A stretch of 64,000 nucleotides of DNA from assembly GCA_963708335.1 (NCBI GenBank), contig OY970205.1, forward strand, positions 1,756,676 through 1,820,675. The letters are read 5' to 3'. A model generated the notes under the pieces. It worked only from the letters and a program-made list of their open reading frames with translations. It had not been told where the DNA came from and made no database searches. This document shows positions 1 through 64,000 of the stretch, in pieces. Within the stretch, counting starts at the first letter, position 1. Every line of letters starts with the position of its first letter. Both the position numbers and the translations under genes were made by a program. The stretch is from an uncultured Acidobacteriaceae bacterium. GTDB lineage: Bacteria; Acidobacteriota; Terriglobia; Terriglobales; Acidobacteriaceae.

Positions 1-2
1 TT

Positions 3-254
3 GTTATTAATGGACTCGAGATAAATCGCGATCGTTTAACAAATCCCTATGTAAGAAAACTCATCGAAAACCTCGCTATTGCTTTGCATCGTTCAGAGCG
101 TTGTGTGCTTCTAAACTCCGGCACGGATGTCGTAGAAAAAGCCATCGACAGAATTGCCAGTTCCATGCCCGCGTCAAACCCGGAAGCTCGTGAGAACTTT
201 CGGCGTTCTGCCATAAAACTGATAAATCGAGATTCTAGCGAAGCAGATTCCTAG
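3..254 (+). CDS. C-terminal end of an unidentified ORF entering from the left edge
   Basis: Frame 3 is open from the window edge to TAG 252-254 (...AIKLINRDSSEADS*). The stretch is visibly AT-richer than the rest of the window. No domain recognised. Confidence 0.3.
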   Translation, partial: VINGLEINRDRLTNPYVRKLIENLAIALHRSERCVLLNSGTDVVEKAIDRIASSMPASNPEARENFRRSAIKLINRDSSEADS

Positions 255-397
255 TCAGAGTTTTGCCTGCCATAAAACAGTGTAGGCAAAATTAGGGTCA
301 GATTTGGGTCAAATACCTGCCGAAAACCGGCCAAAACTGTACCCTTTGACGCAGAGCCAGGCTAAACGAATCAATGAGATAGCACTTCGTTAGCTTC

Positions 398-442
<45 letters not shown>

Positions 443-480
443 TATCTAGTTGGTCCAACCCGGAGACATGGGTTACAGAA

Positions 481-1719
481 TGTACCGGTCACATAGGTAA
501 CACTTTTGGGCCGAACGGATTTTCCAACGGTTCGATGACCCGAGTCTCCAAATCGAAGTATCCCAGATCATAATCCATAAAGCTGACCAGCCAGATATCG
601 TCGTGAACTTCTTTGATGCCGACGGCCTGTCCGGCAAAGACCTGGCTGAAATTGATTTTCTTGTTACCCAGACAGATGCGGCCGCAGCGGGTGACCACGA
701 TGGTCTTGTCGTGGAACGGATAGTCGATGTCGGGCAACCCGGTATCGCAACGGGGCGAAGGTTGATAGACCTCGGCCGGACATTGCATATCCAGAGCTTC
801 GTGGGGACGCTCATGGTTGAAGACCTGAATGAATTTATCAAAGCGCGCTTGCTGCTGCAGGAAGTTGGCGGCGGCCGGTTTGGTGGCTTCTTTCTTCAAG
901 GTGAGATGCATGCGTTCATGACGGCCATTCTGTTGAGGATGGCCAGGCTTGATGCGCTCAATGCCAATACCGAGGCGAAGCCACCAGACGGCGAGTTTGC
1001 TCAGGTTGAATAAAGCGTGCGCGGAAGCAAAGGGCACGCCGTTGTCACTGCGGATGTTGGCCGGCAAGCCACGCTCCTGGAAAAGTCGCTCAAACACCGT
1101 GAAAGCGTAGTCTTCTCGGGTGGAAGAAAGCGCTTCACAAGTAAGTAGAAAACGGCTGGCATGATCGGTGACGGTGAGCGGATAACAGTATTGGCGATTG
1201 CCCAGCAGGAACTCGCCTTTGTAATCGGTACACCAGAGCTCATTGGGACGCTGGCCTAGAGATAAGGGCGTACCTTGCGCACGACGACGCAGGCGACCGC
1301 GCTGCTGGACCAGGCCGTGGCGATCCAGCACGGCATGGATGGTACTTTTGGCGGGGAGGGGAATCTCGGAGAATCTACGGAGCAAACGCTCGCGAATTTT
1401 ACGAGCACCCCAGCTGGGGTGCTCGTGCTTGACGTTCAGAATGTAGTTCTCCACTTGGAACGGAAGTTGGTTGGCGTAGCGATAGGGACGGCGACTGCGG
1501 TCGGTGAGCCCGTGAATGCCGCATTCCTGGTAGCGATCGAAGATTTTATAGCCGGTCTTGCGGGAGATTCCGAACTCCCGGCAAAGTTCCGCCATTGGCT
1601 CGCCGGCTAGCCGGCGAGCCACGAATTTAAGTCTCTCGTCCATGACCGAACACTCCCTCCACGGCATCCACTTTCCTCCCCTGAGAAAAGGGGAAAGTGT
1701 AACCTATGTGTCCGGTACG
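481..1719 (-). mobile_element. IS481-family insertion sequence
   Basis: 23-nt imperfect terminal inverted repeats: TGTACCGGTCACATAGGTAACAC (481-503) matches the reverse complement of 1697-1719 at 20/23. They enclose a single DDE transposase ORF. Confidence 0.8.
489..1667 (-). CDS. IS481-family DDE transposase (HTH + rve integrase core)
   Basis: 392 aa. N-terminal HTH (ELCREFGISRKTGYKIF ... GLTDRSRRP). DDE-type core (WCTDYKG ... IRSDNGVPF ... QQNGRHERMH). Confidence 0.85.
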   Translation of the reverse strand: MPWRECSVMDERLKFVARRLAGEPMAELCREFGISRKTGYKIFDRYQECGIHGLTDRSRRPYRYANQLPFQVENYILNVKHEHPSWGARKIRERLLRRFSEIPLPAKSTIHAVLDRHGLVQQRGRLRRRAQGTPLSLGQRPNELWCTDYKGEFLLGNRQYCYPLTVTDHASRFLLTCEALSSTREDYAFTVFERLFQERGLPANIRSDNGVPFASAHALFNLSKLAVWWLRLGIGIERIKPGHPQQNGRHERMHLTLKKEATKPAAANFLQQQARFDKFIQVFNHERPHEALDMQCPAEVYQPSPRCDTGLPDIDYPFHDKTIVVTRCGRICLGNKKINFSQVFAGQAVGIKEVHDDIWLVSFMDYDLGYFDLETRVIEPLENPFGPKVLPM

Positions 1720-1925
1720 ATCTGTTACCTATGTCTCGGGTCGCTCAGTTGATTCGGTTGACTCAATTCTCGCGTCAACATATTCTCGATCGATTAGCAA
1801 AGACCTCTTGAGAGACCTCAGTGTGAGGACGAAAACTCGTCGTTGTGCTTCTGCAGTCCCCTCCGCATACACGTAGTGTGCGTCCGAATCAATCCGTGCT
1901 GACTTTGGCGAGCCCACTTCAGAGC

Positions 1926-2471
1926 CTATTTTGCGGGGACGACTTGCAGATTGTTGGTCACCGAAAAGATTCCGGGGACGCTGTTGGCGCGAAGGGTGAC
2001 CATGTTCTTGTCCGCTTCGCTGTCCACGACGCCCTCCAAGGTAACCTGACCGTTCTTCACGATGATGCGGATGGGCTTCTGCACGACGAGCGCGTATTTC
2101 TCTAGCGGAGGGTAGCCGTAAATGGCGCGGTAAAGAGCAAGGCGCAAACCATCGTCCATGGAGGACGGCGGTAGGACCTCGATCTTGTTTTCGACGCGCT
2201 CCACGCCTTCAATGCGTTTGACTGCATTCTCGGCGTCGGACTTGAGTGACGGCCGGACGACTTGGCCCATCAATGTTACAGTGCCTCCATCGACCTTGAA
2301 GGCGATGTAGTCGAAAACTCCGAACCAGGGAAGCATCAGCAATTCGTGGCGAACCTCTCGTGCAATCCGCTCCTGAGAGCGTGCATCGGCTTGCGCCGCC
2401 GCGTTCTGGTTGACTGCTACTGCGGTCAGTATGGCTAGACTGATGGCGAGTGCTAACAACCTGTGTTTCAT
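1926..2471 (-). CDS. secreted BON-domain (OsmY-like) protein, two BON repeats
   Basis: Signal peptide MKHRLLALAISLAILTAVA. Two BON-like units (FKVDGGTVTLMGQV...AENAVKRIEGVERVENKIEV; VKNGQVTLEGVV...VTNNLQV). Confidence 0.75.
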   Translation of the reverse strand: MKHRLLALAISLAILTAVAVNQNAAAQADARSQERIAREVRHELLMLPWFGVFDYIAFKVDGGTVTLMGQVVRPSLKSDAENAVKRIEGVERVENKIEVLPPSSMDDGLRLALYRAIYGYPPLEKYALVVQKPIRIIVKNGQVTLEGVVDSEADKNMVTLRANSVPGIFSVTNNLQVVPAK

Positions 2472-2602
2472 ATCGGCTCTCCTTGCCGGACAATCTCGCT
2501 AAGAACTTCTTTGTTTTCGACAAATGGCGGACGCAACGGGAAGTATCAATGTTCCTAACGGCTCTTGCTACTGCCCCTTGCCACCTGGCTAGACGTATGG
2601 CG

Positions 2603-2917
2603 TTATTGCTGTGGAACCTGCACCTGAATGATGTGCAGGTCACCTGTATCGGGATCAACAGCCACAATCACCGCCACGTGTTGATCTTCGTAATCCTGCA
2701 AAGCGGAGGGGTTGTTGACCCTGTACTTCTTGCTGTCCTCGTCGTTGGTAAAGGTCTTGCCGTCGGAGCTCACTTTGCCAGACATGTTCTTATTGTTCTT
2801 GGCATTGGCCTGGTTCTGCTGAGTTTGATTGTCATTCTGCTTGGTCGCGTCCTGAGCCACGGCCATGATTGGCAGGGACAGGGCGAGAACCGCCACGCTT
2901 ACCACTAAGGTCTTCAT
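2603..2917 (-). CDS. small secreted Asn/Gln-rich hypothetical protein
   Basis: Signal peptide MKTLVVSVAVLALSLPIMAVAQ. Lies directly upstream of, and co-directional with, the BON gene. Start at 2917 or 2926. Confidence 0.5.
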   Translation of the reverse strand: MKTLVVSVAVLALSLPIMAVAQDATKQNDNQTQQNQANAKNNKNMSGKVSSDGKTFTNDEDSKKYRVNNPSALQDYEDQHVAVIVAVDPDTGDLHIIQVQVPQQ

Positions 2918-3235
2918 GATAGGCACTCCTTTTTGCGCCCGGTTGGAATTAGCAACGCGAGCTCACCTTTAAGCGCCAGACTACTTTTGATAGGTGGTGA
3001 GCACAATTCCTCGCAGGAATGAGAGAGGATTGCGACTTTCGACGTAAGGATTTTCAGCGTCGGCTGGCTAGCCCTGCCAGTTGCCCCATTGCGGACGAGA
3101 CCGTGGCCGACAAAAGGCTGTTGAACGTCGCCGTCAAGAAAATTGTAATTGCCGGTCGCGGACGCTCCACCTGAACTGATCAGCCAATCGAATGTTCGGT
3201 CGATCGTCGCAGATCAGGCCGTGTCCGTTAGCTCA

Positions 3236-3267
3236 CCTACCTCTAAAGTCTTATAAGCCTTTCACGC
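3236..3267 (+). promoter_or_regulatory. shared upstream motif, copy A (CCTAC-N5-AAGTCTTATA-N2-CCTTT-N1-ACGC)
   Basis: About 60 nt upstream of the VWFA gene start. Near-identical to the minus-strand motif at 19621-19655 and related to 8399-8428. Confidence 0.35.
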
Positions 3268-3327
3268 TCACGAAGAATTGTTATTACTAGCGGCCCTGCC
3301 TACGATGATTTCCTGGAGACAGAGTCG

Positions 3328-4449
3328 ATGTGCCAGGGGTCTATGCGATTAAAACAAACCTGCCAATTGGCAATCGTGTTCTTTCTAATGCCGGTGGTTG
3401 TCGCAACGATCGCTCAAAGTGCGAGCAAGAAGGAAAATCAACCGAAAAACGGAGGACAAGTCCAGATTCCGAATCGGCCCACCTCTCCTTTATTCAGCAG
3501 CACCCAAGGCAAGGAGAAAACGGAGATCCGTTTCGACCCTGCGACTGGCATGGTCACGCTGAAGCTGTTGGTGCAGGATCCGAACGGATACTTCATTCCC
3601 AATCTTCGGCGCGACAATTTTGTTGTCTATGAAAACGGAGTCAGGCAGCAGAACGCGACGGTCGACATCGAGCACGCGCCCGTGACCTTGGCGGTACTCA
3701 TGGAATTCGGGGGGCGGGCTCCCGGGGTGAACCGCCAAATGGGCGACGAGGTGGCCAGAGCGGCGCAGGAGTTACTGGATGAACTCGGGCCGGACGATAA
3801 AGTGACGTTCTGGAAATATAGCGACCAGGTTCAAAAGCTGGCCGACGCAAATCAAAGCCGCGACGAGGTTAAGACTGAACTGATCACGATGGGGGCTCCG
3901 GCAGTCTCCGAGACTAACCTGTACGACGCGATCATAGCGACGGTAGCGGAAATGAGGCCAGTGAGGGGTCGAAAGGCAATCGTTCTGATCACTTCGGGTA
4001 TCGACACTTTCAGCAAAGCTCACTATGAGGACGCGCGGAAAGCCGCCGAGGAATCCGATGCGCCAATCTACGTTATTAGCCTGACTCAAGTACTTCGCCA
4101 GATTATGCACATGCAGGATCGCCCGCTCGTGAATGTAGATTGGGGCAAGCTGGAGCACCAGCTTCAGGAGATTGCTCGTATATCCGGTGGACGTGCTTAC
4201 ACTGCGTCGAACACGATCCAGTTGTCTCCGGTTTACGACGACGTGATGGAGAATCTCAAGCTTCGATATGTGATCACGTACAAGTCGTCCAACAATGTCG
4301 ATGCGAATTCCCCGCGGTCAGTTCGCGTTGAGCTAGTGGATCCACAAACCGGGGGGCCGCTTGTAATTCGGGACGCCAATGGCCGAATTGTTCGTGCCAG
4401 CGTGATTCTCCAGGAAAATTATGTGCCGAGCGCGGCAACCGGTCACTAA
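3328..4449 (+). CDS. VWFA-related acidobacterial-type von Willebrand factor A domain protein
   Basis: Signal/anchor region. N-terminal beta-sandwich-like segment (VTLKLLVQDPNGYFIPNLRRDNFVVYENGVRQ), then a VWA-like core (LAVLMEFGG ... AIVLITSGIDT). The layout is typical of TIGR03436 proteins. Confidence 0.65.
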   Translation: MCQGSMRLKQTCQLAIVFFLMPVVVATIAQSASKKENQPKNGGQVQIPNRPTSPLFSSTQGKEKTEIRFDPATGMVTLKLLVQDPNGYFIPNLRRDNFVVYENGVRQQNATVDIEHAPVTLAVLMEFGGRAPGVNRQMGDEVARAAQELLDELGPDDKVTFWKYSDQVQKLADANQSRDEVKTELITMGAPAVSETNLYDAIIATVAEMRPVRGRKAIVLITSGIDTFSKAHYEDARKAAEESDAPIYVISLTQVLRQIMHMQDRPLVNVDWGKLEHQLQEIARISGGRAYTASNTIQLSPVYDDVMENLKLRYVITYKSSNNVDANSPRSVRVELVDPQTGGPLVIRDANGRIVRASVILQENYVPSAATGH

Positions 4450-4673
4450 AACTAGTGTCAAAAGTGATGTGGTGGCTGTGCCCGGCGAGATCGATCTCCT
4501 TTACCTGTTTTTGTGCGCTGTCGAATGTCGCAATCGAGGCAGCACCGATGCGGTTTGGGATTTGTTGGGAGCGCTGACGTCCTCAGATGCGGCAACCCAA
4601 ACCGTAGCTCGCGTTCTCCTGAATAGTTGCTAACATCTGAGTAGTTACTCCGGTATTCTCCGCCGGCGCAGCC

Positions 4674-6143
4674 ATGACGGGTGCATACGATCCACTGCAG
4701 GTCGCGCTCTCGGTCCTCATTGCGGTGTCCGCTTCCTACGCAGCTCTCGATCTCGCCGGACGGGTGACCGCGGCGAGCGGTCGAGCACGACTGGCCTGGT
4801 TGATCGGCGGAAGCACGGCGATGGGCATTGGCATCTGGGCAATGCACTACATCGGGATGCTGGCCTTCCACTTGCCTATCCCGGTGCAATACGATTGGCC
4901 CACGGTTCTGGTGTCGCTCCTGGCTGGAGTGTTGTGTTCTGGTTTCGCGTTGCTGGTGGTGAGCCGAAAAAAGATGGGTGCCACCTATCTTTTCGCAGGT
5001 AGCGCCGTTCTGGGTTGCGGCATTGCAGCACTGCACTATATCGGCATGGCCGCGATGCGCTTGCCCGCCGAGTGCCGGTTCAACTTTGGTTTGGTGGTGC
5101 TCTCTATCGTACTGGCAATCTTATTTTCTTTTGCGGCGTTGTGGCTCGCTTTTTATTTTCGAGACGAGACCGAGGGCATGGTCTGGCGCAAGATTGGTAG
5201 CGCTGCGGTCATGGGCACTGCAATCTCGGCGATGCACTATACAGGTATGGCTGCGGCTAGATTTGCCCCCTCGGAATCGAACCCAGACTTGGCAAACGCA
5301 GTGAGCGTCTCTACTCTGGGAACCGCTGGGATTGGTGTCGTTGTCCTGATCCTTCTCGGAGTGTCCGTGTTAACGTGCGCGCTGGATCGCCGATTCTCCT
5401 CTCAGAGTCTGGAACTGGCTTTGGCGGAAGCCAAGGCGGAACTGGGACACCTGACCCGGGTCGCAACGCTGGGTGAATTGGCGGCTTCCATTGCCCATGA
5501 GATCAATCAGCCGCTGGGAGCAATTGTCAGTTATGGAAGTGCTGCTCTACGTTGGTTATCTACACAGCCGCCGAATCTCGATCAGACGCGCCAGGCCGTA
5601 TCCCGTGCGATTCAGGAAGCCAATCGCGCAAGTGAGGTGATTGCAAAGATTCGAGCTCTGCTAGCAAAAGCGCCGCCGGAGAAGACGCTGGTTGACATTA
5701 ATAAGGTCATTGTTCAGGCGTTGTCGTTGCTTCGTTCCGAGCTTAGGAAAAGTGATGTCAGGCTGCGCACGGAACTGGCGCCCGACCTTCCACCGGTGCC
5801 GAGTGATTCCGCGCAATTGCAGCAACTCGTGCTGAATCTGGTCATAAACGCGGTGGAGGCGATGAGCGCAATCACCGACCGCCCGCGCGAGTTAATCATC
5901 CGGTCGACCAAGGACCCGCATGGTGTGCGCGTGGAGGTGGAAGATTCAGGCAAAGGCATGGATCGTCAGCAAGCCGAACGCATTTTCGAACCTTTTTTTA
6001 CAACCAAGCCGGCTGGGATCGGAATGGGATTGGCCATCAGTCGCTCGATTGTTGAGGCGCATGGTGGACGGTTGTGGGTTACCTCCAAAGCTTCCCACGG
6101 AGCAATCTTTCAATTCACATTGTCGGTGGTGGCGAATGATTGA
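4674..6143 (+). CDS. MHYT-domain membrane sensor histidine kinase
   Basis: Three MHYT-type motifs (MHYIGM, LHYIGM, MHYTGM) in a multi-TM N-terminus. H-box ASIAHEINQPL. HATPase_c motifs (NLVINAVEAM, DSGKGM, GIGMGLAISRSIVEAHGG). Confidence 0.85.
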   Translation: MTGAYDPLQVALSVLIAVSASYAALDLAGRVTAASGRARLAWLIGGSTAMGIGIWAMHYIGMLAFHLPIPVQYDWPTVLVSLLAGVLCSGFALLVVSRKKMGATYLFAGSAVLGCGIAALHYIGMAAMRLPAECRFNFGLVVLSIVLAILFSFAALWLAFYFRDETEGMVWRKIGSAAVMGTAISAMHYTGMAAARFAPSESNPDLANAVSVSTLGTAGIGVVVLILLGVSVLTCALDRRFSSQSLELALAEAKAELGHLTRVATLGELAASIAHEINQPLGAIVSYGSAALRWLSTQPPNLDQTRQAVSRAIQEANRASEVIAKIRALLAKAPPEKTLVDINKVIVQALSLLRSELRKSDVRLRTELAPDLPPVPSDSAQLQQLVLNLVINAVEAMSAITDRPRELIIRSTKDPHGVRVEVEDSGKGMDRQQAERIFEPFFTTKPAGIGMGLAISRSIVEAHGGRLWVTSKASHGAIFQFTLSVVAND

Positions 6144-6768
6144 GCCCAAGCCCACGGTATTTGTCATCGATGACGATGCAGCGATTCGCGATGCGCTTCA
6201 GAGTCTGATTTCCTCGATGAAATTGCACGTCGAGCTCTTCGGCTCTGCTGCCGAGTTTTTGCAGCGAGAACGACCGGATGTGCCCAGCTGTCTTGTTCTC
6301 GATGTAAGGTTGCCAGGGATCAGCGGGCTCGACTTTCAGAGGAAGTTGACCGAAGTGAACCATTCCATTCCCGTGATCTTCATAACGGGCCACGGCGACA
6401 TTCCCATGTCGGTTCGCGCTATGAAGGCTGGAGCGGTCGAGTTTTTGACGAAACCATTCCGCGATCAGGATCTACTCGATGCCATACACGTTGCGTTGGA
6501 GAGGGATCGCGCCAGAAGACAACAGGAATCAGAAATGATAGTACTGCGGGAAAGGTTCGAATCTCTGACGCCGCGTGAGCAGGAAGTGTTGCCGCTGGTA
6601 GTCTCGGGGCGCCTGAACAAACAGATTGCCGCCGAACTGGGGACGAGTGAAATCACGGTGAAGGTACACCGTGCCAGCGTGATGAGAAAGATGCAAGCGG
6701 ACTCTCTGCCCGACCTCGTGAAAATGGCCGTTCGGCTAGGTCTCCTCACGAACCATTCGAAACTCTAG
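6136..6768 (+). CDS. FixJ/LuxR-family response regulator (REC + LuxR HTH)
   Basis: ATG at 6136 overlaps the kinase stop (ATGATTGA). REC motifs VFVIDDD ... LVLDVRLPG ... TKPF. LuxR HTH: LTPREQEVLPLVVSGRLNKQIAAELGTSEITVKVHR. The 5920 start in the ORF track is an upstream frame extension. Confidence 0.85.
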   Translation: MIEPKPTVFVIDDDAAIRDALQSLISSMKLHVELFGSAAEFLQRERPDVPSCLVLDVRLPGISGLDFQRKLTEVNHSIPVIFITGHGDIPMSVRAMKAGAVEFLTKPFRDQDLLDAIHVALERDRARRQQESEMIVLRERFESLTPREQEVLPLVVSGRLNKQIAAELGTSEITVKVHRASVMRKMQADSLPDLVKMAVRLGLLTNHSKL

Positions 6769-6921
6769 TTCCTTAATGGCCGTTCCCTATGCCTGAGTAT
6801 AGTGACGGCAGTCTCAAGGAATAGTTGCTCTCCTCTCTACGGTTATTCCACCCTTCCAAACGCACAATAGATTTGCCCGTTTCACGGCTGATAGCTTCGC
6901 GATTGAAGCCGTGAGGGTAAG

Positions 6922-7311
6922 TTGACAGACTTTGTTATTTCCGTGGTCGACGACGATGAATTTGGCCGGAAGGCTATTTGCAGGCTCCTGGTCGCGTTGG
7001 GTTTCCACGTCGAGTCCTGGGCAACGGCAGAAGACTATCTGAAGAGTCACTCGATGTGGCCCACTTCATGCCTGGTGCTGGACGTACAGCTTCGTGGCAT
7101 GAGTGGACTTGAGCTACAGCGCCAGTTGTTGGAGAAGCGTCACCGGATTCCGATCATTTTTGTCAGTGCTTCGGAGGATCGATGGATGCGAAAAGCGGCG
7201 CTTGCGGCTGGGGCAGTCGACTATCTTCAAAAGCCAGTTTCTGAGGAGGCGTTACTCAAAGGAATCCGTTCGGCCCTGAACCTCAGCGAATCGGAAGGAC
7301 CGGGCTCGTGA
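6922..7311 (+). CDS. stand-alone receiver-domain protein (single-domain response regulator)
   Basis: 129 aa, TTG start. ISVVDDDE ... LVLDVQLRGMSG ... QKPV. No output domain. Confidence 0.75.
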   Translation: MTDFVISVVDDDEFGRKAICRLLVALGFHVESWATAEDYLKSHSMWPTSCLVLDVQLRGMSGLELQRQLLEKRHRIPIIFVSASEDRWMRKAALAAGAVDYLQKPVSEEALLKGIRSALNLSESEGPGS

Positions 7312-7607
7312 CTACCCTGGAGCGGGAATTGCGGAACCTGGTTCCAACCACGAAAGATCCTCCGTGGCAAAAGCTGTGTCTTTCGGCGAGGTTGGAACTG
7401 CATCCCGGTCGACTCAACAAGAGACTCGAGAGTGCCCGCTCCGCAATTCAGCACCGCATGAACGCGTTAGGCGCCAGGTACGATGGTGCGCCGACGGCGG
7501 AACACCATGCCCTGGCCGATGCCATCGATCGATTGCGAATGCGCAAAGCCCAAGAGTCAGGCAAGCGAGGCCATTGGGGGAGGAGTTTGTCGATGTGCTT
7601 TACCTGA
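7308..7607 (+). CDS. hypothetical protein
   Basis: 99-aa ORF whose GTG overlaps the preceding stop (GTGA). No domain recognised. Confidence 0.3.
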   Translation: MTTLERELRNLVPTTKDPPWQKLCLSARLELHPGRLNKRLESARSAIQHRMNALGARYDGAPTAEHHALADAIDRLRMRKAQESGKRGHWGRSLSMCFT

Positions 7608-7760
7608 AACTGGTCGCGTTCCTGGGGGACCTGACGAATTGATTGTGATCTGACGATGTCGCGACCTTCACAGGGGGACTTGACGGTTCTTCCCTCAAAG
7701 AACCCGAAAGCCCTCTGCCTGAAGTTTGCGACGAGCCTCTGCCCCGATTGGGTCACCTCT

Positions 7761-8279
7761 TTACGCAGAGGGTGGAAAGTGCTCAAACATCTTCTCCACT
7801 GATTTATTGAGATCCTTCATGGCTTTGTCCGGCTTGTCAGGGAGGGTGTCGGTGGCTGATCCTCGCCAAATGAGTCTTTTGCTTCTGCTATCGAACATGT
7901 CGATGACCAGGGTCCCGACCTCATAGTTATCGACGTAAGTTGTCGACTCACCGAAGCCACCCCACCACCATCCCGGAAATGAATCGTAAAACGTTCGCAG
8001 TAACGGTCTTTCGTGGGTAGTGCCGATTGCCATAATCGTTACGTCTCCATCCGCCGGAACTTCCGTCCATCCTTTCTTTGCCAGCTCTCTGTTTACCGCC
8101 TCCTGAATGCGATCGTCCCAGAGAGGGTTCTGGGTCTCGACCTTGCCCCACGAGTAGGTCTTGTATTGCGAGAAATTTGCGTGGTGGTCATAGTCGGTCC
8201 TGATGTCGCGGGAAAATGCGGGGAAAGTTATGGCTAGCAGGACCGCTACAAGCAGCAAAAAACGGACTTGGACCTTCAT
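7761..8279 (-). CDS. DUF4136-like lipoprotein/secreted protein
   Basis: ATG at 8279 preceded by an AAGGAGAG RBS. Signal peptide MKVQVRFLLLVAVLLAITFPAFS. FSQYKTYSW ... Trp/Gly patch PGWWWGGFG ... GTLVIDMFD. Same layout as 51402-51980. Confidence 0.65.
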   Translation of the reverse strand: MKVQVRFLLLVAVLLAITFPAFSRDIRTDYDHHANFSQYKTYSWGKVETQNPLWDDRIQEAVNRELAKKGWTEVPADGDVTIMAIGTTHERPLLRTFYDSFPGWWWGGFGESTTYVDNYEVGTLVIDMFDSRSKRLIWRGSATDTLPDKPDKAMKDLNKSVEKMFEHFPPSA

Positions 8280-8398
8280 ATTCTCTCCTTCGTATTGATC
8301 TCTCTCGCACAGGATGTTAGCGATCAGACGTGCTGGTGCCAATTCCTCGGGAGGACGAACGGGGATTCCGAAACAACGCTAAGAGCCGAGTCAATCTC

Positions 8399-8428
8399 GC
8401 GTTAGAGATCTTTATAAGACTGTAGCGG
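8399..8428 (-). promoter_or_regulatory. shared upstream motif, copy B (GCTAC-AGTCTTATAA...TAACGC)
   Basis: On the minus strand about 120 nt upstream of the DUF4136 start. Shares the AGTCTTATA core and the TAACGC tail with copies A and C. Confidence 0.25.
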
Positions 8429-8702
8429 TAATAGTCGTTCGCATCTGCGGATTACCAGAAGATCTTCTCGCTTGCCAGTGGTCCCTTACAGCCAAAGTCC
8501 TACAGAGCCTTCGGACTAGCGGAGTAAGAGCCCCTACATGCCCTCTCCGAGGTCCGGTTCCGCCTCCTGACGAATTGTTTAAGGATCGCCCTGTCACTAC
8601 CATCGCGAATGAGAAAAGCACTTGTGCAGCGCCAAAGGCGCTGAAGCGACACGGTGCAAGACTTTTGAAGCTACGGATAAACAGATGTAAAGGAGAACCA
8701 GC

Positions 8703-9368
8703 ATGGCAACCGCAACACTCATACACACGGACGAAGAAATTCAGAAAGACGTGCTCGCTGAACTGAAGTGGGATGCTCAGGTCCAGCCCAACGAGATTGG
8801 TGTTTCCGTCAAGGACGGAGTGGTTATGCTCACCGGATGGGTGGATTCATTTCTTAAGAAATGGGCTGCCGAAGACGCCGCACACCGGGTTGCGGGCGTA
8901 AAGGCTGTGGCCAACGACATTGAAGTGAAACTGTTCAGCGAGCGCACGGACGCGGACATTGCCGAGGCTGCGATCCGTGCGCTGCAATGGGATGCCTCGG
9001 TGCCGGCGGACAAGATTCAGGTCACGGTCTCCAAAGGCTGGGTCACGCTGAAGGGCGAGGTGAATTGGAACTTCGAGAAACAGGATGCCGAACGCGTGGT
9101 GAGACGTCTGACCGGGGTGAAGGGGGTGAGCAATCTCATTACGGTGAAGCCGAGCACAACGCCGTCAGAACTGAAAAAGAGGATCGAGGATGCGCTGGTC
9201 CGCAACGCCAAGGTCGATGCCAACAAGATCACCGTTGAGGTCCAGGGCAGCAAGGCCATTCTGAAGGGAACCGTCCGCGCGTGGGTTGAGAAGGAAGAGG
9301 CGGAGCGGGTGGCGTGGCTGGCGCCGGGAGTCACCTCGGTGGAAAACCGGATTACGGTTGACGTTTAG
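8703..9368 (+). CDS. BON-domain protein (three BON repeats), no signal peptide
   Basis: Three repeats of the pattern V.V.V.(D/K)G.V.L.G.V......AE.....(G)V..V.N.I.V. Confidence 0.75.
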   Translation: MATATLIHTDEEIQKDVLAELKWDAQVQPNEIGVSVKDGVVMLTGWVDSFLKKWAAEDAAHRVAGVKAVANDIEVKLFSERTDADIAEAAIRALQWDASVPADKIQVTVSKGWVTLKGEVNWNFEKQDAERVVRRLTGVKGVSNLITVKPSTTPSELKKRIEDALVRNAKVDANKITVEVQGSKAILKGTVRAWVEKEEAERVAWLAPGVTSVENRITVDV

Positions 9369-9403
9369 CGAGGTTGAGACTTGCGAAGTTGGATCGGCGG
9401 TTC

Positions 9404-9425
9404 GGGGCGGAGACCGGTCCGCCCC
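9404..9425 (+). terminator. GC-rich hairpin downstream of the BON gene
   Basis: GGGGCGGA-GACCGG-TCCGCCCC, a perfect 8-bp stem 36 nt after the stop. No T-run. Confidence 0.35.
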
Positions 9426-9448
9426 AGTTGTGATCGAGTTTAGGAGCC

Positions 9449-10141
9449 ATGATGAAAAAACTGATACCACTCGTCGCGATGCTTGCTCTCGCGGGACCCT
9501 TGTGGGCAAGTGCAGCCAATACGAAAGTCGAAGACCGTCTGCAGAATGCCGCTGAGGTTTTGCAGGAGGTCATGAACGCGCCTGACAAAGGGATTCCGCT
9601 GGAAATTGTTGAACATGCCAAGTGCATTGCCGTGATTCCTCACCAGATCAAAGCGGGGTTCGTGGTGGCCGCGAAGTTCGGAAAAGGGGTAGCGACCTGC
9701 CGTATAGAAAGAGGATGGAGCGCGCCGGCCTTCTTCACGATTACAGGCGGCGGATGGGGCGCTCAGATTGGGATTGCGAGCATCGACAACGTCCTCATGA
9801 TCATGAACCAACCCGGGATGGATCATTTGCTCTCGGCAAAATTCCAAATTGGCGCGGACGCATCCGCCGCCGCGGGTCCGGTGGGACGACATGCCGCTGC
9901 GGGAACCGATTGGAAGATGGAGACCGAAATTCTGAGTTATGCACGAGCCAGGGGTGCCTTCGCCGGTGTGTCGCTCGATGGAGCAGTCGTGCATCCCGAT
10001 CAGGAAGCCACAAAAATCGTGTACGGCAAGTTGCTTCCGCCCCGAGAAATCCTGACGGGGAAAGTTCAACCTCCTGAAACTGTCCGCTCGTTTCTAGCGG
10101 CGGTGCGGGAAGTGGAGGAGAAAGCAAAGAAAGAGTCTTGA
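9449..10141 (+). CDS. secreted SYLF/Ysc84-like (DUF500) lipid-binding domain protein
   Basis: Signal peptide MMKKLIPLVAMLALAGPLWASA. AKCIAVIP ... GKGV ... WSAPAFF ... GGGWGAQIG ... GADASAAAGPVGR ... SYARARGAFAGVSLDGAV. Confidence 0.7.
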   Translation: MMKKLIPLVAMLALAGPLWASAANTKVEDRLQNAAEVLQEVMNAPDKGIPLEIVEHAKCIAVIPHQIKAGFVVAAKFGKGVATCRIERGWSAPAFFTITGGGWGAQIGIASIDNVLMIMNQPGMDHLLSAKFQIGADASAAAGPVGRHAAAGTDWKMETEILSYARARGAFAGVSLDGAVVHPDQEATKIVYGKLLPPREILTGKVQPPETVRSFLAAVREVEEKAKKES

Positions 10142-10178
10142 AAACTTCAGATCAGCGAAGAGAGGAAGGAGATCACAT

Positions 10179-10736
10179 ATGCAAACTTTGCGCAAAACGA
10201 CGACTGGAATGATCGTAGGAGCTCTGACTATATCGATGCTGTTCCTGTTTTCAATGCCACTATTGGCACAAAAGCAGGAAAACCCCCAGGTTACCCAACT
10301 CCTTGCGGACGCTCGCGACGAAGCAGCGCAATTGAGCCGCGATGCCGATGAGATGGAGTCCCTGATTCGAACGGATGTGAGCTGGCAAACGCATGCCGCG
10401 ATGTTGGAGACGGTGAAAGATCACGTCAACGAACTGGGACGCATCGCAACGCAACTCGAGCAAAAGCGCGACTCGGCATCGCAGTGGCAGCAGCAGGCAA
10501 TCGATCGCATGCTGCCGGTTCTCAAAGAGCTAGCCGCGAATACCAGCGCGGCCATCAACCATCTCAACGAGAACAAGGGCCGTCCGCTTGAGACCACATC
10601 GTACCCACAGTATTTGAAGGAGAACGCGGAGTCGGCTCACAATCTGGCGGATATGGTTTCTTCATTTGTGAAGTACGGAGAGTCCAGAGCAAGAGTGGAA
10701 AAGCTGGAACAGAAGCTCGAGATTGCCAGTCGATAA
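10179..10736 (+). CDS. secreted helical hypothetical protein
   Basis: Signal peptide followed by predicted all-helical, charged sequence. No domain recognised. Confidence 0.5.
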   Translation: MQTLRKTTTGMIVGALTISMLFLFSMPLLAQKQENPQVTQLLADARDEAAQLSRDADEMESLIRTDVSWQTHAAMLETVKDHVNELGRIATQLEQKRDSASQWQQQAIDRMLPVLKELAANTSAAINHLNENKGRPLETTSYPQYLKENAESAHNLADMVSSFVKYGESRARVEKLEQKLEIASR

Positions 10737-10767
10737 GATGCCGCGATGATCCTCCTGTGCCCGCATG

Positions 10768-10807
10768 GCCGGTTCGGCTTTTCGCGACAGGCTGAACCGG
10801 CTTTTTT
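10768..10807 (+). terminator. rho-independent terminator
   Basis: 11-bp stem GCCGGTTCGGC / GCTGAACCGGC (one G-U pair) followed by TTTTTT. Confidence 0.7.
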
Positions 10808-10893
10808 CAGGCGCAGGGCCGAGTGAAAGTAGGACCGCGACCGGGAACTGACGGATCCGGACACTCGGAAGAAGAATTAGGAGGAACGTTGCT

Positions 10894-11877
10894 ATGAAAG
10901 ATGTGATCAATATTTTGCTGGCTCCGGCGATCGCGATCCTGCTCGCCTTGTGCTTAACGTTGGCTTCTTGCAGTTCAGCCAAAAACTCCAGCGACAATTC
11001 GACGGTTAACGCGGCGACGCAGACTCAAAACCAGACGCAGTCTCCGCCTAACCTGCAGAAACAACGACAAGAAGCTGAGCAGCAGGCGCGACCTGAGATC
11101 GAACAAGAGCGCAAGCAAGCAGAGGACGAAGCATCAAAGAATCTCGATCAGGAAGCCATGGCTGCGATCGACGAAACTCAGAAAGCGATCGATGCCATCG
11201 CTGCAAACAAGACTGACCAGGCCATGGCGGCGATCGAGCGGGCCACCGGCAAGATCAACATCTTGCTGGCTCGCAATCCGGCCACGGCGCTCATCCCCGT
11301 CAGCCTTGAGGTCGAAGTCATTGACGCCGCGCCACACGATAGCATTGCCATTGCGGAGATTGCGAAAAATGCATCGAAGGCGGTGGATGACAAGAACTAC
11401 CCAGCTGCGCGCGTGTTGCTCTACGCTTTGACGAGCGAGATTCGCGTGCGCACCTACAACCTCCCGCTGGCGACGTATCCCGCTGCTTTGCAGGAGGCTG
11501 CACATCTGCTCGACCAGAAGGAGCCGCAGGAGGCCAGCAAAGTGCTATTGACCGCGCTTGACACTCTGATGGCCGTGGATCGAGTCACTCCTCTGCCGCT
11601 GGTTCTGGCTCGCGAAGCGATCGAGCAAGCCAAGGCAAAGAGCCAGACCGACAAGGCCATGGCACAAACGCTGGTGCAAACAGCAAAGAAGGAAACGGAG
11701 CGGGCCAAAGAACTCGGCTACGCAGGTCGGGATCCGGAATACGTAGCCTTGAACACCGACATCGCGAACCTGGAAAAACAGCTTAAGGGAAATGAAGATG
11801 CAACCTCCGTTTTCGCCAAGCTCGAGGACAGGCTGTCGGCGTTCCTGAAGCGGCAGTCGCAGCAAGAGCGGCGCTGA
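10894..11877 (+). CDS. YfdX-family lipoprotein
   Basis: Lipobox LTLASC. Long helical repeats with YfdX-like segments (AIDETQKAIDAIAANKTDQAMAAIERATGKINILLAR ... YPAARVLLYALTSEIRVRTYNLPLATYP). Confidence 0.6.
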   Translation: MKDVINILLAPAIAILLALCLTLASCSSAKNSSDNSTVNAATQTQNQTQSPPNLQKQRQEAEQQARPEIEQERKQAEDEASKNLDQEAMAAIDETQKAIDAIAANKTDQAMAAIERATGKINILLARNPATALIPVSLEVEVIDAAPHDSIAIAEIAKNASKAVDDKNYPAARVLLYALTSEIRVRTYNLPLATYPAALQEAAHLLDQKEPQEASKVLLTALDTLMAVDRVTPLPLVLAREAIEQAKAKSQTDKAMAQTLVQTAKKETERAKELGYAGRDPEYVALNTDIANLEKQLKGNEDATSVFAKLEDRLSAFLKRQSQQERR

Positions 11878-11913
11878 GGACTGCCGTGCGGGCGCGAACC
11901 GTCAAACCCGCAG

Positions 11914-11953
11914 GCCGGACTGGGCTTCGATAGCCAGCCGGCTTTTTGTTTTT
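11914..11953 (+). terminator. rho-independent terminator between convergent genes
   Basis: GCCGG(A)CTGG / CCAGCCGGC stem followed by TTTTTGTTTTT. Confidence 0.6.
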
Positions 11954-11983
11954 GTGATTGGGCGAACTCTCTTGGGCTGCTAC

Positions 11984-12472
11984 TCAGGCATCCTTCACAT
12001 TGGCAGGAGGGTAACGCCGCAATAGCGTAATCGAAAACACCAGGACCAGAACAAGCAGACTCAGCAAACCAAGTTCAATCATGGAAGCGCGGAAAACGCG
12101 CGCGTTGTCGCCCGTCCATGTCAACTCCTTTCCGAGGGTGGCCATTTCCAGGCTGATGACGAGAATACGTCGAATCGACGCGATCAGGCCGACGACGAGG
12201 AATGGCTCAGTGACTAGAACATGCGAGCGAATGGAGATGCGAACCGTATGCAGAATCTCGGCGAGCATCAGCACGATGAGAAGTTCGTTTAGCACCCGCA
12301 GTGTCTGCGTTGCCACCGTCCAATGAACTACGCTGTCGAGAAGCAGCTTGCATGCGCTGGCGAGGGCAGCGAGGATGGTTAGGGAAAGCAACACCGCCAG
12401 CACGGAATAGATTCCCATCTCAACAACGCCGAGAGAATCGTCAAAGCGCCGACGCACGGTGCTTTCTGCCAT
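11984..12472 (-). CDS. PsiE-like (phosphate-starvation-inducible E family) membrane protein
   Basis: 162 aa, 4 TM. NELLIVLMLAEILHTVR ... FLVVGLIASIRRILVISL resembles the PsiE core. Confidence 0.5.
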   Translation of the reverse strand: MAESTVRRRFDDSLGVVEMGIYSVLAVLLSLTILAALASACKLLLDSVVHWTVATQTLRVLNELLIVLMLAEILHTVRISIRSHVLVTEPFLVVGLIASIRRILVISLEMATLGKELTWTGDNARVFRASMIELGLLSLLVLVLVFSITLLRRYPPANVKDA

Positions 12473-12746
12473 GACATCAACCTCCGCCGCCTGAGTCGCC
12501 CATCGTCGGCGATGGAACCGCGTCTGTCAAGCAGGGGAACCCGGTTTGGCCGCGTGCATTGCGATGGACGGCCCGGTACTCCTAAAGTCGTACAGGTCTC
12601 TCTCACCCGGGCTGGAACCAGGACTAAGCCACCTTTCTCAATTCATGGTCGCTCCCTCGTTCAATTGTTATTCAAAGGCCTGGACGGTAGCCTCAGCCTT
12701 GAGATTGAACGCGGCATAGAGGCCGCAAGATCGAGTCTCTTTCGCC

Positions 12747-13247
12747 ATGAATAAACATACTGAAAACCCCAAAGGACCATTGCGGGGCTGGAAATGTAGC
12801 TCTTGCGGCGACCTCATCACCAGGATTGAGGATGGCTGGGTCGAATGGCTTGCGAGTGAAGATGAGCGCGGTGAACGGCTGAAGGGGCTAAGGCTAGTTC
12901 ATCGTTTATCGCGTTCCGCGGGATCGAATGGGCCGGGCTGCCGGTACGATAGCGTCCGGGAGTTCCGCAACGATCGCAGCATCGTGGAAGGTTTATCGCT
13001 CGAAAGATTTGTGGGATCGGATGGTTTGATGCTCCTCCTCTCTTTTCTGGCCTCAGGTGAAATGCCCCGCGGAGATGTACTCGAACTCGCAAAGCGTGTG
13101 CAGATCCCAGGATACGAACAGGCTCGGGACCTCTTCCCCGAAGCAATTGGCATGGGAGTACTTTCTCCAACGATCGGAAAGGGGTACTACATGCAATCTG
13201 AGATTCGAGAATTATTGAGTTGGGTTAACCGCGAAGCGAATTCTTAG
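12747..13247 (+). CDS. hypothetical protein
   Basis: 166-aa ORF with CSSC...C Cys residues near the N-terminus. No domain recognised. Followed by hairpin GATAAGAC-TTTT-GTCTTATC (13247-13266). Confidence 0.45.
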   Translation: MNKHTENPKGPLRGWKCSSCGDLITRIEDGWVEWLASEDERGERLKGLRLVHRLSRSAGSNGPGCRYDSVREFRNDRSIVEGLSLERFVGSDGLMLLLSFLASGEMPRGDVLELAKRVQIPGYEQARDLFPEAIGMGVLSPTIGKGYYMQSEIRELLSWVNREANS

Positions 13248-13428
13248 ATAAGACTTTTGTCTTATCAATTCCTCTTGCCTGAAGCGAATTTTCCAATAAG
13301 CGTTGTCGTCGAATTTTCATTTGCTCTACTGATGAATTGTTCTCGGTGCCGCATGTAGCTAGTCTCAGCAATAGAGGGCAATAGATCGAGTCAGCATTTC
13401 CACCGGCAACTCTCGGGAGGTTACTTAT

Positions 13429-15363
13429 ATGGGCAAGACTATTGGCATTGATCTTGGTACCACGAATTCGGTGGTGGCAACCATGGAGGGCGGTGAACCC
13501 AAAGTGATTCCCAATGAGGAAGGCGGGCGCACGACTCCGTCGGTCGTGGCGTTCACAAAAACCGGCCAGAGGCTGGTAGGGCAAGTGGCCAAGCGCCAGG
13601 CGATCACGAATCCTGAGAACACGATCTTCTCGATCAAGCGTTTCATGGGACGGCGCTATGACGAAGTGAAAGAAGAGCTGAAGATGGTGCCGTACAAAGT
13701 GGAGCCCGAGGGTGACCACGTCGTGATTGTGGCGCAGGGAAAGAAATATACGCCGCAGCAGATCTCGGCCATGATTCTGCAGAAGTTGAAGAAGGCGGCA
13801 GAGGACTATCTTGGACAACCGGTTCAGGATGCGGTAATCACGGTTCCAGCGTACTTCAACGACGCGCAACGCCAAGCCACCAAAGATGCCGGGAAGATCG
13901 CCGGGCTCGAGGTAAAACGCATCATCAATGAGCCGACGGCAGCGGCGCTCGCTTATGGTCTCGACAAGAAGAGAGACGAAACGATTGCAGTCTACGATTT
14001 TGGCGGCGGGACCTTCGATATTTCGATCTTGCGAGTTGGGGACGGCTTGATCGAAGTGGAAGCCACGAACGGCGATACCCACCTCGGCGGTGACAACCTG
14101 GACCAGCGCATCGTCGACTGGCTAATCGACGAATTCAAGAAAAACGAAGGTCTCGATCTGCGTGGCAGAGGCAACGAGATGGCGCTGCAGCGTCTTCGCG
14201 ACGCGGCGGAGCGAGCCAAGATCGAGCTTTCCACCACGATGGAAACCGAGATCAATCTGCCATTCATTACTGCAGATGCCAGCGGCCCGAAGCATCTCGT
14301 AACGAAACTCACGCGGGCGAAACTCGAGAGCATGGTTGAAGACCTCATCCAGCGCTCCGTGCCGCCATGCAAGCAGTGCATGAAAGATGCGGGCGTGGAT
14401 GCTGGCAAGATCGATGAAGCGGTGTTGGTCGGCGGACAAACTCGCATGCCGCGCATTCAGCGACTTGTCAAGGAGCTCTTTGGAAAAGAAGGCAACAAGG
14501 GAGTCAACCCGGATGAAGTAGTCGCAGTGGGTGCCGCGATCCAAGGCGGCGTGCTAGGCGGCGAGGTAAAAGATTTGCTGCTTCTGGATGTGACCCCGCT
14601 GACGCTGTCGATCGAAACACAGGGCGGTGTGGCGACGCCGATGATTCCGCGGAACACGACCATTCCGACCCGCAAGACTGAGACGTTCTCGACTGCAGCC
14701 GACAGCCAAACTGCGGTTGATGTTCACGTGCTGCAAGGGGAGCGTCCGATGGCGAACCAGAACCGCACATTGGGCAAGTTCCAGCTTACTGGCATTCCTC
14801 CGGCACCACGAGGCGTTCCGCAGATCGAAGTTACCTTCGACATCGATGCCAACGGCATCCTGAACGTGACCGCGAAAGACCTGGCGACGGGAAAGGATCA
14901 GACCATCAAAATTACATCGTCTTCCGGCCTATCGAAAGAAGAAGTCGAGCGCATGGCCAAGGAGGCAGAGGCACACTCGGCCGAGGACAAGTCGCGGCGT
15001 GAGCAGATCGAATCGAAGAACCAGCTGGACTCATTGGTCTACAGCGTCGAAAAAATGCTGCGAGAAAATGGCGGCAAAATCTCTGGCTCGGAACGCGGCG
15101 ATGTCGAGAACGCGATTGCCGATGCCAAGAAGGCCTTGGAGTCGAATGACAAGGCGAGCATGGACAATGCTCGCGAGCGTCTGACGCAGGCTTCGCACAA
15201 ACTGGCGGAACAAATGTACCGGTCTACGTCCGCGCAGTCACGAGGATCATCGGGAGATGGAGGCGCAGCGGGTACGGGCGCGGCTTCGTCATCGGGCGGG
15301 CAAAGCAAGAAGGATGAAGGTGTGGTCGATGCGGAATATGTAGATGTGGATACGAATCGCTAA
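13429..15363 (+). CDS. dnaK: molecular chaperone DnaK (Hsp70)
   Basis: 644 aa. [27 protein letters not shown], and a typical C-terminal lid and acidic tail. RBS GGGAGG upstream. No grpE or dnaJ adjacent. Confidence 0.97.
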
Positions 15364-15392
15364 AACGCCGTTTCTGGTGTGGGATCGCATGT

Positions 15393-15632
15393 ATGACCGT
15401 GATGGACATTACGTTTCACTATCTGGCGCCTGTGGGCCCACGACAGCTGCGGGCTATGTACAGCGTCCGGGAAGTGTACGGTATTCGCCGATTGAGCCTG
15501 GATGAAATCAGGCACTCGATTTTGGTGGAGTATGACGCCTCTCGCTTGCACCCCGAAGATGTACGGGCGCTGCTTCGAAGTGCAGGCTTGGATACGGACG
15601 CCGTGGCTGAAGGAGTTTTTCATGCTGGTTGA
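15393..15632 (+). CDS. small hypothetical protein
   Basis: 79 aa. Lies 30 nt after dnaK and overlaps the next ORF start by 11 nt. Confidence 0.4.
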   Translation: MTVMDITFHYLAPVGPRQLRAMYSVREVYGIRRLSLDEIRHSILVEYDASRLHPEDVRALLRSAGLDTDAVAEGVFHAG

Positions 15633-15891
15633 AGTGTGTGCTCATATCGAAGGAATCAACGAGATCAAACAGCCCGAGGTTCGGGTCTGCGAGCTGTGCG
15701 TGCAGACCGGATCGCCATGGGTGCACCTGCGAACTTGCCAGGAGTGCGGCGTCACACTTTGTTGTGATTCCTCGCCCAACCGCCACGCGACCAAACATGC
15801 TCATGCGAGCGGACATCCAGTCATTGCCTCCGCCGAACCAGGGGAGCGTTGGCTCTATTGCTACCCGGATGACGCGTTTGCACAGTACTAG
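15622..15891 (+). CDS. UBP-type zinc-finger (zf-UBP) domain protein
   Basis: About 89 aa from ATG 15622. Motifs C.H...C.LC...W.HLR.C..CG...CC.....H...H....GH plus WLYCY match the stand-alone bacterial zf-UBP pattern. Confidence 0.65.
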   Translation: MLVEVCAHIEGINEIKQPEVRVCELCVQTGSPWVHLRTCQECGVTLCCDSSPNRHATKHAHASGHPVIASAEPGERWLYCYPDDAFAQY

Positions 15892-16699
15892 CCGGCTGAG
15901 GACTCGTATCTTGAAAAGCGACGGAACCGGCGGTGCCAATCACGAGAGTTCAGGGAGTACGCGGAAAGCGCGGGGAGAAGTCCTGGGTCACAAAGAGGAA
16001 GAACTGCGCAAGCTGGCCTCTGAAGGGAAGAGGGATGAGTTCTTTCGAGAGATTACTCCGCTGCTGAAGCCGCTCCAGTCATACATCAAGCGTCGTCTTC
16101 GTGGTACTCGCCTGACCCAGCGAGCCAATCTCCCTGTACTCAGCAGCGTCGACATGCTCGACGACGTAGTGCTTGAGGCCTACGAGAAGTTCAATCGCAA
16201 GCCGAAACGTTTGACACTCGAACAGTGGCTCTACCGGCTGGCAAATGAAGAACTCGACCGCTATGTTTCGAAGCGAAGGCCGGCTGAAAAGCGTCGAAAG
16301 AGTTTAGAAGCCTTAACCCAGACTGAGTTGCGCACGCTGGAGGAGATGCCGATCACGGCTGATGCCGACGGGGAAGTCTGGTTTCCCGAGGAATTGGACG
16401 ATAGCGAATATCAGGCGCTCGAATTTTTGCCGCCGGCCTTTGACGATACTCCTGAGCAACAGCTCGAGAGAAGAGAACAGATCCTCGAGATCATCAGGAC
16501 TCTCGCCACACTTTCCGAGCGCGAGCAAACGGTGTTCGAACTCTACGTTGTCGAAGGTTTCTCAAAAGGAGCTGTGGCCAGAATCTCTGGCGTGCCAACG
16601 GACGAGGTTCCGCGCATCGCGGAAAGGGTCAAAGAGCGTATTCGGCAAGCGATCGCGGCGAATCAAGAATCGAAGGAAAGAAGCGAAAAGGCCTCTTGA
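15869..16699 (+). CDS. sigma-70 family (ECF-like) RNA polymerase sigma factor
   Basis: Region 2-like DDVVLEAYEKFNR...WLYRLANEELDRYVSKRR. Acidic linker. Region 4 LSEREQTVFELYVVEGFSKGAVARISGVPTDEV. Start uncertain (ATG 15869 or TTG 15911). Confidence 0.6.
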   Translation: MTRLHSTSRLRTRILKSDGTGGANHESSGSTRKARGEVLGHKEEELRKLASEGKRDEFFREITPLLKPLQSYIKRRLRGTRLTQRANLPVLSSVDMLDDVVLEAYEKFNRKPKRLTLEQWLYRLANEELDRYVSKRRPAEKRRKSLEALTQTELRTLEEMPITADADGEVWFPEELDDSEYQALEFLPPAFDDTPEQQLERREQILEIIRTLATLSEREQTVFELYVVEGFSKGAVARISGVPTDEVPRIAERVKERIRQAIAANQESKERSEKAS

Positions 16700-16717
16700 T
16701 CAAGAACGGCTGAGCAG

Positions 16718-17977
16718 CTACCCATTCATCACGTAGCGATGGACGAACGTCACTGCCATTGCTCCCTCGCCAACCGCTGATGCGCAACGTTTGACTGAGC
16801 CGTGGCGCACATCACCAGCTGCGAATACTCCCGGAATGTTGGTTTCCAGGTAATAAGGATCCCGATCGAGCGTCCAGTTGTCAGGACGCCGGCCGTTCTT
16901 CAGCAGGTCCGGCCCGGTGACCAGGTAGCCGCCGTCATCACGAACCATGCCGACTTCCTCCGCCCACTGAGTATGAGGAAAGCCGCCGAGGCAAAGAAAC
17001 AGCCAATTGGTTTTTGCATCCGATCGCTTGCCCGTTTCTTTGTTTCGTAAAGTGATCGATTGCAGAGAAGAATCGCCATGGAGAGCGACCACCTCAGTGA
17101 GCAACAGCACCTCAACTTTTGGCGATGATTGAATCCGATCAATCAGATACTGAGACACAGACTTCTTCAGTGAGCTGTCGCGCACGACCATTGTTGCTTT
17201 TCCGGCGTAGCGGGAGAAGTGCATGGCGGCCTGCGCCCCTGAGTTGCCGCCCCCGACAATGAAAACGTGATCGGTTGCGAGGCAGAGCGACGCCTCGCTC
17301 GCGCCTGCACCGTAGTAAACGCCGGCGCCGCGGAAACGATCTTCATTAGGAAGATTGAGTTTGCGGTACTCGACGCCGGTCGCGCAAATTGAAGCTCGCG
17401 CAATAATTTTGGTTCCGTCTGCCAGGTAGCCGATTCCTCTTCCTGGCTTGAACTCGCCGCGGACGCCTTCCCGAAGCAAAAGAATCTCCGCACCAAAGTG
17501 ACAGGCCTGTTCCCGTGCGCGCAGAGCAAGGTCGGCTCCGCTGATGCCTCCGGGAAAGCCGAGATAGTTCTCGATCTTCGGACTCGTGCTCGCTTGTCCT
17601 CCGACCGCAAAGCGTTCGACCACAACTGTCTTCAGACCCTCTGAAGCGCCGTAAACGGCGGCGCTAAGACCGGCGGGCCCCGCTCCATATATCGCCAAAT
17701 CGTACTCTGATCGCGAGGGATTGAGGAACAATCCCAGCTTCTCGCTGATCTGCCGAACCGTCGGGCACTCGAGCCGGGTACCGTCGAGAAAGACGCAGAG
17801 TGGCAATCGTTTTGCATCGTACCCGCCGGCGTACGCTCGTAACGCGTCCGGCTGGTCGGGGCTGACCTCAATCCATTGGAAAGGTACGTCGCAACGATGT
17901 AGAAAATCGCGGATTGCGAATGCCTCTGCAGATCCGCGAGTTCCAAACAGCAAGACCTTTGAGTCCGATTGCTTCAC
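16718..17977 (-). CDS. thioredoxin-reductase-like FAD/NAD(P) oxidoreductase with N-terminal glutaredoxin-like domain
   Basis: DLAIYGAGPAGLSAAVY (FAD). FIVGGGNSGAQAA (NAD(P)). GVFAAGDV. The usual CxxC position reads GASEASLC. Confidence 0.7.
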   Translation of the reverse strand: MKQSDSKVLLFGTRGSAEAFAIRDFLHRCDVPFQWIEVSPDQPDALRAYAGGYDAKRLPLCVFLDGTRLECPTVRQISEKLGLFLNPSRSEYDLAIYGAGPAGLSAAVYGASEGLKTVVVERFAVGGQASTSPKIENYLGFPGGISGADLALRAREQACHFGAEILLLREGVRGEFKPGRGIGYLADGTKIIARASICATGVEYRKLNLPNEDRFRGAGVYYGAGASEASLCLATDHVFIVGGGNSGAQAAMHFSRYAGKATMVVRDSSLKKSVSQYLIDRIQSSPKVEVLLLTEVVALHGDSSLQSITLRNKETGKRSDAKTNWLFLCLGGFPHTQWAEEVGMVRDDGGYLVTGPDLLKNGRRPDNWTLDRDPYYLETNIPGVFAAGDVRHGSVKRCASAVGEGAMAVTFVHRYVMNG

Positions 17978-18098
17978 GGTTCGTTTTCGCTGTGGGCGTT
18001 AGGTTTGCGCACTTCGCTCGTTGTTCAATGTTGCCTGCTAACGAATGCTGGCCGCCCATACCTCGAGCAGCCAGCATCTTTCCGCAATTCTGTTCCGA

Positions 18099-18761
18099 TC
18101 ACGCTGCCTTTTGCGTAGTTTGTCCAGCAGTCTGTGACTTAGCGGGCTGGGACTCAGACTTAGACTGAGATGCGCCCGTTTCAATGGGTATCTGACGGGC
18201 ATTGCTCTGCGGTTGCGGAGCTGGAACACTGATTTTCAGAACTCCGTTCTGAAATTCGGCGCGCGCCTGGTCAGTCTTAGCGCCCTCCGGCAAAGCAATC
18301 GCCCGATAGAAATGTCCATAACGGCGTTCCGTTCTTTGAATGCCACCTTCTTTCTCCTCCTGTACAAACTGTCGTTCGCCTTGGATGACGACGGCATCAT
18401 CCGTGATCTCGACGGTGACATCCTCGTCTGACAGGCCCGGCAGTTCAGCTGACACGACAAAGTTACCGTCTCGGTGTCCCACTTCAACCGGCGGTATCCA
18501 CAGAGGGCTGGCACCATCGGTCCGGCTGATGGAATTCGGCCCTGGTTGAGCGAACGCCCGGTTTATTTCTTGCTGCAGCCTTCTCAGTACGGTAAAGGGA
18601 GAGTCGTCGAAAAAACCAAGAGGATCAAGCAACAGCGACGGAACTGAAGGGAGAATATTTTGTCGCGCCAGAGAAGTCTGTTGGCTGTTCCGCTCTTGCC
18701 GCGAAGTTGTCTGCGAAGAGGATGGTTGCTTAGTTTGTTCTGCTGTTTGTGCTGACATCAT
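18099..18761 (-). CDS. Hsp20/alpha-crystallin family small heat-shock protein
   Basis: Core PPVEVGHRDGNFVVSAELPGLSDEDVTVEITDDAVVIQGER...RRYGHFYRAIALPEG...AEFQNGVLKISVP. Gln/Ser/Thr-rich tails. Confidence 0.85.
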   Translation of the reverse strand: MMSAQTAEQTKQPSSSQTTSRQERNSQQTSLARQNILPSVPSLLLDPLGFFDDSPFTVLRRLQQEINRAFAQPGPNSISRTDGASPLWIPPVEVGHRDGNFVVSAELPGLSDEDVTVEITDDAVVIQGERQFVQEEKEGGIQRTERRYGHFYRAIALPEGAKTDQARAEFQNGVLKISVPAPQPQSNARQIPIETGASQSKSESQPAKSQTAGQTTQKAA

Positions 18762-18810
18762 CTGCCTCCATATATGGCGATTCTTAATCGCTGGCTAGAA
18801 TTGCGTGCGC

Positions 18811-19416
18811 TCAACTCCGCACGAAGCCGGACCGCTCGACTGGTCGTTTCTCGTGTTTGTCATTGAGCCGGTGAGATTGCGGCAATTTACGCAGGCGGGT
18901 AACTCCCTGCGCAAACATGATTGAGGACCAACCTCGCAGAATCATTGAAGTGCCGACGGAGAAGCCAAAGACCCATAGCCCCAGCCGCGGTGAATTCGTC
19001 CAGAAGACCGCGGCGAAGAGGAGTGAAACGATTCCTTCGAACGCCGCCCAGATCCAAGCGGGGAATTTGAACCAGAAAGCTGAAATTGTTCGGAACAGTC
19101 CGACAACCGTAAAGTACGATGCGAACAAAAGCATCCACGCGGTTCCACCTGCCGATGGATGCGTTGCAATGAGCAGGCCGATTGGAACGCCCGCAACGCA
19201 CGGCATCAGGTGCAGAAGAAATCCACCCCAGCTGCGTTTGTGAAAGGCATGAACGGCCTCCATTAGCCCACTCACGACAAGGAGCCAGCCGAATAGCATC
19301 GGCGAGGCCCCGGTCGAATCGGCGGCCCTGAGGGTGCCCAGAGCGACTGTTCCCAATAGGATCAGCGCGATGCCCAGCCGCATGGACCAGACTTCTCTGC
19401 GACGGAATCGTTCCAT
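18811..19416 (-). CDS. HdeD-like (DUF308) acid-resistance membrane protein
   Basis: 6 TM. GWLLVVSGLMEAVHAF...WGGFLLHL. Paralogous by eye to 27224-27808. Start at 19416 or 19383; the 19473 start is less likely. Confidence 0.65.
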   Translation of the reverse strand: MERFRRREVWSMRLGIALILLGTVALGTLRAADSTGASPMLFGWLLVVSGLMEAVHAFHKRSWGGFLLHLMPCVAGVPIGLLIATHPSAGGTAWMLLFASYFTVVGLFRTISAFWFKFPAWIWAAFEGIVSLLFAAVFWTNSPRLGLWVFGFSVGTSMILRGWSSIMFAQGVTRLRKLPQSHRLNDKHEKRPVERSGFVRS

Positions 19417-19620
19417 CTCGCAGGCCTCTGTCCATGCATCGGAGGCCCTTCCTTGCTCTCGGTGTTCGATCACACGAATTCTCCGCTTTCACTCTCTGCA
19501 CGTAGATTGATCAATGTTCTGCCGAACCTTAGACGATGCTAGCGATGGGAGATGCGAGCGGCAATTGCTAAGGAGGTGGAATTGCTCTTCAGAAATGAGC
19601 GCTAGACGAGAGTCCGTCTA

Positions 19621-19655
19621 GCGTTACAAAGGACTATAAGACTTAAGACGTAGGC
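19621..19655 (-). promoter_or_regulatory. shared upstream motif, copy C (CCTAC-N5-AAGTCTTATA-N2-CCTTT-N3-ACGC)
   Basis: Minus-strand sequence CCTACGTCTTAAGTCTTATAGTCCTTTGTAACGC, upstream of the HdeD-Hsp20 genes. Confidence 0.35.
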
Positions 19656-19718
19656 AGACCGCAGTTCGGACACGACCCTTGCGATCTGCGCTGGATGCGC
19701 CCTGAACGGGCATCCCAC

Positions 19719-20015
19719 TCAAGCCGTGGTTCGCGCTTGGTGGCGAAACACGTAAAGGTACTTATCGTCGGAACTGGTGGCCAAGGGCACGTTGTTTTTC
19801 TGAGCGGCACGGTGCACAGCCGCCCGCAGATCGGCCTTCTTTACTCCAACCTTCAAGAACTCAACTTTCAGCGCACTGTACTGGTCGAGTTTTTCCAGAT
19901 CGCTCAGGATCTGGGAGACCATCTTGTAATGCTTACCCATTCGCCGGTTGGCTGCCGCGGCCAGAGGAATGGCCGCAAAATGAAGTCGCGGAGGAGGAAT
20001 CTTCTTGTCTTTCAC
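19719..20015 (-). CDS. hypothetical protein
   Basis: 98-aa ORF divergent from the kinase gene. No domain recognised. Confidence 0.4.
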   Translation of the reverse strand: MKDKKIPPPRLHFAAIPLAAAANRRMGKHYKMVSQILSDLEKLDQYSALKVEFLKVGVKKADLRAAVHRAAQKNNVPLATSSDDKYLYVFRHQARTTA

Positions 20016-20302
20016 ACGCGCTCCTTTTACATACGCTGCGAACTGCAGCGTCGCATACCGTACTAAGACGAACTACAAATGAACATATTATCGCATTTGC
20101 ATTTTGTGGAACGTATCGCAGCGTATCGTTCCAGAGTGGAATATATTGTTAGCGTAAAGCTACTCATAACGCTACACACTAACACGCGCCATCCTTGAAC
20201 TGGGGTCCGTTGCTGCAAAGTAGCTGAACATTCACGATCGGTGGACTTTTGGGCCCACTTGCGCCTCCCGTGCGCTCGTAGCTCGATTGCTGGAGGACTG
20301 CG

Positions 20303-21940
20303 ATGGAATTCCTCAGAACTCTGTTTTCTGCCAATGATTTCATGCCCCATGGATTTTGCTATTCGTGGAATACCGGCCTTGTCTGGCTGCATGTCATCTC
20401 CGATTCTTTGATCGCGCTGTCCTACCTCTCAATTCCGGTGACGCTGGTTTATTTCATCCGCAAACGGCGAGATCTGCCATTTAACTGGATGTTCGTCGCC
20501 TTTGGAATATTCATTCTGGCATGTGGAGCTACCCACGCCATGGAAGTGTGGACGCTATGGCACGCCACTTACTGGCTCTCCGGCGCGGTCAAAGCTATAA
20601 CTGCTGTAGCTTCGCTCACCACTGCGGTCCTCCTGGTCAAGCTAGTTCCGCAAGCGCAGGCACTGCCGAGTCCAGAGGAGTTGAGGCGTGAGATCGCCGA
20701 GCGCTCGCGGGCTCAAGCCGAGCTCGCCCAAGCGAAAAACAACCTGGAACAGCGTGTAGAGGAACGAACTGCGGAGATCGCTGCGACGAATCAGATACTC
20801 ACTCTAGAGATTCGCAGGCGTGCGCAGACCGAAGACGAACTGCGTGCAAGTGAGGAGCGATTTCGTTTGCTCATTGAAGGGGTCCGCGATTATGCCATTT
20901 TTTCACTGACTCCGACGGGATACATCACGAGTTGGAATGCTGGTGCTGAACATATCAAGGGCTACCAAGCGGCTGAGATTATAGGCCGGCACTTCTCCCT
21001 TTTTTACACGCAAGAAGATCTTGAACGTGGCGAGCCACAGATGCAGTTGCTGACAGCAGCGGACGAAGGTCGCTCTGAAGACGAGGGCTGGCGGGTTCGG
21101 AAAGACGGATCGCGCTTTTGGGCGAACGCGATCATCACGCCATTGCGCGACCGGAAAGGAAAGCTGATTGGCTTCTCGAAGATAACTCGTGATCTCAGCG
21201 AACGAAAACAAGCCGAGAACGCCGCGCAGGAAGCCAGGTCGGAACTGGCTCGCATGGCACGCGTCACGGCGGCAGGAGAATTGACCGCGTCCATCGCGCA
21301 CGAGATCAAACAGCCACTTGCAGCCATCGTCAACAATGCAAATGCCTGCAATCGGATGCTGGCGAAGCCGTCGCCGGACATCGAGGAATTGCGCGAGGCT
21401 ATCGCCGACATCGCACAATCCGGGATGAGGGCAAGCGAAATCGTCTCCCACATCCGCGCGTTTTTCAATAAGACAAGTCAGGACAAAGCCCAAATCGATC
21501 TGAATCAAATCATCCACGAAGTTCTTTCGCTTACCGTTGCAGAGGCAGAGAGGAATCGCGTTTCGGTCCAAACTGAATTGGGAGGCGAATTACCCCCAGT
21601 CCTGGGCGTCCGGGTTGAACTGCAGCAGGTTGTCCTGAACCTGGTGATGAATGGTATTGAGTCAATGACCTCCGTAAAAGGAGAGCGAAAATTGCACATC
21701 AGCTCTCAACAACAAGAACCGGGGAAATTACTGGTCACCGTTCAGGACTCTGGCGGGGGCCTCGACCCTCAACATGCCGTTCATATTTTCGATAGCTTCT
21801 TTACAACCAAACCTGAAGGAATGGGCATGGGACTGCCGATCAGCCGATCAATCGTGGAGGCTCACGGCGGCCAATTGAGGCTTGTCCCGTTGTCGCGGCA
21901 AGGAGCCACCTTCCAGTTCACACTTCCGGCGTGCGCCTAA
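20303..21940 (+). CDS. sensor histidine kinase with ethylene-binding-domain-like 3-TM module, coiled coil and PAS domain
   Basis: N-terminus ISDSLIALSYLSIPVTLVYFIRK...FNWMFVAFGIFILACGATHAMEVWT aligns by eye to the plant ETR1 ethylene-binding domain, including the Cys and His copper ligands. PAS (ERFRLLIEGVRDYAIFSL...GYITSWNAGAE). H-box ASIAHEIKQPL. HATPase_c. Confidence 0.8.
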   Translation: MEFLRTLFSANDFMPHGFCYSWNTGLVWLHVISDSLIALSYLSIPVTLVYFIRKRRDLPFNWMFVAFGIFILACGATHAMEVWTLWHATYWLSGAVKAITAVASLTTAVLLVKLVPQAQALPSPEELRREIAERSRAQAELAQAKNNLEQRVEERTAEIAATNQILTLEIRRRAQTEDELRASEERFRLLIEGVRDYAIFSLTPTGYITSWNAGAEHIKGYQAAEIIGRHFSLFYTQEDLERGEPQMQLLTAADEGRSEDEGWRVRKDGSRFWANAIITPLRDRKGKLIGFSKITRDLSERKQAENAAQEARSELARMARVTAAGELTASIAHEIKQPLAAIVNNANACNRMLAKPSPDIEELREAIADIAQSGMRASEIVSHIRAFFNKTSQDKAQIDLNQIIHEVLSLTVAEAERNRVSVQTELGGELPPVLGVRVELQQVVLNLVMNGIESMTSVKGERKLHISSQQQEPGKLLVTVQDSGGGLDPQHAVHIFDSFFTTKPEGMGMGLPISRSIVEAHGGQLRLVPLSRQGATFQFTLPACA

Positions 21941-21961
21941 CGCCGGCATTTGCGGTCCAGC

Positions 21962-22588
21962 ATGAACGAAACTCCGCCCATTGTCTTTGTGGTCGACGAC
22001 GAGTCAGCCGTTGGGGTCTCCATTAAGAGATTGTTGCATTCCGTCGGCCTCGAAGCTCGGCACTTTACTTCGGCGAGCGAGTTTTTGCGCGCGAAACGTC
22101 CCGATGCACCGGGTTGTATCGTCCTCGATGTCCGCCTGCCCGACCTGAGCGGTCTTGATCTCCAGCAAGAGCTGGCGAAGGCAAACGTGGATCTTCCAGT
22201 GATCTTTGTCACCGGTCACGCCGATATTCCCATGACCGTCCGCGCCATGAAGGCGGGTGCCGTGGAATTTCTCACCAAACCTTTCCGCGAGCAGGAACTA
22301 CTGGAAGCGGTGCAGCGCGCCATCAGCAGACACCGCCAGACCCGAGATCAACGCGCTTCGATGAAAGTGCTGCAGAGCCGCTATGAGTTGTTGACGCCTC
22401 GCGAGCGCGAGGTGTTTCCCCTGGTCGTCAGCGGCTTACTCAACAAACAAGTCGCCGCCGAACTTAACGCCAGCGAGAAGACGATCAAAGTCCACCGCGG
22501 CCAGCTCATGCAAAAGATGGAAGCCCATTCCCTTTCTGACCTCATCCGAATGGCCGAACAGCTGGGAGTTCTTTCCCCCAGGTCCTAG
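21962..22588 (+). CDS. FixJ/LuxR-family response regulator
   Basis: REC (VFVVDDE ... IVLDVRLPD ... TKPF) plus LuxR HTH (LTPREREVFPLVVSGLLNKQVAAELNASEKTIKVHR). Paralogue of 6136-6768. Confidence 0.85.
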   Translation: MNETPPIVFVVDDESAVGVSIKRLLHSVGLEARHFTSASEFLRAKRPDAPGCIVLDVRLPDLSGLDLQQELAKANVDLPVIFVTGHADIPMTVRAMKAGAVEFLTKPFREQELLEAVQRAISRHRQTRDQRASMKVLQSRYELLTPREREVFPLVVSGLLNKQVAAELNASEKTIKVHRGQLMQKMEAHSLSDLIRMAEQLGVLSPRS

Positions 22589-22655
22589 TCACATAGGACC
22601 AAGGGCCAATAGACGAAATTAACTTCCGCGTCTAGTCTCAGATTGTAAGGGGGAG

Positions 22656-23132
22656 ATGAGTATGAGTTCACTAACTTTTAGCGCCGCAGAGATCGAAAAC
22701 GGGCCTCCTCCGCTACCCGATGTGATCCACTCGGATCCGGAGGGACGCGGAAAAGCAAAAGACAGTGCGACTCGGATAGCGATCGTGGACGACGATCCAT
22801 GGGTGCGAAGATCGCTGGACAGGTTGATGAGGTCTGCAGGTTTCAAAACAGCGTGCTTTGGCTCAGCAGAGGAATTCCTCGAGTCCGCCGATGATTTCCC
22901 CGGCTGCATGATTCTCGATCTGAAGCTTCCTGGGATGAGCGGACTGGAACTTCAACGTCGCCTGGTGGACACGGATAGAAAAATACCGATTGTTTTCGTG
23001 TCAGCACACGAAGACAGGGCTTCGAAAAGTCAGGCCTTGGAGGCAGGAGCCACGGCCTTTCTGAATAAGCCCTTCGGTGATGAGACCTTGCTCGAGGTTG
23101 TGGACTCGGCATTGAGACCGGGAAGATCGTGA
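22656..23132 (+). CDS. stand-alone receiver-domain protein
   Basis: IAIVDDDP ... MILDLKLPGMSG ... NKPF. Paralogue of 6922-7311, with about 35 extra N-terminal residues. Confidence 0.75.
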   Translation: MSMSSLTFSAAEIENGPPPLPDVIHSDPEGRGKAKDSATRIAIVDDDPWVRRSLDRLMRSAGFKTACFGSAEEFLESADDFPGCMILDLKLPGMSGLELQRRLVDTDRKIPIVFVSAHEDRASKSQALEAGATAFLNKPFGDETLLEVVDSALRPGRS

Positions 23133-23281
23133 GTATATGCAGTTCAACGGTGCGTAATCTGACGTGATCGCAAAAGGGACAGCTGACAGCTCCCAGCGTC
23201 AGCATCCAGCGAAACACCGAGATCGTCAGAACGCACTACAACGTAAACGCGAAAACGGGGCGACTGGAGGCTGCAGTGGCT

Positions 23282-24121
23282 ATGGTTAAAAAGATCGTTG
23301 AGCGACGACCCAGAAGCGGTCGGCCTTCGCTAGGAGTAACCACATCCCCCAAGAATTCTGTTGGGGCCAATATCCACGAGATTCTGCTCAGAGATCCATC
23401 GCGTGAGTTGGCGAACTCCAGGAAGGACTCGGCGAATTCTGACGGCCTGGAAAAGCTTTCGATCGAGACTCGCCCGGCCGTCGGCCGTTGTTTCAAAGTG
23501 TTGGTCGCAGATGATCACCCGGTTGTACGCTCCGGGCTGGCGTGGCTTCTCGGTAATCGGAGTGACATGCAGATCATTGGCGAGGCCAAGGACGGGCGCG
23601 AAGCAGTCGAACAATTTTCCGCGCGACATCCCGACATCGCGTTGTTGGATCTCCGCATGCCCGTGATGGACGGGATCCAGGCCGTAGCTCAGATTTGTGA
23701 GAAAGATCCCTCCGCCCGTCTTGTCATTCTCACTACCTTTCAGAGCGAAGAGGACATTTATCGCGCGCTTCGGGCTGGCGCTCAGGGATATCTGATCAAG
23801 GATGCGCCGGTCGAAGAGTTGGTCGGCTGTATCCACTCCGTATGCCAAGGCAGGTCTTGGATTCCACCCTCGGTGGGCGCCAAGTTGGCCAAGCGGGTTA
23901 CGGATCGGGAACTGACCCGGCGCGAGATGGAAATTATGCAGGCAATCGTTCGTGGCAAAAGTAATAAAGAGATCGGATGTTTATTTGACATCAGCGAGGC
24001 CACGGTCAAAGTGCATGTCACACATATTCTGGAGAAGTTGAAGGTCACCGGAAGGACGGAAGCCATTAACGTGGCGGTAAGAAGGGGATTGGTGGAGATC
24101 GACTCGGCGCTGGTCGCATGA
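23282..24121 (+). CDS. NarL/LuxR-family response regulator with N-terminal extension
   Basis: REC (VLVADDHPVVRSGL ... LLDLRMPVMDG) plus LuxR HTH (LTRREMEIMQAIVRGKSNKEIGCLFDISEATVKVHVTHILEKL). About 70 aa precede the REC domain. Start uncertain. Confidence 0.8.
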   Translation: MVKKIVERRPRSGRPSLGVTTSPKNSVGANIHEILLRDPSRELANSRKDSANSDGLEKLSIETRPAVGRCFKVLVADDHPVVRSGLAWLLGNRSDMQIIGEAKDGREAVEQFSARHPDIALLDLRMPVMDGIQAVAQICEKDPSARLVILTTFQSEEDIYRALRAGAQGYLIKDAPVEELVGCIHSVCQGRSWIPPSVGAKLAKRVTDRELTRREMEIMQAIVRGKSNKEIGCLFDISEATVKVHVTHILEKLKVTGRTEAINVAVRRGLVEIDSALVA

Positions 24122-24141
24122 ATGATTAAGGGAGCAATGCC

Positions 24142-25308
24142 ATGAAAGCAGAGAATGTATTTGACATGCCTCGTCCTTTGAGTGTCGCCGACGGCCAACC
24201 CTTTTCAAAGGAAGATTACGTTGCCGAGGCGGCCATCCTTGAGATGCCCCAATCGCCCGCTGCCATCCGGCGATCGGCATTTCTCGAGCTGATTCTGCGG
24301 CAGATTCCAGATGGTGTAATCGTGTCTGACCGACAGGGAACCATCATCTTTGCCAACCCCGCCGCAAAGCAACTCGCGCAGTTTGATCCGGAAGGACAGC
24401 CACTTGATCTGGCGCAGAGCATTTGGGGAGAACTGTTCGACGGCGCCGGAGCTCACATAGCCGCCGAGGACTGGCCGCTGATGAGAGCTCTGCGAGGGGA
24501 GCGGACGAACGGTAAAGAATGCCGCCTGATCAATCTAGGAGGGGAATGCAGCGAAATTGTCTTCAATGCGCGCCCCGTCCAGGACGTGTCCGGCCAGGTT
24601 GTCGGAGCCATCGCAACACTTACGGATATTACCCATCAGAAACGTGCTGAATGGCAACTCCGCGAAGAATTACTGGAAAAGCAGCGTACCAACATGGCCG
24701 CGGATATTCACGACACGGTATCACAGAGTCTGGCGGCGATCGTGCTCCAACTGAGGGCGGTGGAGATGGAAATGCCCAGAAGTCCGGAGCTGGCGCAAAG
24801 ACATTTGCGCAGCGCACAAGATGTTGCCCAAGACAGTTTGCGTGAGACCCGGCGTTCCATTTGGACGCTGTCTCAAGAATCGCTTCAAGGACAAGATCTG
24901 GCCCAAGCGCTATCGCTGTTGGCTCAGCAGTTCTTCAGCGCGACACCGGTCAAATTGAAACTCTCGCTGCAGCAGGAGCCGCACTCCTTGTCGCCCGACG
25001 CCCGCCGCGAGCTCATAAGGATTGGCAGGGAGGCGTTAGCCAACGTGTTGAAGCACGCAAAGGCAACGAAAGTTCGCCTCGCGTTGCTTTACACCAATCG
25101 AGAGGTTCGCTTGCATGTGGACGATAACGGGCGTGGATTCGCGACCCCCGGTGGTCCGCACGCTGCCGGCGGCTATGGTTTGACGAGCATGTCCCGGCGC
25201 GCCGAGAGCCTGGGCGGAAAGATCGATGTCCGCAGTTACCCGGGCCGGGGGACACGCGTTGTCGCACGTGTGCCCTTGGATTCTCGCGTTTTGCGAAGGT
25301 CGGCATAG
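24142..25308 (+). CDS. cytoplasmic PAS + HisKA_3-type sensor histidine kinase (NarX/DegS class)
   Basis: PAS-like segment (ILRQIPDGVIVSDRQGTIIFANPAA). H-box AADIHDTVSQSL. HATPase_c (DDNGRGF ... GYGLTSMSRRAESLGG). Confidence 0.8.
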   Translation: MKAENVFDMPRPLSVADGQPFSKEDYVAEAAILEMPQSPAAIRRSAFLELILRQIPDGVIVSDRQGTIIFANPAAKQLAQFDPEGQPLDLAQSIWGELFDGAGAHIAAEDWPLMRALRGERTNGKECRLINLGGECSEIVFNARPVQDVSGQVVGAIATLTDITHQKRAEWQLREELLEKQRTNMAADIHDTVSQSLAAIVLQLRAVEMEMPRSPELAQRHLRSAQDVAQDSLRETRRSIWTLSQESLQGQDLAQALSLLAQQFFSATPVKLKLSLQQEPHSLSPDARRELIRIGREALANVLKHAKATKVRLALLYTNREVRLHVDDNGRGFATPGGPHAAGGYGLTSMSRRAESLGGKIDVRSYPGRGTRVVARVPLDSRVLRRSA

Positions 25309-25603
25309 CGCGCCGGCAGGAAGGTTTCAATGGGTACAACGCGAAGCATCCAGCAGGAGTCGTATACGCGAGTCGGACTCATGCCTAAGCGGAGGCTACG
25401 TACCTGCTCTGAAAGTCAAATGATGCCCATGTGCGATTGTGCGGTGAGGGGGCATTGCATACGATGAGCTTTTCCTGGAGCTAAGACCTCTGTCCTTCGG
25501 CCAGAGTTCAGGCTCAAGGTCAACCGCCACTAACTCGCAGTTGTTAAGAGCAACTCAGAGCTTCTCAACTGCGAATGGAAAGAAAGGAAGTCGGAGGTGC
25601 GTT

Positions 25604-25825
25604 ATGAGTCCCGCCAGCCTGAGACTCATCGGCAACGTCAGCGACATCTGTCGGCCCGTGTATAGCAGCGACAACCAGGAGCAGGTGACCGTGTTTGTGG
25701 AGGGCGCGGAGCCGTTGTACGCCGAGATCCGCATTCCCAACAAGCAGGGGTGGAGACTTGGCCAAAAAGTAGTGGTCATGATCGCGCCGGTTTCGACGGA
25801 CGATGGCCGGGACTCATCAACCTAA
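25604..25825 (+). CDS. small hypothetical protein
   Basis: 73 aa from ATG 25604 with a GGAGGTG RBS. Sits 56 nt upstream of the eRF1-like gene. Confidence 0.4.
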   Translation: MSPASLRLIGNVSDICRPVYSSDNQEQVTVFVEGAEPLYAEIRIPNKQGWRLGQKVVVMIAPVSTDDGRDSST

Positions 25826-25881
25826 TTCTGTGTACTCCCATACCCGGGCCCCCGATCTAGGCGCTAAGAGGTGGCGCAGAT

Positions 25882-27150
25882 ATGAGCGACCAGCAGGCGC
25901 TCCAAGAGCGCGAGAAACAAATCGCGACTCTGCGCGAGCTAAGGAAAAGGAGGCACGAAGAGCGGGCTGAGCGGCCACCCAGGCTGCTGAGGGGGCTCGA
26001 CGCGCCTGCCGTAATCTCGAAAGAAGAGATCAAGGGCCTTCTCAAGGCGGAATATCAGAATCTTGTGGTGAGTCTTTATCTGCAGCTGGGTCCCGACAAG
26101 GTAGCGCCCATACAAAAAGCTCTGGCAAGGTCCTTTCACTCGCTACAGACTCGCGAACTGGAGCGACGGAAAGACTTGATCGAAGCAATTCCCAAAGCAC
26201 AAAAGGAAATGCTCACGCACGACTTGCAGGAAATTGAAGAACTTCTCGCGCAATATTATGTTCCGCACGATTCCCACACGCTTATCATTTTCAAGTCTGC
26301 AGGGGAACTAAACCGTGTCATTCAACTCCCGGTTCACGCGACCGACAGGTTAACGATTGATCCCGACCCCTACATTGTTCCGCTGGAGATGATTCTGGAG
26401 GAGAATGAGCGCGTCCTCTTCCTCGAAATCGAGAAGCAGGAAAGCCGATTTCAGATTTACCACTTTGGACAGCGCCAGGAACAAGACAGGATTCAGTCCT
26501 TTGTGCCCTCGGATCGCGTGGACGATTCGATTCCTGGTCGCGCGCAGCGGCATCGCCTGACGCACCTCGAGCGACATTTGAAGGCGACTGCCCAACAGGC
26601 ATATCACCTTTATAACGATTCGTCCTTCGACGTCCTGGTTCTAATGGGCGAGGAGCGAGTCATGCACCTGCTGGAAGAGTTCCTTCACGCGACTGTCAAG
26701 GCACAGATTATCGGCCGCATCTATGGCTCACCTGATGCGGATCTTCGCGACCGGAAGAGCCTGATCGAAAACGCGCTTCGCGACCACAAAGCTGATCGGG
26801 AGATCAAAGCGATTGCGGACCTGAAAGAACACAATCCCGCTGAGATTGCACGCAGCCTCGGAAGCGTTGTCAAAGCCTGCAACCTGTTCCTTGTCCGCAA
26901 GTTGATCGTTAGTGTGGGTTTGCATCACCAAGGTTTCATCTGCAAGGAACATCACTATCTTTCCCTTGAGCCCAACGACTGTCCTTTCTGCCGAAAGAAA
27001 CTGGTTTCTGTCGAGAACCTGGTCGACGAGATGATCGAGATAGCGCGGCTTCACGCGGTCGAGGTCACCATTGTCAGCTATCATTGGGAGCTCTTAACCG
27101 AGTATGAAGGGATTGCTGCGGTCGTATACGCTCCGTTAACCGCCACCTGA
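25882..27150 (+). CDS. eRF1/Vms1-fold (baeRF-type) protein with C-terminal zinc-ribbon-like insert
   Basis: 422 aa. The loop SIPGRAQRHRLTHLERHLK looks like the GxxQ-R.R catalytic-loop region of bacterial eRF1-like proteins. C-terminal ICKEHH...CPFCRKKL. The call rests on remembered family features only. Confidence 0.4.
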   Translation: MSDQQALQEREKQIATLRELRKRRHEERAERPPRLLRGLDAPAVISKEEIKGLLKAEYQNLVVSLYLQLGPDKVAPIQKALARSFHSLQTRELERRKDLIEAIPKAQKEMLTHDLQEIEELLAQYYVPHDSHTLIIFKSAGELNRVIQLPVHATDRLTIDPDPYIVPLEMILEENERVLFLEIEKQESRFQIYHFGQRQEQDRIQSFVPSDRVDDSIPGRAQRHRLTHLERHLKATAQQAYHLYNDSSFDVLVLMGEERVMHLLEEFLHATVKAQIIGRIYGSPDADLRDRKSLIENALRDHKADREIKAIADLKEHNPAEIARSLGSVVKACNLFLVRKLIVSVGLHHQGFICKEHHYLSLEPNDCPFCRKKLVSVENLVDEMIEIARLHAVEVTIVSYHWELLTEYEGIAAVVYAPLTAT

Positions 27151-27177
27151 TATGTCACCATCGTACTTAAGGGAAAA

Positions 27178-27209
27178 GGCCCAGACCGAGTTTCCGCTCG
27201 GTCTGGGCC
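27178..27209. terminator. bidirectional hairpin between convergent genes
   Basis: Perfect 13-bp stem GGCCCAGACCGAG / CTCGGTCTGGGCC with a 6-nt loop. Confidence 0.6.
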
Positions 27210-27223
27210 TTCCAGCAGACTCT

Positions 27224-27808
27224 TTACGCTGCCTGTCTGAGTTGAGAGTGAGAGGGTACCGGCAAACTATGAATGGCGAAGGCCAACATTACATAGGACC
27301 AGCCGCGGAAGATTAAGGAAATCCCCACGGCAACGCCCATGAACCAAAGGCCGGACCACGGCCACTGCACCCAAAGCAACATACCAAGCAGCAGCGTGAC
27401 CGCGCCGTCGAATACTGCCCACCCCCAATTTGGAAACTTCAGCCGGATGGCAGCAATCACTCGGAAGATTCCGATTACGGTGAAGAAGGAAGCAAAAAGC
27501 AGTGTCCATGCGAGTGCGCCGGCCACCGGGTGTGTGACGATCATCAGTCCGATGAAAATCCCCAGGATGCCGGCCATCAGGTGAAGGAAGATTCCTCCCC
27601 ACTTGCGCATGCGAAACGCGTGGATCGCTTCTATCACACCGCTTAGCACGATGAGCCAGCCCAGTACGAGCACCGTCCCAACGGTCGCGGCGGGTGCGAT
27701 GATGAGCGCGATCGTTCCCAGAAGGAGCATCAAGATTCCCAATACCAGAAACCATCCCCATCGATGGCGAAGACCCTCAAGTTCCATAAGCAACGGAGTC
27801 GTGATCAT
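27224..27808 (-). CDS. HdeD-like (DUF308) acid-resistance membrane protein
   Basis: 194 aa, 6 TM. GWLIVLSGVIEAIHAF..WGGIFLHL ... FRVIAAIRLKFPNWGW. Paralogue of 18811-19416. Confidence 0.7.
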   Translation of the reverse strand: MITTPLLMELEGLRHRWGWFLVLGILMLLLGTIALIIAPAATVGTVLVLGWLIVLSGVIEAIHAFRMRKWGGIFLHLMAGILGIFIGLMIVTHPVAGALAWTLLFASFFTVIGIFRVIAAIRLKFPNWGWAVFDGAVTLLLGMLLWVQWPWSGLWFMGVAVGISLIFRGWSYVMLAFAIHSLPVPSHSQLRQAA

Positions 27809-28072
27809 AAATTCCCTCGCGAAATCAGTGATCTCTCATGATGCTATTGAACCGCAGAGGGTGGAACAATTCCTCGTAAGCATGACCGCCGATTCCGAGG
27901 TGCTGCCTAGGTTCAGGGCGGCCACGAGTGAGAGGCGGGCATACGACTTTCGCACTAGTACCACGAAGCGCCGGTGATGCTTCCTCGGAAAATAAGGAGG
28001 ACGCCCACGTCCTCAACACCAGCACAGCAAAACTGCAGCATTATAAAAAGAGGAAGGCAGTGGCCCGCGGTT

Positions 28073-28951
28073 CTATCGGCGGTGGATCTCTATCGGACGT
28101 GGAAGTCCCAAGCGCGCCGCCCGTCGTTCCATTGGACTACGCACGATCAACCTGTGGGCTTCGATGCGGTTTGCGCGCTCCCAATGATGCAAATCGGGAT
28201 AAGGATGCACATAAACAGCGCGATTGGCCCAGATGCGTCGCCAAGGCGCGTTGTGAATGAACAGCACGTGAGCGCCCCAGTCAAAGCGGCACACTCCCCA
28301 ACCCCACGGACTGAAAGCCCCTGTAATGACGGCGCCGAAACCAAAACTGATCGCAGCGCCGACGACAATTCCCGGCCGAGGCGGATAGAAAACCACGAGC
28401 GGGTCGTAGACAGGCACGCAGATGAAAGTCGGATCCACCGGCTCGATCTCAATATAGGGATCGGCGGTCACGATGATTTTGTCGTTGCTGCGCAAATAGC
28501 CGTAATCCTTCGCCTTTTGACGCATGCGCTGGATTGCGTCCATCACGTCTTGTTGCTGCGTGAGAAAGGCTTCACCCAGTTCTTCCGTCCATTTCATGTC
28601 CGAAGCCATCATCTCCAGGACAGACGGAAAAGGAAGAAGCGCTTGCACGCTCGGATCCCACCAGAGGTGGTCGTCGGCGATTGCCCGGGCGAGTTCGTCG
28701 CCGGTCAGGTAGTGGTGTTCGTCGGCCCATTTGGCGGCTTCGGGAATCTGATCGGGAAAAGTTGAGGCGGCGAGAACCTGCGCTAGGAGCGAGTCGGGAT
28801 AAAGTGCGATCCGAGCCACCAATTTATCCAGTTGCTCCGGCGAGCGGTACGGTGGTTCCTGGGCCAGCACTGGGGTGGCTGACCATCCGAATAGGAGCGT
28901 CACGGCTAGAGCGGCGGCGGTGATCTTCCCATTACGTTCAGAATGTCGCAT
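28073..28951 (-). CDS. secreted DUF3300-family protein
   Basis: ATG 28951 with an AAGGAG RBS. Signal peptide. LDKLVARIALYPDSLLAQVLAASTFPDQIPEAAKW ... WDPSVQALLPFPSVLEMM ... LGEAFLTQQQDVMDAIQRMR. Confidence 0.7.
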   Translation of the reverse strand: MRHSERNGKITAAALAVTLLFGWSATPVLAQEPPYRSPEQLDKLVARIALYPDSLLAQVLAASTFPDQIPEAAKWADEHHYLTGDELARAIADDHLWWDPSVQALLPFPSVLEMMASDMKWTEELGEAFLTQQQDVMDAIQRMRQKAKDYGYLRSNDKIIVTADPYIEIEPVDPTFICVPVYDPLVVFYPPRPGIVVGAAISFGFGAVITGAFSPWGWGVCRFDWGAHVLFIHNAPWRRIWANRAVYVHPYPDLHHWERANRIEAHRLIVRSPMERRAARLGLPRPIEIHRR

Positions 28952-29410
28952 TCCCTTTCTCCTTTTGACTTGGGGTTCTACGTTAGAAACGCCTGACCTC
29001 CACGGAACGACGCCGACACGAATCGTATTGAATCGACAACGCCAGAACAATCCCGCAAGCGGATGATTGCCGATGACACCAGGATATGTAGAAATGATTC
29101 CACCGTGAGGTAGATGGAGTCCTACGATGTTAGGAGTAGAGCCAGCGACTGATCTTCCGGGCCCTGTAGATGAGTTCATGTATCCAGAACGGAAATACCT
29201 TGGCTGAGGCCGGGAGGAGGATGATCCCGTTTAGCTGGAGCAATCTTGATCTCGCGACACCACTCCAGTTTAGGTATTCTCGCGTTCTCGTTCGGAACTT
29301 GCTGTCGAAGTCTGATAAGTTTTTTCGGCACAATTGAGGCGAGAAAAAGAGTGGCTTTCTGGCTCCTGAGCGACGCCCAATGAAGCACTTAGATTCTGTC
29401 CTGCTCTTGG

Positions 29411-29456
29411 TTCGGGATCATGGGGTCGGAGAGTTCAAATCCTCTCTCCCCGACCA
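29411..29456 (+). repeat. tRNA-Pro(CGG) 3'-half fragment, direct-repeat copy 2 (att-like)
   Basis: TTCGGGATCATGGGGTCGGAGAGTTCAAATCCTCTCTCCCCGACCA. It differs from copy 1 by two substitutions and one extra A. No 5' half lies upstream. Confidence 0.7.
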
Positions 29457-29472
29457 TTTAATCCCAAGCAGC

Positions 29473-29897
29473 TCATTGAATTAGCGTCGCGCCAATTTGT
29501 CGATTTCCATAATTTGGGTACCGTTTGGGTCCAGTTAGCAAATCTTCGACCTTCTGGACCGCCTCTTTTGCTCCCGCTGGCAGCGAGTGCAAATAGATTC
29601 CTCGTGTTACTTCCGGTGAGGAGAGATTGCACCGGACCGAGCGGAGTGCCTACGTCGCGTTCGAATGGCGTAGAGAGTGCCAGCCGATGGTTCGAGTCGA
29701 TCTTCTTTCTCTTCTAATTGCCGATTCGTTTCCAGAGACACGGATGAACTACTTCTCGGTTTCACAATAAGTTCTGAGCATGTGGTCGCTCTTGCAGTTC
29801 GGTGTGATCGCCTTGCGAGGGCGCTGGCATTCAAGAATTCATGAGCAGGTATGGCAACGTAGGGAATTTGAGCAAAGCGAACGAGAAGTGCCGACAT
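29473..29897 (-). pseudogene. decayed tyrosine recombinase (phage-type integrase) remnant
   Basis: One minus-strand frame reads ...GWHSLRHSNAT*ALRSVRCNLSSPEVTRGIYLHSLPAGAKEAVQKVEDLL. This holds the H.LRH box and the Y-containing C-terminus, interrupted by an in-frame TAG. An upstream segment in another frame (ARATTCSELIVKPRSSSSVSLE) resembles the box I Arg and Lys region. The remnant ends 17 nt from the tRNA fragment. Confidence 0.5.
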
Positions 29898-30181
29898 CCG
29901 TAATTTAATTTCTACGCCGCTTTCGTGATGGAGCCCCCCAGCCTTCTTGCGGAATCCGTCTTCCTCCTTGGCGACACAACGTTTTAGCGCATCAGTCAGT
30001 TATGGCCGGAGCCGATCCGGCGGGATGATGCAACACGGTGACCCCACCTCCGAACGAAGACCCACAGTGCACCAATTTTTGCGTCAGGAGTGTACCTCCG
30101 GTAACTAGTGCGCACGGTCACTGACAGCTAGACTGCCAACAATCTATCAGTGTATTTACGTGCCGGCTTCTCGCGAGGAAC

Positions 30182-32215
30182 GTGGTGCGCGACCAGATAG
30201 AACCTAAAACAGGAAACCGATCCACGCCAACGTATGCCACCAGGGGGCTTCAGAGATTTTGGTTGCGTGCGGCGTATCCTGCTGGGTTTGCCGTTCTCTT
30301 CTTGCTGAGTCTTGCGTCGGTGCCGACCGCCTCGGCCCAGATTTCTCCCGGGCCATTGTCGCGGCCGCACCAGTCTCTCAACGGCGCCACCAACTGCGCC
30401 AGTTGCCACAAATTCGGGGGGCAGGCGGCCCTCAAGTGCCTGGCTTGCCATACCGAGATCGCAACTCGGCTCTCCACCCACAAAGGCTTGCATGCCACTT
30501 ACAACATTCCCGCCGGTTCCAGTCAGGAATGCGCGCGCTGCCACTCTGAGCATAATGGAGAGGACTTCCCGCTGATCAAGTGGGATGTCAAGACCTTCAA
30601 TCACAGGGAGACTGGGTACACCCTCGAAGGCAAGCACACCGGCTTGACGTGTAACAAGTGCCACAATGCTTCCCATATCTCTGCCGCCGACCGTCCTGCC
30701 ATCAAAATCAAGGATCTGAGCCGAACTTATCTCGGCCTCTCGACCGCATGTGGCAGCTGTCACGAGGATGCCCACAAAGGCAGGCTGGGTCCGACCTGTC
30801 AGCAGTGCCACAATTTCGAAGACTGGAAGAAAATCAGCATTGCACAGTTCGATCACTCGAAAACACGCTACCCACTCACGGGGCTGCATGCCCAGGTGCA
30901 ATGCGCCAAGTGCCACACCAACGGACCGGATGGCAAGCCGCAATACACCGGGATTCCATTCAACCAGTGCTCCGACTGCCACAAAGACCCCCATCGCGGC
31001 AGCTTCGCCGCGCAAACCTGCCAGTCTTGCCATAACACGAGCGGATGGAAAAAGGTCTCCGCTCAATCGCTGAATGAGCGCTTTGATCACTCCAAGACAA
31101 AGTTCCCCCTGGAGGGCAAGCATGCCAGCGTCGATTGCACCCAATGCCACGCTAATGGCGATTTCAAGAAGCCCCTCGTGTTCCAGAAGTGCATGGATTG
31201 CCACAAACCCGATCCTCACAGCGGCCAGTTTGCGAAGCGTCCCGACGGCGGAGAATGTGCCTCTTGCCACTCGGTGAACGGCTGGAAGCCCTCCACGTTC
31301 ACCGTGAAAGAGCATGCTCTGAGCACGTATCCATTGCAGGGCGGTCATGCGCGCCTGCAGTGCGCCCAGTGCCACATTCCCAAAGGAAAAGAGACGCTCT
31401 TCAGGATCAAGTTCGAGCGCTGCACCGACTGTCACGCCGACAAACATGCCGGGCAGTTTGCCGCGGCACCATACTTCAATGCGTGCGATCGCTGCCACAA
31501 TCTGGAGGGATACAGGCCATCCACCTTCAGCCTGGCCAAGCACAAGCAGACGCGCTTCGTGCTTACCGGCGGCCACATTGCGGTGCCATGCTCCGATTGC
31601 CACAAGGAATCGACCCAGTTCCAGCCCAAGCCGGCTGTGATCTACCACTGGGGCAATCTAAGTTGCACAAGTTGCCACAACGATCCGCACAAGGGGCAAT
31701 TCAAAGACCGCATGCCGCAAGTGCGGGCGGATGGTATGGCGGCTGGGTGTGAAGCCTGCCACACCACCAAGTCATGGAAGGAACTCTCCGGGTTTGATCA
31801 TTCCAAGACGAAGTTCGCTCTGCTTGGGGCCCACCGCGCCACGGCCTGCATCGACTGTCACAAGCCGCCCAACCTCGAGATGAAGATAACGAACGTTGAT
31901 TTCAAGGCCGCACCGACTCAGTGCGAAGACTGCCATCAGGACATTCACGGAAAGCAGTTCGCCGTAGCGGATATTACGCGATGTGCGGATTGTCACAGCC
32001 CCGCAAAGTGGAAGCCTTCCTTGTTCGATCACGACAAACGGACGACCTTCCCCTTGCGTGGAGCTCACCAGAATGTGCGCTGCACGGAGTGTCACAAGCT
32101 GACCAGGGTGGTTGCCGCCAAGTCCGTCCTGTTCTATAAACCGACGCCCAAGGATTGCGCCGCCTGCCACGGGCCGACGAATCCCCTGCCGAAAGCGAAG
32201 CCATCAGGGTTTTGA
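30182..32215 (+). CDS. secreted multihaem cytochrome c, 23 CxxCH motifs (paired-CxxCH / c3-c7-like modules)
   Basis: 677 aa, GTG start, signal-like FAVLFLLSLASVPTASAQ. I counted 23 CxxCH motifs. Recurrent unit F(D/N)H..T.(Y/F)PL.G.H....C..CH. Confidence 0.9.
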   Translation: MVRDQIEPKTGNRSTPTYATRGLQRFWLRAAYPAGFAVLFLLSLASVPTASAQISPGPLSRPHQSLNGATNCASCHKFGGQAALKCLACHTEIATRLSTHKGLHATYNIPAGSSQECARCHSEHNGEDFPLIKWDVKTFNHRETGYTLEGKHTGLTCNKCHNASHISAADRPAIKIKDLSRTYLGLSTACGSCHEDAHKGRLGPTCQQCHNFEDWKKISIAQFDHSKTRYPLTGLHAQVQCAKCHTNGPDGKPQYTGIPFNQCSDCHKDPHRGSFAAQTCQSCHNTSGWKKVSAQSLNERFDHSKTKFPLEGKHASVDCTQCHANGDFKKPLVFQKCMDCHKPDPHSGQFAKRPDGGECASCHSVNGWKPSTFTVKEHALSTYPLQGGHARLQCAQCHIPKGKETLFRIKFERCTDCHADKHAGQFAAAPYFNACDRCHNLEGYRPSTFSLAKHKQTRFVLTGGHIAVPCSDCHKESTQFQPKPAVIYHWGNLSCTSCHNDPHKGQFKDRMPQVRADGMAAGCEACHTTKSWKELSGFDHSKTKFALLGAHRATACIDCHKPPNLEMKITNVDFKAAPTQCEDCHQDIHGKQFAVADITRCADCHSPAKWKPSLFDHDKRTTFPLRGAHQNVRCTECHKLTRVVAAKSVLFYKPTPKDCAACHGPTNPLPKAKPSGF

Positions 32216-32592
32216 TGGAGGCATCGCTTTTTTCCAATCACTGCCGAATCATTGCGTGCCCTTTCGGAAAACTAAAGTACTAGAACTTCTGGATTTCGAA
32301 ACGCAGTATTCCGAAAACAGGGACAGCACGGCCTTCTGTCAGAGGTTAATTTCTCAACACGTGCTACGAAACGGAAAAAGTGCCCAGGCAACTCGTAGTT
32401 CTTACATTGGCTCTTACCAGGCAATGCGCGCGAGAGAAATCGGACGATGAACTAGTCGACGCTTAAATAGGTACATGGGTAACTTTCGACGGGGCGTCCA
32501 AGTGGTTAGCATCAATGGAAAGGCAATTGCTTTACACGTCGTACTCTTCTACCGTTTTTTTTGTTGTAGTGACCACGTAAGGGGCTGGTCAA

Positions 32593-34548
32593 ATGGGGGC
32601 ATCACGGGGCGCCTACAAATCAATTGTGGTGCTGGCCTTGGCATTTTTCGGAATGCGGGGGCTTGCGCAGGTTTCCGAGGGGACGCATAGTCCTCACGAA
32701 AACCTGAACATTCCCTGTCAGAATTGCCACACGGCGAACGCGTGGAAGCCGATTCGCGCGGTTCCTGAATTCGATCACAATCAAACGAAGTATCCGTTGC
32801 GCGGCATGCACCAAGCGGTGACGTGCGTCCAATGCCACGTCAAGCCCGTGTTCACGAACGTCGGACAGCGCTGTCAGGACTGCCACGCCGATATTCACCG
32901 GCGTCAGCTCGGGGCGAGTTGCGAACAATGCCACACCGTTCGGGGCTGGCAAGTCACGGTGCAGGCTATCCAACAGCATAACAATCGGTTTCCGCTGACG
33001 GGAGCGCACGCCGCAGTGGACTGCGACTCCTGTCATAAGGGCGCAGCCACCAGCCAGTTTCAATCGATGTCGACGGCGTGTTACTCCTGCCACGCGGCAG
33101 ATTTCAAGGGGACCTCCAACCCGAGCCACGTCTCGGGCGGGTTCTCCACGACGTGCAGCCTCTGCCACGGGACGGACACCTGGCTGAACGCGACTTTCGA
33201 CCATTCGTCGGTTGGATTTCCTCTGAGCGGGGGCCATGCCGTACCGCCGCGCATGTGCGCCGATTGCCACATCAACAATAATTACAACTTGTCCAGCACG
33301 GCTTGCGTGAGCTGCCACCTCAAGGACTATCAGGGAACCACCAATCCGAATCACGTGGCCGCTAGTTTTTCGCAGACTTGCAATCAATGCCACAACACCA
33401 CATCGTGGTCGAACGCGTCGTTTAACCACAACGCGACCAACTTTCCGCTGACGGGCATGCACACGGTGCCTCCGCGGCAGTGCATCGATTGCCACGTCAA
33501 CAATAATTACAACCTCACGAGCACAGCGTGCGTCACCTGCCATTTGAAGGATTACCAGGGAACGACGAATCCCAATCACGTGACGTCGAACTTCCCGCAA
33601 GGCTGCGATCAGTGCCACAACACGAGCTCATGGCTGAATGCGACTTTTAACCACAACAGCACCGGACTTCCGCTAACCGGCATGCACACGGTGCCGCCAC
33701 GGCAATGCACCGATTGCCACGTCAACAATAATTACAACCTCACGAGCACGGCGTGCGTCACATGCCATTTGAAGGACTATCAGGGAACGAACAATCCCAG
33801 CCACGTGGCGTCGAACTTCCCGCAGACCTGCGATCAGTGCCACAACACGAGTTCATGGCTGAATGCGACCTTCAATCACAACAGCACCGGATTTCCTCTG
33901 ACCGGCTCGCACACGGTGCCACCCCGGCAGTGCACGGATTGCCACGTCAACAACAACTACAACCTGACCAGCACAGCGTGCGTGACGTGCCACCAAAATG
34001 ATTACAACGGCACGACCAACCCCGCGCACGCGGCCGCGGGATTCCCCACGACTTGCGAATTGTGCCACGACACCACGGTCTGGACCGACTCGACCTTCAA
34101 CCACAACAACACCGCCTTCCCCCTGACCGGTTCACATTTGGTGCCTCCGCGGGTTTGCGCTGACTGTCACGTCAACAACAACTACACGACGCTGCCTACG
34201 ACTTGCATCGGCTGCCACCAGACCGACTACAACAACACCACCAACCCGGGCCACTCTGCGCAACCGCAGTTCTTCCCCACGACCTGCCAGAATTGCCACA
34301 ACACAACCGCATGGACGGGCGCGACCTTTAACCATACGCAGTACACGCAATTTCCAACCAGCCATGGCAACGCGGGTGGCGTGTGTTCGACGTGTCATAT
34401 CAACTCCAACAACTACGCGATTTTCCAGTGCACGGGCTGCCATGGCGGCAATAACGCAAACAACTTCCATCACGACAACGTTTCTGGATATGTCTACAAC
34501 AGCATCAACTGCTACCAATGCCATCAGAGCGGTCATGGCGGGGGTTAA
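32593..34548 (+). CDS. secreted multihaem cytochrome c, 25 CxxCH motifs, internally repetitive
   Basis: 651 aa, signal peptide IVVLALAFFGMRGLAQV. I counted 25 CxxCH motifs. Built from about six trihaem modules of 75-78 aa. Asn/Thr-rich. Confidence 0.9.
   Translation: MGASRGAYKSIVVLALAFFGMRGLAQVSEGTHSPHENLNIPCQNCHTANAWKPIRAVPEFDHNQTKYPLRGMHQAVTCVQCHVKPVFTNVGQRCQDCHADIHRRQLGASCEQCHTVRGWQVTVQAIQQHNNRFPLTGAHAAVDCDSCHKGAATSQFQSMSTACYSCHAADFKGTSNPSHVSGGFSTTCSLCHGTDTWLNATFDHSSVGFPLSGGHAVPPRMCADCHINNNYNLSSTACVSCHLKDYQGTTNPNHVAASFSQTCNQCHNTTSWSNASFNHNATNFPLTGMHTVPPRQCIDCHVNNNYNLTSTACVTCHLKDYQGTTNPNHVTSNFPQGCDQCHNTSSWLNATFNHNSTGLPLTGMHTVPPRQCTDCHVNNNYNLTSTACVTCHLKDYQGTNNPSHVASNFPQTCDQCHNTSSWLNATFNHNSTGFPLTGSHTVPPRQCTDCHVNNNYNLTSTACVTCHQNDYNGTTNPAHAAAGFPTTCELCHDTTVWTDSTFNHNNTAFPLTGSHLVPPRVCADCHVNNNYTTLPTTCIGCHQTDYNNTTNPGHSAQPQFFPTTCQNCHNTTAWTGATFNHTQYTQFPTSHGNAGGVCSTCHINSNNYAIFQCTGCHGGNNANNFHHDNVSGYVYNSINCYQCHQSGHGGG
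33256..34155 (+). repeat. in-frame tandem repeat, 4 x 225 bp (trihaem module)
   Basis: The first Cys codon of each module falls at 33256, 33481, 33706 and 33931 (and 34156), exactly 225 bp apart. Units 2 and 3 are roughly nine-tenths identical at the DNA level by eye. Diverged units flank the array (33022-33255, 34156-~34390). Confidence 0.85.
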
Positions 34549-34613
34549 AGTCGGGCCTTCCAGAGACGCGGGGGCGACAGCCGGTCAGGTAGACCAGCGA
34601 GAGTCAACAACAC

Positions 34614-37124
34614 ATGAAGGCAGTGCACAAACATCTTGGAATCGCGACGCTGTTGGTGTCGTGTGCCGCGGCACAGGCGGGCATCACGACATTACAGAGC
34701 GTAAATACAGTGCGCGATGGCGAGAACTTGCGCGTCGAGATTACTCTCAGCGCTCCAACCAAGCCGGCACATGACACTGCCATTCATCCCGACCGCATCC
34801 TGCTTGATCTTCCTGACACCGCCAACGATACCGGAACCAAGAACGTCGCGGTCAATGCGAACGGAGTGCGCCGCGTACGAATCGGCCGGCACAGCGACAC
34901 TCCTCTCGTCACGCGAGTGGTGATTGACCTGGATAGTCCTCATCCTTACACCGTCACCGCGGATGGGAAGCGCATTCTCGTGACTATCGCGCCCGCAGAA
35001 AATTCGCGAGCCGCACGGGGAGCGCCCGTAGCCGCCACAACGGGCGCCCTCATTGGGGTCTTCCGCAGGCGGCACGATTCCAAGCCGGTCAGCGATACAG
35101 CTACAGATATTCCACAAACCCCTGCTCCGCCGCAAGCGGTGGCTGGACCTGCATTCGAACCGCCATCGGAAACGCCGTCGACAGCGGCGGCCCCGACCCC
35201 GCCTGCTCCTGCCCTTCCCACCTTCGCGGCTGGGGCTTCGCCGGAAGTTGCCACGAAGTCGGATGCTTCCACGATCGAGATTGGGAGCAGTGCGAACTCA
35301 GGTGTAACCGCAACCGTGCCAAAGCCGGCCTCAACGTCCGCGTCGAACTCCGTAGCCACTGAGGCGGCCGCCGAGCCAGGTAGCCCCAAGAGTGAGCCGG
35401 CCGCGTCTGTGTTGTCGCTGGCGCCGTCAGCCGTGGCAACCGCATCACCCGCCCCAACGGAAACGTCGACAGTGATCGGCCGCGTCGACGATCCGAACTT
35501 GCGCACGGTCTTCAAGGTGAAATATCTGGCCGACGGCGTAGCGTATCTCGATGGCGGGAAGGCGCAGGGCCTGGCCGAAGGCATGAAGTTAGAGATCGTC
35601 GACACGAACGTACCGGCGAAGCAGGGAGACAGCGCAAACGCTGGCGACCCGCGCGTGGTCGCGGAACTGGAAGTAACCGCGGTTGCGGAGATGTCAGCTG
35701 TCACTGACATTCACGCACCCAAGCGCCAAGTCAGAGTCGGCGACCTTGCCTACCTTTCCAGCAATGATGCGGAAGCCATGGTTCAGCAACGGACGCTCAG
35801 CGCGACCCGTCAATACCCGGCGGTTATCTCCTTTACCGAAAGCGATGAACTCGATGAGGAAGCGCGTCAGGAAGTCCCGCGACCTCCGCTTCCCTCGGTC
35901 AATCGTGCGCGCGGGCGCATTGGCTTCGACACCATCGAAACCTTCAGCCACGGAACCAGCAATGTGACCAGCTCTGACGTGGGCATGGTCTTTCGCGGCG
36001 ACATCACGCGGATCGGCGGCACTTACTGGAATCTCAGCGGCTACTGGCGCGGTGAACTCACCAAAGCATCGGCGGCGTCCCAGCAGACACTGCAGAACCT
36101 GCTGAACCGCACCTATCACCTGAACCTGACGTACGACAATCCCAACTCCACGCTGGTCGCAGGATTTGGCCGTCTGTATTTGCCCTGGGCTCCGAGCCTC
36201 GACACGATTGATGGCGGGTATTTTGGCACGAGACTTTCGAAGGGTGTTGTCCTGGGAATCTTCGGGGGTTCTACGCCCGATCCTTCCTCGTGGGATTACA
36301 GTCCCAACCGAGTGATTGGGGGATCGTTCGTCAACTTCGAAGGCGGAGAGTTCAACGGATTCCATTACAGCAGCACCAGCGGAGTCGGCGTCAGCATGGT
36401 GAACTGGCAGGTCGACCGCCCATTCATCTTTTTTGAGGATTCTTTGTCCTATAAGCGCACCATCGCCCTCTACGAATCAGCGCAACTCGACAATCCGAAG
36501 GGAAATTCCGCTACTCCTTCGCCAGGCTCCGGACTCGGCCGCAACTTCCTGACCTTGCGCATCGACCCGCATCCGCGCGTGGAACTCGACTTCAACTACA
36601 ACTATTTCCGCGATATTCCTACCTTTGATCCAACTCTTATCGGAACTGGGCTGCTCGACAAATACCTGTTCCAGGGCTTCAGTGCCGGAGGACGGCTGGA
36701 CGTGTGGAAGCAGCTTTGGCTGTCCACGAACATCGGCCAAAGCAACGGAACCGGCGACTCCAAAACCAGCCTGAATCAAATGTATGGCATCACCTTTGGC
36801 CGCATTCCAAAATTGAACCTGCGCGCCGACGTCCACTACGCGAAGTTCAACAGTTCATTCGGCGACGGTTCCTATGAATCGTTCGCACTCTCCCGGCAAG
36901 TGAGCGACCGGCTTCGTGTTGAGGTCTTGCTGGGGCAGCAGAAGTTTGCTTCCGCCATCACCACGAATACGCGCAGCCGCTTCGTCACCGGCACGGTCGA
37001 GACTACACTCGGGCCCCACTACTACCTGCAAACAAATTTCACCACGAATCGCGGCGACATGAGCTACGACCAGATGATGTTCTCGATTGGCTACCGGTTC
37101 GATTCGAAGAGGAGAGGAGAATGA
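34614..37124 (+). CDS. outer-membrane protein: signal peptide + AMIN domain + Pro/Ala/Ser-rich linker + large C-terminal beta-barrel-like domain
   Basis: 836 aa. AMIN-like N-terminus (ITTLQSVNTVRDGENLRVEITLS...RILLDLPDT...VRRVRIGRH...TRVVIDLD...ILVTIAP). Low-complexity region at about residues 150-300. The C-terminal half has alternating aromatic/Gly/Asn pattern ending ...MMFSIGYRF plus 8 aa. Confidence 0.6.
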   Translation: MKAVHKHLGIATLLVSCAAAQAGITTLQSVNTVRDGENLRVEITLSAPTKPAHDTAIHPDRILLDLPDTANDTGTKNVAVNANGVRRVRIGRHSDTPLVTRVVIDLDSPHPYTVTADGKRILVTIAPAENSRAARGAPVAATTGALIGVFRRRHDSKPVSDTATDIPQTPAPPQAVAGPAFEPPSETPSTAAAPTPPAPALPTFAAGASPEVATKSDASTIEIGSSANSGVTATVPKPASTSASNSVATEAAAEPGSPKSEPAASVLSLAPSAVATASPAPTETSTVIGRVDDPNLRTVFKVKYLADGVAYLDGGKAQGLAEGMKLEIVDTNVPAKQGDSANAGDPRVVAELEVTAVAEMSAVTDIHAPKRQVRVGDLAYLSSNDAEAMVQQRTLSATRQYPAVISFTESDELDEEARQEVPRPPLPSVNRARGRIGFDTIETFSHGTSNVTSSDVGMVFRGDITRIGGTYWNLSGYWRGELTKASAASQQTLQNLLNRTYHLNLTYDNPNSTLVAGFGRLYLPWAPSLDTIDGGYFGTRLSKGVVLGIFGGSTPDPSSWDYSPNRVIGGSFVNFEGGEFNGFHYSSTSGVGVSMVNWQVDRPFIFFEDSLSYKRTIALYESAQLDNPKGNSATPSPGSGLGRNFLTLRIDPHPRVELDFNYNYFRDIPTFDPTLIGTGLLDKYLFQGFSAGGRLDVWKQLWLSTNIGQSNGTGDSKTSLNQMYGITFGRIPKLNLRADVHYAKFNSSFGDGSYESFALSRQVSDRLRVEVLLGQQKFASAITTNTRSRFVTGTVETTLGPHYYLQTNFTTNRGDMSYDQMMFSIGYRFDSKRRGE

Positions 37125-37948
37125 TCCATTCAGTTCAACCCCTCCGGAAAGGAATGCGCCTGGCACTGGTTCTTCTCGCCTGTGCTACATCTGCCCTGTG
37201 CTTAGCCGGCGCCAGTTCCGCGTCTCCAGAAGAACAGAAGTTGAACAGCCTCTTGGGACGCACGGCCGAGCAGACGGCAGTATTCCTCGATCAATTCGCA
37301 GACGTAAAGTGCACCGAGCAAGTACGCCAGGAGAAACTGGGCAAGGACAGCAAAGTGGAACTTAAGGAAGACTCCACTTATGACTACCTAGTCATCCTGA
37401 CGAATGCCGGGGGCGAACTGAATCTCTCGGAATCACGGATCCCCGTTCGTGAGGCGAAGCGGGACCGGCGCAATACTCCTATGCTGCTAAGCAACGGCTT
37501 CGCAACCCTGTTCCTTATTTTCCATCCTTATTATTCGGCTGCCTTCAAGTTCACCCTCGCCGGCGAGGAAGTCATTGGAGGCCTGACTCTGGAAAAAGTC
37601 CGCTTCGAGCACATCACAGGCATGAAATCGCCGGCGGCGCTTGCCCTGCGCGGAAGGGAGTATCCTCTTGAACTTTCAGGGATGGCGTGGGTCGACGCGC
37701 AGACTGGTTCAATCGCCAAAATCGAGGCCGGCATCGCAGACTCGCTCGCCGATGTCGGGATGAAATCGCTGGACTCCGAGATCGATTTTGCGCCGGTATC
37801 GTTCGCTGGGTCGAAGACAGCCTACTGGTTTCCGATCCAGGCGCGCGTAGAGGTCGAAACTCCCAGGCAGCACTGGCGTAACTTGCACCAATTTACCGCA
37901 TACAAGAGATTCTCAGTAACTACGGAAGAGCAGGTCACCACGAAATGA
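37121..37948 (+). CDS. secreted hypothetical protein
   Basis: The start overlaps the upstream stop (ATGA). Signal peptide MRLALVLLACATSALCLAGA. No domain recognised. Confidence 0.55.
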   Translation: MIHSVQPLRKGMRLALVLLACATSALCLAGASSASPEEQKLNSLLGRTAEQTAVFLDQFADVKCTEQVRQEKLGKDSKVELKEDSTYDYLVILTNAGGELNLSESRIPVREAKRDRRNTPMLLSNGFATLFLIFHPYYSAAFKFTLAGEEVIGGLTLEKVRFEHITGMKSPAALALRGREYPLELSGMAWVDAQTGSIAKIEAGIADSLADVGMKSLDSEIDFAPVSFAGSKTAYWFPIQARVEVETPRQHWRNLHQFTAYKRFSVTTEEQVTTK

Positions 37949-38898
37949 GCGCGAACGCCACCGCCACCGCACGTATAGTCGCCGGCGCCAAAACCGGCCC
38001 GGACTCCGAGCGCGGGCATAAGCTCCGCCTCCGCGCCTTGTACATGCTTGCTTTTGCCACGAACCTCGCGATCTTTATCTACGGCTTCGACTACTACAAA
38101 CTGTCGGCCATCGATCGTCCCTTTTCACCGAAGCATCACATGCTCCGCCCCAGCGGCCCGATTGGGCTGTATCTGGGATTCATGGGCGTAGCTTTGTTCG
38201 CTGGCATCTTCCTCTATCCGCTCCGCAAGCACTGGGCGTGGCTGGGGACGAAAGGCAGCACCCGGCATTGGCTCGATATTCATGTGCTGATGGGGCTGAC
38301 CGCGCCGTTCATCATTGCGTTTCACTCCACCCTGAAGTTCAAAGGCATTGCGGGAATGGCTTTCTGGATCATGTTCGCGGTGTCAGCCAGCGGAGTTGTA
38401 GGACGCTATCTCTATGCGCAAATTCCGCGCAAGATGAGCACCGCCGAACTGTCAATGCGGGAAGTCCAGGAGTTGCAAGAAACATTGTCGCAGCAGCTTG
38501 CGGCACAAAACCTTCTTCCTGCGGCCGACTTGCGCGCATTGCTGCGGATGCCGGATGCGAAGATGGTGACGCGCCTTCCCATCGTCGTCGCTTTGGTCTA
38601 TATGATGATTCTCGATGTGGTCCGCGTTTTCCGCGTCGCGCGGTTGCGTCGTCATGCACTCAGTTTCGGCGGGTACATGCAAACCTTGGCGGGATTCCTG
38701 CCTACACGCAATCGTGAGATCGAGAAAGCCATTCATGCGGCGGCGGAAGAAGCCGCGCTTTCCAAGAGAATCCTGTTCCTCTCGCGCTCGCAGAAAGTTT
38801 TTCACCTCTGGCACGTCGTGCATAAGCCGTTCAGCTACGCCTTCGCCGTGCTGGCGCTATTGCACATCGCACTGCAATTTGTTCTGGGATATTTCTGA
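37945..38898 (+). CDS. integral membrane protein with two His-x13-His helix pairs (candidate dihaem b-type electron carrier)
   Basis: The start overlaps the upstream stop (ATGA). About 6 TM. HVLMGLTAPFIIAFH and HKPFSYAFAVLALLH each place two His 14 residues apart inside predicted helices. Confidence 0.5.
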   Translation: MSANATATARIVAGAKTGPDSERGHKLRLRALYMLAFATNLAIFIYGFDYYKLSAIDRPFSPKHHMLRPSGPIGLYLGFMGVALFAGIFLYPLRKHWAWLGTKGSTRHWLDIHVLMGLTAPFIIAFHSTLKFKGIAGMAFWIMFAVSASGVVGRYLYAQIPRKMSTAELSMREVQELQETLSQQLAAQNLLPAADLRALLRMPDAKMVTRLPIVVALVYMMILDVVRVFRVARLRRHALSFGGYMQTLAGFLPTRNREIEKAIHAAAEEAALSKRILFLSRSQKVFHLWHVVHKPFSYAFAVLALLHIALQFVLGYF

Positions 38899-38907
38899 TT
38901 CGACTCC

Positions 38908-40299
38908 ATGGAAACCCTTATCACTTACGGCGTCGGCGGCCTCATTTGCCTCTTCTTTTTAGTCGGCTATCTGAAGCGTCTGAAGAAGGCCGAAGCCCGC
39001 GCCCGCGAGGCCGCCGAAAAAGGCAAGCTCTTTTCCGAAGGACCGAAGGCCCAGCATCCTCATATCGATTCGAACTATTGCATCGGCTGCGGAACCTGCA
39101 CTAGCGTCTGCCCCGAAGGTGACGTACTGGCGATGATTGCGGGCAAGGCGGTCATTGTGAATGGCCACAAGTGCATCGGTCATGGCCTGTGCGCGGATGC
39201 GTGCCCCGTCGGCGCGATCACGATGGTGATGGCCAGCCCGAGCATGGCCGCCGACATGCCCCATCTCACGCCGGAGTACGAGACCACCATCCCGAACCTT
39301 TTTATTGTCGGCGAACTCGGCGGGCTGGCTCTGATCAAGAACGCCGTGAATCAGGGACGCGACTGCGTTGACACGATTGCCGCGCGCCTCAAGACAAGAT
39401 CTGCCCAGGCCATCCCTGGCGTTTACGACGTCTTAATCGTTGGCGCGGGGCCGGCCGGCATCAGCGCGTCGCTGCGCGCCATAGAAAGCAAACTCAATTA
39501 CATCACGCTCGAGCGCGACGAAGTTGGCGGCACGGTCGCCAAGTATCCGCGACAAAAACTCGTGATGACGAGCCCCGTCGAATTTCCCATGTACGGCAAG
39601 TTCAAGAAGTTGCAGCTTTCCAAAGAACACCTGCTGGCCTTCTGGGACATGATTCTGAACCGCGCTGATTTCAATGTGTCGACCGGCGAGAAGGTTGAGG
39701 ACATCACGAAGGACGACAAGGGCATCTTCACGGTCATCTCCGCGACCAATCAGTATCGTGCGCGGTCGGTCATTCTCGGGCTTGGCCGGGCCGGAGAGCC
39801 ACGCAAGCTCGGCGTTAAAGGCGAGCAACTGCCCAAAGTGATGTACCGCTTGATCGAGGCAGATCACTACATCAACAAAAAGATTCTTGTCGTCGGGGGC
39901 GGCGACAGCGCGGTCGAAGCCGCTCTCGGACTCGCCAACCAGACCGGAAACCAGGTGACGCTCTCGTACCGCAGCGAGCGCTTTAGCCGCATCAAGGAAC
40001 GGAATGCCAATCGCGTCGAAGAGTGCATGCGCTCAGGAAAAGTCCGTGTGTTGTTTAATTCCAATCCGGTTGAATTCAAACCCGAATCAGTATCGATCGA
40101 CGTGAACGGCGCCAGACAAGAAATTCCCAATGATTTTGTCTGGATCTTCGCGGGAGGAAATCCACCCACAGCCTTCCTTAAAAAGATCGGCATAGGTTTC
40201 GGAGCTCGCGACCTGACCCTCGAGGCCAGCAGAGAAGCGAAGCAGGCCAATGAAGACCGCAAGCAATTCGCCCAGGCACATGCTGCGCCGGCTCGCTGA
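38908..40299 (+). CDS. membrane-anchored 2x[4Fe-4S] ferredoxin-domain + FAD/NAD(P)-binding oxidoreductase
   Basis: N-terminal TM helix followed by Lys/Arg-rich sequence. CIGCGTCTSVCP and CIGHGLCADACP. DVLIVGAGPAGISA (FAD). ILVVGGGDSAVEAA (NAD(P)). Confidence 0.75.
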   Translation: METLITYGVGGLICLFFLVGYLKRLKKAEARAREAAEKGKLFSEGPKAQHPHIDSNYCIGCGTCTSVCPEGDVLAMIAGKAVIVNGHKCIGHGLCADACPVGAITMVMASPSMAADMPHLTPEYETTIPNLFIVGELGGLALIKNAVNQGRDCVDTIAARLKTRSAQAIPGVYDVLIVGAGPAGISASLRAIESKLNYITLERDEVGGTVAKYPRQKLVMTSPVEFPMYGKFKKLQLSKEHLLAFWDMILNRADFNVSTGEKVEDITKDDKGIFTVISATNQYRARSVILGLGRAGEPRKLGVKGEQLPKVMYRLIEADHYINKKILVVGGGDSAVEAALGLANQTGNQVTLSYRSERFSRIKERNANRVEECMRSGKVRVLFNSNPVEFKPESVSIDVNGARQEIPNDFVWIFAGGNPPTAFLKKIGIGFGARDLTLEASREAKQANEDRKQFAQAHAAPAR

Positions 40300-40754
40300 C
40301 TCCTGCCTCGTTCGGCCACACCGTCGGACTGGCCCTTCGCAGACAAGTCAATGCCTCTGTTCGACAGGTCACTCTCGCACGACTAGGTTCCTCGCAGGCC
40401 GACGTCGTTCCACGTTCGAAGCTCCAGCTCCCCGCGCTTTTCGTCGCTCAGAAACTTTGAGAGTGCAAAGGTGACCGCGAGGACGATCGGTCCGATGAAC
40501 GGTGAAGAATGAATGCTCGCAACCTCGGTCTACACTGCGGAGTTTCGGCATTCGAGATCACCTTATCCAAAAAGGCGTGCATCATGCTGACTGCGACTCC
40601 GCCGACTTTCCCAAGGACGCGGCGAGGATTTCTCAAAGGCATACGCTTGCACGCTGCGCACTCTTAGAAAACGGATCGCAGAATGGGCTAGACGATGCGG
40701 AGCGATGTCTCCCGTACAACCCCAGAAGGACGAAGAAGGCAGAGCGAAACAAGA

Positions 40755-41501
40755 CTAGTTCTCCGCATAGACCGGCCCGGCCTGGCGAGAGGGTGGATCG
40801 GCGACAGCGCGGATATAGGAAATCAGCGCCTGTACATCAGACTTGCTGAGCGTGTTTCCCCAGGCCGGCATGAGGGCCGATTTGTTGAGGGCCGGACCTC
40901 CATAGCTGATGATCGCGGTGAGGTCGGCGTCGCTGATTTTGTTCAGCGTATCTCCTTCGGTGAAGGGGTGAGGCTTGACCTCGAGGTTGTCATAGTTGGA
41001 GACGCGCTCGACCGTAGACTCGGGATTGTGGCAGCGTTCGCAGTATTGATCGTTGAGTCGGCGTCCGAGGGTTTGCTGATAGCCGAGTGCGATCTCTTCT
41101 ATCTTTAATTCCACCTTTCTGTGGGACTTGTCGATCGTCGAGGCGACGAGTTGGTAACGGCCCGCCATGCCTCCGAGAGATACATTGGTCGTGACTTGGC
41201 CGCTGGAGTCGGTAAGCCCGCTGGCGGGATCGAACGTTACCCCGGGGATCGCTGCGAATTCGACTAGAGCTCCGGATACGGCAGCTCCCTGCTCGTCGTT
41301 TACCTGGACTACGACTGGTTGCGGCAACCAGGCGCCGGTCTGCGCGAACTGTTTTCCGCCGCTGGATTCGATGATCGCGGCGCCGAAAGCCGTGGGCTTG
41401 GGCAGAGGTGCGGACTCGGTCTTACGCGAACAGGAAATAGCCAGCGATGTTGCCAGCACCGCGACAACGAAGGTACCGATTGTATGGAAGTGGCGCGTCA
41501 T
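40755..41501 (-). CDS. lipoprotein with Ig-like domain and C-terminal monohaem cytochrome c domain
   Basis: Lipobox-like LAISC. Single CERCH with a distal Met region (ALMPAWG). The start overlaps the upstream stop (ATGA). Confidence 0.7.
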   Translation of the reverse strand: MTRHFHTIGTFVVAVLATSLAISCSRKTESAPLPKPTAFGAAIIESSGGKQFAQTGAWLPQPVVVQVNDEQGAAVSGALVEFAAIPGVTFDPASGLTDSSGQVTTNVSLGGMAGRYQLVASTIDKSHRKVELKIEEIALGYQQTLGRRLNDQYCERCHNPESTVERVSNYDNLEVKPHPFTEGDTLNKISDADLTAIISYGGPALNKSALMPAWGNTLSKSDVQALISYIRAVADPPSRQAGPVYAEN

Positions 41502-43543
41502 TTCTTGGCGACCTCCGGTTTGGCTCCGCCTTTTTGCGAGATCAGAAATGCGGTCAGAGCGCGCGCATCGTCGTCAGTCATGGCGCGGTTCGGCTCCACG
41601 GTACCCGGGCGCAGAGCCTGCGGATTTTTCATCCACTGGTAGATCCAGGCGGCGGTAAGGCGCGAGCCAACCTGCGTCAGCGTGGGGCCGATGTAGCCCT
41701 TGTCTGTCTTGGTGTCGAGGATGTGGCATCCCTGGCAGGAATACTTGCCATAGAACAGTTGCTTCCCGAGTTCCACCTCGCCTTGGGAGTAGCCGCTCAA
41801 CGGCATGGAGTCGCGATCAACTGACGGATTCTGATACACGGTCATGATGTAGTCGGTGAGTTCGTTGATTTCGGAATCGGTCAGGTTGAAGCGTGGCATG
41901 CGGCGAATCAGCGCCGGACGCAGCGTTCCTGGATTCTTGAAAAACTGCACCAGCCACTCGCGCTGGACGGAACTGCCTTCCCAGGTCAGGTCCGGCGCCA
42001 TGTCGCCACCGCGCCCGTTGATGCGATGGCAACTGAAGCAGGCTAAGTCAGACATCAGTTTCCCGGCTTTGCCGGCAGGCTGGTAATCCGACTCGGGGAC
42101 TGCGGCAACAGCCAGGGATGCTGGCAAAGTAGTCGAACGCTCGTTCAGAGCCAGCAACGCTGTGGTCAGTGCATCGATCTGCGTCGGCGTGAAGCTGTAT
42201 TGCGGCATTCGCAGGTTCGGCGAAAATGCCCGTGGTTCTTTGATTTTGCCCGCAAGGTAATCGGGAAGGGTGTGCGGCATCCCGGGCAGAAAAATGAGCT
42301 GGGTAATCGACTTGCTGCCAATGCGGCTGAGTTCCGGAGCGAAGTTTTCCGGCTTCTTGATTCCGGCGATTTCGTGGCAGGAGGCGCAGCCATAGTCCGA
42401 TACGAGGCGCTTGCCGTGCGCGATCTGCTCGGGAGTAGCCGCATCCAAGTGAACGTTGGCAAGGAGATCGGAATCCGCCTTCGCGAGAAGGAATCCGGAT
42501 AAGGTCGCGACCTGCGGATCGTTGAAGCGATAGTGCGGCATCGCCGTGCCGGGATCGTATACGCGCGGATTTTTCAGCCAGCCTTGCAGCCACTCCGGCT
42601 TCACTTTGCTGCCAATGCGCGTCAGTTCCGGACCAACATCACCACCAACCACGTTCCCCGCCGCATTCTGCACAGCGTGGCACGAGGCGCAAAAGGATTC
42701 ACCATAAAGGCTGGGGCCGGCAGTAGGATCAGCGGCGGGCTTGCCGGAGAGACTGGCAGAGTCTCCCGGCACGGCCGTGCTATTGGCGACCAGGAAAGCG
42801 GAGATGTCGCGCGCATCGTCGTCACTCAACTTGAAATTCGGCATCGTGGCGCTGACCGCATAGGCTCGCGGATCTTTCAGCCACGCGTAAATCCACTCTC
42901 GCGTGGTCTTGTCGGCAATGTGCGAAAGAGAGGGCGCATCGTCACTGGCTTTGAGCGTGCTGCCATCGGGCAGTTTCACCGTATGACAGTTGACACAACC
43001 GTAGCGAGAGAGCAGGTTGCGTCCCTGATTGAGAACAGGAGTTCCTGGCAACGGACCGCGGTGGCATTCCCCACAGGAAGACTCGATGTATTTGGCCGGA
43101 AGAATGGGCTGCTCCCAGGCGAGCGTACTGTTATGCGCTTCAGATACGGTAGTCGCAGCGCCCTGCCCGCGATGACACACGGTGCAGCCGAACTGGTCGA
43201 GCTTGTGCGGAATCACGGGATGAGTGCGGAAGGGTTGGGTAGAAACATCGGTAAGACTGGGTTCCTTCAGTCCGACGTGGCAACTGGTGCAGCGGTCCAC
43301 GACTCCAAGTTCTGGAAGCCAGATCTGCTGAATCCCTGGCTTGAAGTGCCTCTGCAGGGTGTTGGCCTCGCTGCGGTTGCGAATCGTCTTCAGATACCCG
43401 TGCTGATAGTGGCGCCACTCGCTGAAAAAGTTCTTCGCGGGAGCGATCGCCAGCGATGCGAGAAAAATGACGCTGATCACACCGAAGGCGCGCACGCTGT
43501 CGCCGAATAACTTATGCCATATCGATGTGAATTTCTGTCTCAT
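41498..43543 (-). CDS. membrane-anchored octahaem cytochrome c (4 N-terminal haems + 4 class-I-like domains)
   Basis: TM helix FGVISVIFLASLAIAP. 8 CxxCH (CTSCH, CTVCH, CGECH, CVNCH, CASCH x2, CFSCH, CQGCH). ATG 43543 is preferred over GTG 43606, which would overlap the upstream gene by 44 nt. Confidence 0.8.
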   Translation of the reverse strand: MRQKFTSIWHKLFGDSVRAFGVISVIFLASLAIAPAKNFFSEWRHYQHGYLKTIRNRSEANTLQRHFKPGIQQIWLPELGVVDRCTSCHVGLKEPSLTDVSTQPFRTHPVIPHKLDQFGCTVCHRGQGAATTVSEAHNSTLAWEQPILPAKYIESSCGECHRGPLPGTPVLNQGRNLLSRYGCVNCHTVKLPDGSTLKASDDAPSLSHIADKTTREWIYAWLKDPRAYAVSATMPNFKLSDDDARDISAFLVANSTAVPGDSASLSGKPAADPTAGPSLYGESFCASCHAVQNAAGNVVGGDVGPELTRIGSKVKPEWLQGWLKNPRVYDPGTAMPHYRFNDPQVATLSGFLLAKADSDLLANVHLDAATPEQIAHGKRLVSDYGCASCHEIAGIKKPENFAPELSRIGSKSITQLIFLPGMPHTLPDYLAGKIKEPRAFSPNLRMPQYSFTPTQIDALTTALLALNERSTTLPASLAVAAVPESDYQPAGKAGKLMSDLACFSCHRINGRGGDMAPDLTWEGSSVQREWLVQFFKNPGTLRPALIRRMPRFNLTDSEINELTDYIMTVYQNPSVDRDSMPLSGYSQGEVELGKQLFYGKYSCQGCHILDTKTDKGYIGPTLTQVGSRLTAAWIYQWMKNPQALRPGTVEPNRAMTDDDARALTAFLISQKGGAKPEVAKK

Positions 43544-43562
43544 GTCTGCTGCATCCTTGTCC

Positions 43563-44270
43563 TTAAGACCCCTGCCACGGCCATATCCACGACCAACCCG
43601 GACCACGGAAAAATGTGCCGATGGCAGTAAGCACGATGAGTTCGAATAAAAACCAGGTCATCACCCAATACGAAAGCGGTCGCGCGACCAGATACCGCCG
43701 GAAGCCTGAAATCGATTGGGGAGAGCTATACGCTGCAACAAGCATCACCGCGCCCATGATCACAGTCGGAACTAGGGCCGCGTAGACTTTGAAAAAAAGC
43801 AGGAATAGTGAAAGAAGAATCGCCACGCCATAGAAAATGCGCAGGCGGCGCTGGCGGTCTTTCAGGAATAGTCCATCGGCCTCGATATTGACTTTGAAGT
43901 AAGGAATGACAATCAACGCCATGACGACAAGTCCGGGCGCAAGCACGCCCGCAACCACCGGCGGAAAATAATGCAGCATCTCCTGCAGGCCGAGAAAGTA
44001 CCACGGCGCTTTTGCGGGATTCGGCGTGTGCGAAGGGTCAGCCAGGCCTTCGAGCGGAGCGTTAAAGATCAGCGCAATCCAAACCAGGGCGACGGCCAGC
44101 GTCATCACCGCAACCGCCGCGCGGAATAGCACCTCGGGAAAAGTCTGGACCTGGTCTTCGGTCTCGGCCTTCACCTGCGCCGAGGTGCGCCGCGTGACGA
44201 AGACAATCCGTCGCGGAGATTTCTTCGCGTTCGAGTCGATGCCGGCGATGAAGTCCTTGGACTCTGCCAT
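43563..44270 (-). CDS. cytochrome b C-terminal (subunit IV-like) membrane protein
   Basis: PNPAKAPWYFLGLQEMLHYFP (PEWY-type Qo-site motif region). Multiple TM helices. The start overlaps the cytochrome b stop (TAATG). Confidence 0.7.
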   Translation of the reverse strand: MAESKDFIAGIDSNAKKSPRRIVFVTRRTSAQVKAETEDQVQTFPEVLFRAAVAVMTLAVALVWIALIFNAPLEGLADPSHTPNPAKAPWYFLGLQEMLHYFPPVVAGVLAPGLVVMALIVIPYFKVNIEADGLFLKDRQRRLRIFYGVAILLSLFLLFFKVYAALVPTVIMGAVMLVAAYSSPQSISGFRRYLVARPLSYWVMTWFLFELIVLTAIGTFFRGPGWSWIWPWQGS

Positions 44271-45058
44271 TACTGCGCTCCCTTCTCATTTCGTGCGGCA
44301 GCTTCGGCTCGCACGACGGCAGGTTCGCTCGCATGCGAGTACAGTCCACCATCTTTGCGAATCCGCCAGAAATGGATGGCGACGAAGAACAATGCAGCGA
44401 GCGGAAGGATCATGCAGTGCAGCACGTAGAAACGCAGCAGCGCGTTGGCGTTGACCGCGTTTCCACCCAGCAGGAGAAAGTGGATCTTTTCGCCCATCAC
44501 TGGAACCGCCGATGCAATGTTCGATCCCACCGTAATTGCCCAATACGCCAGTTGATCCCAGGGAAGCAGGTAGCCGGTGTAGCTGAGCAGCAGAGTAATG
44601 AGAAGCAGGACAACTCCGATCACCCAATTGAATTCGCGAGGCGGCCGGTATGCGCCGCGGTAGAACACCTTGAACATGTGCGCGAACACCAGAAACACCA
44701 TGGCGTGCGCGGACCAGCGATGCAGGTTGCGTAGAAATAATCCAGAGGAGACTACGAACTGCAGGTCTTTCGTGTCGGCGTAAGCCTGCGGTACCGACGG
44801 GTGATAGTAGAACATCAGCGGAATCCCGGTCGCGACCAGGATGAGAAATGTGCCGAGCGTCAGCGTGCCCAGATACCAGGTCGCGCTGAAACTCAGCATG
44901 CGCGTGCGCACCTTGGTGGAAAACAGATGCAGGAACACATTCTGCTGAATGGCCAGGGAGCGCTTTAGAGTGCTCGAACCGACGCCGCTGCGGAAGATCG
45001 AGCGCCACACTCGTGTTTCGCGCAGATCGTTGAAGTATTGGTCTGCTGTTTTCGCCAT
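44270..45058 (-). CDS. cytochrome b (b6-type N-terminal four-helix haem domain)
   Basis: [15 protein letters not shown] (His-x13-His) and [16 protein letters not shown] (His-x14-His). WFRSIH-like N-terminus. LPWDQLAYW. Confidence 0.85.
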
Positions 45059-45060
45059 GC

Positions 45061-45558
45061 TTAAACCCTCACGAACTGCATAGGCGGGATGTCGGTGGAA
45101 CGGTCCACCAGCAAGTCTCCGTCGTCATTGAGCCACATGCGCTTCCACGGCAGCGGCTTGGGCGCGGGACCCTCGATTTTGTCGCCTGGTTTGTGATTGC
45201 CCTGCTGCTGAACGTAGAACTTGCTGCCGTGACAGGGGCACGCGATGATGCCCAATTCCGGCTTCCACGCTGTCAGGCAACCTAAATGCGTACACACCGC
45301 GCTGAGCGAGAAATACCCCTCCTGCGAGTGAATAATGAAAATGCCGGTGTTCGCATCAAGCGTGACGGAGTCAAGCGGATAGCGGTCGGGCTTTCCGGCG
45401 TTCACCACCGGAGACGGCTCAAAAAGTACATTCGGCTCGAGGTATTGATACGCGAACGCCGCCGTGCCGGCGGCGGCAATGCTTAACGAGCCGAGCCCGA
45501 GTTTCAGAAAGAATTGACGGCGGTTGACATCGTCAGTCGGTTTTGGTTCCTCTGCCAT
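45061..45558 (-). CDS. Rieske [2Fe-2S] protein with Tat signal
   Basis: [13 protein letters not shown] twin-Arg leader. CTHLGC ... CPCHGS. Confidence 0.9.
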
Positions 45559-45570
45559 ATTGCCTCGCGC

Positions 45571-47526
45571 CTACTTCTGCAATCCCGCGCCGATGGATGC
45601 CACCGAAATCAATCCGGTCGGCTCCGCCGGGATCAGGTTGTATGACTCCATAGTGATGGTGCCCACGGGACAGCGCATGGCGCACAGTCCGCAGCGAATG
45701 CACCGGGTCTCGTCCTTCAGCATGGCCGCGCCCGTAACCACTCCCAGTTCGTCGGCTTTAATTTCATCGAACTCCACGCCGAATAATTCCTGATTGTCGC
45801 GGATGTGCTGCACAGTCTCTGGCTCGAACGAAATCCGATCGAGCGAAACCAGTTCCAGACATTTTTCCGGGCAGACATCTACGCATCCACCGCACAGAAT
45901 GCACATGCTGCCGTCTTCCGGAACGCCTTCAAAAATTGTGTTGACCCAGCAGCGCAGGCAGCGCTGTGCCTCAGCCACGGCGCTGGCCGCGTCATACCCG
46001 ATTTCAACTTCGGTAACGCCTGTGCGCCGCTCGAGCGGAAGCATGGGAACCGGTTGACGGTTGAGGTCGAGGTAGCCGAGTGGCATGGAATGCCGTTTGA
46101 GTAGTTCGACTTCGATTACCGGTTCCGGATGCTTCCCTCCGCGGAGGTATTCATCGATGCCCACCGCCGCACGCTTGCCGTCGCCGACGCTGTCAATAAT
46201 CAGGCGCGGTCCAAACACACAATCGCCTCCGGCGAAAATTCCCGGCGCGGACGTCATCAAAGTCTGGGGATTCACGGCGATAAGACCGCGCGGAGAGAGT
46301 TCCACCTTGTCTTCCGGCGTGAAGAAATCCAACCGCGGCGCCTGCCCGATCGCCATGATGATCGTGTCGCACTCGATCTGCGTCTCGCTGTTTTCGTAAA
46401 ACGCCGGATTGAAGCGCTTGTTCTGGTCAAAGACCCACTTGGTCTTGAGAGTTTCGAGAGCTGTGACCTTGCCGTCTTTGCCCAAAATCCTCTTCGGCCC
46501 TTGCCCCGGAAGCATCTTGATGCCCTCTTCTTCGGCCTCGACGATCTCTTCGAGGGCGGCGGGCATTTCATCGCGCCGCTCCAGGCAGACCAGGTTCACC
46601 TCGCGCGCTCCCATGCGCAAAGCCGAGAGCGAGATGTCAACCATTTCCCTCGTAGCCACGGCGGAGACATTGTCCGCGGAGGGCTCCAATTCCTCCACGC
46701 CGCCGGCATGTTGCCTGACCACTTCGCGTGCCGCCGAGCGCGCCACATCCATGGCAACGTTGCCACCGCCGATCACGATGACTTTTTTCCCGATGGTGAA
46801 TTTGTAGCCCAGGTTCACGTTCAGCAGAAAATCGATGCCCTTGTGAACGCCGTCCAGATCGACTCCGGGAATGCTGAGATCGCGGCTGCGATGAGCGCCC
46901 ACCGCAACCAGTACCGCATCGAATCCCTCGTGTCGCAGATCCGAGATGCTGAAGTCCCGTCCGGCGGCATGATTCAACTTGAGGGTGATGTCCCCGGTTT
47001 CGAGAATCTCGCGGACTTGCGCCTCCACTACGTCGCGCGGCAGGCGATATTCCGGAATCCCCAGATAAAGCATTCCTCCGGCAACCGGAGCTGCTTCGAA
47101 GATCGTCACCGCGTAACCCATCAAGGCGAGATCATGAGCCGCCGAAAGTCCAACCGGGCCACCGCCCACTACCGCAACTTTGTAAGGAAGTTTCTTCTGC
47201 GTGCGTCCTTCATTGACGTTGATGGGACGCTTCGACTCGGGGCCGTACTGCTCGGTAAGAAAGCGTTTCAGCGCTCGGATCGAGATGGGACGGTCGATTT
47301 CGCCGCGGCGGCAGGCGGTCTCACAGGGATGCGCACACACGCGTCCGCAGATACTAGCCAGCGGATTCGGATCACGTGCCAGGCGATAGGCTTCTTCGAA
47401 GCGTCCCTCCGCAATCAGGCCCACGTACCGCCCGGCGTTGGTGTGAGCCGGGCAGGCCATCATGCAGGGAAAGTTTGTGTGCAGCCAGTCCCCGTCAACC
47501 TTCTTGTCTTTGAATCGCTTCAGCAT
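45571..47526 (-). CDS. GltD-like (glutamate synthase small-subunit-type) NAD(P)H/FAD oxidoreductase with N-terminal Fe-S Cys clusters and C-terminal 2x[4Fe-4S] ferredoxin domain
   Basis: FPCMMACPAH ... CGRVCAHPCETAC. VAVVGGGPVGLSAAHDL. VIVIGGGNVAMDVA. CILCGGCVDVCP and CIRCGLCAMRCP. ATG 47526 is preferred over the 47637 start. Confidence 0.8.
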   Translation of the reverse strand: MLKRFKDKKVDGDWLHTNFPCMMACPAHTNAGRYVGLIAEGRFEEAYRLARDPNPLASICGRVCAHPCETACRRGEIDRPISIRALKRFLTEQYGPESKRPINVNEGRTQKKLPYKVAVVGGGPVGLSAAHDLALMGYAVTIFEAAPVAGGMLYLGIPEYRLPRDVVEAQVREILETGDITLKLNHAAGRDFSISDLRHEGFDAVLVAVGAHRSRDLSIPGVDLDGVHKGIDFLLNVNLGYKFTIGKKVIVIGGGNVAMDVARSAAREVVRQHAGGVEELEPSADNVSAVATREMVDISLSALRMGAREVNLVCLERRDEMPAALEEIVEAEEEGIKMLPGQGPKRILGKDGKVTALETLKTKWVFDQNKRFNPAFYENSETQIECDTIIMAIGQAPRLDFFTPEDKVELSPRGLIAVNPQTLMTSAPGIFAGGDCVFGPRLIIDSVGDGKRAAVGIDEYLRGGKHPEPVIEVELLKRHSMPLGYLDLNRQPVPMLPLERRTGVTEVEIGYDAASAVAEAQRCLRCWVNTIFEGVPEDGSMCILCGGCVDVCPEKCLELVSLDRISFEPETVQHIRDNQELFGVEFDEIKADELGVVTGAAMLKDETRCIRCGLCAMRCPVGTITMESYNLIPAEPTGLISVASIGAGLQK

Positions 47527-47653
47527 GCACGGCGTTTCCAATCTCGAAACAGCGGCTGAACGTCCACCTCGGTTTGCAGTACAAGAGCGATACGGATTCG
47601 AGGAGCAGTGCCCCAAGCGCAACTGCTCCCCTGTCACCCCGGACGAGATGCAG

Positions 47654-48235
47654 TTACTTCGTCAGGGTGAAATCCGCTTTCCCGCCGCCGGCTACGGTGA
47701 CGGGCTTCGACTGGTTCTTCGCCCCTTCGTGCCAGACGGTCAGCGTGTAACTTCCGTCGGGAACGTCTTTGATCTTGTAGTTGCCGCTGTCGTCGGTCTC
47801 GGCAAAATAAGGAGTTGGACTGACAATCAGATATCCCGCCATGTCTGGGTGCACATTGCACAGCAGCGGCACAACTCCCGGTTTGTCGAAGGTAAAAGGA
47901 CGCTTTTCACCCTTGGGCCACGTGCCCAGGTTGTGTCCGGCTTTCTTGTCGTTGCCGATCGCCGTCCAAAAAACATTGTGTTGCACCGTGTCGCTATTGA
48001 GGAACTCAACCGTCGTACCCTGTTGCACGACCATGATGTGCGGCACAAACATCAGCCCCTTTTGATCGATCACCGGATGATCTTTGGGTGCGGGAAAAGT
48101 TTTGCCCGCGATCGTGTCCACGTAAACCACGGAGCGGCCCTTCATTCCCGCAACCTTGCCCTCGATGTCGCCGGCGAAAGCCGCGCTGCACAACCCAACG
48201 ATCAAAGCCATCATTACCAATATCTTGCCTTTCAT
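47654..48235 (-). CDS. secreted cupredoxin-like (type-1 copper) protein with C-terminal CarboxypepD_reg-like domain
   Basis: Signal peptide. FVPHIMVVQQGTTVEFLNSDTVQHNV ... LLCNVHPDMAGYLIV. This gives a His ... Cys-x2-His-x2-Met ligand pattern as in amicyanin. The C-terminal GNYKIKDVPDGSYTLTVW is CarboxypepD_reg-like. Confidence 0.65.
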   Translation of the reverse strand: MKGKILVMMALIVGLCSAAFAGDIEGKVAGMKGRSVVYVDTIAGKTFPAPKDHPVIDQKGLMFVPHIMVVQQGTTVEFLNSDTVQHNVFWTAIGNDKKAGHNLGTWPKGEKRPFTFDKPGVVPLLCNVHPDMAGYLIVSPTPYFAETDDSGNYKIKDVPDGSYTLTVWHEGAKNQSKPVTVAGGGKADFTLTK

Positions 48236-48309
48236 TGCGTTATCTCCTTATGAGTTGTCACCAACCGTTGCTGCGTGTGTGTCAGGACATGTTTGTCAGA
48301 ACATGTGTG

Positions 48310-49695
48310 TCAAAAAATGATCTTTGCATCCAGGTAGAAGGTGTTGTTCGAGCTCGCATTGCGGCCAGAACCGTCGTAGTTGTTTTGGGCTCCATTGAAG
48401 CGTGTGTATCCGGTGTATTGCGCAGCGAGCAGCAGATTCTGCCACGGCCAATAGGTAAAGTTCGCAATATAGCCGCTGCCCCTCGGGTCGCCATTGAAGT
48501 TGCCGGTCACTGCGACATTGGGCGAATACAGAGTCGTGTCGGAAGTGCCGGTCGTGCTGAACCACCCGAATGTTCCGGTGTAGCGGTTGCCATAGTGGTA
48601 TTCGGCGTTGGCCATCACAGTGTTCAAATGATGCGCTCCCAACCCCGCCAATTGCGGATTGCCATTGAAGCTCGCTAACAAGTCGGAATTTTCGCGGATG
48701 TACGTGGCTCGAAAAGACAGCACATCCTTTCTGAACAGTGTCCGATCGATCTGAGTGTCAACTCCCCAATCCGTGTACGAATCCTGCCAGGGGAAACTAG
48801 ACCCGTCGGCTTGCGTAATTGCGTTGGGAGTGGATCGCAGGTGCATTCCATAGGTGCCAACTTCATACTGTGTCTTGGCCGTTAGCTGCTGCCATGCCGC
48901 GCGCCAGTACGGCGCAACGCCGCGAATGTTGGTTCCCCCCCCGGGATTCGGTTGAGGGCTCCCCACGTGCTGGGAACGATAAATCGCGGCATCAAAATAA
49001 AGATGGTTGTTCCACATGGCGTACGCGCCTACACCTCCCACATCCTGCGCCAATCCGCCATTGATGATGGGAGAGGCGTTCGGCGTGGGCGCGAAATCGC
49101 TGGCGACCCAGGGATAGCCCCAGGCCGGGGTGCTGTTCCAAAGGTCCTCGACGGTGGGATTGTTGTTGAAATCCAGACCGTAGACCAATTCCTTGCCGCC
49201 CAGCTTCGTCGTGTTCGCGTAGCGGACATCGGTGTTGTCCATGCTGAAGTGGTCATCCTGCGTGTCGTATGTGACCTGAACGAAACTTCCCACATGGCTG
49301 GTCCAGGCACCTGAAAGGAACAGCGAGATATCCTGGGGAAACTCGACATTGCCGTTCTGGGTCGTCGGCTCCGGCGACTTGATAGAGGTGAAGGAAGCGT
49401 CCAGCATCACTGAAAGCGGCAATGAACCCAAAAGCTCCAGCGCAGCCGTCTTTTTGCTTCCATCAGCCTTGATGACTTTTGTGTCATCCGCCTTGTCCAC
49501 GTAGCCCATCAGCTTGAACCTTCGTCCGGCAGGATTGAGTTCCGGAGGAGTGTAGTGACAGCCGCTGCAGGCTAATCCCGTCTGCCGGGCATAGCTGGGA
49601 ACCGCCTCCACCTTAGGTGGATTCAGGGCGACAACAAACAGCAATGCCAGGATCGAAGCGGACATGACCAGAACAATCGCGACTTTTTTCATCAT
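48310..49695 (-). CDS. fused monohaem cytochrome c / outer-membrane beta-barrel protein (Cyc2-like architecture)
   Basis: Signal peptide. Single CSGCH near the N-terminus (YARQTGLACSGCHYTPPELNPAGRRF). About 400 aa of barrel-like sequence ending ...FYLDAKIIF. Confidence 0.6.
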   Translation of the reverse strand: MMKKVAIVLVMSASILALLFVVALNPPKVEAVPSYARQTGLACSGCHYTPPELNPAGRRFKLMGYVDKADDTKVIKADGSKKTAALELLGSLPLSVMLDASFTSIKSPEPTTQNGNVEFPQDISLFLSGAWTSHVGSFVQVTYDTQDDHFSMDNTDVRYANTTKLGGKELVYGLDFNNNPTVEDLWNSTPAWGYPWVASDFAPTPNASPIINGGLAQDVGGVGAYAMWNNHLYFDAAIYRSQHVGSPQPNPGGGTNIRGVAPYWRAAWQQLTAKTQYEVGTYGMHLRSTPNAITQADGSSFPWQDSYTDWGVDTQIDRTLFRKDVLSFRATYIRENSDLLASFNGNPQLAGLGAHHLNTVMANAEYHYGNRYTGTFGWFSTTGTSDTTLYSPNVAVTGNFNGDPRGSGYIANFTYWPWQNLLLAAQYTGYTRFNGAQNNYDGSGRNASSNNTFYLDAKIIF

Positions 49696-49908
49696 GAATC
49701 TCCTGTTTATTTGCTGACTCTCTGTTCTTCGGGAGAAATGTCAGGAGTCTGCACCGCGTGCCGTTCACGATTCATCGAGCAAACATAGCCATGCGAAAGC
49801 GCATTCGAATCGCCTCCCACGTATAGATTTCGAGAGTTTGGAAAACCCTAGTCTTGATCCAAGCTGAGCGTGATAATACCGGCAGTTGTAGACGTCTCGC
49901 GAGGTGTT

Positions 49909-49939
49909 GAATCACATCCGAATGTGATTTGCATCACAC
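49909..49939. promoter_or_regulatory. composite CRP/FNR-family-like operator, copy 1
   Basis: GAATCACATCCGAATGTGATTTGCATCACAC contains TCACA-N6-TGTGA overlapping a perfect TGTGA-N6-TCACA. Lies 214-244 nt upstream of the 49695 start. Confidence 0.4.
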
Positions 49940-50061
49940 TTCGGGTCGTGACGGCGGAGTGGCTCGGATCACCGCATTCGTCATAAAGATCTAGTTTTGG
50001 GGCCTCTTGAGTTCATCTGGACTGGATGCTGCCCAACTGCCACAGAAATCGAAGTGGCGGA

Positions 50062-50092
50062 GAATCACACCGGAATGTGATTAAGCTCACGC
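50062..50092. promoter_or_regulatory. composite CRP/FNR-family-like operator, copy 2
   Basis: GAATCACACCGGAATGTGATTAAGCTCACGC, identical to copy 1 at 24/31 positions, with TGTGA-N6-TCACG. Lies 153 bp from copy 1. Confidence 0.4.
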
Positions 50093-50522
50093 TGCTGGGT
50101 CAGTCATGAGGTTCGGGGGCATTGCTGCAGTTTCCACCTAATTGATTCCTGATAAACGGAACGCCATTTTACCGGGCTGCAAATACTGAAGTCATAGCAC
50201 CCGATGCTTTCCATGCGAGGGAAGCCCGCTTGCCTCGCCCGACTATCTTCCCATCCCCGTCCAACGCTTCCGCTTCGACCGGCCAAGCGTAATACATTGG
50301 AGCCACGCCGCGGTTCTCCATGCGCACGGTGAGTGTGGCCGAGCCATCTGTGTTTCGAACTATTCCATCGCTCGCAGAAGAGTATATAGCCCAACATTCG
50401 CTCGGCATTCAGGGCATTCATTCGCTGTTTGGCGGCGAGCGGTGCAGCAAAGAGATTTGAGTCGAGCAGCCAAGTCGCGTGCGTCGTAATAATCGCGGCA
50501 GTCGCGTCTTGCCCTGGCGGTA

Positions 50523-51332
50523 TCAGGCTGCGTGTTTCGGAATCGTCACGCTCTGTTGCAGAGTGAAGTCCAGCAAGGTCTCGCTTGGGATCTTAACCTG
50601 GTCACCCTTGGTGATAATTTCCGAGCCGGCCCCCACTCCTGCTCCTGTCCCCGCGCCGATGGCCGCTCCTTTCCCGCCACCTGCAAGTGCACCAATGATG
50701 CCTCCAATGGCGGCTCCCCCAACGGTTCTTTTCGCAGTGCTCTCCCCCTTGGACTTGCCTGCGGTTTCGTATTCTCCAGTGACTAAGGGCAGAGTTTGAC
50801 CATTGACGACGATTCCCGTCAGCTGGAGTTTCAATTGCGACCTGCCCGCGAAAGTTCCGGTCTCTTTGGACTCATCCAGCCGGCCATAAACGTCTGCGCC
50901 CTTCGGAACCACCATATTGCCGTCTACCCACAGAGGTTGTTCGAGCGAAGCCTGAAAGCGATCTCCCACTCGATTTTTCGTGGAGTCAATCGCATCGATG
51001 GTGCGAACCGAAATCCGCGTACCGGCAGGAATCGTCACAGAAGGCACAGATTTCGCGACTTCCTCTTCTCCTATCGCGGAAGGCGCAGGCTGCTTCGAGG
51101 GAACAGAGGGCGAGGTACCCTGCGCATCGGAATCGAATCGGAGCGAGTGGATATCGGCGACGCCATAGCTTTGCGCCGACGATCCTACCTGAAAGTTGAT
51201 GCTCGTCTGCGTCCCACCCATGAACTTACCCTTGATCAGGCTTCCATTTTTCAATTCCAAAGAATCGGCCCTGGCAGAAACCGCTGTCACGCACACAGCG
51301 ACAACCACTCCACAGATCTGTTTAGCATCCAT
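50523..51332 (-). CDS. secreted hypothetical protein with C-terminal glycine-zipper segment
   Basis: Signal peptide. GGAAIGGIIGALAGGGKGAAIGAGTGAGVGAG near the C-terminus. Confidence 0.55.
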   Translation of the reverse strand: MDAKQICGVVVAVCVTAVSARADSLELKNGSLIKGKFMGGTQTSINFQVGSSAQSYGVADIHSLRFDSDAQGTSPSVPSKQPAPSAIGEEEVAKSVPSVTIPAGTRISVRTIDAIDSTKNRVGDRFQASLEQPLWVDGNMVVPKGADVYGRLDESKETGTFAGRSQLKLQLTGIVVNGQTLPLVTGEYETAGKSKGESTAKRTVGGAAIGGIIGALAGGGKGAAIGAGTGAGVGAGSEIITKGDQVKIPSETLLDFTLQQSVTIPKHAA

Positions 51333-51401
51333 TATGAGTTCTCCTGCATATTCATTGTGCTACGTTGCCCGTTTGCCGCCGTGAGGCGGATATCAGAGCG
51401 T

Positions 51402-51980
51402 CTATTTGCCGCGTCCCGGAGGGAAATCCTTCAGCAGTTTTTGCGCTCCCTTATTGAGCCTTTGCTGGTTTTTCTCCTGTTTTTTGCTAGGTTCTATCGC
51501 ATGTTGGGCAGCACCTATCCAGACGAGCTTCTTTACAGCGGGGTCATACATACCAACGACGAAAGTCCCGATGTAATTGCTTGAAGTACTGGCCGAAAAT
51601 GAATCGAGACCGCCCCCCCACGGACCCCAACCACCCCAGCCGCCCAAGCCGTTCGCGAAGCCATTTATCTGCTTCTCCTGATCGATCGCCAGCTGATACC
51701 CAAGGAGTAAATCGGCTTTACTGCCGTCCTCTGCCTTGGTGAAGCCCTTGGCCGCCATCTGCGAATCGATGGCCTGCTTGACCTGTGCGTCCAGGATCTG
51801 GTCGGGCTGGCCACCTACCGCCGGTATGCCCTGTACGTCGCTGACCCATGCATAGGTGTGGAATTTTGAAAAATCAGTTCCCGGCATGTAGTTGGTTCTC
51901 AACTCCTGCGCGTATGTCACGGCACACGCGATGAGCGCGAGGATCAATGCAGGAACAAATTTTGCACGGCGCGGAAACAT
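51402..51980 (-). CDS. DUF4136-like lipoprotein/secreted protein
   Basis: ATG 51980. Signal peptide FVPALILALIACAVTYAQ. FSKFHTYAW ... GGWGGWGPWGGG ... GTFVVGMYD. Paralogous layout to 7761-8279. Confidence 0.65.
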   Translation of the reverse strand: MFPRRAKFVPALILALIACAVTYAQELRTNYMPGTDFSKFHTYAWVSDVQGIPAVGGQPDQILDAQVKQAIDSQMAAKGFTKAEDGSKADLLLGYQLAIDQEKQINGFANGLGGWGGWGPWGGGLDSFSASTSSNYIGTFVVGMYDPAVKKLVWIGAAQHAIEPSKKQEKNQQRLNKGAQKLLKDFPPGRGK

Positions 51981-52042
51981 AATTGCCTTTGTAAATTTCA
52001 ATGCACTCTCCTTATTCTCGTGTTCTTTGTGCTGCGTCCTCT

Positions 52043-54553
52043 TTACGCTTTCTCTGGGATTGGACACGGCTTTACATTCCAGATTTCTTTCGCGTATTGA
52101 GCGATCGTGCGGTCGCTGGAAAACCTCCCCGACGCCGCTACATTCAAAATGGCCTTGCGCGCCCACTCGTTAGGATCGGCATACAACGCGCACAGCCGAT
52201 CGTCTGCCTCGAGGTACGACTTCAGGTCCGCCAGGTGCATGTAGTGATCGCCTTGCGTCAGCAACATTTCGCGCAAGGGCTCGAAGACGCCCGCCTCATA
52301 TCGGCTGAAATAATCCGAGAAGATCAAGTCCAGTGCTTGACGGGTCTCCGATTCGTGTTCGTAATGCCAGTGCGGGTTGTACCATCCTCGACTGCCGATC
52401 ACTTGCTCCGCCGTCAGCCCGAAGAGGAAAAAGTTTTCTTCGCCTGCCTCCGCGGCCATCTCAATGGTCGCGCCGTCGCGTGTACCGATTGTCAATGCGC
52501 CGTTCATCATGAATTTCATGTTGCTTGTGCCGCTGGCTTCGTAGCCCGCCGTCGAGATCTGGTTCGAAACGTCACTAGCGGGGATCAGATGCTCCGCAAG
52601 CGAAACGCAATACTCGGGCAGGAATATGACTTTCAACCGTCCGCGCACTGCGGGGTCGCTGTCGATGGTCGCAGCCAGGTTGTTAATGAATTTGATAATC
52701 ACTTTGGCGAGCCAATATGCAGGCGCAGCCTTGCCTGCGAAAAGAAACGTCCGTGGGGGCATGTCGAGCCCGGGGTCTTGCCGGAGCCGGTTATAGAGCA
52801 CTACGATCCTGAGTGCATTCAGGAACTGGCGCTTGTACTCGTGGATGCGCTTAACTTGGCAGTCGAAGATAGACTCCGGATCAAGCATCTGCCCCGTCGA
52901 CCAGAGAAGCCAATCGCAGAATTGTCGCTTGGCATCTCGTTTGGCCTTGCGGAAGTCATCGCGGAAGCCACTGTCTTCGGTGAATGCTCTAAGGTTGCCT
53001 AATTCGTTTAAATCACCGATCCAGCCGTCTCCAATGGCATCAGCGATGAGTCCGGAAAGCCCGGGATTGCATAACTGCAACCAGCGCCGGGGTGTCACTC
53101 CGTTGGTCTTGTTGTTGAAACGTTCAGGAAAGATCTCTGCGAGGTCTCTCAGTGTCGTCTGGCGCAACAGGTTCGAGTGAATCTCTGCCACTCCGTTGGT
53201 ACTGTGGGAGCCGACGACCGCCAGGTTGGCCATGCGTACCTTCTTGTCGGGACCATCCTCCACAATGCTCACGCGCTCAATCCGCTTTGTATCGCCTGGG
53301 AACCGCCCACGAACATCGCCCAGAAAGCGGCGATTGATCTCGTTGATGATCTCGAGGTGCCTGGGCAGCATTTCTTCAAACCAGCTGACGGGCCACTTTT
53401 CGAGGGCTTCGGGCAGCAATGTGTGATTCGTATACGCCAGCGTCTTCTGCGTAATGCGCCAAGCCTCGTCCCATCCGAGTCGCACCTGGTCCACCAGAAT
53501 TCGCATGAGTTCTGGAACCGATAGAGCCGGGTGCGTGTCATTCATCTGAATTGCCACTTTGTCGGCAAACAGGCTCCAATCCGAGTTGGAGCGTTGAAAG
53601 CGGCGCACCACATCTGCCAGTGAGCAGGCAACCAGGAAGTACTCCTGCATCAAGCGCAGCGCCTGTCCCATCACTCTGGAATCGTCGGGATAAAGGACGC
53701 GGGTCAGGGTTTCGGCCGAGAGGGTCTGAGTGAACGCTTCTACGAAATCGCCGTGCGAGAACTCTTCAAAGTTGAAGTAGTCGGGCGCAGCTGCGGCCCA
53801 GAGGCGCAGCGTATTGATCGTGGAACCGCCATATCCAATTACGGGGCGATCAAATGGGATACCAATCAGAGTCGACGGACGGCCAGGCACGGGGCGTAGG
53901 CTGCCACCGCTGAGCTCGAATGAGCAGCCCAGGTTGACTTCCACCTTCTCGTTCGGGCGGGCGATCTCCCAGGGGTCGGGAGAACGGAGCCAGTTGTCCG
54001 GCATTTCCCGCTGCCATCCATTTTGGATGGATTGTTTGAATATGCCGTATTCATATCGCAGTCCGTACCCCATGGCGGGTAGCTGCAGCGTGGCGGCGGA
54101 TTCAACGAAGCATGCCGCCAAACGTCCAAGACCGCCGTTGCCCAGGCCTGCATCGGGCTCCTGTTCTAAGATCTCGAGCAGGTTGAGTTTCTTGTCTACG
54201 ACGAACTGGTCTGTGAGTGGAGCGAGCAGAAGATTTGTGACATTATTTGCCAGCGAGCGGCCGATAAGGAACTCCATCGAGAGGTAGTAAAGCCGCTTAG
54301 GATTTCGTTCTTGGTAAGTCTTCTCTGTTAAGAGCCATCGCTGGGAGAGAACGTCGCGCACCGACCGGGCAAGGGCCTCGAAGCGGTCGCGCGCCGTCGC
54401 CGCCGCCAGGTCGACGCCGTTATCGAACAGCAAGTGCGTTTCATATAGTGCTTCATCCGTTCCGGAGAACTGCACTGGACCACATCCGTACTGACTGATG
54501 AGTCTCTCGGTCTCTGGCAACGCCTGCGGCTTTGCTGCGGCGTTAATATTCAT
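52043..54553 (-). CDS. glgP: glycogen/alpha-glucan phosphorylase
   Basis: 836 aa. YYLSMEFLIGRSL, GLGNGGLGRLAAC, and the PLP site EASGTSNMKFMMNGALTIGTRDGA. Confidence 0.95.
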   Translation of the reverse strand: MNINAAAKPQALPETERLISQYGCGPVQFSGTDEALYETHLLFDNGVDLAAATARDRFEALARSVRDVLSQRWLLTEKTYQERNPKRLYYLSMEFLIGRSLANNVTNLLLAPLTDQFVVDKKLNLLEILEQEPDAGLGNGGLGRLAACFVESAATLQLPAMGYGLRYEYGIFKQSIQNGWQREMPDNWLRSPDPWEIARPNEKVEVNLGCSFELSGGSLRPVPGRPSTLIGIPFDRPVIGYGGSTINTLRLWAAAAPDYFNFEEFSHGDFVEAFTQTLSAETLTRVLYPDDSRVMGQALRLMQEYFLVACSLADVVRRFQRSNSDWSLFADKVAIQMNDTHPALSVPELMRILVDQVRLGWDEAWRITQKTLAYTNHTLLPEALEKWPVSWFEEMLPRHLEIINEINRRFLGDVRGRFPGDTKRIERVSIVEDGPDKKVRMANLAVVGSHSTNGVAEIHSNLLRQTTLRDLAEIFPERFNNKTNGVTPRRWLQLCNPGLSGLIADAIGDGWIGDLNELGNLRAFTEDSGFRDDFRKAKRDAKRQFCDWLLWSTGQMLDPESIFDCQVKRIHEYKRQFLNALRIVVLYNRLRQDPGLDMPPRTFLFAGKAAPAYWLAKVIIKFINNLAATIDSDPAVRGRLKVIFLPEYCVSLAEHLIPASDVSNQISTAGYEASGTSNMKFMMNGALTIGTRDGATIEMAAEAGEENFFLFGLTAEQVIGSRGWYNPHWHYEHESETRQALDLIFSDYFSRYEAGVFEPLREMLLTQGDHYMHLADLKSYLEADDRLCALYADPNEWARKAILNVAASGRFSSDRTIAQYAKEIWNVKPCPIPEKA

Positions 54554-54668
54554 GCTCCCATTCCTCCAACGATTTTCTGGATTCCCGAACTCTAATCAAC
54601 TTCCAGCGTGACGCGCATGAGTTCACACTCCTGCGAATATGCGAGCAGTTACGGAACGATGCCTCGCT

Positions 54669-57110
54669 TCATTTCTTGCCGTAAGGCCACTTCCAGCCGC
54701 TGATCTCGGGGCTGTCAATTCCATGCTCGTAAGCATGACGCCGGCATGCAATCTGACAATCCCGGAATACCTCTTTGGCGTGCGCGCCGATTCGTTGCAG
54801 TTTCGGGATGCGATCAATGGCGTCGATGGCGAGACTGAATCGGTCTGTCTGGTTATTGATTGCCAGCTCCATCGGTGTGTTGATGTTCCCCTTTTCCTTG
54901 TAACCCCGTACGTGCAGGTTCCGATGGTTCGTGCGGCGGTAGGCGAGACGATGAATCAACCAGGGATAACCATGGAAGTTGAAGATGATCGGCTTGTCGG
55001 TCGTAAAGAGAGAATCGAAGTCGGCATCCGTTAAACCATGCGGATGCTCTGAGTTCGGTTGCAGCTTGAATAGGTCAACGACATTGACGAAACGGATCTT
55101 GAGATCAGGGAAACGTTCCCTGAGCAGCACAGTTGCGGCCAGCGCTTCCTGGGTTGGGATGTCCCCGGCTGCAGCAAATACAACATCCGGTTCCTGACCG
55201 TCATCATTGCTGGCCCAGTTCCAGATACCAATGCCTTTTGTGCAGTGGGTAATCGCGGCGTCGATGTCTAAGTACTGCACATGCTTCTGCTTGTCCGAGA
55301 CGATTACGTTGATGTAGTTTTCAGAACGCAGGCAGTGATCCGCGACTGAGAGCAAGCAATTGACATCTGGAGGAAGATAGATGCGAGTAACTTCTGCGCT
55401 CTTGTTCAGCACTACGTCGAGGAAACCAGGATCCTGGTGCGTGAAGCCGTTATGATCCTGTCGCCAGACGGTTGACGTAATGAGGAGATTCAGTGATGCG
55501 ATCTTGCGGCGCCAAGATAAATGATTACAGATTGACAACCATTTGGCATGCTGATTGAACATCGAGTCGATCACGTGCACAAAAGCTTCATAAGACGATA
55601 GAAAGCCGTTGCGGCCCGTCAGCAGGTAGCCCTCGAGCATGCCCTCCATCGTGTGCTCGCTCAACATTTCGACAACGCGTCCGTCAGGTGCCAGTTCTGT
55701 TCCATCACGGTCTTCTGGGAGAGTTTCAGCGATCCAGAATTTCTTCGAGACCTCATAAATCGCATCAAGCTTGTTGGACGTGTTCTCGTCTGGCGCGAAA
55801 ACCCGGAAACTCTGCATATTCGACTTCATGACATCGCGCAGGAAGCGTCCTAGTGGCGGGACGTTCTCGACTTCGGTATTTCCCGGGCGGTCGATCTTAA
55901 CGGCATAATTGCGGAACTCTGGCAAGCGCAATTTCTTCCGGAGCTCTGCATTCGCGTGCGGGCTGGCGCTCATGCGGCGCTGCCCTTTCGGAGCAAATGC
56001 GGCAATCTCCGGTCGCACCCTTCCTTTCTCGTCGAAGAGTTCTTCCGGCTTGAACGAGCGCAACCAGGTCTCGAGGAGGCGCAGGTGTTCTGGGTTAGTC
56101 TTCACGTCAGTTAGAGGAACTTGATGCGCACGCCAGAACGCTTCAATGTGATGCCCGTCTATCAGGGCCGGTGCGCTCCATCCCTTTGGCGACCGTAATA
56201 CCACCATCGGCCAGCGTGGCCGGGTCGCGACGCCGCTCTCACGACACTCTTGCTGATGCGCGTGAATCTCGGCAATGCATCGCTCCAGCGTCGCGGCCAT
56301 CGCCTGATGCATGCTGTCGGGCTCAGACCCCTCGACGAAATATGGATTCCAGCCATACCCGCGTAACAGATCCTCCAATTCTTCGTGAGTGATCCGCGCG
56401 AGCAAGGTCGGGTTGTTGATCTTGTATCCATTGAGGTGAAGGATTGGCAGCACGGCCCCATCGCGAATTGGATTCAGAAACTTGCTGATGTGCCATGAGG
56501 TCGCGAGCGGGCCCGTTTCGGCCTCGCCGTCGCCCACCACTGCGGCCACGATTAGCTCGGGATTATCGAACGCGGCTCCGCAAGCGTGCGAGAGGACATA
56601 TCCCAATTCTCCGCCTTCGTGAATGGAACCCGGCGTTTCTGGAGTACAGTGGCTGCCAATACCGCCGGGGAATGAGAACTGCTTGAAGAACTCTCGCAGG
56701 CCTTTCTCATCTTGGCTTTTCTCGGGGTAGATTTCGCTGTACGTGCCTTCCAGATAGATAGGCGCTAACACTCCCGGCGCGCCGTGTCCTGGGCCTGCGA
56801 GAAAAATCATCTCGAGGTCGTCTCTCTTTATAAGGCGACTTAGATGGGTGTAGAGGAAGGCGAGGCCTGGGCTTGAGCCCCAATGGCCGAGCAATCGGCT
56901 CTTGATATGTTCTGATTTCAGGGGTTCCCGCAGCAGGGGATTTGCCTGGAGGTAGATCATTCCTAAAGCCAGGTATTTGCATGCGCGCCAGTAAGCGTCG
57001 ATCCTGCTCAGTTGATCTGGGCTGAGCGGTGCGCCCGCGACGGTTGACCTTGCTTTGCCTTCAGCGCTCAGAGATCCGGCTAATTCTTCAATTCCAGCTA
57101 GAGATGCCAT
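54669..57110 (-). CDS. xfp: xylulose-5-phosphate/fructose-6-phosphate phosphoketolase
   Basis: 813 aa. [42 protein letters not shown]. Confidence 0.93.
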
Positions 57111-57218
57111 TTTTTAATTTCCTCACTCCGCCTTGTGCAACCCGAGATTTTGGGCTTCATCGAACGCTTGCCTTTGTTGGGGCCAAACATCCATCCACAA
57201 ACTCATCTCATGCTGCTT

Positions 57219-57392
57219 TCAGTTAACACTTTGAAGACTCCAGCATTGCTCCCCGCCTCTACGTTGCAACTCGCGTTGGATCTGTTCGATTTCTGTAGCC
57301 TCGCTGGCACTGATAGCAACTTCTCCAGCGAGAATGATGTACAGCATGTCAATCAGTGTGTCAGTCGGAACATTCATCAGTTCTCCGAGCAT
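57219..57392 (-). CDS. small hypothetical protein
   Basis: 57 aa from ATG 57392 with an AAGGGAG RBS. The longer 133-aa track ORF has an implausible Cys/Arg/Trp-rich N-terminus. Confidence 0.25.
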   Translation of the reverse strand: MLGELMNVPTDTLIDMLYIILAGEVAISASEATEIEQIQRELQRRGGEQCWSLQSVN

Positions 57393-57619
57393 GCTCTGCT
57401 CCCTTAAAACAATTTGAAGATCGCATTTCGTATTCGCAATCCGCCTGCCACAAGTGGTTCGCTGTAAGTGGATGAAAATGCCTGTTTGCCAACGGGATCG
57501 GTATCTGACGCCCCACACATCGGATGACCTGCCAAGGGCACTGACCGAGTTTGGGCAGCACCACTTTCCTAGCCGCTTGGCCCCCACTCGTGCGATACAC
57601 ATCGATGAGTGTTGATTCA

Positions 57620-58804
57620 TTACGGCTTTTCAGCGGGCGTTTGCTGAATCTGAATGGTGGAGATCCGGTCCGCATTCGTCGTATCGACCGAAACGATTCC
57701 AAAATTCCCGTTCGAGTCGCGCGCTCGAATGGTTACTGTGGACTGTTTTCCAGAAACTTCGGGAACGATCTTCCCGGCGACGAGTATAGTCAGCCGCAGA
57801 CCCGCGCCGGGATCGCCGGGATTGATCTGTTCGACTTTTTGTTGCGTTGTTCGCTCAGCAGCGGAACTCGAGCTCCCGGTACTGGTTTTGCGCTCAACGA
57901 AGTGCAGTCTACCGTCCCGCGCCATTCCCGGGACGTCGATGGAATAGGTCTCCACGACGCTGCGCTGTTCTCCGGAAGTGCTCTCGGACTCCTGGCTTAC
58001 CACACGAGAGATTTGACCTAACTTTCCTTCCGCATCGGGCCGAAATACTCGCTCCTCGATCTTGCGGTCTTTGGCTTCTTGCGTCGGAATATTTTGCCGT
58101 ATCTCGCTCAGTTGCCACTTTCCGTTAATGTCGGGAAGCCACGTAGTTTTTTCAGTTTCCACTGCACCGTTTGCGGCTCGCTTGCGGAGTTCGTGCGTCT
58201 TGAAAGCTGGAGCCAAGCCGCCATTGAGGTTTGTGAGCATCACCGTCGTGTCCGTTTCTTCCAGATCCTTACCGATCCTTTTCGTGTCCACGATTTCGCG
58301 TTGTACTGGTTGAAGGTTTCCATTGACATCGGGATTGGAGGTCACGCGTACTACATTCGATTGATCGCCTGGCAGGATGTGTTTCTCTTCTTCCGTTACC
58401 TGCACCAGGGCTTTCCTTCCATTTACATCTCGACCGAACGTGCGCATGGTGGTTCTTACGGTGGCAGCATCGACGGTCAGGGTCTCCCTTTCGATATCCT
58501 GGTAAGGTTCGAAATGTCCATCGGTCCCGCCGATCTCGACCGATCGCTTGTCTAGCGTGCGGTCGCCATTCTGGCTATGACTTTCGACGATGCGCACGGG
58601 AATACGTTCAGGAATTTGATTGTCGCTCTTTAGCTCCGTTGTGGACTGCCACGGATTGGGCAGTTCCTGGGTTGTTTGGGAACCAGACATTTGAGCAGAG
58701 ACGCTCGCACCAAAACAAAAATATGTGCCAAGTGTCAGGACTAAGACGTAGCCTAAATAAGAAACAACGAGCGCATGCAGCACAGAGGTAGTCGTTGTTG
58801 ACAT
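57620..58804 (-). CDS. secreted/anchored repetitive hypothetical protein
   Basis: ATG 58804. Hydrophobic N-terminal segment. Recurring D.NG(K/N/R).....V-type units. No domain recognised. Confidence 0.5.
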   Translation of the reverse strand: MSTTTTSVLHALVVSYLGYVLVLTLGTYFCFGASVSAQMSGSQTTQELPNPWQSTTELKSDNQIPERIPVRIVESHSQNGDRTLDKRSVEIGGTDGHFEPYQDIERETLTVDAATVRTTMRTFGRDVNGRKALVQVTEEEKHILPGDQSNVVRVTSNPDVNGNLQPVQREIVDTKRIGKDLEETDTTVMLTNLNGGLAPAFKTHELRKRAANGAVETEKTTWLPDINGKWQLSEIRQNIPTQEAKDRKIEERVFRPDAEGKLGQISRVVSQESESTSGEQRSVVETYSIDVPGMARDGRLHFVERKTSTGSSSSAAERTTQQKVEQINPGDPGAGLRLTILVAGKIVPEVSGKQSTVTIRARDSNGNFGIVSVDTTNADRISTIQIQQTPAEKP

Positions 58805-59108
58805 GCTTTTCAGTCGGGCCGCCACCGCATCTGCGGCCGTCGGTGTCCATTTGTATCGGTGACTACCACCCATCGCATGAACACACGATGAAATTCCGGC
58901 TTCTCGTGAGTCAACGGACTTAACGTTACAGAGCGCACTGTCTTCTCCTTTCTCCCTCGCATCCTCATTCCTGCTTCAATTCTGCGGAGACGTCCGCAGA
59001 GATGCTTGCAGTGGCGACGTTCCACCCAATGGTTCTGAATCGATCAGAGATGCAGATGATGCATTGGCCATGCTCAGCACTTCTTTCTGCGACCTGTGAT
59101 CATTCGAG

Positions 59109-60149
59109 TTAGTGCTTACCCCTGCTTGTGAACCTGCTCAAGATAAACTCCTGAGCCAACCCACCAAAAACATGCAAGCCCATTCCGACTCCAAAGTTTC
59201 CGAATACATGCCGAGCATTGCGCTCGGAACTTGGGTAGTACGCGAGGGAAATAGAAGAAGAAATCAGGCTGCCGCCCCAAGTAGAATAGTTTGGCTGCCA
59301 CGCTCCGTTGTCTCCCTTGCAGATAAATGCAGCTAACATGGCGTGAAGCGTCCGGGACTTTGTACCGCTGCCTTGGTAAAAATAACGGGGGTCTTGATGC
59401 AGCAGTGATGGCAGAATCGCATTGCCAATCAAGCCTTCTGTAACGCCGTCTGCGAGGCCCGTCCCTAACCGGTCTCCATATCCTCTTGCATTTCGGGGGT
59501 AATTACGAAGACCGCCGGCCTGCTCCACTCCTGCCCATGCAGCGGTGCGGGCGAAGAAGACTGGATGGGTGAGATCTTTGTAGGCTAGTTGAAACTTCAT
59601 CTTTGTGGTAAGAGGCTCCGGATGCGGTTCATAAGTCACATAAAAATTAGGAATAAAGCCTAAAACGCGCTGCTGTTCTTCAGCTTTGAGCTGTTGGGCA
59701 GCTACCTCCTTCTCCGAGTAACTCACGGTAACGGCCCGCTGCACAGCCAGAATGCGAAGTTTGACCTCGGGAAGAGTCTTATCCTGGCCGGGTTCAACTG
59801 TGATGGAAGAACTCCAGTCTGCAAATCCTTCAGCTGTGACAGTGACCTGACAGGAGATTTCCGCCGGGGCTTGGTCGAACACAAAGGCTCCATCGTCCTT
59901 TGTTACGGCCGTGAGACGATCGCCTGCCGGCCCTTGGAGGACCACTGTGGCGCCGGCGATCGGATCGTCGGTCGTATCCACCACGGTACCGAGGATCCTT
60001 CCTGTTTTTGCACTTGCCGGTTCAAACGACTGCGCCGACATGGGGACTACAAGGATCACTCCACCCAGGATGGTCAGCACCAACATCTGTGCCCGTTTCC
60101 GGAGCGTGGCCAACGATCGCTCAGGTGAAACATACGTTTTGTTTTGCAT
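59109..60149 (-). CDS. CarboxypepD_reg-like domain protein with uncharacterised C-terminal domain
   Basis: ATG 60149. Signal/anchor. GRILGTVVDTTDDPIAGATVVLQG...TKDDGAFVF. Confidence 0.6.
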   Translation of the reverse strand: MQNKTYVSPERSLATLRKRAQMLVLTILGGVILVVPMSAQSFEPASAKTGRILGTVVDTTDDPIAGATVVLQGPAGDRLTAVTKDDGAFVFDQAPAEISCQVTVTAEGFADWSSSITVEPGQDKTLPEVKLRILAVQRAVTVSYSEKEVAAQQLKAEEQQRVLGFIPNFYVTYEPHPEPLTTKMKFQLAYKDLTHPVFFARTAAWAGVEQAGGLRNYPRNARGYGDRLGTGLADGVTEGLIGNAILPSLLHQDPRYFYQGSGTKSRTLHAMLAAFICKGDNGAWQPNYSTWGGSLISSSISLAYYPSSERNARHVFGNFGVGMGLHVFGGLAQEFILSRFTSRGKH

Positions 60150-60160
60150 TGTAGATATTC

Positions 60161-61120
60161 CTAGCTCGTGGAAAGATTGAAGTTGATCGTGATCCGGGAG
60201 TCCACTTCCACCGGTTCTCCGTCTATTACGTAAGGCTTGTAACGCCATTGCTTCACCGCATCGATTGCGGCTTGCGCAAGTATTGGTAGACCGCTCTCGA
60301 TCCGCACATCCTTCACCGTGCCATCCGTACCGATCACGGCCATCAGCACCACTGTTCCTTCAATGCGCGCCCGGCCAGCCTCCGGCGGATACTGCGGCGG
60401 AACGTCGTGAATCAGGTTCGTCTCCGCCACCCGAGAGGCGATACGCATTCTCTTAGCGGGCAGGGGATCGGGTGATTTCGCAAGAATCGGAACGCTTCGG
60501 GCGCTGGTCGGCATTTCGGCCAACACTCCACCGGAGACTCCCCCGACCATTCCACCGGGAAGTCCGCCCACCACTCCGCCGATAGTGCCTACCGGCGGTG
60601 TCGGCGCCTCTTCCAACTTGCGCACCGGGCTGAGAATGGCCGTGCTTGTGGGCGTGTATGAAGATGTGGGCTTGGGCGCTTGGAACTTCGCGGGATTCCC
60701 ACCCGCAGCCGGCGGCGGCTGCAGATACAACATCGTCAGCGTTTCCCTCTTGGGAAGTGGATCCGTGTGAAGCAGCGGAACGATAATTGCCGCCAGCACG
60801 ATGACCGTCAAGAAAACCAACGATCCCATTACTGACCAGGGATTTCGCGGTCGTGATTCGATTACATAAAAAATGTTATCGATGTCGTTTCGTTGCTGGG
60901 GAGGGCGAAGCTCTCTTTCCTCATCCGCTGGAAATGCTGGAAACCGCGAATCGATTCGCGCCTCGTACCTCTCGCGGGAGGGGTATGCAATGCGATTGAC
61001 TAAGTCCGTAGGATGGTCACAAGTTGCCATAGCGCATTTGGTAAAAGCATTTTGGGTACCAAGTGCAACTTCTTGTGGAACAAGTAGATGGACGGCGAGA
61101 TTCGAATTGCGTGTGACCAC
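60161..61120 (-). CDS. TonB-family energy-transducer-like protein
   Basis: TM helix, Pro-rich spacer, and C-terminal TonB_C (PPQYPPEAGRARIEGTVVLMAVIGTDGTVKDVRIESG...AAIDAVKQWRYKPY). Start uncertain. Confidence 0.75.
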   Translation of the reverse strand: MVTRNSNLAVHLLVPQEVALGTQNAFTKCAMATCDHPTDLVNRIAYPSRERYEARIDSRFPAFPADEERELRPPQQRNDIDNIFYVIESRPRNPWSVMGSLVFLTVIVLAAIIVPLLHTDPLPKRETLTMLYLQPPPAAGGNPAKFQAPKPTSSYTPTSTAILSPVRKLEEAPTPPVGTIGGVVGGLPGGMVGGVSGGVLAEMPTSARSVPILAKSPDPLPAKRMRIASRVAETNLIHDVPPQYPPEAGRARIEGTVVLMAVIGTDGTVKDVRIESGLPILAQAAIDAVKQWRYKPYVIDGEPVEVDSRITINFNLSTS

Positions 61121-61478
61121 ATGAGGGCATCTGCCTTCAAAAGGTCATAATGAGAAACAGGTTCGGACATTGGACTGATATGCAACTTGATGGCGTCGTA
61201 TATCGAAGTCAAAACATCAAGGGTCGACAGCCGTGGATCACTTGCACCCTCGGTCAGTGCGCTATTTTTCCTTTGATACGGTGCTCCCGATTGTGTTCGG
61301 GAAAAGGAAACGGACGCCGGCGAGTTTCTTTGCGGGTTCTATTCGCCTGGATCGGTGAAGGATCTCATCCGCGCCGACGAAGGTAAGATGGCGGGAACGC
61401 CCGGCGGGCTGTTCATGCGAATTGGACTGCCGTACTGAAGGAGCGCTGAGCCACGAATCAGCGGAGATCGATGTTTTG

Positions 61479-62270
61479 TTAAAACTCTTCGGCGATTGTA
61501 CCTACTGCTTCGCTAGGCGGCGAGGTCAGTGTTCCTCCGCCAGCCTGCGTAATTTGGTAATCGCGATACGCAATGCTTAGAACCGCCGTTCCGAAAACTC
61601 GCACCTTCGTTTCGCTCTCGTTCGATTCCGGCAGCCAGAAGTCACCGATTTTCCGATAGCTGCGCTTGAACTCAGTCTTGACGGTCCACCAGGAAGGGTT
61701 GACGGCTGGCTCGCCCTCGACTCGAGTTATCGCAAAATCTTTTGCATTCACCCATATTCGGCCCCGAAACAGAAACTTGTTCTTGCTTCGCGGCTGTGCA
61801 TGGAGCACGTAGAATTCGTCCGTATCAGTCTTCTCGTAGTCAGAAACTTGAAATATATAATTTTCAGGTGTGATCGCCGAACGCTGCTGATTTTCATCCC
61901 GCATCGACTCCTGTTCCGCCTCCAGGAGTTTCTTGAACACACGGTCCCGCACCGTGCCAGAGCCACTCTCTGAGATGATCGTGAACTCTTTTGAATTGGG
62001 TGCCTGGTAGTCAGTGCGTACCACCATGTCCGCCTTCTTGTGTGACAGACAGTGGCACTCCAAATGATAACTGCGAACACTGGAATAGCTTTCCAGCGCT
62101 TTGGCACGCACTTCGTTCATCTCTACGACACGTCCCATCACCTCATCAGCGGTCAGTAGTGCGGCTACATTTGCCTGCTGTGCAACTGCTGGGACGCTGA
62201 TCATCAACAAAGCGAAGGCGCGCACAAACCAGCGCCCATCAGATTTCCTCGCGTGGTAAAGCGGAGTCAT
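61479..62270 (-). CDS. LolA-like outer-membrane lipoprotein-sorting-type protein
   Basis: Signal peptide. FLFRGRIWVNAKDFAITRVEGEP...FWLPESNESETKVRVFGTAVLSIAYRDYQI resembles the LolA_like family. The start overlaps the upstream stop. Confidence 0.45.
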   Translation of the reverse strand: MTPLYHARKSDGRWFVRAFALLMISVPAVAQQANVAALLTADEVMGRVVEMNEVRAKALESYSSVRSYHLECHCLSHKKADMVVRTDYQAPNSKEFTIISESGSGTVRDRVFKKLLEAEQESMRDENQQRSAITPENYIFQVSDYEKTDTDEFYVLHAQPRSKNKFLFRGRIWVNAKDFAITRVEGEPAVNPSWWTVKTEFKRSYRKIGDFWLPESNESETKVRVFGTAVLSIAYRDYQITQAGGGTLTSPPSEAVGTIAEEF

Positions 62271-64000
62271 CGTAAGAGTCTCCTAGTGAGATCTAAGAAT
62301 CCAAACCTGCTCGTGTTTGTGGATGCGGTCTCTTGAGCATCGTTATTGAACCGAGTTGGCGCGCCCCGAAACCGAGCCAGAGTCGAGTTCTTCTGCGCAG
62401 TTTCTGGTTCTGGTAAGGACGGGTCGAAAAGATAAATGCTGCTCGCGAAAACCGGTCCCACGCGGATGTCTCTGTGAGACATGCCAGAACTTTTCAAAAC
62501 ATCGAAGTAGCGTTGCGTCTCAAAAAAGCGGCGAGATGGCTCGAGAATAACCAGATCTCCGTTCCGGGGCGCATAATCGGCATCGTAAAGCGGCACAATT
62601 TGAATGTCGGTGCGTCCGCAGGTCTTAAGGTAATAAGCCATGCTCATTGGTCTTGCGGTCGCCACCCTGGTAACGCCGGGGTCGAACCGACACACCTGCT
62701 GCGCCACCTCCCGCGTGTCGAACTCCGACACCTCATCGGGTGCAAAATAGCGTGTGACGTTCCGTGTGCCTCCGCCGATTGAATTCAGGTAGAAGGAGTA
62801 GTACGGCGCCCAAGCCTGAAGCTCGGCAAGGGGCCATCCAATCAAAATGACTGCGGCCGTTCCCACGAAGGCTGGTGACCAAGCTTTTCCTTTCACGCGT
62901 TTCCAAATCTCTTGCACCGCATATCCGCCGGCCAGGTAAACAAAAGGGAGCATCGGAAGTGAATAGCGAATCCACTTTGCTCCGCTTAGAGATAGCCCAA
63001 CGAACTGAACCATTCCAAACGACAGGAAAAAGCACGACGCGAGTGTGCGGCGATCTCGCAAGAGCAGCGCGCTCCCAATTATAACGGCCGCCAGAATTGG
63101 AATTGGTGTCTTTACCAGCACCAGCCAGACATAGTAGAACCACGGAACTCCGGCCAGCAGGCGCCCGGGAAAATTCATGTACAGTGCACCGTCGAAATCA
63201 TAGCCGCTGTGCCGCACGCCATCGTGATGAAGCCAATGCAGAATCGCGGTGAAGTTGGCCGGAGACAGAACCACCGGGTTCACCAGGATGAAGGTAATGA
63301 AGAGTACGAGGAAGAATCGTTTGTAGCTGAATCGCGATGGCTCCACCGTAAGTCCATTCTTGCCCGCAAGACGCCAGGTAAGAGCGTTCAGGCCAAGAAG
63401 GTGAAGAATGTATTGCGAGCCCAAAGCCAGACCAAAGCCGATGGCACTCAGGTCGTACCATCGCCGTGCACTCTGGCCCGTATCTGCTTGTTGGGCGCGA
63501 CAATAGAAGTAAAAGGCCAGCAGAGTGAAGAAAGTGAGCGGCGTTTCCTCCTTCGTGAGTCGATTTAACGCGATTGGCAGTGGCGCAACCGCCCAGAAAA
63601 AACTCGCTGCAAAAGATCCCACAAGCCCCATCATTCGGCGGCATAAAAGAAAAAGAACTGCGGCTGCGGCTGCGCCGAACAGCACGTTGGGCATACGTAA
63701 CCAGCCCTCCGGCTTCAGCGAAGGCCAGCCATGCGCCGAGGCGACCCGGCTCCAGCGTTCCCCCACCGTCAGGCTCGCCCAAGCAAGCACTTTTGGCAAC
63801 ATCGGATGCTCGCTATTCACCCCGACAAAGTGCCCGTGTCGATACTCTTGAACGGCCGCCCATTTCGCCGACTCGTCCTCGGACAGGCTGTTGAAGTCGA
63901 CCCGGTAGACGCGAACTGCGAATGCCAGGACCGTCAGCAGAAGTACAATGGCCAGCTCCCGATACCGTCCAAGGAAACGATATTGGATCTCACTCAGCAC
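62267..64000 (-). CDS. GT39/ArnT-like membrane glycosyltransferase (N-terminus at or beyond the window edge)
   Basis: Polytopic. The early loop FNSLSEDESAKWAAVQEY...NSEHPMLPKVL is typical of PMT_2/ArnT-type enzymes, followed by a large C-terminal soluble domain. The frame is open to the last base of the window. Confidence 0.6.
   Translation of the reverse strand: MLSEIQYRFLGRYRELAIVLLLTVLAFAVRVYRVDFNSLSEDESAKWAAVQEYRHGHFVGVNSEHPMLPKVLAWASLTVGERWSRVASAHGWPSLKPEGWLRMPNVLFGAAAAAVLFLLCRRMMGLVGSFAASFFWAVAPLPIALNRLTKEETPLTFFTLLAFYFYCRAQQADTGQSARRWYDLSAIGFGLALGSQYILHLLGLNALTWRLAGKNGLTVEPSRFSYKRFFLVLFITFILVNPVVLSPANFTAILHWLHHDGVRHSGYDFDGALYMNFPGRLLAGVPWFYYVWLVLVKTPIPILAAVIIGSALLLRDRRTLASCFFLSFGMVQFVGLSLSGAKWIRYSLPMLPFVYLAGGYAVQEIWKRVKGKAWSPAFVGTAAVILIGWPLAELQAWAPYYSFYLNSIGGGTRNVTRYFAPDEVSEFDTREVAQQVCRFDPGVTRVATARPMSMAYYLKTCGRTDIQIVPLYDADYAPRNGDLVILEPSRRFFETQRYFDVLKSSGMSHRDIRVGPVFASSIYLFDPSLPEPETAQKNSTLARFRGAPTRFNNDAQETASTNTSRFGFLDLTRRLLR

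Follow-up and report, generated by a model that had tools for sequence, protein, structure and literature searches.

Layout of the module

The window, a 64,000-nucleotide stretch of DNA from an uncultured Acidobacteriaceae bacterium, carries eight genes on the minus strand (40755-49695) that we propose form one conserved respiratory unit. The conserved module is ~9.5-kb in size. Besides a flavoprotein and a Rieske/cytochrome b core it encodes a Cyc2-like porin, a cupredoxin and two cytochromes c, one octahaem and one a monohaem lipoprotein:

48310..49695 (-), Cyc2-like fused monohaem cytochrome-porin, outer membrane, 461 aa
47654..48235 (-), cupredoxin (periplasmic type-1 copper protein) with a C-terminal CarboxypepD_reg-like domain, 193 aa
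45571..47526 (-), GltD/NfnB-type flavoprotein (FAD, NAD(H), multiple [4Fe-4S]), cytoplasmic, 651 aa
45061..45558 (-), Rieske [2Fe-2S] protein bearing a twin-arginine leader, 165 aa
44270..45058 (-), cytochrome b of b6 type with four helices, a His44 motif near the N-terminus and no haem-cn cysteine, 262 aa
43563..44270 (-), subunit-IV-like (SUIV-like) membrane protein with the Qo motif, ~5 hydrophobic segments by hydropathy, 235 aa
41498..43543 (-), membrane-anchored octahaem cytochrome c; the ORF extends to GTG 43606, ATG 43543 being the likely start
40755..41501 (-), lipoprotein combining a Big_1 domain with a monohaem class-I cytochrome c, 248 aa

The core genes are packed on one strand, with gaps of 12 nt and 2 nt followed by overlaps of 1 nt and 4 nt, the latter between the octahaem stop and the lipoprotein start. 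The 12 nt between the flavoprotein stop codon (ending at 45571) and the Rieske ATG (45558) agree with the earlier note on this DNA. For the flavoprotein, the ATG start (651 aa) was preferred to an alternative GTG at 47637 (688 aa) because most homologues have 651 aa; homologue lengths likewise favoured the shorter octahaem start.

Homologous loci were of two types, type-1 with a short and type-2 with a long cytochrome b. In almost every type-1 locus, the gene for the cupredoxin (Pfam Copper-bind and CarboxypepD_reg, signal peptide, copper-ligand motif CNVHPDM) directly precedes that for the flavoprotein, and the lipoprotein gene (Pfam Big_1 and Cytochrome_CBB3, lipobox LAISC, one CERCH) is kept at the end of type-1 clusters. 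The octahaem protein has 8 CxxCH motifs and one N-terminal transmembrane segment; Pfam assigned the N-terminal part as c7/c3-like and recognised four class-I cytochrome c domains after it. The Cyc2-like protein returned no match to Pfam or NCBIfam. It has a signal peptide, one CSGCH at residue 43, a C-terminal Phe and the stretch AVPSYARQT, which fits the Cyc2-defining AXPXFAR[Q/K][T/Y] with Tyr in place of Phe, and PEL (PXL) follows the haem site. Its AF2 model, of low confidence, consisted nearly entirely of long beta-hairpins. The gene flanks the cluster in 55/55 loci in which an outer-membrane homologue was found.

The flavoprotein and its genomic linkage

Pfam content of the flavoprotein was Fer4_20, Pyr_redox_2 and two Fer4. 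The N-terminal Cys clusters described earlier, CMMAC (residues 21-25) and CGRVCAHPCETAC (60-72), were present, as were both CxxCxxCxxxCP motifs (542-553 and 609-620). Of the two claimed GxGxxG folds the first, GGGPVG (121), was recovered; the second, GGGNVA (253), is a GxGxxA. Neither a transmembrane segment nor a signal peptide was found in the protein. The best solved-structure matches were NfnABC 9bov/9bp5 (1.6e-92), followed by NfnA, then NfnB and GltD (E 1e-92 to 1e-54 for members of the NfnB/GltD/NfnABC family). The window protein shares with this family an N-terminal two-[4Fe-4S] domain and FAD and NAD(P) Rossmann domains, but differs in a C-terminal 2x[4Fe-4S] ferredoxin domain, in lacking an NfnA/GltB partner, in having Glu where the 2'-phosphate pocket of the family has Arg-Arg, and in its predicted partner, a membrane haem protein. 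The pocket motif 'LE' was invariant in the flavoproteins of all 80 non-anammox loci, whereas Kuenenia and Nfn have 'YRR' there. By a single Rossmann-fold rule, in which an invariant Glu ending beta-2 denotes NADH and Arg-Arg denotes NADPH, the nucleotide used would probably be NAD+, not NADP+.

JGI names for homologues read 'formate dehydrogenase beta subunit' or 'glutamate synthase beta subunit-like', and one paralogue (L040) stands alone without Rieske or cytochrome b. Both would suit an ordinary cytoplasmic oxidoreductase, such as a glutamate-synthase, sulfide-dehydrogenase or formate-dehydrogenase beta-type subunit, merely co-transcribed with the Rieske/cytochrome b genes. We consider this very improbable: the cluster contains no gltB, fdhA or other catalytic partner, every score against the gltD/GOGAT NCBIfam models was far under the cut-off, the cytochrome b His44 motif tracks linkage (see below), and the subunits of the Kuenenia complex co-migrate. 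The linkage itself also argues against an independent enzyme. Rieske and cytochrome b were linked to the flavoprotein in 73/74 evaluable flavoprotein-anchored genome loci from about ten phyla, and the flavoprotein lay upstream of cytochrome b in 58/58 evaluable cytochrome b-anchored metagenome loci; its loss from syntenic loci of close relatives, which the earlier note had named as a refutation, was thus never seen. The association persisted across three gene orders (the order differs in L066 and in Kuenenia) and exceeds chance, and pairwise identities of flavoprotein and cytochrome b co-varied (r = 0.95).

The groups covered were Acidobacteriota (5 classes), Ignavibacteriales, Bacteroidota, Eisenbacteria, Krumholzibacteriia, Chloroflexota, Verrucomicrobiota, Calditrichota, Zixibacteria, Kryptoniota and Deltaproteobacteria. 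A flavoprotein-bearing Rieske/cytochrome b 'complex III', previously discussed almost exclusively for anammox bacteria, is encoded in a soil acidobacterium and about ten phyla. Because this design is widespread beyond anammox bacteria and at least one cultured bacterium has it, its disputed function is now testable.

Core subunits compared with anammox and other complexes

The anammox reference was a Ca. Kuenenia R/b-3 locus (L083), to which identities were 50% for cytochrome b, 42% for the Rieske protein, 35% for the flavoprotein and 31% for the SUIV-like protein. The flavoprotein is colinear with the kuste4570 orthologue over its full length, and the N-terminal part of the octahaem protein matches the Kuenenia hexahaem subunit with 36% identity across 121 aa. 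Subunit by subunit, this homology supports what the earlier note had suspected, a non-planctomycete example of the anammox type of complex.

The Rieske protein (Pfam Rieske; CTHLGC, CPCHGSKFY; leader NRRQFF) matched 9rk4 (Kuste4569, E 7e-21) best among solved structures and 9rk3 (Kustd1480) next, all b6f Rieske proteins ranking lower. Like Kustd1480, whose potential is +335 mV, it keeps the potential-raising Ser and has Phe in place of Tyr. Menaquinone is the quinone used by Terriglobia. A Rieske centre of this apparently high-potential type combined with menaquinone would give the same potential 'mismatch' that has served as an argument for NAD(P)+ reduction in Kuenenia.

Cytochrome b (Pfam Cytochrome_B) has the b6-like His spacing reported earlier (H113-x13-H127, H214-x14-H229), and these ligands align residue for residue with b6 H86/H100/H187/H202. 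Identity in the core amounts to 44% with M. laminosus b6 and, across the same region, 59% with Kuenenia. Tyr62 replaces b6 Cys35; the CxGG cysteine is absent, and therefore haem cn and a b6f-type Qn site are lacking as well. By established b6f topology the N-terminus lies on the n-side. There, His44 aligns with Kuste4571 His43, a ligand of a novel n-side haem b in an AlphaFold3 prediction for Kuenenia (Hauser 2025). The His44 motif was invariant in ~78 linked cytochromes b and missing from 2 unlinked ones of the same loci, so that its specificity for flavoprotein linkage rests on just two comparators. The SUIV-like protein gave a weak Pfam Cytochrom_B_C match and an NCBIfam ExtQ match. As previously noted, the Qo motif (NPAKAPWYFLG; APWY, not PEWY) sits on this separate protein, and NPAKAPWYFLGLQE is the same in the window and Kuenenia proteins.

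The R/b-3 (kuste4569-4574) and R/b-2 (kustd1480-1485) complexes of Ca. Kuenenia stuttgartiensis (Kartal 2013; de Almeida 2016; Hauser 2025) share with the window a GltD/NfnB-like FAD/NAD(P)/Fe-S subunit encoded within the operon, a cytochrome b of b6 type with the N-terminal His, an enlarged SUIV-like protein with the identical APWY motif, and a multihaem c that substitutes for cytochrome f. They differ in gene order (flavoprotein-Rieske in the window, Rieske-flavoprotein in Kuenenia), and the window flavoprotein has a ~35-aa insertion in the NAD domain. Where Kuenenia has a hexahaem and a HAO-like octahaem protein, the window has the four-class-I-domain octahaem, monohaem lipoprotein, cupredoxin and Cyc2-like porin, and it comes from a heterotrophic soil acidobacterium, which has no anammoxosome. 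The main differences from anammox are thus the missing haem-cn cysteine, the NADH-type pocket and the different periplasmic partners.

Cytochrome b6f and Firmicute b6c share the split cytochrome b with Hx13H/Hx14H, the separate SUIV and the Rieske protein. The window complex differs from them in lacking cytochrome f and the haem-cn cysteine, in APWY instead of PEWY/PDWY, and in its larger SUIV, extra His motif and cytoplasmic flavoprotein. The best named NCBIfam models were ExtP for cytochrome b (259 bits, under the 290-bit cut-off), ExtQ for SUIV and ExtS for part of the octahaem. Geobacter sulfurreducens ExtOPQS (Cbc6), within extHIJKLMNOPQS, likewise combines a Rieske protein, a short cytochrome b, a small membrane protein and a lipoprotein cytochrome c with an associated porin and multihaem cytochromes, but the ext cluster has no flavoprotein (Jahan 2018) and its porin, ExtI, does not belong to the Cyc2 type of cytochrome-porin.

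General co-occurrence of flavoprotein and cytochrome b was already known, and the acidobacterial form is a variant of an uncharacterised kind. It had reportedly been noted by Dibrova et al. in 2013. The available text of Dibrova et al. 2017 (PMC5600118) describes short cytochromes b of subfamily G, a taxonomically mixed group of mostly short forms, co-occurring with large NAD(P)-binding Fe-S oxidoreductases, the genes being neighbours 'in many other cases'; the claim that this feature had been highlighted only for anammox was too narrow. Clade G' comprises long cytochromes b in large conserved operons with unassigned function. By description, G and G' match our type-1 and type-2 loci. The available text mentions neither the invariant His and the NADH-type pocket nor a module with a Cyc2-like protein and a cupredoxin.

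Proposed electron flow

We propose a b6-type Rieske/cytochrome b core, built like anammox R/b-2 and R/b-3, that would carry the soluble flavoprotein, with its FAD, Fe-S clusters and NAD(H) site, on the cytoplasmic side and reduce NAD+ by bifurcation at the Qo site, a reading to which we give slightly better than even odds (roughly 0.55). The Qo site, made of the Rieske protein, cytochrome b and the SUIV-like protein, would oxidise menaquinol. The high-potential electron would pass from the Rieske centre to the octahaem c and on to the monohaem lipoprotein or cupredoxin, ending at a terminal oxidase or the Cyc2-like porin. The low-potential electron would run through haem bp (H113/H214) and haem bn (H127/H229) to an additional haem b between the two His44 of the cytochrome b dimer, and from there through two ferredoxin-type and two GltD-type [4Fe-4S] clusters and FAD to NAD+. 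NAD(P)+ would take the place of a Qn-site quinone, with no haem cn involved. With this wiring, the Qo bifurcation with NAD(P)+ reduction that Kartal et al. (2013) proposed for anammox would be the most likely reaction.

The n-side N-terminus of cytochrome b and a flavoprotein without transmembrane segment or signal peptide would fit a binding of the two to each other. The bifurcation module is further favoured by four-subunit homology to Kuenenia, near-obligate linkage and the presence of all cofactor-binding motifs; homology to R/b-3 extends to the cytochrome c N-terminal haem domain. On the other side, the extra haem is itself a prediction, made with AlphaFold3 for Kuenenia, and Kuste4570 R511 (CGRC), said to face its propionates (Hauser 2025), aligns with Gly in type-1 flavoproteins (CGGC). 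The reaction would be close to the thermodynamic limit when membrane potential is included. Electrons could probably pass along the chain either way, and the direction taken in the cell is the weakest step of the argument.

Carriers include Terriglobia, Geothrix, Ignavibacteria and Verrucomicrobia, mostly organoheterotrophs with no obvious need for quinol-driven NAD+ reduction; Geothrix campi SG10 is one example. This lifestyle would suit a built-in NADH dehydrogenase, in which the flavoprotein oxidises NADH and its Fe-S clusters, followed by the extra haem, relay the electrons to haem bn and a quinone site on the n-side. The module would then be an NADH:cytochrome c/cupredoxin oxidoreductase, in essence Mitchell's original Q cycle with the dehydrogenase as second donor at centre N. 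GltD-type subunits normally feed NAD(P)H electrons into Fe-S chains, and the invariant Glu predicts NADH, the catabolic carrier, unlike the NADPH-type YRR of anammox. Dehydrogenase-anchored ancestors and Mitchell's donor 'd' are also treated in the available text of Dibrova 2017 (PMC5600118). Without haem cn or the CxGG motif, however, no Qn site is recognisable, n-side haem entry would compete with Qo-derived electrons, and a high-potential-type Rieske with a menaquinone pool better fits a b branch that has to work at very low potential. We hold this direction possible, at about one chance in four.

Bifurcation to NAD+ also has to be weighed against iron-linked reverse electron transport, which we consider unlikely. 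Here, extracellular Fe(II) would feed the Cyc2-like porin, cupredoxin and c-haems up to the Rieske centre, and the complex would run backwards, membrane potential driving reduction of menaquinone and/or NAD+, which would condense the 'uphill' branch of Acidithiobacillus (Cyc2-rusticyanin-bc1-NDH1) into one module. The span from cupredoxin/cytochrome c to NAD+ is ~0.6 V, plus membrane potential, with no obvious coupling device; autotrophic iron oxidation is not known from the hosts, Geothrix being an Fe(III) reducer, and most type-2 clusters (Verrucomicrobia, Kryptoniota, others) keep the flavoprotein without cupredoxin and Cyc2. Nevertheless, a Cyc2-like gene with the family-defining motif and a cupredoxin gene are conserved in the type-1 cluster, the Acidithiobacillus pet operon also joins bc1 genes to the NAD-binding sdrA, and many of the source MAGs came from peat, bog, palsa and other soils.

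Gene content of the module

The module consists of eight genes on the minus strand, given here in order of transcription together with the features on which each assignment rests.

49695-48310, minus strand: secreted Cyc2-like protein with one CSGCH, 461 aa (signal peptide, motif)
48235-47654, minus strand: cupredoxin, 193 aa (Pfam)
47526-45571, minus strand: flavoprotein, 651 aa (Pfam Fer4_20, Pyr_redox_2 and two Fer4)
45558-45061, minus strand: Rieske protein, 165 aa (Pfam Rieske)
45058-44270, minus strand: cytochrome b, 262 aa (Pfam Cytochrome_B)
44270-43563, minus strand: subunit-IV-like protein, 235 aa (weak Pfam Cytochrom_B_C match)
about 43543-41498, minus strand: octahaem cytochrome c with an N-terminal membrane anchor (Pfam c7/c3-like and class-I cytochrome c domains)
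41501-40755, minus strand: Big_1/monohaem-c lipoprotein (Pfam, motifs)

The flavoprotein gene lies directly upstream of the Rieske and cytochrome b genes, as an earlier note on this DNA had described. Packing on the strand is tight: 12 nt separate the flavoprotein stop from the Rieske start and 2 nt separate Rieske from cytochrome b, whilst the overlap is 1 nt between cytochrome b and the subunit IV (SUIV)-like gene and 4 nt between the octahaem and last genes. A promoter and terminator scan of 40.2-50.6 kb returned fewer promoter-like sites than shuffled sequences and no convincing operon boundaries. The b6-like His-x13-His and His-x14-His spacing reported for cytochrome b was confirmed, the ligands H113/H127 and H214/H229 aligning with b6 H86/H100 and H187/H202. 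All the motifs that the note had listed were recovered, but the second dinucleotide motif of the flavoprotein reads GGGNVA (GxGxxA). The Qo motif is indeed carried by the separate SUIV-like protein, in the form APWY rather than PEWY.

Several named identities were considered and rejected. Filing the flavoprotein as GltD sensu stricto or as a formate dehydrogenase beta subunit was discarded because scores fell below the cut-offs and partner genes were missing: TIGR01318 gave 249 (cut-off 483), TIGR01317 202 (448) and TIGR01316 304 (472), and gltB was found neither in the window cluster nor in related loci. A canonical b6f complex was rejected because no cytochrome f gene is present, Cys35 is replaced by Tyr62, the Qo motif is APWY instead of PEWY, and the SUIV-like protein has 235 aa where b6f has a three-helix SUIV. 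The best named NCBIfam relative of the cytochrome b is ExtP of the Geobacter ExtOPQS (Cbc6)/Ext cluster, at 259 bits against a cut-off of 290; ExtQ scored 52 against 150, and this identity was also set aside. Unlike the module, the Geobacter ext cluster has no flavoprotein (Jahan 2018).

Neither Pfam nor NCBIfam matched the 461-aa protein (48310-49695, minus strand), and its more than 6000 database relatives are all labelled hypothetical. Cyc2 proteins are fused cytochrome-porins that act as Fe(II) oxidases. According to Keffer et al. 2021, they combine a signal peptide, one CXXCH, an upstream AXPXFAR[Q/K][T/Y], a downstream PXL and a length of at least 365 aa. The window protein has a signal peptide, a single CXXCH, AVPSYARQTGLACSGCHYTPPEL and more than the minimum length; its variant AVPSYARQT corresponds to the upstream motif with Phe changed to Tyr, and PEL follows the haem motif. 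Sister loci carry the canonical AIPAFARKY. A Cyc2-like protein was present in 55/55 loci having an outer-membrane homologue, many of them with the canonical AIPAF(A/S)R(Q/K)Y...CxTCH...FPKLN. Among genomes, the variants AVPSYARQTGLxCSGCH and AIPAF[AS]R[QK]Y..CxTCH alternate beside the same Rieske/cytochrome b cluster. The AF2 model was poor (mean pLDDT 42.7), with about 16 long hairpin strands by DSSP, which make up nearly all of it, and a C-terminal Phe; a 16-strand porin barrel is therefore putative.

Linkage and distribution of the cluster

Proteins of the GltD-like kind are numerous, making up 23,751 representative clusters at E <= 1e-3, and adjacency was therefore tested from both anchors. 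The flavoprotein-anchored scan covered one genome per GTDB species and was seeded with an 8-sequence alignment, a 24-sequence alignment being too diverse for this use. It yielded 80 loci, whose ORFs were searched with the window proteins, and 74 had sufficient downstream DNA to be evaluated. Rieske and then cytochrome b followed the flavoprotein directly in 72 of the 74. One further locus, from Ardenticatenales (L066), carried both genes near the flavoprotein in a different order. In the remaining one (L040), the sole evaluable locus where the flavoprotein stands without these two genes, the protein is a second paralogue; the full cluster is present in the same MAG. This second copy (L040 9896-11944, MFD01689.bin.1.40; 74% identity, no adjoining Rieske/cytochrome b) has its second glycine motif changed to GGGDVA and an altered NAD-domain helix, and may be decaying or re-purposed.

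The cytochrome b-anchored set comprised 80 metagenome contigs at 70-95% identity, 58 of them evaluable with at least 900 bp upstream. The flavoprotein gene preceded the Rieske gene in 58/58, so that no close relative was seen to lack it at a syntenic locus, a lack that the earlier note would have taken to count against its reading. A flag at L119 is explained by overlapping ORF calls alone. Pairwise identities of flavoprotein and cytochrome b were correlated (r = 0.95, 69 loci), which is consistent with inheritance as one unit, although vertical descent alone could also give this value. In the closest genome locus, L003, the flavoprotein is 99% identical at the protein level and DNA similarity to the window (89-92%) is confined to 40676-50154, indicating that the module of about 9.5 kb is a discrete conserved unit in differing flanks.

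Two arrangements were distinguished. Type 1, that of the window, runs Cyc2-like protein, cupredoxin, flavoprotein, Rieske, short cytochrome b, SUIV, multihaem cytochrome c of about 700 aa and Big_1/cytochrome c. It occurs in the acidobacteriotal groups Terriglobia, Bryobacterales, Blastocatellia, Holophagae and Thermoanaerobaculia, the Holophagae carrier being the cultured isolate Geothrix campi SG10 (L060), and also in Ignavibacteriales, one Cytophagia MAG, Eisenbacteria and Krumholzibacteriia. Type 2 (L067-L082, for example L073 9830-15073) runs flavoprotein, Rieske, long fused cytochrome b (about 430-460 aa, within 420-500 aa overall) and a multihaem cytochrome c of about 400-460 aa, with no cupredoxin. 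Its carriers are Verrucomicrobia, Calditrichaceae, Bacteroidota, Kryptoniota, a deltaproteobacterial MAG and other Acidobacteriota.

The flavoprotein family is abundant in nature, with more than 8000 database relatives of the window protein at E <= 1e-20. The best 120 of these, at 86-97% identity, derive from metagenomes and MAGs; the organism names among them are Ca. Sulfotelmatobacter, Terriglobales or Acidobacteriaceae. Labels on its relatives do not go beyond 'FAD-dependent oxidoreductase', 'formate dehydrogenase beta subunit' and 'glutamate synthase beta-like'. For the genes of the module, the only annotations at present are the first two of these and 'hypothetical protein'.

The association of flavoprotein and cytochrome b is not in itself new, since it is known from the anammox complexes and from Dibrova et al. 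2017 (PMC5600118). Passages of that paper describe subfamily-G short cytochromes b that co-occur with NAD(P)-binding Fe-S proteins, a tree with gene proximity 'in many other cases', and clade G' long cytochromes b in large operons of unknown function; type 2 is probably this clade G'. The statement in the earlier note that the feature had been highlighted for anammox bacteria only was, on these passages, too narrow. Literature searches on Rieske/cytochrome b with GltD, glutamate synthase with Acidobacteria, and cyc2 with Terriglobia or Geothrix found no description of the cluster. Nor did we find in the searchable literature a description of the eight-gene Acidobacteriota-type module with Cyc2-like protein and cupredoxin, of its occurrence in a cultured isolate, of systematic haem-cn Cys loss or an NADH-type pocket in these complexes, or of an invariant His matching the extra haem predicted in 2025.

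Comparison with the anammox complexes

A Ca. Kuenenia sp. R/b-3 reference locus (L083) was found via the 9rk4 sequence; its order is Rieske, flavoprotein, cytochrome b, SUIV-like, hexahaem and HAO-like octahaem. The top solved-structure matches of the window Rieske protein were 9rk4 (7e-21) and 9rk3 (6e-15), which are Kuste4569 and Kustd1480 (Hauser et al. 2025), followed by cyanobacterial b6f PetC (5e-12). A GltD/NfnB-like subunit with FAD, NAD(P) and Fe-S sites inside the Rieske/cytochrome b cluster is common to the window and to the Kuenenia complexes R/b-2 and R/b-3. The window flavoprotein is colinear over its full length with the kuste4570 orthologue at 35% identity and shares RCLxC and both ferredoxin motifs. 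The b6-type four-helix cytochrome b, with its Hx13H/Hx14H spacing, is 50% identical overall to the kuste4571 orthologue, and its b6-alignable core is closer to Kuenenia (59%) than to M. laminosus b6 (44%). Both systems have an enlarged, separate SUIV-like subunit (31% identity, same NPAKAPWYFLGLQE motif), with 5 TM helices in Kuenenia models and about 5 hydrophobic segments in the 235-aa window protein as judged by hydropathy alone. The N-terminal haem domain of the window octahaem protein is 36% identical to the Kuenenia hexahaem. Collectively, this subunit homology supports the proposal of the earlier note that the module is a non-planctomycete counterpart of the flavoprotein-bearing anammox complexes. 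The Nitrospina and Methylomirabilis operons have been called 'the same' as those of Kuenenia, yet are reported without a flavoprotein.

The two systems also differ. In the Kuenenia complexes a multihaem cytochrome c takes the position of cytochrome f/c1, and R/b-3 adds an HAO-like octahaem protein; the window has a TM-anchored octahaem and no HAO-like protein, with a cupredoxin, a monohaem cytochrome c and the Cyc2-like protein instead. The window octahaem combines four bis-His-type N-terminal haems with four class-I domains that resemble SoxX and subunit II/III of cbb3 (CcoO/CcoP). At the CxGG site of the haem-cn Cys (b6 Cys35), Kuenenia has WCMGG but the window has WYLGT, with Tyr62. This Cys is missing in all 80 non-anammox loci, and their complexes can thus hold neither a covalently bound haem cn nor a b6f-type Qn site. 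In the NAD(P) Rossmann domain, strand beta-2 ends with Tyr-Arg-Arg in Kuenenia and solved Nfn but with Leu-Glu in the window, a pair invariant in 80/80 non-anammox loci. By the classical Rossmann rule, an acidic residue here denotes NAD and an Arg pair NADP; the non-anammox flavoproteins are therefore predicted to be specific for NADH/NAD+. The Arg of Kuste4570 (CGRC), reported to face haem propionates, is replaced by Gly in type-1 flavoproteins; some type-2 flavoproteins have CxxCNRC and keep it.

The cytochrome b N-terminus, which in the established b6f topology of b6-type cytochromes b faces the n-side, contains a further conserved feature. Leu-His within N-x-x-L-H-x-x-(P/S)-x-K is invariant in every flavoprotein-linked cytochrome b of an alignment of about 80 loci covering type 1, type 2 and Kuenenia. 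Two flavoprotein-less, Rieske-linked cytochromes b (L028 5027-6010 and L063 2709-3803; n = 2 unlinked comparators) have a canonical N-terminus and no Leu-His motif. In these two genomes a second, conventional Rieske/cytochrome b (L028 4569-6010, L063 2709-3803) lies a few kb from the flavoprotein-linked pair. The window His44 aligns with Kuste4571 His43 (His62 in Kustd1481), the ligand that Hauser et al. 2025 predicted, from AlphaFold3 models only, for an extra b-type haem at the n-side of the cytochrome b dimer interface, linking haem bn/cn with the flavoprotein's first Fe-S cluster. The invariance of His44 provides independent comparative support for this prediction. Since the N-terminus faces the n-side and the flavoprotein lacks both a signal peptide and a TM segment, the geometry is consistent with a haem-to-flavoprotein bridge. 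A flavoprotein of this kind could also be a soluble enzyme merely co-transcribed with Rieske/cytochrome b; set beside the linkage in 73 of 74 and 58 of 58 loci and the invariant His44, this seems highly improbable.

Proposed reaction and setting

The function of flavoprotein-bearing Rieske/cytochrome b complexes has been debated since the Kuenenia genome. To our knowledge, there are no pure cultures of anammox bacteria and no means of manipulating them genetically, so the function of their complexes is hard to test. The same core architecture is found here in a module that is tightly conserved among very abundant soil bacteria and is also carried by at least one isolate in culture (Geothrix campi SG10); its carriers offer a tractable system for testing the hypothesis of bifurcation to NAD(P)+ and the prediction of an extra haem b. 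The loci contain a complete Qo-type catalytic core and a cytoplasmic NAD(H)/FAD/Fe-S protein in near-obligate linkage. We infer that they form one complex, the b-haems being wired to FAD via the His44-haem and four or five Fe-S clusters.

The hosts use menaquinone, as known from Terriglobia chemotaxonomy. The window Rieske protein retains the potential-raising Ser and has Phe in place of Tyr, exactly as in Kustd1480 (+335 mV). A Rieske protein of this high-potential type beside menaquinone gives the same Rieske/quinone potential mismatch from which Hauser et al. 2025 argued for a very low-potential b branch. Because of this mismatch, and because haem cn and the Qn site are absent, we favour, with a probability of about 0.55 that includes its direction, the reaction proposed for anammox in 2013 (Kartal-type), namely bifurcation at Qo with NAD(P)+ reduction. 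Menaquinol would be oxidised at Qo; one electron would pass through Rieske to the c-haems and cupredoxin and on to an oxidase or Cyc2, and the other through bp and bn to the flavoprotein, where NAD+ would be reduced.

The predicted NADH/NAD+ pocket could also serve a built-in NADH dehydrogenase feeding the b-haems, a reading that we consider unlikely given the potential mismatch and the lack of a recognisable Qn site. The Cyc2-like neighbour brings in reverse electron flow driven by Fe(II), which is less probable still. For Kartal-type bifurcation in heterotrophs, use is speculative: the complex could supply NADH where H2, CO or succinate feeds electrons into the quinone pool, or the low-potential electron could be recycled via complex I. 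The conserved association with a Cyc2-like protein and cupredoxin suggests that, in Acidobacteriota of peat and soil, the NAD(H) pool is tied to iron or extracellular redox chemistry. More tentatively, and as a view that we hold at well below even odds, these loci may represent a large, so far overlooked 'complex III' class without a Q cycle, abundant in soil Acidobacteriota and spread over at least 10 phyla. In such a class a fifth haem b, at the dimer interface, and a wire of Fe-S clusters would carry the low-potential electron from Qo out of the membrane to NAD+, and the high-potential electron would enter a cupredoxin/cytochrome c chain linked genetically to an outer-membrane iron redox protein of Cyc2 type. 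If so, heterotrophs and trace-gas scavengers would have a complex-I-independent route from quinol to NADH, and extracellular iron chemistry would be linked directly to the pyridine-nucleotide pool.

An extracellular-electron-transfer-like gene set on the plus strand (30182-40299) is convergent with the module.

30182-32215 and 32593-34548, plus strand: two multihaem cytochromes of about 650-680 aa (c7/c3 repeats, MtrC-like domain)
34614-37124, plus strand: AMIN-domain protein, 836 aa (domain)
within 30182-40299, plus strand: two ORFs without Pfam matches
38908-40299, plus strand: TM-anchored 2x[4Fe-4S] and Pyr_redox_3 flavoprotein, 463 aa (domains)

This set is not syntenic in L003; a homologue of the 38908-40299 flavoprotein lies near the cluster in L023 and not near it in most loci. 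The rest of the window encodes glycogen phosphorylase, phosphoketolase, stress proteins, two-component systems and an IS481-type transposase.

489-1667, minus strand: IS481-family transposase near the window start (rve/HTH domains)
4674-6143, plus strand: sensor kinase with an MHYT repeat, a putative metal- or gas-sensing membrane domain
20303-21940, plus strand: sensor kinase with ethylene-receptor-like ETR1_N, a putative metal- or gas-sensing membrane domain, and PAS
21950-22588 and 23276-24121: LuxR-type response regulators

The transposase, together with similarity to L003 only at 40676-50154, fits a rearranged neighbourhood.

Follow-up and report, generated by a model that had tools for sequence, protein, structure and literature searches.

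A Cyc2-family cytochrome-porin gene heads a conserved operon with cupredoxin and anammox-like Rieske/cytochrome b genes in Terriglobia

Cyc2 is the main genetic marker used for inferring microbial iron oxidation from metagenomes. The literature treats the characterized proteins as Fe(II) oxidases (PMC8406198, PMC10654088); they come from Acidithiobacillus ferrooxidans, Leptospirillum (Cyt572) and Mariprofundus PV-1, and each cluster of the family has one functionally characterized Cyc2 (PMC8406198). A motif unique to Cyc2 has been described, in which AXPXFAR[Q/K][T/Y] precedes the haem-binding CXXCH and PXL follows it (Keffer et al. 2021, PMC8406198), and templates of the OprP/OprO type were reported for the PV-1 protein (PMC8406198). 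A solved Cyc2 structure does not appear to exist. The rus/petI system of A. ferrooxidans, made up of Cyc2-rusticyanin-Cyc1-aa3 oxidase and CycA1-SdrA1-bc1, has been proposed to work both ways (PMC10654088, PMC7735108). Cyt572, a fused cytochrome-porin of Cyc2 Cluster 2 and in this respect like the protein analyzed here, adjoins in a similarity network a dense cluster of homologues from Acidobacteria and Nitrospira (PMC10654088), which may be the family of that protein. In the complexes encoded by Kustd1480-1485 and Kuste4569-4574 of anammox bacteria, a Rieske protein is accompanied by a four-helix cytochrome b6 and subunit IV; cytochrome f is replaced by an octahaem cytochrome c, and a cytoplasmic FeS flavoprotein that binds NAD(P) completes the set. 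The function of these complexes is itself only proposed (PMC12954380).

The gene described here occupies positions 48310..49695 on the minus strand of a 64-kb window, the term used for the whole stretch of DNA that was analyzed and in which all coordinates are counted. Its reading frame of 461 aa, signal peptide included, runs from an ATG, with an AGGAG Shine-Dalgarno sequence 5 nt 5' of it (49700..49704, minus strand), to a stop codon at 48310-48312, and encodes a fused monohaem cytochrome c and 16-strand porin of the Cyc2 family. The N-terminus, MMKKVAIVLVMSASILALLFVVALNPPKVEA followed by VPS, displayed on inspection the n, h and c regions of a Sec-type signal (KK in the n-region, 20 hydrophobic residues as the core and a VEA/V site), and residues 2-24 formed a helix in the AlphaFold model. 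The putative signal peptide thus delimited comprises residues 1-31 (49603..49695, minus strand), with a predicted cut after VEA at an A-x-A-like site, in line with the frame and export signal given in the preliminary description. Next come the Cyc2-specific motif AVPSYARQT (residues 31-39; 49579..49605, minus strand), which fits A-x-P-x-F-A-R-[Q/K]-[T/Y], and the sole c-type haem attachment site, CSGCH (C43-S-G-C46-H47, residues 43-47; 49555..49569, minus strand). C43 and C46 are the only two cysteines of the protein and no further CxxCH is present, exactly as had been proposed of a single haem motif about 40 residues in. On its C-terminal side, H47 is followed by YTP and by PEL (P51-E52-L53; 49537..49545, minus strand), corresponding to the haem-stabilizing PXL motif. 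The small N-terminal cytochrome domain (residues 32-93; 49417..49602, minus strand), modelled with short helices (36-39, 43-46, 55-62) and short strands, is the part most conserved with the Cyc2 of Zetaproteobacteria, and leads into a 16-strand beta-barrel porin domain (residues 94-461; 48313..49416, minus strand) recognized in the model, by Foldseek and by profile comparison. The mature part contains 9.8% G, 9.1% T, 8.8% A, 7.7% N, 7.4% S, 5.8% Y and 2.8% W, and the protein ends in FYLDAKIIF, so that the Gly/Asn/Thr/Tyr/Trp-rich sequence after the haem site and the terminal Phe were likewise confirmed.

The features by which Cyc2 is recognized (McAllister 2020, Keffer 2021, FeGenie) were then compared with those of this protein. 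Its length of 461 aa lies above the threshold of at least 365 aa; besides the signal peptide seen by inspection, it carries exactly one CXXCH near the N-terminus, the upstream motif with Y in the F position, and a PXL, a motif expected about 4 residues after CXXCH and here placed one residue nearer the His than in the zetaproteobacterial proteins. BLASTP against accepted Cyc2 (threshold 1e-5 or lower) gave an E value of 4e-9 with a protein of Mariprofundus ferrinatatus, a member of the Mariprofundaceae, and the predicted barrel had 16 strands like OprO/OprP in AlphaFold and Foldseek. The M. ferrinatatus protein (P0419) presumably is the CP-8 Cyc2 of Keffer et al., a match drawn from organism, motif and similarity and not from an accession. 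The comparison set consisted of homologues from Zetaproteobacteria (Mariprofundaceae) fetched with the published MS peptides of the tested Cyc2 PV-1; the peptide search yielded Mariprofundaceae homologues with top local identity of 60-62%, and not the PV-1 protein itself. Within this set, 118 of 120 homologues were matched by phmmer (best E 3e-14, Z=1e6). Identity to the zetaproteobacterial proteins was about 29% in the N-terminal 119 residues and about 19% across the whole profile alignment, and pairwise similarity was limited to the first ~140 residues, the barrel being detected by profiles only. In profile-to-profile comparison with hhalign, the family profile aligned near full length to that of the zetaproteobacterial Cyc2 (99.8% probability, E 2.4e-28, 376 columns), and the barrel-only profiles also matched (E 2e-7; reversed control, 0.28). 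A convergent, non-homologous cytochrome-porin, which had been left as an option when Cyc2-type identity was called on architecture alone, was rejected in view of this full-length and barrel-only homology; the identity is now backed by the motif, phmmer and BLASTP, hhalign and the fold.

With a diverse alignment, AlphaFold returned a model of high quality (pLDDT 90.4, pTM 0.87) in which 16 strands lie between residues 94 and 460, within the 16 to 18 strands foreseen in the preliminary description; it superseded a model built from a shallow alignment of sequences 75-97% identical (pLDDT 52.8). Foldseek placed it among 16-strand porins, including OprP (2o4v) and OprO (4rjx/4rjw), with a probability of 1.0 and a TM score (query) of 0.48, and OmpF-type porins were matched too. 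Scans of the 461-aa protein against Pfam and NCBIfam gave no match, and public records label it "hypothetical". A PDB search with the single sequence found no match, and the family profile retrieved from PDB only a meaningless one (E 0.1), to the signal-peptide/CxxCH stretch of a multihaem cytochrome. The agreement with the Cyc2 of PV-1 and Cluster 1 (PMC8406198) thus extends from the signal peptide, the one N-terminal CXXCH, the AxPxFAR-Q-T motif with its 3-residue spacing and PXL to an OprO/OprP-like barrel of 16 strands and, against the zetaproteobacterial homologues, near-full-length profile homology. The differences are a length greater by about 50 residues, the Phe to Tyr replacement in the motif, the closer PXL, a C-terminal Phe in contrast to the Met or Leu that closes most zetaproteobacterial proteins, and a host that is a heterotrophic soil acidobacterium and not a neutrophilic iron oxidizer.

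The family comprised more than 6000 homologues, or 2479 representatives at 50% identity. All full-length relatives (at least 400 aa) had exactly one CxxCH, whether taken from close homologues (120/120), from 50%-identity representatives (108/108) or from profile matches (119/119), and since the motif occurs once in every full-length relative it is not there by chance. C43, C46 and H47 were invariant in the alignment of closer relatives (A4) and likewise in the family-wide alignment (A2), whose members were picked for the haem motif, so that invariance in A2 presupposes it. The best homologues are therefore not non-haem porins and the Cys/His motif is conserved, two points on which, together with the barrel fold, the preliminary description had made its proposal depend. 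The AVPSYARQT-type motif was present in 119/120, 73/108 and 118/119 of the same full-length sets and in 90/91 zetaproteobacterial Cyc2 homologues. Its spacing from CxxCH is 3 residues both in the window protein and in the zetaproteobacterial Cyc2 (EAIPAFARQTGAACLSCH); the Tyr of the window protein is a conservative replacement of the Phe that most family members carry. L53 was invariant and P51 at least 90% conserved in both alignments, while M97, considered for the distal haem ligand, reached at least 90% in the closer relatives (A4) but not family-wide (A2). A second Cyc2-like gene was absent from the 64-kb window. DNA runs containing the gene came from soil and wetland metagenomes only, and no RNA-seq run containing it was listed.

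The cyc2-like gene heads an operon of eight genes with intergenic gaps of -44 to +74 nt, in the order cyc2-like, cupredoxin, NAD(P)-binding FeS flavoprotein, Rieske protein, cytochrome b6, subunit IV, octahaem cytochrome c and monohaem cytochrome c, all on the minus strand. The second gene (47654..48235) encodes a periplasmic type-1 copper protein in which a cupredoxin domain (Pfam Copper-bind, E 2.5e-6, above the cut-off) with an amicyanin-like C-x2-H-x2-M loop is joined to a C-terminal beta-sandwich like CarboxypepD_reg (Pfam). Its ligands H86, C126, H129 and M132 were kept in 58 of 60 syntenic homologues, and its PDB matches were amicyanin, plastocyanin and the cupredoxin domain of nitrite reductase. 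No rusticyanin model was matched in the NCBIfam scan, and the amicyanin, plastocyanin and halocyanin models of NCBIfam matched weakly, all far under their cut-offs; judging from its sequence, the protein is expected to work like a blue copper carrier but is not a rusticyanin. Of the cyc2/rusticyanin-like pairing proposed earlier, the cupredoxin neighbour thus proved real and conserved, but its kinship is with amicyanin and plastocyanin. The flavoprotein gene (45571..47637) encodes a cytoplasmic NAD(P)-binding FAD/FeS protein of 688 aa with GltD-like and ferredoxin domains (Pfam Pyr_redox_2, Fer4_20, Fer4; NCBIfam PRK12771 NAD(P)-binding protein, 462 bits), whose true start is probably M38, at 47526. 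The Rieske 2Fe-2S subunit (45061..45558; Pfam Rieske), bearing the twin-arginine signal RRQFFLK, found its best PDB matches in Kuenenia Kuste4569 (9rk4, 7.4e-21) and Kustd1480 (9rk3, 6.3e-15); all b6f and bc1 Rieske proteins ranked behind these two, those of b6f at 5e-12 or weaker. It is followed by a four-helix cytochrome b of the b6 type (44270..45058, 262 aa; Pfam Cytochrome_B 3.6e-45; NCBIfam ExtP-like, cytochrome b6) and a PetD/ExtQ-like membrane subunit resembling subunit IV (43563..44270, 235 aa; Pfam Cytochrom_B_C, NCBIfam ExtQ). The membrane-anchored octahaem cytochrome c (41498..43606, 702 aa; start probably at M22, position 43543) has 8 CxxCH (Pfam Cytochrom_C x5, Cytochrome_CBB3, c7/c3-like), arranged behind an N-terminal membrane anchor as four multihaem-type sites and then four class-I domains. 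The last gene (40755..41501) encodes a monohaem cytochrome c, possibly a lipoprotein, with 1 CxxCH and an Ig-like domain (Pfam Cytochrome_CBB3, Big_1). A terminal oxidase is absent from the operon.

Linkage was counted in the best 80 related loci, each from a species-level genome and nearly all from Terriglobia, obtained with a query alignment of 15 sequences; none of them belonged to a classical iron oxidizer. The cupredoxin gene was adjacent to the cyc2-like gene in 60 loci, and genes for the Rieske protein (56), cytochrome b (58), the flavoprotein (47), the octahaem (51) and the monohaem cytochrome (48) were linked to it as well. Overall, the operon linkage was found in about 50 of the 80 genomes, in two gene orders, with the cyc2-like gene first or last in the cluster. 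Close relatives outside Terriglobia had a c4-type cytochrome downstream of the gene, as in the classical cyc2-cyc1 pair, and the neighbour of other paralogues in Terriglobia was always a small cytochrome c or a cupredoxin. The Cyc2 family is known; this operon context is previously undescribed, and the search of the accessible literature found no paper linking Cyc2 or Acidobacteria with anammox-type Rieske/b complexes.

The likeness to A. ferrooxidans rus/petI is one of parts: Cyc2 in the outer membrane, a blue copper protein in the periplasm, a Rieske/cytochrome b complex and an NAD(P)-binding protein. In the window, however, a single operon gathers all of them except the oxidase. Its copper protein resembles amicyanin and plastocyanin, has a beta-sandwich domain in addition and is not rusticyanin, and the bc1 complex and short-chain dehydrogenase give way to a b6f-like split cytochrome b/subunit IV together with an octahaem cytochrome and an FeS flavoprotein of the GltD type; Cluster 1 Cyc2, for its part, has a c4-type cytochrome as partner in place of the cupredoxin and the Rieske/b complex. 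The distinguishing traits of the anammox complexes were all found: b6 split from subunit IV, a hexa- or octahaem cytochrome replacing f/c1, a flavoprotein in the cluster and a Rieske protein related to Kuste4569 and Kustd1480. Unlike the anammox complexes, the module of the window belongs to Terriglobia, which have no anammoxosome, and has a cupredoxin and a Cyc2 of the outer membrane as its associates where the anammox complexes have an HAO-like octahaem enzyme. Conduits of the MtrAB/MtoAB/PioAB type, and the Acidobacteriota 'EET1/EET2' systems of a 2026 peat preprint, resemble the window protein in the electron transfer at the outer membrane that is predicted for it; they are two-protein systems with porins of 20 to 26 strands and deca- or multihaem wires, whereas the window protein is a single chain of 16 strands with one haem and has no sequence relationship to them. 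A cluster of this kind is present in the window at 30-37 kb. It was considered as part of the same system and rejected, since locus L001, the closest relative at 90% identity, already lacks this adjacency.

From this evidence, the window protein is very probably a Cyc2-family cytochrome-porin that acts as an electron conduit in the outer membrane. It would be exported by Sec and then receive haem at C43, C46 and H47, its monohaem cytochrome c domain of ~60 residues remaining fused to the 16-strand barrel in the outer membrane. The single haem would pass electrons between the periplasm and a small redox-active solute able to reach the pore, most likely dissolved or organically complexed iron. 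On the periplasmic side, the co-transcribed type-1 copper protein may serve as partner and hub, linked also, by way of the cytochromes c with eight haems and with one, to the Rieske/cytochrome b6 complex, which would bear the cytoplasmic NAD(P)-binding FeS flavoprotein as proposed for Kustd1480-1485 and Kuste4569-4574. Operating inward, Fe(II) would deliver electrons through Cyc2 and the cupredoxin to a terminal oxidase encoded elsewhere, and the Rieske/b complex would supply the same high-potential copper pool from quinol. As a whole, a Cyc2 conduit with a cupredoxin hub, most likely oxidizing Fe(II), is the best explanation, and we regard the chances for and against it as equal. Direction is not readable from sequence, and the inward, Fe(II)-oxidizing one is given even chances at most; an iron-oxidase function is a candidate role of the window protein. 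FeGenie-based surveys have called cyc2 and 'sulfocyanin' in MAGs of Ca. Koribacter and predicted Fe oxidation in Acidobacteriota MAGs. The case for inward flow is weakened by the lack of a terminal oxidase in the operon and by a partner complex that oxidizes quinol and suits electron export no less than import. Terriglobia are organoheterotrophs and are not known for iron oxidation.

Electrons may instead leave the cell, a tentative reading that we consider possible but not probable: quinol would reduce the Rieske/b6 complex, and the high-potential electron would be handed from the octahaem cytochrome to cytochrome c, to the cupredoxin and finally to Cyc2, which would reduce extracellular Fe(III), organic complexes of Fe(III) or humic quinones. 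Its low-potential counterpart in the bifurcation would go through the flavoprotein to NAD(P)+, as proposed for anammox. Reduction of cupredoxins is the normal role of Rieske/b complexes, as in the transfer from b6f to plastocyanin. The operon encodes a full chain from quinol to the outer membrane without an oxidase, and extracellular Fe(III) is a high-potential acceptor in acid soils. The nearest relatives of the Rieske protein, Kuste4569 and Kustd1480, have potentials above +300 mV, which suit quinol-driven NAD(P)H production in need of a high-potential sink. Cyc2, rusticyanin and bc1 of A. ferrooxidans have been proposed to run in this sense during anaerobic Fe(III) respiration (PMC7735108), yet that case rests on omics, and Fe(III) reduction has been biochemically shown for no characterized Cyc2. 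Some Acidobacteria are reported to reduce Fe(III), and the separate multihaem/porin cluster at 30-37 kb lies nearby, although this adjacency is not conserved, even in L001. Moreover, a single haem in a narrow 16-strand barrel cannot contact solid Fe(III) oxides, and outward flow would therefore be confined to soluble or chelated acceptors.

A Cyc2-family conduit with a partner other than iron, be it Mn(II), humic quinones or another small solute, or a role in redox sensing or balancing in place of respiration, is unlikely. The very large family extends to many lineages without known iron cycling, Cyc2 homologues are discussed for Mn(II)-oxidizing Nitrospirota (PMC9040806), and the 2026 preprint argues that the electron-transfer systems of peat Acidobacteriota may use organic acceptors; however, the tested family members all act on iron, the motifs of the cytochrome domain are those of iron oxidases, and nothing positive points to another substrate. 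That the protein is an ordinary porin for diffusion or a channel for nutrients, with a CxxCH that is incidental or binds haem for uptake and transfers no electrons, agrees with the Foldseek likeness of the barrel to general and phosphate-selective porins and with an N-terminus that the Pfam and NCBIfam cytochrome models do not recognize, but is highly improbable given that CxxCH is kept, with ARQT before it and PxL after it, across thousands of sequences in which the barrel varies, that the family is homologous to biochemically proven haem proteins, and that genes for periplasmic one-electron carriers always adjoin.

Returning to the Cyc2 conduit with its cupredoxin hub, a more specific arrangement can be suggested, which we hold to be rather doubtful: in Terriglobia, Cyc2 and a dedicated cupredoxin would be hard-wired to an anammox-type bifurcating Rieske/b6 complex with its own NAD(P) reductase, and extracellular iron, a couple of high potential in acid soils and peat, would be the high-potential sink (or, in reverse, the co-donor) that enables the complex to form NAD(P)H straight from quinol. 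If so, a respiratory branch would join extracellular iron to the pyridine-nucleotide pool without complex I in very abundant soil bacteria. The Cyc2/cupredoxin pair readily suggests itself as the missing high-potential partner in quinol-to-NAD(P)H bifurcation, and its conserved association with an NAD(P)-linked Rieske/b unit offers a second system for that proposal, possibly more tractable than anammox bacteria. The clade, annotated as "hypothetical protein" everywhere and covered by no Pfam or NCBIfam model, occurs in hundreds of species-level genomes of Terriglobia, which are dominant in acidic soils and peat. If the system is active, these organoheterotrophs would directly join the soil iron redox cycling that governs carbon stabilization, phosphate availability and the greenhouse-gas balance in peat.

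In addition to the coding sequences, putative regulatory sites of the operon were searched. Promoter-like matches were fewer than in shuffled sequence and terminator-like ones only about 2x as many, and none of the matches marked the ends of the operon. The palindrome TCACA-N6-TGTGA, a candidate operator, was found at 49912..49927, ~220 bp upstream of the operon, and again at 50065..50080, ~370 bp upstream; the 64-kb window contains three exact copies, two of them being these. Sites with at most 1 mismatch were also present at -450 to -30 in 29 of 78 related loci, where they were 33-fold denser than elsewhere in those loci.

The open reading frame at 48310-49695 (minus strand) encodes a protein of 461 aa with an ATG start, and an AGGAG ribosome-binding site can be read from the sequence 5 nt 5' of that codon. 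It agrees exactly with the preliminary description, which had proposed a fused monohaem cytochrome and outer-membrane barrel: the N-terminus is Sec-shaped (MMKK, a 20-residue hydrophobic core and VEA|V), the only haem motif is CSGCH, built from C43 and C46, the sole two Cys in the protein, Gly, Thr, Asn, Ser and Tyr are abundant in the mature part, and the C-terminus reads FYLDAKIIF. The product had no match in Pfam, NCBIfam or the PDB sequence set, no second copy of the gene was detected within the 64-kb window, and all public copies are named "hypothetical protein". The family is nevertheless large. Scoring of 8000 candidates gave matches to more than 6000 clusters at 90% identity, of which the best 120 share 74-97% identity with the query (one labelled Candidatus Sulfotelmatobacter), and in an exhaustive HMMER search of 1.84 billion representatives at 50% identity, 2479 matched at E ≤ 1e-3 and 410 at E ≤ 1e-30. 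In three sets of relatives, each full-length member carried exactly one CxxCH (120/120, 108/108 and 119/119).

Cyc2 proteins are defined by a signal peptide, one CXXCH, a 16-strand OprO/OprP-like barrel and a length of at least 365 aa, together with the motif AXPXFAR[Q/K][T/Y] before the haem site, stated to be unique to Cyc2, and PXL after it (PMC8406198). At these positions the protein reads AVPSYARQT-GLA-CSGCH-YTP-PEL, and the N-terminal consensus of its family is A-V-P-S-F-A-R-Q-T-G-x-x-C-x-x-C-H-T-x-F-P-E-L. As query for a comparison with a biochemically tested member, the tandem-MS peptides of Cyc2 PV-1, from Mariprofundus ferrooxydans, were concatenated (PMC8406198, Table S1); they include the haem peptide QTGAACLSCHFQTFPALNAFGR (PMC8406198). 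This search recovered 120 proteins, mostly from Mariprofundaceae and other Zetaproteobacteria, including those of M. ferrinatatus and M. aestuarium. The recovered proteins start ...EAIPAFARQTGAACLSCH... and share with the protein analyzed here the three-residue spacing between motif and haem site. One of them, the M. ferrinatatus homologue, is presumably the CP-8 Cyc2 of Fig. S7 in Keffer et al. (PMC8406198), an assignment that draws on organism, motif and similarity.

The Cyc2-like protein matched 118 of these 120 sequences with phmmer (best E 3e-14, Z=1e6), and the profile of its family matched 119 (best E 9e-30), mostly over the first 140 positions; with BLASTP, identity to the M. ferrinatatus protein was 29% over 119 residues (E 4e-9). 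Profile-profile comparison with Zetaproteobacterial Cyc2 extended over nearly the whole length (376 columns, 99.8% probability, E 2.4e-28), and the barrels alone, with the cytochrome domains removed, still aligned over 287 columns (93.6% probability, E 2e-7; reversed control, E 0.28). On these comparisons the protein is homologous to Cyc2, and its identity as a Cyc2-family conduit is highly probable. The preliminary description had left the choice between a Cyc2-type and a convergent cytochrome-porin; the former stands, and convergence is ruled out by the profile and barrel-only homology. A published similarity network places Leptospirillum Cyt572 beside a dense cluster of Acidobacteria and Nitrospira (PMC10654088). 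In a Cyc2 tree, the protein analyzed here is expected to group near Cyt572 and Cluster 2.

The predicted fold is a barrel, as had been anticipated. A first AlphaFold model based on a shallow alignment reached a pLDDT of 52.8, and one based on 141 sequences (40-94% identity) reached 90.4, with a pTM of 0.87. The latter comprises a signal helix, a small domain (residues 32-93) whose haem site lies on a short helix, and a set of 16 strands within residues 94-460. At probability 1.0, Foldseek searches of the PDB returned only outer-membrane barrels (TM(query) 0.44-0.48), among them OprP (2o4v), OprO (4rjx, 4rjw), OmpT, OmpF, Omp32 and chitoporin; OprP and OprO have also been reported as templates of Cyc2 PV-1. 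The PDB yielded no solved structure of a Cyc2.

The gene is the first of eight on the minus strand, spaced by -44 to +74 nt. The second, 74 nt 3' of it, encodes the cupredoxin noted earlier, a type-1 copper protein that combines a C-x2-H-x2-M loop with a CarboxypepD_reg-like sandwich at the C-terminus. It is followed by genes for a 688-aa GltD-like NAD(P)-binding FAD/FeS protein without signal peptide (45571-47637, minus), a Tat-exported Rieske protein (45061-45558), a four-helix cytochrome b6, a subunit IV-like protein, a membrane-anchored octahaem cytochrome c with 8 CxxCH (41498-43606, minus) and, in the last place, a monohaem cytochrome c with an Ig-like domain. The longest reading frames of the flavoprotein and of the octahaem cytochrome begin at GTG, with N-terminal extensions that are implausible and an overlap of 44 nt with the gene before; M38 (47526) and M22 (43543), respectively, are more likely starts.

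The best PDB matches of the Rieske protein were 9rk4 (7e-21) and 9rk3 (6e-15), i.e. Kuste4569 and Kustd1480 of Kuenenia stuttgartiensis, with every b6f and bc1 Rieske behind them. They serve as Rieske subunits in two anammox complexes whose combination of b6, subunit IV, a hexa- or octahaem cytochrome c and an NAD(P) oxidoreductase is unique. For these complexes a bifurcation of quinol electrons has been proposed, with a high-potential acceptor and NAD(P)+ as the two recipients (PMC12954380). The parts list of the module downstream of the Cyc2-like gene is identical to that of the anammox complexes.

In a locus scan covering one genome per GTDB species, more than 589 loci were confirmed, and the best 80 (52-90% identity) were analyzed. 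Nearly all of these derive from Terriglobia MAGs from soil and peat, with labels that include Sulfotelmatobacter, Acidobacteriaceae, Terracidiphilus, Granulicella, Bryobacterales and Ca. Acidiferrales. At up to 10 kb from the Cyc2-like gene, the cupredoxin was encoded in 60 of these best 80 loci, cytochrome b in 58, the Rieske protein in 56, the octahaem cytochrome in 51, subunit IV in 49, the last cytochrome c in 48 and the flavoprotein in 47; the cupredoxin copper ligands H86, C126, H129 and M132 were retained in 58/60. The Cyc2-like gene occurred either first, as in the window, or last, behind the whole module, and the existence of two gene orders argues for selection on linkage rather than for shared ancestry of a fixed block. 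The window genes on either side of the operon were not conserved in the related loci.

Other Terriglobia paralogues were partnered with different carriers. In one class (L044, 8839-13867; also L058-L062, L075 and L078), the operon encodes a Crp/Fnr-type regulator, the Cyc2-like protein, a monohaem cytochrome c of 112 aa, a Rieske protein and a cytochrome b that continues into a cytochrome c at its C-terminus, and lacks both the cupredoxin and the NAD(P) flavoprotein. Among further classes (L045, L048, L050, L054 and L055, at about 9400-11400; L057, L066, L072 and L073), one has a 122-aa monohaem cytochrome c upstream of the Cyc2-like gene, and in another, cupredoxin-like proteins (about 250 aa) flank it on one side or both. 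In the two loci examined among distant relatives of 40-49% identity (L081, 9001-11055; L083, 9001-10988; 42-43% identity, one labelled Proteobacteria), a c4-type cytochrome (about 200 aa, two class-I domains) lies 15-25 nt downstream, which is the cyc2-cyc1 arrangement of classical iron oxidisers. The general rule is that an outer-membrane cytochrome-porin adjoins a periplasmic one-electron carrier.

The analysis shows a member of the Cyc2 family, with one conserved haem site and a barrel of 16 strands, whose gene shares an operon with those for a blue copper protein and a Rieske/b6 complex linked to NAD(P); we infer that this protein is an outer-membrane electron conduit. Its haem would trade electrons with a small solute, most probably iron, and the cupredoxin would be its periplasmic partner and a hub that the Rieske/b complex also uses. 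Sequence does not show which way the electrons run. Inward flow, with oxidation of Fe(II), is tentatively favoured at close to an even chance, because characterised Cyc2 proteins are treated as Fe(II) oxidases (PMC8406198; PMC10654088) and because a single buried haem fits a soluble donor; the cupredoxin would then hand electrons to an oxidase encoded outside the operon, and quinol would feed electrons into this same pool of copper protein through the Rieske/b complex. Outward flow through the conduit is possible, on the doubtful side: the operon forms a complete quinol-to-outer-membrane chain without an oxidase, anammox-type bifurcation requires a high-potential sink, which Fe(III) is in acid soils, and bc1, rusticyanin and Cyc2 of A. 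ferrooxidans have been proposed to work outward in anaerobic Fe(III) respiration (PMC7735108). That a substrate other than iron is used appears improbable, and a porin without redox function very improbable indeed.

The cluster-binding box II of the Rieske protein (45061-45558) is CPCHGSKFY, with the Ser present, Phe at the usual Tyr position and Tyr one residue later. Ser in box II raises the potential of bc1 and b6f Rieske proteins. These residues could influence the complex's potential and, through it, the direction of electron flow.

FeGenie-based surveys have reported Cyc2 and "sulfocyanin" in a Ca. Koribacter MAG and predicted Acidobacteriota MAGs in mine tailings to be iron oxidisers. 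Since Cyc2 calls in Acidobacteriota MAGs are already published, the protein extends a known family by one uncharacterised member and does not represent a new kind of protein. No paper in the literature searched described a conserved operon in which Cyc2 and a cupredoxin are joined with a Rieske/b complex of the anammox type that bears an NAD(P) reductase. This context is the interesting part, and it offers the anammox-type complex an obvious candidate high-potential partner.

Upstream of the operon, the 16-bp palindrome TCACA-N6-TGTGA (extended form AATCACA-N6-TGTGATT) occurs in the intergenic region at 49912-49927 and 50065-50080, two of its three exact copies in the 64-kb window. Palindromes with at most one mismatch were present at -450 to -30 of the Cyc2-like gene in 29 of 78 related loci, 33-fold denser there than in the remainder of the same loci. 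The palindrome is probably the operator of a regulator; the order of its half-sites is reversed relative to the CRP consensus.

A separate cluster resembling an extracellular electron-transfer system lies at 30182-40299 (plus strand). It encodes multihaem cytochromes with 23 (30182-32215) and 25 CxxCH (32593-34548), a possible outer-membrane barrel with an AMIN domain (836 aa, 34614-37124), a 275-aa protein without Pfam match, a 463-aa FeS/FAD oxidoreductase and a membrane protein that DUF4405 matches weakly, below threshold. The cluster resembles the porin-scaffold-cytochrome clusters of peat Acidobacteriota (2026 preprint); related genomes do not keep it next to the Cyc2 operon. At 52043-57110 (minus), upstream of the operon, a glycogen phosphorylase gene (836 aa) adjoins one for a phosphoketolase (813 aa), with two small predicted lipoproteins (Gly-zipper; DUF4136) encoded between this pair and the operon. 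At 20303-25308 (plus), a histidine kinase with ethylene-receptor-like ETR1_N and PAS domains, the former binding copper in plant receptors, stands ahead of two LuxR-type response regulators and another histidine kinase with PAS.
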